Shown here: positions 1-20,000 of the stretch, piece after piece
How the letters are laid out: every line of letters starts with the position of its first letter
Position numbering within the stretch: the stretch's first letter is position 1
Program-made: the position numbers and the translations under genes
The notes under the pieces: generated by a model
Seen by the model: only the letters and a program-made list of their open reading frames with translations
Told to the model about the DNA's origin: nothing
Databases searched by the model: none
Assembly: GCA_010093995.1 (NCBI GenBank)
Contig: ML992527.1
Coordinates: forward strand, 56,106 to 76,105
DNA: 20,000 bases
Origin: Elsinoe ampelina
Taxonomy: Eukaryota
Direction of reading: 5' to 3'

Positions 1-57
1 TGTGTAACCTTATATCACGCAGTCTAGCTATGAAGCCTCAATCTAATACACAAATAG

Positions 58-951
58 TCTCCTAATCCTGCTTGCGCCGTTGTCGCATCTCCCACTATGG
101 AGAAGTCTAGTCGTTCTCCGATCGCCAAATGGCATATCGGTCACAGCTGCGCTGTTACTCGCTCTTTGTACACAATCACAGATCGCGACCATATACTATC
201 TCTGAGCATGCCCTCCATTCAAGCGACAAGGATCTATTGTACCCAAGCCTCCGCGGTTTGTTGACTACCTCAATCTGGCGCAGCTACTGTTACAGTGGAT
301 ATGCTCAACAGTTCTGTACGTCCATCCTTTCAATCACGATCAACGATGCCGTCTTTCTGACCAGTGCATATTGCACGCAGTCTAGCGTTCGTCCTCGTAG
401 CGCGTACACGTGCACAAGACGATCTGCAGCGGCATTCGACAACGAGCTCGACCAACGATACTTCCTTCCCATCGAATAAGACAGCAATCACGCTACTTGT
501 CCTTCATGCGACCCTTTGCATCTTCTGGGCGATTCTAGCCGGCCAGCCAAGAGACGACTGGCTTGATCTTCCCTTCGTCACTATCATGGGCATCAACGCA
601 TACGGGATCAATCCCATCATCACAGTCGTGACCGGAATCGCCTCAGCGCTACAGGTGCGAACGACTAGGGTAAGCCAGGGCCCATCCGCATTGAACCCGA
701 TGACTTTGCTGCCCTGCGCTGTCGTTTCCTTAGTTCTAGCAGTATCGTGGCCGTTCAGGTTCAAGTTGCCGCACAATCTCAAGTCTCATGGCCAGTTATG
801 GCTTCTGGAAGAGTGGTACCCCCTTGTAGGCTGGACTTGCGTCAATAATGCTGTCATTGCGATGGGGCAGTGTATTACGCTGTATGTTATGATGAGAAAG
901 AGCGACAGTGGGGTGCAGCTAAATGGAGAGAGACAAGCGTTACTAGCGTGA
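58..951 (+). pseudogene. Multi-pass membrane protein, PQ-loop-like fungal family; 5' end probably off-window; exons 58-315 and 381-951; in-frame TGA at 203-205 (pseudogene, null allele or sequence error)
   Basis: Branch CTAAT 43-47 and acceptor TAG 55-57 precede a frame reading LLILLAPLSHLPLWRSLVVLRSPNGISVTAALLLALCTQSQIATIYYL*ACPPFKRQGSIVPKPPRFVDYLNLAQLLLQWICSTVL. Donor GTACGT at 316, branch CTGAC 357-361 and acceptor CAG ending 380 (65-nt intron) join it in frame to the hydrophobic 364..951 ORF. The family call rests on a degenerate PQ-loop-like pattern (..SHLPLWRSL..RSPNGIS..) recalled from memory. Confidence 0.6.
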
Positions 952-1169
952 CCACAATCGTATCACAGGATCACCACAATCAGCGTTCACGTGAAGTAGA
1001 GCTGAAACAAACAACCATTTGCATTACATTTCAATCAAAAACTACCATTAACGCCTGTCAAGCAACGACCACAAGCATGCTCGATGGTCGGAGCTTGACT
1101 TTTTGAATAAGCTTCTCGATCAACAAGTGATCCAAGCTGTGTCCCCCATGTCCGAACGTTGTTACCCAA

Positions 1170-2718
1170 CTAGAACGAGATCTTCTTGCCCTTGAAGTCG
1201 CCGAAGCCACCTCTGTTGGTGGACTGGAAACCACCACGGCCGCCACCACGGCCGCCGCCACGACCACCGCGACCTCCTCCGCGACCGCCACGGTCATTGA
1301 ATCCGCCACGGCCACCACGACCTCCGCCGAAGCCACCACGTCCACGACCGCCGCGGGGGCTGTCACCAGTAGCGGGACGAGCACCAGCGAAATCGAGACG
1401 GACGTTGCGACCTCCAATGTCGGCACCATTGAGACCTTCGACGGCAGCCTGAGCTTCCTCAACTGTGGCAAACTCGACGTAGCCGAAGCCCTTCATGTTA
1501 CCAGAGTCGGGGTCGGTGGGAAGACGGACGCCATTGACGTTGCCGTACTCGGAGAATGCCGAAGTGATCATGTCCTGGTCCGCGTTGAACGAGATGTTGC
1601 CGACAAACACAGTGTTGCTTGGCTCATTGGGAGCTCTGTCACCAAACTTCTGAGCCCGGGCAGAGACCTGCTCGTTGTTGTATGAGCGGTCGGGGCGAAC
1701 CTTGCCGAAATCGATGTTGATCTCGCGGCCGTCGACTTGAGCACCCTGCTTGGCATCAAGAGCAGCAGTGGCACTCTCGACGTCCTCGAACTCGACGTAA
1801 CCGAAACCCTTTGAGCGGCCACTGTCGCGGTCGGTGATGATCCTGACGCCGACGATGGTGCCGAAGCCCTCGAACTCGCGGCTGAGCCAGTCCTCATCGA
1901 CGTTCCAGGACAGAGAACCAACGAAGAGGTTCTTGGATGGTTCGCTCAAAGGCTCTCCGTTAAGCTTGACACGCTTGACGGGGGTGGTAGTCTCGGTATC
2001 TGCCTTGCGCTTCTTCTGTTCAGGGGCCTTCTTCGCAGGCTTCTCCTCTTCCTCCTCGGAGCTGTCGCTATCGCTGTCGGCTTCAGAGTCGGATCCATCG
2101 CTGAGGGCACCGGTCTATACGATATCAGTCAAATTTAAATGCGTTGGGAGTCAAGCGTACCTTTACGGCTTCCTCTGCGGCCTCCTCCTCCGAGGAAGAA
2201 GCATCGGAATCAGACTCGTCGCTCTCGGCAGCCTTCTTGACGACCTTGCCGTTGGTGGCGGGCTTCTCCTCCTCATCAGACTCGGAGTCATCAGAAGAGT
2301 CGGAGCTGTCCTCCTTTGCAGCAGCCTTGGTAGTACCGTTGGCCTTGGCCTTGGGAGCCTCGACCTCGGACTCACTGGACGAGTCGGAGTCGCTGGACTC
2401 TTCCTTCTTTGCCTTGGTCGCCTTCTTTGCACCGTTGACCTTGGCAGGCTTCTCATCAAGGGACATCTCGCTGTCGCTATCACTGGCGCTGCTCGCAGAG
2501 CTGTCACTAGTGGCGCTATCGCTGTCAGACTCGCTCTTGACGGAGTCCTTGCGCTTCTTGTCGGATTTCTGGTGTGCTTTGGCTGCAGTCTTTGCAGTCG
2601 CCTTGCTCTTCTTGGTATCTTCAGCAGGCTTGGTCACACGACCAGCCTTGACGCTCTTGAGGGCAGCAGCGGGGGCCTCGGCCTTGACCGCCTTTGAGGA
2701 TGACTTGCTCTTTGCCAT
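1170..2718 (-). CDS. NSR1: Nucleolin-like nucleolar protein Nsr1/Gar2 (~500 aa); exons 2718-2161 and 2114-1170
   Basis: N-terminal Lys/Ala-rich and acidic Ser-Asp blocks, two RRMs (LFVGSL...KGFGYVEF; VFVGNI...KGFGYVEF), C-terminal RGG/GAR domain ending GDFKGKKISF. A 46-nt intron at 2160-2115 (GTACGC...CTGAT...TAG) joins ORFs 2125..2889 and 1170..1949 in frame. Confidence 0.95.
1200..1360 (-). repeat. Coding low-complexity RGG/GAR repeat of Nsr1
   Basis: Tandem CCACCACGG/CCGCCACGG-type units on + encode RGGRGRGGFGGGRGGRGGFNDRGGRGGGRGGRGGGRGGGRGGF. Confidence 0.9.
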
Positions 2719-2720
2719 TT

Positions 2721-3060
2721 CTGTACGAACGTTAGTATGTGTGTAATAGCACCACCTTGTCAGCAAGCAGTATATGCTTGACCAGAGTCGGGGCGACTCG
2801 TCTCGAAAAGCCCACAGGTATGTCAACGAAGTATACTCGTGACAACCAGATCCGTCGAGTGCTCTGTCGCTGGCCAAGTGTTCCCACAAATGCCTGACGA
2901 GAGCAGGAACCCCGCAGATGCCTCTTTGGAAGAAGCTGAAAGCCTACAAGCCCACTGGTACGGACACACGAGACCCGCCGCAGTCTCTGGTAGTATTCTG
3001 ACAACTCGATGACGAGTGTCTTATTTGAGGAAAAGCCCACTGAAAGTGTATGCAACGAAC
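2721..3060 (-). other. Probable 5'-UTR intron of NSR1 (3' end well supported, donor uncertain)
   Basis: Minus strand reads TACTAAC (2737-2731) GTTCGTACAG|AAATG: a perfect branch point and an acceptor 2 nt before the start codon. Candidate donors are GTTCGT at 3060 or GTGGGC at 3040, 2955 or 2815. Confidence 0.6.
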
Positions 3061-3109
3061 CGATGTGTATGTTATGATCCCTCTGTAATGCTCTCGGATA
3101 TCCCACGTG

Positions 3110-3396
3110 AAAGAATAGTCCCTGATTTCAAAGACTAGGTATGAGTGTGAGAAGGAAGAAAATGTGTCGCTCGAACTTTTTTTTTTTGTAAAAGGCGGCG
3201 GCGGGTCGTCCAAGCTCCCAGCGGCAGACACTGCAGAGGTTTTCTTCCCCGCTAGCGCCGTCCGACTCGGTGATCAAAACCCTATTGGCGGCAAGGCGGA
3301 CCCTGATTTCATGTCTCGAGCCACATCACCACGGCGGACTTCCACCCGCAGGTCTTGATCGTCAATTCACATGATGCATGCCTTTATGCGGTGACA
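3110..3396. promoter_or_regulatory. Divergent promoter region NSR1/ALG6 with poly(dA:dT) tract
   Basis: Head-to-head genes; T11 at 3177-3187; minus-strand pyrimidine-rich tract at ~3140-3165, typical of fungal transcription start regions; AAACCCTA at 3277-3284. Confidence 0.55.
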
Positions 3397-5268
3397 ATGG
3401 CTCAAACACCATCAAAGGCGTCACATACGCCTCGGAAGAAGAGAAGATCGTCAGGGGCGGCATTGAATTCTGACAATGGCGCTCTGATTCAAGATGGCTC
3501 TTTACAGTACCCAGCATTTCCTCTGGCTGCCTTTCTACTACCGGCCAAGGGGACAGTGTCACAATGGGTCTCAGTGCCGTTGATACTGATGGCAGTCGGT
3601 CTATTCAGATGGGCGTTGGGCTTCTGGGGCTACTCAGGTCGGTGAAGAGACTGCTAACGCTACTCTATTAGACTGACAATACCACAGGTCGAGCAAAGCC
3701 ACCCATGCATGGCGACTTTGAGGCTCAAAGACATTGGATGGAATTGACCACCAATCTGCCAGTCTCTCATTGGTACTTTTATGACTTGCAATGGTGGGGT
3801 CTGGACTATCCGCCGTTGACAGCATATCATAGCTGGATCTTGGGAACTATGCAAGTATTCAAGTAGGACGTCGCGGCATTCTTCTGACAATCATAGTGGA
3901 AATTATATCAACAAAGACTGGTTCGCCCTATACACATCTCGCGGCCTGGATGATCACTCGCTCAAGATTTACATGCGAGCAACAGTCTTGATCTCGGAAT
4001 ATGTCACACTCATCCCTGCAGCTATAGTATGCGTCCGAAGGCTCAGTCGATTATCCGGAGTCAGCTCCTGGGAAGCATCCATTGCTTTGACCGCTCTTCT
4101 TATGCAACCCGCAACACTTCTAATCGATCATGGCCATTTTCAGTACAATACTGTGATGCTTGGCTTCATCGTCTCAACCATTGCAGGAATACTCAGAGGA
4201 CATCCGGCTAGAAGCTGTTTGTATTTTGTCGCCGCTCTCGGATTCAAGCAGATGGCTCTCTTCTATGCGCCCGTTGTGTTCGCATATCTACTGGGTATCT
4301 GCATCTTCCCTCGGATCAATGTCATCCGCTTCTTGGCTATTGCTCTTTGCACGATCGCATCTTTCGCCGTGCTGTATCTTCCCTTTCTGCTGGGCGTCGC
4401 GTACGACTCGAAACGCCGGATACCACTGCCATCCGACCACGAGATCCCTCCACTGCTATCAGCGCTTCCGTTCGAGATCTCACGCCAGTCATACATCTAC
4501 CCTCTGGCTTTGCAGCTGGCGCAGTCCATTCATCGCATCTTTCCCTTCTCTAGAGGACTTTTCGAGGATAAAGTTGCAAACATCTGGTGCGCGATTCATT
4601 CATCTGGTCTACACAAGTTGACACGGTACGACTCATCACTGTTGTCACGAGCGGCGCTTTTGGTCACACTTGCTGCCATTACCCCATCCTGTTTCATCCT
4701 CTTTATCAAGCCTAAGCGGGCTTTGGTACCATGGGCATTCTCGTCTTGCGCATGGGGATTTTTCCTTTGCAGCTACCAGGTCCACGAAAAGAACGTGCTG
4801 CTACCTCTACTCCCCATGACACTACTTCTGGCTTCAGAAAGGGGACTTAAGCCAGACCTCCGAGCATGGATTGGATTTGCTAATATCCTCGGCACCTGGA
4901 CACTATATCCGCTGCTTCAGAGAGACGAACTCCGCGTTCCTTATTTCGTCCTAAATCTTCTATGGGCATGGCTGTTGGGGCTCCCTCCGACTTCACTCTC
5001 TGCATACTTTGGCCAGCAGGGATCATCTCTGAGCCTCTTGACGAAAGTTATACATCTTTCCTTCTATCTCGGCATGATTGCGTGGCACATTGGCGAAGCA
5101 TACGTGCCGCCGCCAGATCGTATGCCAGATCTCTGGGTTGTCGGCAATGCCGTCGCTGGAGCTGCAGGCTTTGGTATCTGCTACCTCTGGTGCACCTGGA
5201 ATCTCATCCTGAAGAGCGGACTTTTCGGATCGTCCACGCTTGAGGCTCCCACTAAGAAGACTCAATAG
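3397..5268 (+). CDS. ALG6: Dolichyl-P-Glc:Man9GlcNAc2-PP-Dol alpha-1,3-glucosyltransferase Alg6 (GT57); exons 3397-3637, 3688-3850, 3897-5268
   Basis: Spliced product contains [77 protein letters not shown] and [11 protein letters not shown]. Introns are 3638-3687 (GT-AG, 50 nt) and 3851-3896 (GC-AG, 46 nt). Confidence 0.95.
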
Positions 5269-5421
5269 GAATGCGAAGATGGAAAGTTGAGAATGATTGT
5301 ATTCTGTTGTACAATAGATACCCACGTATGAGCACTTTCTATAGGTCGACCAGGCCCTTTTGATAGTATATACGAGTCCTTTCAACCACAGATATAGCCT
5401 CTTCTAGCTCTTCCCGGTCAA

Positions 5422-5770
5422 TTATATGTTAAAGCCATATCCCTTCATGCATGTCTTGTACTGCGAAACCAGGTCGGAGCATTCCTTTTGAGGGTCGTTG
5501 GAGTTGGAGAACAGCATGCACTCGTCGCGAGCGCTCTTCTCATCCTTGCATACGCAGCAGGGCTGGTATCTTGTCAGGGTGGCTCGAGTCTCTTCGAAGT
5601 GTTCCATCGTACCTTTACTTTGGCCGCAGCATCTCCGGCGGGCTTGAGATCGGCGGCGAGATTGTTCGGCGGCGTGGCCGTCGCTGTGACGGAGTCAGTA
5701 TGAGAGTAGTCCTGACATAGATTTGACTAGACTCACAATCCTGTAATGATCTCGTCGCTGGAGCTGACAT
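5422..5770 (-). CDS. COX17: Mitochondrial copper chaperone Cox17 (~81 aa); exons 5770-5737, 5683-5613, 5562-5422
   Basis: Spliced product is MSAPATRSLQDSTATPPNNLAADLKPAGDAAAKVK-PCCVCKDEKSARDECMLFSNSNDPQKECSDLVSQYKTCMKGYGFNI, with the KPCCxC copper motif and twin Cx9C. Introns are GTGAGT...CTGAC...CAG (53 nt) and GTACGA...CTGAC...CAG (50 nt). Confidence 0.93.
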
Positions 5771-6109
5771 CTTGATCTTGCTGGGAATGTCGAGGATAGA
5801 GCGTGACCTTCGATGCGTCTTGGAATGCTCGACCCTGCTGAATAATTCTGCCGACTCTCGCCGACTTTGGTGCAGCACGTCACCGTCACAAATTGCGGCT
5901 CTGCGGTCCAAGCTGATCTTCTGCATGGAAGGGTCTCGATCAATTTTATCCCACGAGCAAGGCCCCACATAATTTGAGCTTGGTGCCCCTCGCTTGTGTA
6001 AACATTCAGACTTGATCAAATTATTTTTCAACCACGGTCATTTGGATCGAGTCAAACAACTATTCTGACCATCTCTAAAGAATTACCCTACCATCCGCTC
6101 GAGATCAAC
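5771..6109. promoter_or_regulatory. Compact divergent promoter COX17/RNA1 (~340 bp)
   Basis: Head-to-head start codons at 5770 (-) and 6110 (+); AT-rich stretch AAATTATTTTTCAA near 6018-6031. Confidence 0.5.
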
Positions 6110-7417
6110 ATGGCGAAGCTCTTCTCCCTCGAAGGCAAAGGCCTCAAACTCGACACCGCCGCCGACATTGAATCCCACCTCCAACCCCTCATCACCTCCA
6201 ACGACATCGAAGAAGTGCGCTTCCAAGGCAACACGCTCGGTGTCGAAGCCTGCGCCGCCCTCGCCCAAGTCCTCTCCACCAAACCCTCGATACGAGTACG
6301 TCCCCTATACCACGCCATCCCACTCCATGCCCCCCTCACTAACCCCTTCCTCCAGATCGCCAACCTAGCCGACATCTTCACCTCTCGCCTCCTCTCCGAG
6401 ATTCCCCCATCCCTCACCTCTCTCCTCGAAGCTTGCCTCTCCCTCCCCAACTTACACACCATCAACCTCTCGGATAACGCCTTCGGTCTCAACACAGTCG
6501 AGCCCCTTCGCCCTTTCCTCTCCCAACACGTCCCCCTCCAGCATCTTATCCTCAACAACAACGGCCTCGGCCCTGCGGCAGGCACTCTGGTCGCGGAAGC
6601 CCTAACGCAACTCGCCGCGCGCAAAGCCGCTGCCCGGCAAGAGGGGAAGGATGTCCCTGACCTCGAGACGGTGGTGTGTGGACGGAACAGGCTGGAGACG
6701 GGGAGCATGAAGGCTTGGGCGGAGGCGTATCGTGCGAACAACGGGGTGAAGGAGATAAGGATGGTGCAGAATGGGATCAGGCAGGAGGGGATCGTGGTGC
6801 TGCTTCGAGAAGGGTTGAGGCATGCGAAGAAGTTGGAGGTCGTGGATTTGCAGGATAATACGTTCACAGTAGTAGGAAGCCGGGCGTTGGCGGATGTAGT
6901 TCGAGGGGGCGCCTGGCCTGCGCTCAAGGAATTGGGCGTGGGGGATTGCTTGCTCAAAGCGAGTGGTGGGAGGGCAGTGTTCAGCGCGCTGGGGGAAGGG
7001 AAGACGAAGGAACTCGAGGTTATCAAGGCGCAGTACAACGAGGTGGATGCGGGGAGTCTCAAGGCTTTGGCAGAGGGGTTGGACGCGTTGCCGAAGTTGA
7101 GACGGGTAGAAGTGAATGGCAACAAGTTCGCGGAAGAGGATGAGAGTGTGGAGAAGATCAAAGCCGTATTGGATGAACGGAGAGAGAAGGCTGGAGAGGA
7201 CGAGGACGAGGAGCGGTGGGGCGTGGATGAGCTGGATGATTTGGAGGAGGAGGATAATGATGAGGAGGGAGAGGAAGACGAGGATGAGGAAGATGAAGAG
7301 GAGGAAGGGGAGAGGGTGGTCAAGGAGGCGGAGAGGGCGGAGGAGGAGCCTGTTGCTGCGGACCAGGATAAGGAGGTCGATGATTTGGCTGCGAAGTTGG
7401 GCAAGACGGGTATCTAA
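6110..7417 (+). CDS. RNA1: Ran GTPase-activating protein Rna1 (LRR domain plus acidic tail, ~415 aa); exons 6110-6295 and 6356-7417
   Basis: FSLEGKGLKLDT, GNTLGVEAC, ADIFTSRLLSEIP, INLSDNAFG, LNNNGLGP, CGRNRLE, QNGIR, DLQDNTFT and an Asp/Glu tail. A 60-nt intron at 6296-6355 (GTACGT...ACTAAC...CAG) is read through by the ORF track. Confidence 0.95.
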   Translation: MAKLFSLEGKGLKLDTAADIESHLQPLITSNDIEEVRFQGNTLGVEACAALAQVLSTKPSIRVRPLYHAIPLHAPLTNPFLQIANLADIFTSRLLSEIPPSLTSLLEACLSLPNLHTINLSDNAFGLNTVEPLRPFLSQHVPLQHLILNNNGLGPAAGTLVAEALTQLAARKAAARQEGKDVPDLETVVCGRNRLETGSMKAWAEAYRANNGVKEIRMVQNGIRQEGIVVLLREGLRHAKKLEVVDLQDNTFTVVGSRALADVVRGGAWPALKELGVGDCLLKASGGRAVFSALGEGKTKELEVIKAQYNEVDAGSLKALAEGLDALPKLRRVEVNGNKFAEEDESVEKIKAVLDERREKAGEDEDEERWGVDELDDLEEEDNDEEGEEDEDEEDEEEEGERVVKEAERAEEEPVAADQDKEVDDLAAKLGKTGI

Positions 7418-8007
7418 GCCACGCAGAGATGGAGGAGATTGAAGGGAATAATTGCTTGAAAGAGGAGAGACTTACAAATCGTTGGAAGTGGTCGAGTAAT
7501 CCTCGAGACTTACCTGGAAATGCTTAGATAGCCAGCGAATTGAGCCATATCATAGAATAATGCAGGGATTCTGAATCAGACTGGACACCGCGGCCGCCCA
7601 TATCGTCGAGTCGGGTATCCAGAGCTGAAACTAGAGAGATGGTCAGCAACCCTTCCCATCTCTTCATAAGTCGCATTGGAACGGGTCGCATCGGGTGTTG
7701 TCGCGTTGGCTGCCATCCCCATCGTCCATCCCAGTCCATGCGGTCATGCACACGCAACAAACCCGCCAGACCGTACACCGCTCTCAGTCGAAGAAAAAGC
7801 TCAGGATCCATTCCAAAGAATCTGTACACACAAGTCTCACAAGTCCCTCCAAGAATGCTTACACTCCATCGCAATGTAGGTCCCGTCCATGCCCGTGCAA
7901 TGCAATGCCAAACCCACCCAACTCCTCGCTTATACCAAATAACACCCAACCATGCCAGTCCAGAAATGCAATGCCTCAAAAGAACCCCAAATTCAACCCC
8001 ATTTGTA

Positions 8008-8023
8008 CAACCCAACCCAACCC
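8008..8023 (+). repeat. Short (CAACC)3 repeat inside a C/A-rich low-complexity tract at ~7900-8030
   Basis: CAACCCAACCCAACCC immediately past the stop codon of the 8024-8629 gene. Confidence 0.6.
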
Positions 8024-8629
8024 TCAGCAAATAGCCACATGCCTACTCTGCAAATGATCCACCAAATTCATGACCCTCTCCTTATGCACCTTTGCCCCCA
8101 ACCTCGCATGAAAAGCCGGCTCCCTCCTATGCGCCGCCAACCAAATATCATCCCCGACCCCGTCCTCCCAGGACAACATGAACCTCGTCAACCGGATCCT
8201 CTGCAGCGCCATGCGTTGCGCCGCCGACAACGCATACTTGAGGAATATCAACGTGTCCGACGACGAGAGCGAGAGGACGAACACGGTCTGGTACCACAGC
8301 TGGCGCGCGACGGCGGCGTGCAGGGTGCGGTTGACTCGTAGCAAGGCCAGCGGGTAGCCCGAGACGGACCAGCAGGTGCGGGCGGCGCCGGTGGTGAGGT
8401 CTGATTGGGAGAAGGAGGTGGAGGGGCGGCGTTTGACGTATACCGTGGAGTCGGAGTCGGCGCAGAGGTAGCCTGCGATTTTGCAGAGGATTTCGGTGGG
8501 GAGGTCGTCGAGGGTGGTGGTGCGCGGGGTGGAGGTGGGGGGTTTCAGGTGGAGGGTGTCGTAGTCGGTGTAGTATTTGTTTTTGATGACGGAGGAGACG
8601 GTGGGGGTCGTGTCGTCGTAGGGATACAT
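8024..8629 (-). CDS. Hypothetical 201-aa protein with an N-terminal F-box-like motif
   Basis: ATG-initiated single-exon ORF; TLDDLPTEILCKIAGYL resembles the F-box start (LxxLPxEIxxxI), followed by ALLRVNRTLHAAVARQLWYQTVF, a pattern common in fungal F-box-like proteins; pyrimidine-rich 5' leader on the minus strand. Confidence 0.7.
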   Translation of the reverse strand: MYPYDDTTPTVSSVIKNKYYTDYDTLHLKPPTSTPRTTTLDDLPTEILCKIAGYLCADSDSTVYVKRRPSTSFSQSDLTTGAARTCWSVSGYPLALLRVNRTLHAAVARQLWYQTVFVLSLSSSDTLIFLKYALSAAQRMALQRIRLTRFMLSWEDGVGDDIWLAAHRREPAFHARLGAKVHKERVMNLVDHLQSRHVAIC

Positions 8630-9110
8630 GGTAGGGATACGTGATTATGGGGGTATGCTGGATATGAGAGGGGGATGACAAGGAAAATGCAGTCGCGAGG
8701 GAAACAATATGACAATTATGCAAGAATGAAACATAGGAGAGGAAAAAGGTCATGTTTTAATGTTTGTCTCGCCCCCGGCCTCGGTAGGTGCGTGATCGTT
8801 TGCGGATGGTGTAAACGTGGACCAACGCTCAGATGCTGGAGGCGCAAACTTTGGTGCGAGGAAAATTGGGGCAATGAAGCCTGAGGAAACGCCGTTGCGG
8901 AAAATTGAATTTTCAAGAGTCAGAGGACCCAGTTCTATCCGCTCTCTGGCCGAATCTGCCTGGTCTGTCTCGCTGTTGGTTCCAGATAATAATACTGGGT
9001 CTGTCCGTTATCCGCATGTCGGAGATAGGTCCATGGCTGATATCTATCCCACGCTCAGAAAATTTCCCAGGGTCGTGGAAGATCTGCCATTACTGCAGTT
9101 AAAGTTTTGG

Positions 9111-10230
9111 CTAAGTGCCGACTCGCATTTGAGCACCTGCATATTTCTGCAGCCCGCGCAGGAAAACTTGGTAGCCGACCTCGTGATTGTCTGGAACGTG
9201 ACTATTCCCGAGATTAGCCGCATGTCACCCGACTTCGCTAGCACGTCAGTTGAAGGCCCAGAAAAAAACTTACAAGATCTCGCTCAGACGCACTTGCCAC
9301 GGGGGGTAACCGTCTAGAACCACAGACTCTCCAAACAGGATTAGTAAGTCGGGTTCGCCCATTACACTTTCGCTCAGCTCCGCATCAATGAGTTCTGAGG
9401 TGATATCTTCCGGGGCGAGTTTGTGCTTTTGGCTCATCTCCGCTAGCGTTTTGGTGAGGTCGACTAATGTACGTCTGCCGTCCGTTTCGGATAGTAGGAG
9501 AATAGATAGATGTGGCGGTGAGCCCGTCGATGGGTCGGGCGAGGAACTTGGCGGTGAAAAGGCTGGAACTTGGGGTGCTCGTAACGAGACGCTTGGTCTT
9601 GATGAATTGTCGACTCCGTAGTAGGACGAGATCGTTTTCGAGATCTGGCGGTGGAGGTATGGTAGGGATGTCTTCAACGCGCCTTGCCACTGTCAGCATG
9701 CCCTCTTGATTCCTGCAGACATACTCACCAGTCCTCTCATATATGCTCAGCATTGGGATACCAGCACAAGCCGTCCAGGCCGCACATTCACAGGCCTCGT
9801 TGATCAAGTCTTCGAGAGCCGCGTCATCGGTCCGACCATCCAGGTCCAAAGCAATACTCAGATGATTCGGCATCTTTGTGAACCCCTTGACATCCTTCTG
9901 AATCAACTCTGGCGTGCGGTGATGGTGATACATGACGTCCATCGATCTGCTGACCATGTTCCGATATGCTCGTCGGACCCTGTAGAAGACGGAGAAGAAC
10001 CATTGCATGACATTGAAAACAAAAACATAAAGAGCAGTCTTCAGGAATGTCCGTATAGGTTTCTTCCGTCCAGGTTGATGATTGCTCCGTGATCTCGACC
10101 TTCCCTTGGTGGTCACGGGTCCATTTGGTAGATATGGCTTGATGAGTCGTTCTCTCTCCTCCGCAGACAATTTGTGTCCATGTTCGTCGGTGTCGGTACG
10201 CAGAAATGCAGCTTGTCTAAGGCCGACCAT
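9111..10230 (-). CDS. NUS1: Dehydrodolichyl diphosphate synthase (cis-prenyltransferase) subunit Nus1 (~333 aa); exons 10230-9729, 9682-9274, 9201-9111
   Basis: N-terminal transmembrane segment, HHRTPELIQKDV...PNHLS, AGIPMLSIYERTG, EPDLLILFG, LDGYPPWQVRLSEIF, and a C-terminal RxG motif (AQMRVGT*). Introns are 9728-9683 (46 nt) and 9273-9202 (72 nt). Confidence 0.93.
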
Positions 10231-10783
10231 TTTGATAGTGATGTGATTGTGCCAATCGTGGTAGAGATAGGAAGACGAGAAACAATTATGAAGCCAAAGA
10301 CTTCTGACAATTGATGCCTGTTGTCTACCAGTCAGGCGAGACGTCAGATGTGGCTGAAGTACCCATTACGAGTACTTCTTGACGAACAAGAGGCGATCGG
10401 ATTCACAGCCTCAACATGGTTCACGTCCAACCTTTTCTCCAACCTCTTTTCCGCCCTGACGCGTTTGCGCCAAGGTGGACACTTGACAAGCCACAATTCG
10501 CGTCGGGCCGAACATGCTTGCAGAGCCGCAATCACCGACCAAGTGGAGCTCTAACCTCGCGACTGGAATAATGGCCTGCCGGTATGTTTGACAGAACACT
10601 CTGATCTGGGAATCAATAAGAATCGAATAACTGTACAGGTCTCAACAGTCAGATCACAGCCTATCTACCAAGTCGCTTCAACATTCCCGTCCACTCGATC
10701 ATGATGCTATGAAACGACCTCGCGACTCGTTGTCGCATTGAGAGCACCATTGATAGCGGTCAGGGAGATTGGTAGCAAGCAAT

Positions 10784-13382
10784 ATGGCGCCCAACTCGGC
10801 AGACACCGCCTCGATATTGTCCGCCCATACCACGAATGCAGCCCGCCCGCTCACAGGCCGGACGGCCAACTTCACCTTGGAGACATTCTCGAGTCAGGAC
10901 TTCATTGTCAAGGACTTTGTAGAGGCACTCTCGGAGTCGGCGGCGCCGGCATCGCGCAAATCGCAGCCTGCCAATGCGCAGCACACAGCACAAGCTTTTG
11001 ACCCAAAGCCGTTGATCCGCGCATTCGAGCAAGCTCTCAATGGACTCAAGAACCTCAGCGAAGATCTGGAGATGCGTGAGAACGAGATTAGCGGGAGTGT
11101 CAGAAGAGCAGAAGCCCAACACAATCAAAATGTTCGAGCACGGGAGAGGGAGCTGGAGCAGACGGTAGATTCTTTCAAAGGGCTTGAAAGAAGTCTGGAC
11201 GGCGACGGAGAGGCAGGAGGCAATGCTGCAGTCAGGATAGGTGAACGACTGGAAGAGTTGGACAAACAGCGGCAACGCGCTCAGGATGCAAAGTTCATAC
11301 TTCAATGCTGGCTGGAAGTAAATCATAGAGGAGACTTGTCAAGTTTGGAGGACGTTCGACGATTGGGCGGAGGCGAGGGCAAGGTACGATGTGCACACAT
11401 CGCTCGACAGCTTCTCAAGATTAGCCAACGACTCGAGCCTGCGACCAACGTCCACCGGACTAATGGTGTCAATGGAGATCACTCCAATGGCAAGAGACAG
11501 CCCAAGGAAGTGATCGAGAAGTTCCTGGAAGGCTTGGAAAAGGACCTCTTGAAGCAATTCGACGATTCATATCGAAGGCAGAACTTTGAAGGCATGCGAG
11601 AATGTGCGACAGCACTTCGAGATTTTGGCGACGGTGCAAGTGTCATGGGCCTGTTCGTCAACCAACATCAGTTCTTCATCGATCGAAGTCAGCTGGTGAC
11701 CGAGGAGGTCTCGTCAGAATCGGACATGTGGGATCGATTGGCAGACCCGGATGCGGATCCACCCGGAGTCGAGCCAACACTGCAATCATTGATTGATGAA
11801 GTCAAACTTGTCGCGCAAGAGGAGAGTTTCATCATCAAACGTGCATTCCCGTACTACGAGGAAGTGCTTGGGCGATTCATTCAACGAGTATTCCAGCAGT
11901 CGATACAGCAGAAGCTTGAGCAGGTACTAGATAAAGCAAGCTCGGTCTCCTCGCTCGCTTTCCTACGCTCTTTGCAATCGTCAAAGAGCTACATATCAAC
12001 ACTCGTCGAAGATCTCAAGACACATGGCCTTACCGAGCATCCGGAGCCAGCATCTGCTACCACTGCCGCCATCCTTGACCAACAACTTGATGACTTGTTT
12101 GTACCATATTTTGCAGGCTCGTCTTATATTGAACGAGAGAAGAGAAGCTTGGAAGAGCTGTACTCGTCACTGCTCTTCAAATTCACAACTTATCATGTAA
12201 GTATAGTTGTAAGCTTTATGAGGCTCCACTGATCGTTTTCAGTCGCGCCGACGGAAGACACCTACTTCGTATCTCGGATCTCTACAAGCACGCAGTAAAG
12301 AAATGATTCACAAGGCACAAGAAGCGTATCTCGATCGACTAGACTCAACAGAAATGTCCTCCTCACAAAAGAAGATGCTTGTTCGACTTGCTGGCATCTC
12401 CTCCTCGTCGCTCAGTAACAGGAACGAAATCGAAGTCACCGACGAAGACGGAGAGCTCAGCTTGCCGTATGCTAAGCGCATGCTAAAGTGGCTGGCAGAA
12501 GGCGTCGGTAGAGGTCTCGAGCTTGCAGGCGGACACGAGACGCCCAAAGACGTTCGCGAATTGCTCGGCTTGCTCGTTGGCAGCATGGGGGAGATCTACC
12601 TTGAAACAGCACTGGATGCTCAAGTGGAAGCAGTGACGGCTTATGAGAATTCCAAGACGGAACCCGAGTACTCTTACCTATCAGATCTTCGCAGCAGCGT
12701 AAGCACCCTTCATCTACTGGTCGTCACGGTTCAAACACTACTCATGCCATTGGCCGCCACCAACCTGACGATCCGGCGGGATCTGGACAAGACGATCAAC
12801 ACGTTCGTTGACCGTATAGAAGGCAAGATCGACACGGTGTTGCAAAAGACGATTGACTCTGCATTAGCTTGGACAGCAAAGCTTCTTTCACAGCAGAAGA
12901 AAACGGACTTCCGGCCGAGAGATGAAGCGACCCTGAACCTGGAGCAGCTGCAGACCCCTACTTGCCTGTCAACCTACAATTTTTTGAACAAGCTACAGAA
13001 GAACGCCTCGAGTGCCCTATCTGGACGTGTACTGGACGGCTTCTCGTTGGAGCTAGCGCTCGGTCTACGATCTCTTCTGTTCATCCACTTCAAATCATTC
13101 CAGGTCAGCCAAGCAGGTGGTATCTTGGTCACCCAGGACATGATGAAGTATGTGGAGCTGCTGAGGTCATGGAGCCTGCCAGAAACCTTCAACCCCAGCA
13201 TCGAGGTTTTGGCAGAGATCCCTAACCTGTTCTCCCTCAAGGCAGATGCGCTGAAAGATCGTCTCAAGGGTGTTGGCAGCCAGTCTCTGGCAGGAATAGA
13301 CGGGCGAGATCTCAGACCCTACGTTCAGCGGCGAGACGATGCAAACACGGTCACAGTCCAGAGCGCCCTCAACTCACTGTAG
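10784..13382 (+). CDS. SEC10: Exocyst complex component Sec10 (~850 aa); exons 10784-12196 and 12243-13382
   Basis: FSSQDFIVKDFVEAL, FDPKPLIRAFE, RIGERLEELD, FVNQHQFFI, FIQRVFQQSIQ, QKKTDFRP, TPTC. A 46-nt intron at 12197-12242 (GTAAGT...CTGAT...CAG) joins ORFs 10769..12232 and 12303..13382 in frame. Confidence 0.93.
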
Positions 13383-14065
13383 AAAGCAGACCATGACGAA
13401 TGAAATGTTTAAAGAACACACCAAGTTCGTCAGATTTTTCCACACTGACGCTATCGACTTCTCCACTCTGATCTCACAGGTCCTGTCTGTGCACGTGGAG
13501 GGGCACGGGTTGGATGTGAAAAATTGCACACGTTGGTGCAAGAGACACACCTTTCACCCCGCCATTTCTCAAGTGCCGCCACACCGTAAAGTCGCCGCAT
13601 GAAACTCCTGCTTTCGACAAAGTTTCCCGTATCTTTGCACCACATCCACACTATCGCAATCTCCATGCCTTGTACAAACCCATCGATGCAACACAAGCGA
13701 ACTTACTAGCTTCGATGACAACTTCCGATTCCCCTATCTGCACACGATAGACAAGCTGAATATCCCTGATAGCCAAGAGTGTGATCTGCAGGCTAGTATC
13801 GGAAGGACCGGGAAAGTCTTATTTGTCAGACCAAAAATCGCGCAAAACGAACCACGAGTGGCATGTTGCCGGACATGGTGTTTCTGCTGTTCCTTTCTCT
13901 TGGGACACTGCATGCTGCACTTCATGAGCGTTGGAAGCTGGAGACGCTTGTTGCGCACAATTTGACATCGATATCGTCTACCTTCTCATACTGTGAACAA
14001 GTGAAAAAACACAATCTTTGCACCTGGAAAGATCACAAATCGGTTGGCTCCGAGGTCTAGATTAA

Positions 14066-16555
<2,490 letters not shown>

Positions 16556-16942
16556 ATTTTCACAGTCATGAGAACGGACGAGTATCCTTGATGATGAAGG
16601 GGATGGAGGCTTCGGTGTATCGCTACTCGACAAGCGTAGATAGATTATGTTAACACGATTGCTTAGTCCAATTATCCAAGTTCGCCTCGTGCACGAGTGT
16701 TCTATGCAAATCCTCAAACTACGTGATTTAAGGAGATTGTCCGCCCGTTATGATTATATACACACTTTCGGGAGTCTTTGTGCAGCCACGATCATCTGGT
16801 GTGGTGAATAGTGCCGCTCTCAAGGTTCTTCTATAGGGCAATTGAGCCGCATGTCGTCGGTCTTGGCAAAACGTCAAATGAAGCTCCGAAAATTGTTCTG
16901 TTCTGTCTCTCTCAGGTACGTATACTCCCCGCTCATCCAAAC

Positions 16943-18721
16943 ATGAGCGACTCAGATGAGCCTGAAATTGACGTCGATCAAGAAGCCCTGCAGAAGTTTC
17001 TGGGCACGAGCTCCTTTGGTAGACAAGACCGCAGGGGCAACGTGGAGAGGCAGATCGCCGAAACCAAGCTCAAGTCGCAGAAGAATGGCACAGCTGCCAA
17101 AGACAAAGCGCAGCACACAAACGGTGATGAAAGCGATGCTAGCGGAAAGGCAGGGGACAAGGGTGACTCTTCAGACTCAGACTCAGATGACGACTCGGAC
17201 GACGACGACGAACCAGAGTTCCCTGTCACGCATTCCCTCAAGATCCCTACACATTCTCGAGCAGTAACGGCAGTCAGTCTCGACCCTTCTGGAGCGCGAC
17301 TAGTCACTGGATCTCTGGATTCGACGCTCAAGTTCCACGATCTAGCGTCCTTGACACCAACCACAATCCGAGCATTCAAATCAGTGGACCCCTCGAATCC
17401 TCGACCAACTGCGGCCTCGACTGCAGAGTCACATCCGATCAATGCAGTACACTTCAATCCATTGTCGCCGTCACAGCTACTGGTGATCGATGCGACTGCG
17501 CAACCGAAGATTGTGACCAGGGATGGAGAGGTACAGGCCGAGTTCGTGAAGGGGGACATGTACCTGAGGGACATGAACAATACCAAGGGGCACATCAGCG
17601 AGGTCACGAGTGGAGTGTGGCACCCATCGCAGAGGGATATATGTGTTACGGCCGGTACGGACAGCACGTTACGTATCTGGGACATCAATCAGCCACGGCA
17701 TCAACGAGATGTGATTGTCTTCAAGAGCAAGGCTGTAGGCAGCGCAGGGCGGAGCAGGATGACGGCTGTTGGGTGGGGAACTGGTGGCGAAGGCAGTGTG
17801 TTGGTGGCAGCAGCTATGGACGGCACACTTGTCATGTATGGCGGCGAAGGACCATTCTCACGACCGGCTGGAGAAATCAAAGCCGCTCACGAACCTGGCA
17901 CATGGACGTCTGGACTTGATATCAGTCCTGACGGTCGACTGATTGTCACTCGGGGTGGCGATAACACAATCAAAACCTGGGACATCCGCAAATTCAAGTC
18001 CCCCATCACCATCATTACCCACGAATCCACCTCCTCCCAATATCCCACTAGCAATATCCGCTTCTCCCCGACAGGCAGCTCCATCCTCACTGGCTCTTCC
18101 TCCGGCTCTCTCCATATTCTCAATCCCGCCACCCTCCGCCCAGAAAGCATCACCCCGGTCACCCCCTCCTCCCCCCTGATCACCGTTCTCTGGCACGCCA
18201 AACTCAACCAAATCATCACCGGCTCCGCCAACTCGTCCACTCACATCCTCTACGACCCCACGACTTCCTCCGCAGGCGCAGTCGGCATCGTCTCCCGCGC
18301 CCCCAAACGCAGGCACATCGACGACGACCCCTCCCTAACAACCGACACATCACTATCCCTCTCCGACGCCATGATCCTCCCAGGCGGCACCGTCCCCTCC
18401 GCCGCCTCCTTCGCTGCGCGCCATCCTAACGTCGGCCTGACCGCGAGCGGGAAGAGTCGCGATCCGCGCAGACCACATCAGCCCGCTGTGACGCCGTTTG
18501 CGAAGAGTAACCCGGACGCGGAGTATGTGAGGAGGGAAATTCCATTGAGTGGGATGCGCGATGAGGATCCGAGGGAGGCGCTGTTGAAGTATGCGACGAA
18601 GGAGGGGGAGGGAGGAGTGTTTACGAAGGCGTGGGAGACGACGCAACCGAAGACGCAGTATGCGGAGTTGAGTGATGATGAGGACGACGAGGGAAGGGAG
18701 GGAAAGAGGGTGAAGCGGTGA
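16943..18721 (+). CDS. WDR70: WD40-repeat protein, WDR70/GAD-1 family (592 aa), apparently intronless
   Basis: Acidic N-terminus with SSFGRQ; WD repeats (HSRAVTAVSLDPSGARLVTGSLD, TAGTDSTLRIWD, RGGDNTIKTWD); family-typical KGDMYLRDMNNTKGH and DEDPREALLKYA. Confidence 0.85.
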   Translation: MSDSDEPEIDVDQEALQKFLGTSSFGRQDRRGNVERQIAETKLKSQKNGTAAKDKAQHTNGDESDASGKAGDKGDSSDSDSDDDSDDDDEPEFPVTHSLKIPTHSRAVTAVSLDPSGARLVTGSLDSTLKFHDLASLTPTTIRAFKSVDPSNPRPTAASTAESHPINAVHFNPLSPSQLLVIDATAQPKIVTRDGEVQAEFVKGDMYLRDMNNTKGHISEVTSGVWHPSQRDICVTAGTDSTLRIWDINQPRHQRDVIVFKSKAVGSAGRSRMTAVGWGTGGEGSVLVAAAMDGTLVMYGGEGPFSRPAGEIKAAHEPGTWTSGLDISPDGRLIVTRGGDNTIKTWDIRKFKSPITIITHESTSSQYPTSNIRFSPTGSSILTGSSSGSLHILNPATLRPESITPVTPSSPLITVLWHAKLNQIITGSANSSTHILYDPTTSSAGAVGIVSRAPKRRHIDDDPSLTTDTSLSLSDAMILPGGTVPSAASFAARHPNVGLTASGKSRDPRRPHQPAVTPFAKSNPDAEYVRREIPLSGMRDEDPREALLKYATKEGEGGVFTKAWETTQPKTQYAELSDDEDDEGREGKRVKR

Positions 18722-19371
18722 TGTGCGTACAGCATGTTGATGAGAAAGCATGGACATGAACAGGGCGGTGGAACGGAGACAAGAAGAAGCGAACGGGGAG
18801 AGGAGACAAGTATAAGCCTGTGGTATTTGACGTCTAGGGATGAGCAGCCTCATGGATCACCAGGTCTGCAACGCCATCATAATGTCAGCCTTGAGAGGTT
18901 TCGTCTCGGGAGAAATGAGCGTGCCGCCACCCCCACTGGCAGACCACAGTGAGCTTTACACAATTTCGTCGAGCTCGAACCTGATGCGGAACTCTGTTCT
19001 CGACAGACGAGTGTATCCACTAGGCGTAGGACGGGTGAGGTATTGACCATCAATATGCGTCGAGCCATACTTGGCATTAGCAAGAGTCGAAGTGGGGGGA
19101 GCGCATCTCTTGTCTCTTGTCGGTGCCGAGCTTGGACAGGCACATTCTTGGGATTCAATGACACTGCTAGAGCAGAGGGCGTCGACCAGCACGGCAAATC
19201 GTCTGCGCCAGGGTGCGCCGTTGGATGGCTGACACGAATGACTCAGGAGATGCGCCGCATCCTCCAAGCACCATGTAGAAAGCCGTAGCACAAGGTGAAA
19301 GCATTTCCCGACACGAGTGCCTCTCCATACTGAGCTTTACCTGCGACAAACACAGTGCCGTTCATCCACCC

Positions 19372-20000
19372 TCACTGACCCCCATCGACACTAACAACCA
19401 CCTTCCCCCTAGCCCTCCCCGTATCCAACCTGGCAAACGCCTCCCTCACCTCCCCAAACCCAAATACGCTATCCACCGCAATCCCCTCGGCGTCCAACCC
19501 CAATGCCTCCTCGAGAAACCTCCCCTTGACCTCCAGGTTCACACAATCATAACTGGGCCCCAACCCCACCTTCCCCAGCAAACTCCGCACCACCATCCTC
19601 GGGTTCCACAAGTACGTCAACGCACCCCCCATGTCCGCCCGAGACGTCTTGTCCCCGACGATAGTCACGTACCGCGGCGCGAGACCCAGACACTGCGTCC
19701 CGCCGACGCAGTCGATGATGGCGTCCGGGTCGAAAGCGCGGAGGGCGTCGGGGACCGAGGAGGAGGAGGAGGTGTAGTCCACCACTGTGTCGGCGCCGAG
19801 GGAGCGCACGAAGGAGGTGTTGCGGCTGGAGCAGGTGGAGAGGAGGGTCCAGCTTTTTTTGCGGGCGAGGTGGATGGTGTAAATGCCTGTTGCGGAGGAG
19901 CCGCCGAGGATGGCGACGCGGGGGTGGGGGTTGGTGCGGGGGAGGTAGGGGGTGATGGCGGTGATGCAGGTGCGGGCGGTGAGGAAGACGAGGGGGAGGG
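19372..20000 (-). CDS. MDR-superfamily NAD(P)-dependent oxidoreductase (quinone/enoyl reductase-like, Yim1/RTN4IP1-like); 5' part off-window
   Basis: Frame is open from the window edge: LPLVFLTARTCI...RVAILGGSSATGIYTIHLA...TCSSRNTSFVRSLGADTVVDY...DAIIDCVGG...VDSVFGFGEVREAFARLDTGRARGKVVV; Rossmann glycine motif and typical MDR C-terminus. Confidence 0.88.
   Translation of the reverse strand, partial: LPLVFLTARTCITAITPYLPRTNPHPRVAILGGSSATGIYTIHLARKKSWTLLSTCSSRNTSFVRSLGADTVVDYTSSSSSVPDALRAFDPDAIIDCVGGTQCLGLAPRYVTIVGDKTSRADMGGALTYLWNPRMVVRSLLGKVGLGPSYDCVNLEVKGRFLEEALGLDAEGIAVDSVFGFGEVREAFARLDTGRARGKVVVSVDGGQ

Follow-up and report, generated by a model that had tools for sequence, protein, structure and literature searches.

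A sense-strand word array in the 5'UTR intron of an ascomycete nucleolin gene, conserved in relatives and probably read at the RNA level

Introduction

In Saccharomyces cerevisiae, RPL30 is regulated by binding to its own pre-mRNA at one structured site that mimics rRNA, and this binding is proven. The locus described here, a gene for nucleolin (Nsr1/Gar2), which is a central factor in ribosome production, resembles RPL30 in that a ribosome-production protein is proposed to act on its own pre-mRNA at a 5'-proximal intron, with splicing held back. It differs in that the putative sites are short linear words repeated in an array, with a candidate rather than a proven binder, and in that the element can sit in a 3'UTR. 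The S. cerevisiae gene YRA1 shows intron-dependent autoregulation and is not known to have a repeated word array. As at our locus, an unusually long intron with weak signals lies in the gene of an RNA-binding protein, and the unspliced RNA is a regulated product. Unspliced YRA1 RNA is degraded in the cytoplasm, whereas the leader described here is free of AUGs, which suggests scanning.

Clusters of short sites are known from other autoregulated transcripts. NRD1 undergoes 5' attenuation through clustered Nrd1/Nab3 sites (GUAR/UCUU), by way of termination, and PABP carries an A-rich (poly-A) autoregulatory sequence in its 5'UTR that acts by a translational block. In both, as proposed here, the word that the protein recognizes is present many times over, in a cluster, in the leader of its own transcript, but the words are others, the mechanisms are termination and translational block, and neither cluster lies in an intron. 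Sxl sites in msl-2 combine 5'UTR intron retention with 3'UTR sites, while the genes of TDP-43, hnRNPs, and SR proteins are autoregulated through the 3'UTR. These systems share with our locus site clusters in a 5'UTR intron, a 3'UTR, or both, within strongly conserved noncoding sequence; they are, however, animal systems or splicing factors coupled to nonsense-mediated decay (NMD), and the nucleolin array has no known poison exon or spliced 3'UTR intron. A fungal SR-protein case is described in PMC4379411.

Ribosomal-protein splicing autoregulation is the subject of a general statement in PMC8216456. The catalogues of conserved fungal RNAs (Li and Breaker, 2017, PMC5640933; Gao, Jones, and Rivas, 2021, PMC8216456) list intronic and UTR elements of housekeeping genes. 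Some elements in these catalogues and in Rfam 15 are, like ours, intronic in some species and in UTRs in others, but what marks the nucleolin element is its repeated words and, to a lesser degree, covarying structure. NSR1, gar2, and nucleolin do not appear in the main text of either catalogue, the paper on MoNsr1 (PMC11528547) does not discuss UTRs, splicing, or autoregulation, and the papers found for the word itself, Nsr1 autoregulation, retained or UTR introns, fungal noncoding RNA, and nucleolin acting on its own mRNA do not describe the element. It is absent from Rfam and from the literature searched, in which the way fungi set their nucleolin level is not described either; as a cis-acting element carried by the mRNA for an RNA-binding protein, it is of a familiar kind.

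Results

The stretch of DNA analysed (20,000 nt of Elsinoe ampelina, here called the window) holds the following gene.

1170 to 2718, minus strand: nucleolin/Nsr1/Gar2-like coding sequence, with an exon at 2718 to 2161, a 46-nt intron at 2160 to 2115, and an exon at 2114 to 1170; the start codon is at 2718 to 2716.

By its translation, the encoded protein has an acidic, Ser-rich N-terminus of 186 residues, followed by two RRMs and a C-terminal RGG tail. Pfam recognized two RRM_1 domains (E = 1.7e-44), and nucleolin (9cb5_A, 1.1e-37) was among the top PDB matches, which also showed a resemblance of RRM1 to hnRNP A1. The nearest Atlas clusters were from Ascomycota, one of them titled "Nuclear localization sequence-binding protein," which is the name of Nsr1. 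Given this protein architecture, the PDB relatives, and the Atlas clusters, we assign the host gene to the nucleolin/Nsr1/Gar2 type of ascomycetes.

Transcript evidence came from Logan contigs of four public runs (X3, X4, X8, and X12). The RNA or DNA labels of these runs are guesses, and we took them as RNA-derived because in all four the contigs skip the 46-nt coding intron (2115 to 2160). They resolved the region upstream of the start codon as follows.

3061 to 3159, minus strand: 5'UTR exon 1, as far as RNA-like contigs extend (X3 contigs reach 3159, X8 contigs 3145).
2721 to 3060, minus strand: 340-nt 5'UTR intron, both spliced and retained (contig joint 2720 to 3061).
3055 to 3060, minus strand: donor GTTCGT, non-consensus at +3/+4 (contig joint).
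2731 to 2737, minus strand: branch-point consensus TACTAAC, its branch A 11 nt before the AG (sequence).
2721 to 2722, minus strand: acceptor AG, two bases before the start codon (contig joint and sequence).

Since the 340 nt skipped by this joint have GT..AG borders in minus-strand reading (CT..AC in plus-strand reading), the block ahead of the start codon is a 5'UTR intron. The spliced joint was present in three of the four runs (X3, X8, and X12) and is not listed for X4, while unspliced contigs were found in all four. One X4 contig (record 12, 1002-2114 + 2161-3090) had lost the 46-nt coding intron and kept the 340-nt one, so that the unspliced form is an intron kept on an otherwise processed transcript. 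Contig depths of the spliced and unspliced forms were 1990 versus 1036 (X3), 83 versus 42 (X8), and 12.9 versus 6 (X12), which are of the same order; contig depth being a poor measure, no ratio was drawn from them. Contigs are lacking upstream of 3159 and across the intergenic stretch, and we draw from this neither a transcription start nor an argument against DNA carry-over. The intron at 3060 to 2721 is therefore real and often left unspliced, and the gene model needs a 340-nt 5'UTR intron with abundant retention. The sequence-only reading had placed a motif array in the 5' leader or intron of this gene, ending at a TACTAAC and an AG ahead of the ATG. Both signals are where it put them (2737 to 2731 and 2722 to 2721), RNA-like contigs span the block, which is thus transcribed, and the donor joined to the 2721 acceptor is the GTTCGT at 3060. 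Motif copies two to five are indeed intronic, but the first GTGGG (3106 to 3102) belongs to exon 1. At the aligned place of the donor, two relatives have GGTTCGT (L001 and L002) and three have GTTCGA (L010, L003, and L012).

The words themselves are distributed over the leader as follows.

3102 to 3109, minus strand: CACGTGGG, in exon 1, which holds the first GTGGG and overlaps an E-box-like CACGTG.
3033 to 3042, minus strand: motif copy CAGTGGGCTT, which fits the cross-species consensus C-[T/A]-G-[T/A]-GGGC-TT.
2940 to 2957, minus strand: motif copy CAGTGGGCTT, followed by the degenerate copy GTAGGCTT (sequence).
2878 to 2889, minus strand: conserved block TTGTGGGAACAC, which contains the fourth GTGGG and is shared with relatives.
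2808 to 2817, minus strand: motif copy CTGTGGGCTT, followed by TTCGAGA (sequence).

All five minus-strand GTGGG copies reported before were found again (3102-3106, 3036-3040, 2951-2955, 2883-2887, and 2811-2815, spaced by 66, 85, 68, and 72 nt), as were three exact copies of GTGGGCTT (3033-3040, 2948-2955, and 2808-2815), which lie on one strand and are the only ones in the 20-kb window. At position 2945, X4, X8, and X12 have an alternative base that gives GTTGGCTT. L004 and L027 have CGTGGG at the position that aligns with the exon-1 copy. TTGTGGGAACAC is also found in the leaders of L001, L002, and L017 and in L003, L006, L008, and L012, with TTGCGGGAACGC in L010. Across the window, GTGGG was not enriched (39 observed versus 43 expected); GTGGGCTT occurred 3 times against an expectation of 0.72, and at least 3 copies arose in 6 of 200 shuffles. 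Taken alone, the window thus carries a modest motif signal that is only suggestive. The periodicity of about 70 nt that had been read into the GTGGG copies is not conserved: in relatives the copies lie as little as 7 nt and as much as over 150 nt apart.

Metagenome contigs were scanned with the protein as guide, which yielded 80 loci, about 45 of them with nucleolin homologs (28 to 69% identity). Gene ends were fixed by the conserved M-x-K-x-K start and the GKK..F stop; L018 and L021, in which neither end was found, were excluded. We scored a row as having an array when the 700 nt on one side of the coding sequence, ahead of the ATG or beyond the stop, held three or more GTGGGC in sense orientation; 40 rows were scored, the window among them. 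The word was distributed over these 40 rows as follows.

700 nt before the ATG: 83 sense and 2 antisense GTGGGC in 20.3 kb.
700 nt after the stop: 79 sense and 0 antisense in 17.3 kb.
Coding regions: 5 sense and 4 antisense in 41.6 kb.
Rest of the loci: 6 sense and 20 antisense in 85.5 kb.

Arrays were present in 26 of the 40 nucleolin-homolog rows (24 of 37 without the near-duplicates L005, L020, and L042); in 14 rows the array precedes the gene and in 12 it follows it. GUGGGCUU words thus recur on the RNA-sense strand beside the nucleolin gene of many other fungi. In 33.7 kb of nonredundant flanks, GTGGGCT was found 111 times in sense and never in antisense orientation, and GAGGGCT 41 times and never, respectively; GAGGGC makes up about a quarter of the motif copies in relatives. 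GTTGGCT is a further enriched word in these flanks (28 sense versus 0 antisense), and the extended consensus reads C-[U/A]-G-[U/A]-GGGC-UU. In a control of 39 loci of other RRM genes (182 kb), sense and antisense counts were 42 and 40, and the single array among them, in L055, adjoins a truncated nucleolin homolog, after which it lies. Six of the 14 rows without an array have nearly no flank. Five ortholog-like loci (L015, L032, L036, L041/42, and L049) lack an array at the threshold used; in L036, L041/42, and L049, both flanks are present, and looser words occur. Once relatives are compared, the motif array is thus far beyond chance, and the counts place it on the sense strand only and beside the nucleolin gene only, within the 267 kb of other sequence sampled.

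We then compared the array with four-fold sites of the RRM region, leaving out the L012 and L037 rows. A leader core of ca. 300 nt was 80 to 92% identical among L003, L006, L008, and L010, versus 41 to 63% at the four-fold sites, and the 3' end of the same leaders was 43 to 62% identical. Among array-bearing 3'UTRs, 10 pairs (from L007, L045, L028, L025, and L022) were 65 to 80% identical versus 46 to 60% at four-fold sites, and pairs with the more distant L035 were lower (45 to 50%). The relative in run X12 has a 2-nt deletion in the intron and otherwise differs from the window there at 5 of 356 positions, as against 55 of 1623 positions of the coding sequence (32/1063 + 23/560). Higher conservation of the array than of synonymous sites indicates purifying selection.

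The position of the array differs between lineages. In an RRM-region tree of 42 rows, 12 rows of the 3' type group in one starred clade (100/99), and L035 and L037 make up a separate starred pair (96/93), amid paraphyletic 5'-type lineages; at least three label changes are needed to explain the 5' and 3' positions. From this separate placement we infer that the array has relocated more than once: at least two moves exchanged a 5'UTR intron and a 3'UTR as its site, with its strand always kept. An acceptor signal (CTRAY..YAG within 50 nt of the ATG) was found in 12 of 13 5'-type loci and in none of 7 3'-type loci; the 5' array is thus accompanied by the 5'UTR intron.

The unspliced leader of the window (443 nt) lacks a single trinucleotide, ATG; shuffled sequences contained 5.0 on average, and only 0.2% of them reached 0. 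With the same control, ATG was depleted (p ≤ 0.006) in 9 of 18 leaders. Other leaders do contain ATGs: 8 in L001, 5 in L017, and 2 to 3, one of them invariant, in L003, L006, L008, L010, and L012. The depletion is a reason to think that in many lineages the RNA that keeps the intron functions as mRNA, besides being a precursor, with a leader that seems to be scanned.

That the words keep to one strand and to one gene, are under purifying selection, and have moved between a 5'UTR intron and a 3'UTR makes it likely that the GUGGGCUU array acts in the RNA, as a set of sites bound by a trans-acting factor. The suggestion in the sequence-only reading of protein-binding sites for feedback control fits these comparative data, in which the array appears sense-only, gene-specific, slower to change than synonymous sites, and movable to the 3'UTR. 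As to the factor, we give about even chances to autoregulation, with nucleolin itself binding the intron's ancient C-W-G-U/A-GGGC-UU array and controlling its own output. hnRNP A1, which RRM1 of the encoded protein resembles, binds UAGGG, and this adds to the plausibility of self-binding. The known nucleolin elements, NRE (UCCCGA) and ECM (UCGA), do not match the array word, and this counts against it. A passage of PMC4650311 cites S. cerevisiae Nsr1 as a single-strand binder of (TG1-3)n (Lin and Zakian, 1994), and human nucleolin targets have G-rich elements in common according to PMC3201861. Because the array was found next to the nucleolin gene only and the literature reports this G-rich and TG-rich binding, the encoded protein would be the most economical binder.

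The same RNA-level array could instead be read by a different protein, such as a splicing repressor or a binder of G-rich RNA of the Gbp2/Hrb1 or hnRNP-A1-like type, and would then serve growth-state regulation rather than autoregulation. The comparative evidence is neutral as to the binder, and a passage of PMC4650311 names Gbp2 and a Tcg1-type RRM protein as further binders of G-rich single strands. Against this stands the restriction of the array to the nucleolin gene within the 267 kb sampled, a pattern usually seen where a gene regulates itself; a factor serving a whole regulon ought to have more targets, though the sample is small. We regard another binder as possible but rather doubtful.

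Another reading is that the element acts through its fold, as a hairpin array or a G-quadruplex, and not through sequence-specific words. The seven stems named earlier all exist, five with predicted energies of -5.2 to -8.0 kcal/mol and two trivial ones (-1.9 and -2.9). The five are as follows.

3000 to 3020, minus strand: predicted hairpin GACACTCG-tcat-CGAGTtGTC, -8.0 kcal/mol.
2970 to 2987, minus strand: predicted hairpin GAGAC-N8-GTCTC, followed by ..TACCAGTGGGCTT, -6.9 kcal/mol.
2764 to 2844, minus strand: three small predicted hairpins at 2821-2844, 2785-2799, and 2764-2780, of -6.7, -6.1, and -5.2 kcal/mol.

The string GGTCTCG..TACCAGTGGGCTT is common to the window and L003, L006, L008, L010, and L012. 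In favor of a role of the fold, 7 of 42 predicted pairs in the small hairpins that separate the words show compensatory changes in relatives (for instance, CUGC..GCAG versus CUCC..GGAG just ahead of CUGUGGGCUUUGAGA, and CCGC/GCGG replaced by CUGC/GCAG in L003), but the covariation term was only 0.44. The number of small hairpins was 6 versus 2.59 in shuffles (p = 0.086). Folding of 394 nt was no better than that of shuffled sequences (z = -0.64; 80-nt windows, z of -1.28 to +0.26), so that the idea of a stable structured RNA finds little support, relatives showing only a few small compensated hairpins. Hairpins alternating with words remain a fair description of the leader, but what is conserved and diagnostic is the array of words, not a fold. 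Canonical G-quadruplex patterns (four G3 tracts with loops of up to 7 nt) were found in only 4 of the 40 rows (L001, L017, L035, and L037) and not in the window leader; moreover, the GU or GA before the GGG and the CUU after it are conserved, and a quadruplex needs neither. The motif words were predicted to be less accessible than average (mean percentile of 0.24 over 168 sites), which is neutral since the control was not matched for composition. We consider action through the fold improbable.

Alternative weak 5' splice donors had also been suggested, and the words could be decoy or alternative sites that bind U1 snRNP and slow productive splicing. GUGGGC does retain donor G1, U2, and G5, the real donor GTTCGT is weak, L001 may use GTGGGT, and a perfect GGTRAGTA follows the stop at +478 to +523 in 10 of 10 rows of the main 3' clade examined (10 of 12 rows overall). 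No joint starting at any GTGGGC was present among the contigs of the four runs, however, the sole leader joint being 3060/2721 (in three runs). The 41 GAGGGCT copies against 111 GTGGGCT point the same way, since copies with GA have no GU and cannot be donors, and +6 is C and not U. A decoy function is very unlikely.

Repeated transcription-factor sites in a first intron, that is, a DNA-level enhancer, might be expected given that first introns often hold enhancers and that exon 1 contains CACGTG. A strand bias of 162 to 2 and arrays after the stop codon in 12 loci are hard to reconcile with orientation-independent, promoter-near DNA sites, and we see hardly any prospect for this reading.

Rfam models gave 7 chance-level matches in 2400-3600 at E ≤ 10 and none in six loci at E ≤ 1. 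One chance-level row, SNORA74 (H/ACA), lies upstream of the intron at 3401-3446 (11.9 bits against a gathering threshold of 71, E = 2.9); with Rfam models alone, no H/ACA or other snoRNA matched inside 2721-3060. The intron contains no ATG and hence no UGAUGA C box of a box C/D snoRNA, and ARAGORN found no tRNA genes. An intron-hosted snoRNA, as once proposed, another independent small RNA, or a short coding frame is accordingly the least credible reading, despite the precedent of vertebrate nucleolin introns, which host snoRNAs, and an open frame of 131 codons across the window leader (p = 0.034), since arrays lie in 3'UTR exons at 12 other loci and long frames are not conserved (p < 0.05 in 2 of 18 leaders only). 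Each of the decoy-donor, snoRNA, DNA-enhancer, coding, and pure-structure readings fails at least one test.

Discussion

The reading that we prefer is that of an RNA-level array of binding sites, with the nucleolin gene's own product as the leading candidate for the factor that reads it. The words would be multivalent sites for a sequence-specific RNA-binding protein, most probably nucleolin with its two RRMs and RGG tail. Protein in excess would coat the array on the nascent transcript, and removal of the intron with its weak donor (GTTCGT) would be held back. The resulting long-leader RNA, free of upstream AUGs, may be translated less efficiently or be held back itself. When the protein is scarce, splicing would proceed and leave a leader of ca. 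100 nt with full output. In lineages with the array in the 3'UTR, the same binding may act on mRNA stability, 3'-end formation, or translation.

A more specific proposal, which we find unlikely but worth stating, is that the array imitates the sites that nucleolin binds on nascent pre-rRNA and serves as a sensor of free nucleolin, so that nucleolin not occupied with rRNA synthesis would coat its own transcript and throttle its own production. If this were true, nucleolin supply would be coupled to rDNA transcription across filamentous ascomycetes by a self-contained module that moved from the 5'UTR intron to the 3'UTR at least twice without being lost.

The array is a natural example of one regulatory module that may work from either a 5'UTR intron or a 3'UTR. 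It offers a candidate in vivo recognition word for a fungal nucleolin and would provide an easily mutated handle for work on how ribosome biogenesis is controlled by feedback. This noncoding element, which is present at no fewer than 24 distinct fungal loci, is conserved to the same degree as the amino acids of the RRMs.

Start and stop codons in the leader

Upstream of the nucleolin start codon, no ATG occurs on the minus strand over a run of ca. 595 nt (window positions 2717 to 3312), and this absence, evaluated over 3310 to 2717, was matched by only 0.04% of dinucleotide shuffles. Stop trinucleotides were also depleted in the leader, with 8 observed versus 15.8 expected (P = 0.006).

Among the relatives, the leaders of five nucleolin loci (L003, L006, L008, L010, and L012) share one invariant ATG (GCTACTATGAGGGTTA) in the region of alignment columns ca. 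335 to 470. This ATG begins a short, potentially translated upstream frame that runs across several copies of the motif.

Variation within the array

At position 2945 (plus strand), the window carries a T, while all three of the public sequencing runs X4, X8, and X12 (Logan contigs, treated as RNA derived; X12 comes from a relative) carry an A. On the RNA strand, this variant changes GTAGGCTT to GTTGGCTT, the latter being one of the enriched array words.

Arrays in 3' untranslated regions

Within the loci chosen as controls, an additional 3'-type array came up at L055 (positions 448 to 674), with seven sense GTGGGC words 3' of a truncated nucleolin homolog.

Directly beyond the array, 478 to 523 nt 3' of the stop codon, loci of the main 3'-type clade carry GGTRAGTA, a perfect 5'-splice-site-like word. 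It was present in all 10 rows examined from this clade (L007 [e.g., 3454 to 3470], L019, L020, L022, L023, L025, L026, L028, L029, and L045), that is, in 10 of the 12 3'-type rows examined overall, and was not found in the separate pair L035 and L037. Downstream of the word, no obvious acceptor was found in the main clade; an AATAAA follows ca. 55 to 70 nt 3' of it in L022, L029, and L045. The word could be a U1 site close to the poly(A) site or the 5' start of a 3'-untranslated-region intron.

Gene neighborhood

Three neighboring genes were identified in the window:

3371 to 5268, plus strand, ALG6/ALG8-family glycosyltransferase (Pfam, 6.6e-81), divergent upstream neighbor of the nucleolin gene
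5422 to 5607, minus strand, COX17 copper chaperone, 61 residues (Pfam, 2.8e-21)
6110 to 7417, plus strand, leucine-rich-repeat protein (LRR_4, LRR_6), 435 residues, with a long acidic tail

The last of these presumably resembles a Ran GTPase-activating protein. The glycosyltransferase gene contains an intron (3635 to 3684) that was found as a joint in X4. In L025, an ALG6/ALG8-family homolog is found on the downstream side of the nucleolin gene, and the gene neighborhood has therefore been rearranged between lineages.

Follow-up and report, generated by a model that had tools for sequence, protein, structure and literature searches.

Four abrupt C-to-G skew switches within Elsinoe ampelina genes, an extreme two-block form of the fungal 5'-C/3'-G polarity

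Four abrupt switches from C-rich to G-rich sequence occur in the window, i.e., the whole stretch of 20,000 nucleotides analysed (Elsinoe ampelina, contig ML992527.1), and they are an unusually extreme, two-block form (A/C then G/T) of the known 5'-C/3'-G polarity of fungal genes. The cause of this polar strand bias is most likely, with a probability of about 0.6, a mutation pressure that is strand-asymmetric and linked to transcription units; we infer both its mutational nature and its link to transcription. The pattern itself is shown here to be independent of coding, anchored to genes and conserved at particular genes. A strong effect is seen in 4 of the 11 genes of the window, namely RNA1 (RanGAP), an F-box-like gene, WDR70 and an MDR gene (zinc-binding dehydrogenase family). 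A localised process with the same appearance on either strand, as proposed in the preliminary description, is borne out: the C-then-G unit is identical on both strands and thus reads 5' C, 3' G for genes of either orientation.

Computed over 200 nt, the GC skew flips four times in the window, from about -0.65 to +0.6/+0.7. The 60-nt counts given earlier for the + strand were all found exact on recount (8/8): 31 C and 5 G at 6361-6420 versus 28 G and 7 C at 6781-6840 in RNA1, 24 C and 4 G at 7981-8040 versus 31 G and 5 C at 8521-8580 at the F-box locus, 34 C and 7 G at 18121-18180 versus 28 G and 9 C at 18601-18660 in WDR70, and 32 C and 5 G at 19441-19500 versus 39 G and 5 C at 19921-19980 in the MDR gene. 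When a skew run is defined by an absolute skew above 0.3 over at least 300 nt of the + strand, a C run is followed by a G run at RNA1 (5951-6600 and 6651-7500), F-box (7701-8250 and 8301-8800), WDR70 (17901-18450 and 18501-18850) and MDR (19251-19700 and 19701-20000), with no run beyond these eight in the whole window. The arms of the switches are 300-850 nt long and their outer ends are abrupt, each C-to-G transition being about 120-180 nt wide; the four switches fall within 14 kb, as two pairs with members 1.25-1.6 kb apart. Synonymous codons were permuted within each gene (5000 shuffles per gene), and the observed third-position valley was reached in 0 of 5000 shuffles for each of the four genes, with z scores of 10.5 (RNA1), 8.6 (F-box), 7.3 (WDR70) and 9.6 (MDR). 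The same shuffles revealed nothing remarkable in the KatG-like gene, SEC10, ALG6 and the RRM gene, the observed value being reached, for example, in 4946 of 5000 shuffles of the KatG-like gene and 4557 of 5000 of SEC10. The four C-to-G skew switches are confirmed as real and beyond chance.

The C/A-rich block of RNA1 (5951..6600, + strand, mean skew -0.45) covers the upstream region and 5'UTR, exon 1, the intron and the start of exon 2, with C71/G10 among its 98 fourfold sites. The intron (6296..6355, + strand, GT..AG, joint 6295>6356 in the spliced contigs of runs X3 and X4) has the composition A11 C32 G5 T12, i.e., a skew of -0.73, and is as C-rich as the flanking exons. The switch zone follows at 6540..6700 (GC 0.65, CpG o/e 0.95), with a peak 300-nt contrast D=+1.01 at 6616 and a cumulative CDS skew minimum at CDS nt 465, residue 155. 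The G/T-rich block (6651..7500, + strand, mean skew +0.53, fourfold sites G61/C16 of 106) comprises the remaining CDS, with its stop at 7417, and the 3'UTR (7418-7535, skew +0.33). The encoded RanGAP is identical to a protein assigned to Elsinoe ampelina at NCBI. A spliced RNA contig of the RNA1 transcript extends from about 6057 to 7535; the skew unit (about 6000-7500) coincides with it, which was counted in favour of a link to the transcription unit.

The F-box-like CDS (8024..8629, - strand, 201 aa) switches near 8239 (D=+0.88), its fourfold sites being C61/G16 of 82, then G18/C5 of 26. It matches Pfam F-box-like with E=7.5e-4, under the curated cut-off, and its orthologues carry the name F-box domain-containing. 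On the gene strand, the 5'UTR/upstream region (8630..8800, - strand) is C-rich, with a skew of -0.60 over 8630-8760 (included in the + strand G run 8301-8800), and the region 3' of the stop (7651..8023, - strand), 3'UTR-like, is G/T-rich (skew +0.39). The latter is non-coding: no GC3 periodicity is seen (0.57/0.53/0.46 versus 0.84 at CDS third positions) and 1-nt indels relative to related sequences are present at 7766 and 7831. The length of the orthologues (181-241 aa) places the CDS end at 8024.

In WDR70 (CDS 16943-18721, + strand), the C/A-rich block (17961..18450) starts abruptly inside the CDS, with a G>C contrast D=-0.82 at 17961 and a 60-nt skew falling from -0.03 at 17941 to -0.81 at 18001; its third-position skew is -0.5 to -0.9. 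The switch near 18444 (D=+0.92) leads to a G/T-rich block (18451..18850, + strand, fourfold sites G24/C2 of 32) made of the last ~90 codons and the 3'UTR (18722-18850, skew +0.42). The strong unit is limited to the last ~850 nt, with an onset near 18000, about 1060 nt past the ATG, and a weaker wave is seen at 17200-17900. The MDR gene (19251..20000, - strand; Pfam ADH_zinc_N_2, E=4.2e-13) is partial, its unit being cut by the window edge; it includes a 3'UTR-like segment (19251-19371) and CDS (19372-20000). It switches near 19696 (D=+0.99), from C57/G5 of 66 to G39/C10 of 59 fourfold sites, and the third-position keto skew is -1.0 over its first 30 codons within the window.

Far from vanishing at fourfold-degenerate sites, which the preliminary description had named as grounds for abandoning its proposal, the skew is strongest there. 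Its other stated ground, switches in codon-shuffled genes, does not apply either, as the shuffles lack them. Pooled fourfold counts are A14 C189 G31 T12 for the 246 sites in the C blocks of three genes (RNA1, F-box, MDR) and A22 C33 G142 T26 for the 223 sites in the four G blocks. The fourfold skew moves from -0.75 to +0.58 in RNA1, from -0.58 to +0.57 in F-box and from -0.84 to +0.59 in MDR; the WDR70 tail has +0.85. From C to G blocks, two-fold pyrimidine sites change from C71:T3 to C36:T66 and two-fold purine sites from A25:G6 to A17:G97: both transition pairs flip in step. Across the switch, a third-position keto skew of -0.7..-1.0 gives way to one of +0.4..+0.8, and the third-position AT skew reverses sign together with the GC skew (+0.23 to -0.15 in RNA1, +0.86 to -0.68 in F-box, +0.43 to -0.77 in MDR). 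Codon positions 1 and 2 are likewise skewed. Lys, Glu and Gln codons are A-ending in the C block and G-ending (G100:A15) in the codon-biased KatG-like gene, so that ordinary optimal-codon use does not account for the pattern. Outside the CDS, the skew reaches -0.37 upstream of RNA1, -0.60 upstream of F-box, +0.27 to +0.42 in the 3' regions and -0.73 in the RNA1 intron. Being strongest at fourfold sites and present in the intron, the UTRs and the non-coding segment 7651-8023, it is thus not a translation effect.

Other genes of the window provide controls. SEC10 (10769..13382, + strand) has no switch, with GC3 of about 0.5 and a third-position skew within +/-0.5 and without trend. The catalase-peroxidase-like (KatG-like) gene (14075..16555, + strand, Pfam peroxidase in two stretches) has no switch either and displays a uniform C-ending codon bias (fourfold sites C196 T126 A39 G37; two-fold purine sites G100:A15). 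SEC10 and ALG6 are indeed balanced, as first judged by eye; the 'NUS1' label attached to a third gene so judged is not confirmed, no Pfam match being obtained for the ORFs tested. Nor are the switches confined to convergent gene pairs, as was initially stated, since the RanGAP orthologues of loci L021 and L032 flip despite a same-strand downstream neighbour. The other convergent pairs of the window (58-3090 and 3100-6031, oriented from splice-joint strands) contain no strong switch. The association with convergent pairs is not significant (hypergeometric 70/330 = 0.21), because 8 of the 11 window genes lie in such pairs anyway. Convergent pairing is not required for a skew switch.

Comparison with other fungi shows that the flip follows the gene, not the neighbourhood, across ascomycete lineages. 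The fourfold-site contrast of RanGAP is +1.38 in the window; among 79 metagenome orthologue loci it is above zero in 66 and exceeds 0.8 in 13, some of these being near-duplicates. In L021, L032 and L008 the gene downstream of RanGAP is in tandem, and in L056 and L028 it is convergent. The adjoining SEC10 (L021, L032, L056) and ALG6 (L028) are unskewed, with GC3 near 0.5, like their counterparts in the window. In distant lineages the RanGAP switch centre is found in a similar place, at residues 105-203. Strong 300-nt switches within ORFs number 12 C>G and 1 G>C in 62 de-duplicated fungal metagenome loci (422 kb), and 4 C>G and 1 G>C in the window. Among 116 long ORFs, taken from the window and other fungal contigs, 101 have a higher third-position skew in the last third than in the first (median +0.31), and strong steps are C>G in 13 cases versus G>C in 4. 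The distance from step to stop codon in these ORFs varies from 192 to 1047 nt, with no single anchor, and a transporter ORF in L008 contains two skew waves.

The underlying polarity was described by McLean & Tirosh in 2011 (PMC3315797), who reported that the coding strand of fungal genes is biased to C near the 5' end and to G near the 3' end in 'many but not all genes' of most fungi examined, filamentous ascomycetes included. In their work, the polarity is present at fourfold sites, reaches the promoter/5'UTR and the 3'UTR, and shifts amino-acid usage; its cause was left between mutational and adaptive hypotheses, CTP-limitation being among the ideas. This published precedent was not cited in the preliminary description. 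The 5' C/3' G order is found in all four genes (in WDR70, over the last ~850 nt only), together with the presence at fourfold sites, the extension into UTRs and the amino-acid bias. However, averaged ramps with an intermediate middle were described there, whereas single genes here have two plateaus of +/-0.6-0.9 separated by a 120-180 nt step. The AT skew was essentially flat along genes in that study, whereas the A/T choice flips here, which we take to concern the form of the bias rather than its kind. Moreover, units may start away from the gene 5' end (WDR70), and a single ORF may contain two of them (L008 transporter). Across lineages, the genes affected and those spared are the same here, which is not reported in PMC3315797 and, as far as our searches go, is not described in the literature found. 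These searches retrieved no follow-up explaining the fungal 5'-C/3'-G polarity, and nothing on Elsinoe. In human genes, a G/C strand asymmetry at transcription-unit ends is reported (PMC3787257, as cited in PMC4911931), with a G-rich coding strand near 3' ends tied to termination; the asymmetry tied to transcription-unit ends is a shared feature. In the R-loop-type skew of mammalian CpG islands the coding strand is G-rich just past the start site, whereas it is C-rich here.

Silent positions, the intron and the UTRs are near-pure A/C in the first block and mostly G/T after the transition. Under a mutation pressure linked to transcription units, A>G and C>T transitions would build up in both blocks, the strand affected being the coding one in the 3' block and the template one in the 5' block. 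A possible route would be that the template strand undergoes repair synthesis while elongation is beginning and that the non-template strand is exposed at a later stage; alternatively, sense and antisense transcription might overlap, the RNA contigs used here being unstranded. Several observations run against this explanation. The support for a mutational origin is indirect, and none of the 40 sequence differences listed, out of about 1900, lies inside the blocks. A plain distance-from-start-site model fails for WDR70, where the C block lies 1060 nt into the CDS, and for the two waves of the L008 transporter. The varying distance from step to stop codon and the restriction to 4 of the 11 window genes also count against it. 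The conserved choice of affected genes would also fit gene-specific selection on RNA. At fourfold sites of C blocks G (31) outnumbers A (14), yet at two-fold sites A (25) outnumbers G (6), an opposite order which is not predicted by a context-free mutation equilibrium.

Selection on RNA or transcription, an adaptive hypothesis already published (PMC3315797), is unlikely. With an A/C 5' block and a G/U 3' block, the nascent transcript would form little local structure, and RNA:DNA hybrids would be avoided early and favoured near termination, or RNA polymerase II would be paced, as in the CTP-limitation idea of McLean & Tirosh. The mean 80-nt MFE is indeed -12.9 (RNA1) and -14.4 (F-box) versus -20.8 kcal/mol in global shuffles, but this weaker folding results directly from composition and is thus not independent evidence. 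The conservation of the affected set across lineages (RanGAP in it, SEC10 and ALG6 outside it) is in keeping with such selection, and so is the skew of intron and UTRs, since both belong to the pre-mRNA. However, it would have to keep two bases almost entirely out of hundreds of silent sites in ordinary genes that lack codon bias, an implausible strength per site, and to override amino-acid choice too. Silent divergence from a relative is not lowered in the skewed genes: divergence from the collinear contig of a relative is 9.9% for RNA1, 9.7% for F-box, 10.9% for WDR70 and 12.2% for MDR versus 5.1-8.9% for other pieces, and from a second relative (X12) 11.1% for RNA1, 10.3% for ALG6 and 9.8% for SEC10, the last two being about as diverged as RNA1. 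The silent sites of skewed genes are not unusually conserved, which also speaks for mutation pressure; their surplus of divergence is small, however, and protein constraint confounds it. A more specific form of selection, with long-range fold-back of the C-rich 5' half of the mRNA onto the G-rich 3' half, is scarcely probable. Cross-half pairs amount to 66% (RNA1) and 69% (F-box) in predicted MFE structures, but within-half shuffles yield nearly as many (63% and 58%). The MFE of RNA1 (-536.7) modestly beats within-half shuffles (-513.0 +/- 7.6, N=6) but is not below global ones (-528.5 +/- 13.1), and that of F-box (-380.2) is below neither (-383.7 +/- 6.4 and -398.2 +/- 8.3), even though these crude mononucleotide shuffles flatter the native sequence. 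Inverted repeats are only short and imperfect (14-30 nt, 71-93% complementarity).

Two further explanations are centred on DNA replication and repair. Overall, the preliminary description is supported as to a localised and strand-symmetric process, and not as to convergent confinement, fold-back, DSB hotspots or origins. A recurrent break or gene-conversion hotspot at the unit centre, where outward repair synthesis would enrich G/T and biased conversion would raise GC, is improbable. The sign would fit outward synthesis on both strands, judging from standard strand-annealing repair geometry, and resection or conversion tracts have lengths of an order similar to arms of 350-850 nt. GC also peaks at the switch points (0.62-0.70), and GC3 is 0.7-1.0 inside the units versus about 0.5 in SEC10 and ALG6. 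However, the skew forms a plateau up to sharp outer edges, without decay from the centre, and its maxima are far from it (-0.81 at 18001-18060). Simple GC-biased conversion is contradicted by two-fold sites, where A exceeds G (25:6) among the purines of C blocks and T exceeds C (66:36) among the pyrimidines of G blocks. The centre lies within coding sequence, at a similar place of RanGAP in distant lineages (residues 105-203), and the only motif common to the centres, CGCCGC, occurs 29 times in the window. As for fixed bidirectional replication origins within genes, their probability is next to nil. Replication skews have amplitudes far below the +/-0.6 seen here. The switches have the sign (C then G, top strand) and strand symmetry of a bacterial origin, following the rule summarised in PMC3315797, but their arms measure hundreds of bases (<1 kb, ending abruptly) rather than replichores, and four gene-anchored switches are found in 14 kb. 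In addition, the polarity within ORFs is gene-linked, and the switch moves with the RanGAP gene into other lineages, contexts and neighbours instead of keeping a chromosomal position.

Returning to mutation pressure on the transcription unit, a more detailed version is proposed tentatively, in which the amino-to-keto partition would be the scar of a process changing its target strand at a defined intragenic point, with a strength heritable per gene. Early repair synthesis on the template strand combined with late deamination of the non-template strand, or fully overlapping sense and antisense transcription, could underlie it, and its strength would be conserved across ascomycetes, RanGAP being affected and the adjoining SEC10 and ALG6 spared. 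If so, silent-site composition would record the switch point in each gene and possibly map unannotated antisense or internal transcripts (WDR70 3' unit, L008 transporter). Since the signal is near-saturated, with a step of about 150 nt, and includes intron and non-coding DNA, switch points can be located to about 100 nt, and thus compared with Pol II phase marks, R-loops, antisense transcripts and repair maps. The four genes are useful test objects for a polarity without accepted cause since 2011, and the lineage-wide conservation of affected and spared genes constrains any mechanism.

The protein composition has also been shifted by the skew in Elsinoe and Sphaceloma. The amino-acid G-minus-C gradient of RanGAP is +0.48..+0.56 there versus +0.17..+0.38 in 12 other ascomycetes, and the difference between G and C blocks of the WDR70 protein is +0.29..+0.40 versus -0.03..+0.28 in other ascomycetes. 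The skew also gives rise to long spurious antisense ORFs, and both effects matter for annotation, codon-usage and selection analyses in these fungi.

The four skew changes could be confirmed, and the pattern is statistically overwhelming. Measured as 200-nt GC skew on the + strand, the values go from -0.675 to +0.70 at 6300-7300 in RNA1, the RanGAP gene (CDS 6110-6295 and 6356-7417, + strand), from -0.625 to +0.667 at 7900-8700 in the F-box-like gene (CDS 8024-8629, - strand), from -0.633 to +0.579 at 18000-18800 in WDR70 (16943-18721, + strand), and from -0.653 to +0.60 at 19400-20000 in the MDR gene of the zinc-dehydrogenase family (19372 to beyond 20000, - strand). These genes were identified by Pfam and homology; spliced contigs from two runs, with GT..AG joints at this place, confirm the RNA1 intron, and the F-box orthologues are 181-241 aa long. 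All eight C and G counts made by hand in 60-nt lines in the preliminary description were reproduced exactly. Long runs, defined as |skew|>0.3 over at least 300 nt, amount in the whole 20 kb to just the eight blocks of the four units. In each unit, a C plateau (450-650 nt) is followed by a transition of 120-180 nt, which is a local GC maximum (0.62-0.70), and then by a G plateau of 350-850 nt; the outer edges are sharp. The extents of the RNA1 unit (about 6000-7500) and of one spliced RNA contig (about 6057-7535) agree. WDR70 is an exception, since C and G are close to balance in its first 1060 nt or so, apart from a weak wave at 17200-17900, and its C block sets in near 18000 inside one 60-nt bin (-0.03 to -0.81). 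An assembly fold-back, palindrome or inverted duplication was ruled out as the origin of the pattern: no palindrome or inverted duplication is present in the window, where inverted repeats are merely 14-30 nt long and imperfect. The switches show no sign of CpG depletion or of a methylation footprint (CpG o/e 0.95-1.43).

Neither of the two outcomes that would have refuted the preliminary description occurred: the skew does not vanish at fourfold sites and is lost when codons are shuffled. Fourfold sites go from C71/G10 of 98 in the first block to G61/C16 of 106 in the second in RNA1, from C61/G16 of 82 to G18/C5 of 26 in the F-box gene and from C57/G5 of 66 to G39/C10 of 59 in MDR; for WDR70, the second block (last 80 codons) has G24/C2 of 32. 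Synonymous-codon shuffles within each of these four window genes reached the observed third-position valley 0 times in 5000 (z 7.3-10.5). The same test was unremarkable for the catalase-peroxidase-like (KatG-like), SEC10, ALG6 and RRM genes; SEC10 and ALG6, described earlier as balanced by eye, are indeed unskewed with a GC3 of about 0.5. Two-fold pyrimidine sites change from C71:T3 in the C blocks to C36:T66 in the G blocks, and two-fold purine sites from A25:G6 to A17:G97. Both transition pairs flip, and the blocks are thus A/C-rich, then G/T-rich, the third-position keto skew (G/T versus A/C) moving from between -0.7 and -1.0 to between +0.4 and +0.8. Optimal-codon use could be ruled out as the cause, because the uniformly biased KatG-like gene takes C-ending codons together with G-ending Lys, Glu and Gln codons (G100:A15), whereas those of the C blocks are A-ending.

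Non-coding DNA inside the units is skewed as well. The RNA1 intron has a skew of -0.73, the own-strand values upstream of RNA1 and of the F-box gene are -0.37 and -0.60, and the 3' regions range from +0.27 to +0.42. Beyond the F-box stop codon, a stretch of 373 nt reaches +0.39 on the F-box strand; it has no GC3 periodicity, carries 1-nt indels relative to relatives, lies past the end of all orthologous proteins, and holds most of the F-box line previously singled out as the most C-rich (7981-8040). Seven introns could be inferred in RanGAP orthologues (two in strongly skewed loci, five in weak ones), and they share a single position.

A C bias of the coding strand at the 5' ends of genes, and a G bias at their 3' ends, are reported for most fungi (McLean & Tirosh 2011, PMC3315797). 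This skew is also seen at fourfold sites, reaches promoters and 3'UTRs, biases amino-acid usage and concerns many genes, not all; AT skew is flat along genes (PMC3315797). Two causes are proposed, a C-avoidance that paces Pol II and mutational regimes specific to Pol II phases, neither of them settled (PMC3315797). The window units share its polarity, its fourfold, promoter/UTR and amino-acid features and its absence from part of the genes. In contrast, they show two plateaus and a step instead of averaged ramps, their amplitude differs, and their silent-site A/T choice flips. They are therefore best regarded as an extreme variant, in two blocks, of this published, unexplained fungal gene skew, and are no new kind of element, neither origins nor convergent-pair biology. 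Literature searches found no later explanation of the fungal skew and no paper on the pattern in Elsinoe. As far as they reach, four aspects appear to be new: the near-saturated amino-to-keto form of the step, the inclusion of the A/T choice in it, the units that do not begin at the gene start, and the cross-lineage conservation of which genes are affected.

Scanning metagenomes with a RanGAP alignment gave 80 fungal loci, 613 kb in all. The RanGAP contrast, defined as the fourfold-site skew of residues 165-345 minus that of residues 1-150, is most extreme in the window (+1.38), with loci L079 (+1.35) and L034 (+1.21) close to it. Its median over 79 loci is +0.17; 66 of these have a positive contrast, 19 exceed 0.5 and 13 exceed 0.8, several of the strong loci being near-duplicates. 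The strong loci have their switch within residues 105-203, and even the 57 weaker ones drift on average from between -0.3 and -0.5 to between +0.2 and +0.4. The downstream neighbour lies on the same strand in L021 and L032 (a 2EXR-family gene) and in L008 (an MFS transporter), and is convergent in L056 and L028; RanGAP flips in all five, so that the tie to convergent gene pairs proposed initially does not hold. SEC10 (L021, L032, L056) and ALG6 (L028) adjoining RanGAP are unskewed, with a GC3 of about 0.5, exactly like the window copies. Over 62 loci left after de-duplication (422 kb), the strong switches inside ORFs are C-to-G in 12 cases and G-to-C in one, as compared with 11 and 19 outside ORFs. 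Of 116 long ORFs, window included, 101 have a higher third-position skew in their last third than in their first (median +0.31), and the strong steps are C-to-G 13 times versus G-to-C four times. Strand misassignment leaves these signs unchanged, since a C-to-G unit is its own reverse complement.

The proteins themselves are affected. The RanGAP amino-acid G-minus-C gradient is +0.48 to +0.56 in four Elsinoe/Sphaceloma proteins and +0.17 to +0.38 in 12 other ascomycetes, to which Myriangium adds a value of +0.38; the WDR70 score, G block minus C block, is +0.29 to +0.40 in five Elsinoe/Sphaceloma sequences and -0.03 to +0.28 in 15 others. The pressure is thus common to the family and strong enough to shift protein composition.

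Deamination of one strand results in A>G and C>T changes on that strand, and the same outcome is expected of G·T mispairs on a strand that has just been made. The G/T-rich strand is the coding one in the 3' block and the template in the 5' block. We infer, and favour, a mutational asymmetry that would be linked to the transcription unit, with a target strand changing along it and antisense transcription possibly involved, a reading of the same class as the McLean & Tirosh proposal (PMC3315797). It is favoured because the skew is independent of coding, its polarity is gene-linked, the RNA1 unit matches the ends of one transcript, and silent divergence is not reduced: the skewed pieces differ from the collinear contig of a related fungus by 9.7-12.2%, versus 5.1-8.9% elsewhere. 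Several observations count against it. The comparison with a second relative (X12) gives no rate excess in the skewed genes. The step lacks a single anchor: a systematic survey of 13 ORFs finds it at distances of 192-1047 nt from the stop codon, and a constant distance of about 220-320 nt ahead of this codon had to be dropped. WDR70 and the L008 transporter do not fit a plain distance-from-start rule, nor does a simple gene-end model account for their more than one unit per gene. The gene-specific conservation of the skew would fit selection on the RNA just as well.

The mechanisms put forward in the preliminary description fare less well. Fixed replication origins are made unlikely by the density of the switches, their arm length, their amplitude and their anchoring to genes. 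Recombination or break hotspots centred on the switches fit poorly. In their favour, the sign is the one expected of repair synthesis running outwards, and GC is high at the centre; against them, the skew forms a plateau, two-fold sites include W-favouring choices, the centre is intragenic with a position kept across lineages, and the switch points have no common motif beyond CGCCGC. A specific fold-back of the mRNA, pairing its C-rich half with its G-rich half, is not supported by predicted structures. With six mononucleotide shuffles in all cases, RNA1 has an MFE of -536.7, which is below that of within-half shuffles (-513.0 +/- 7.6) and not below that of global ones (-528.5 +/- 13.1), and the F-box mRNA (-380.2) is below neither (-383.7 +/- 6.4 and -398.2 +/- 8.3, respectively). 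Cross-half pairing reaches 66-69% in the native mRNAs, and composition alone already gives 58-63%. Predicted local folding is about one-third weaker than in global shuffles, directly because of composition.

Some further features of these loci deserve mention. Two C-to-G waves follow one another along the third positions of the MFS transporter ORF (L008 2019-3596, + strand; values per 40 codons, -0.8 -0.6 +0.3 +0.8 ... -0.6 -0.8 -0.5 +0.2 +0.7), like the two waves of WDR70. In L028, the gene convergent with RanGAP (7844-9730, - strand) has an OTT_1508-like deaminase domain (Pfam E=1.4e-20), probably a coincidence, noted since the skew signature is deamination-like. SEC10 or ALG6 stays close to RanGAP in several other ascomycete lineages, in arrangements that differ from the window's, and RanGAP, F-box and WDR70 have near-consecutive tags in Dothideomycetidae sp. 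11243 (046940, 046950, 046980), which points to an old microsynteny.

On sequence similarity, the proteins predicted in the window match those of Elsinoe, a dothideomycete ascomycete, which rules out a basidiomycete origin. RanGAP equals the NCBI Elsinoe ampelina protein, bar a translated intron, and is 78% identical in E. fawcettii, 76% in E. australis and 69% in Sphaceloma murrayae. ALG6, SEC10, an RRM protein and the catalase-peroxidase-like protein were also identified by Pfam and homology. The skewed units are stop-free on both strands. The 435-aa frame of RNA1 is mirrored by an antisense ORF of 438 aa (6088-7404, - strand), the F-box 3' region contains an ORF of 168 aa rich in W, G and R (7524-8030, - strand), and others are found at 17858-18316 and 18353-18853 (both - strand); they look like composition artefacts, which would mislead ORF-based gene callers. 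The catalase-peroxidase-like ORF (14075-16555, + strand; 826 codons, two peroxidase-domain stretches), absent from the preliminary description, has a uniform C-ending codon bias (fourfold C196 T126 A39 G37); it differs by 6.0% from the contig of the relative, the second-lowest divergence, and its RNA contigs have the greatest depth. Contigs of runs X3 and X4 were taken as RNA assemblies on account of their spliced joints; they are unstranded and merge convergent genes. The spacer between WDR70 and MDR (18851-19378) is the sole sizeable part of 958-20000 left unaligned by the relative's collinear 96.7-kb contig, whose pieces stop at 18850 and restart at 19379, and X12 depth is absent over 18677-19343; this spacer between two skewed genes is fast-evolving or replaced. 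Inside the RRM-protein gene (- strand), 1201-1400 has a GC content of 0.70 and an AT skew of +0.40, and every run has an accumulation of loose ends and multiple contigs at 1230-1350; the stretch probably represents a low-complexity repeat, rich in Gly/Arg, that is common to other genes. An ALG6 intron (3851-3896, + strand) has a GC..AG instead of a GT..AG boundary, on which the spliced contigs of two runs agree.
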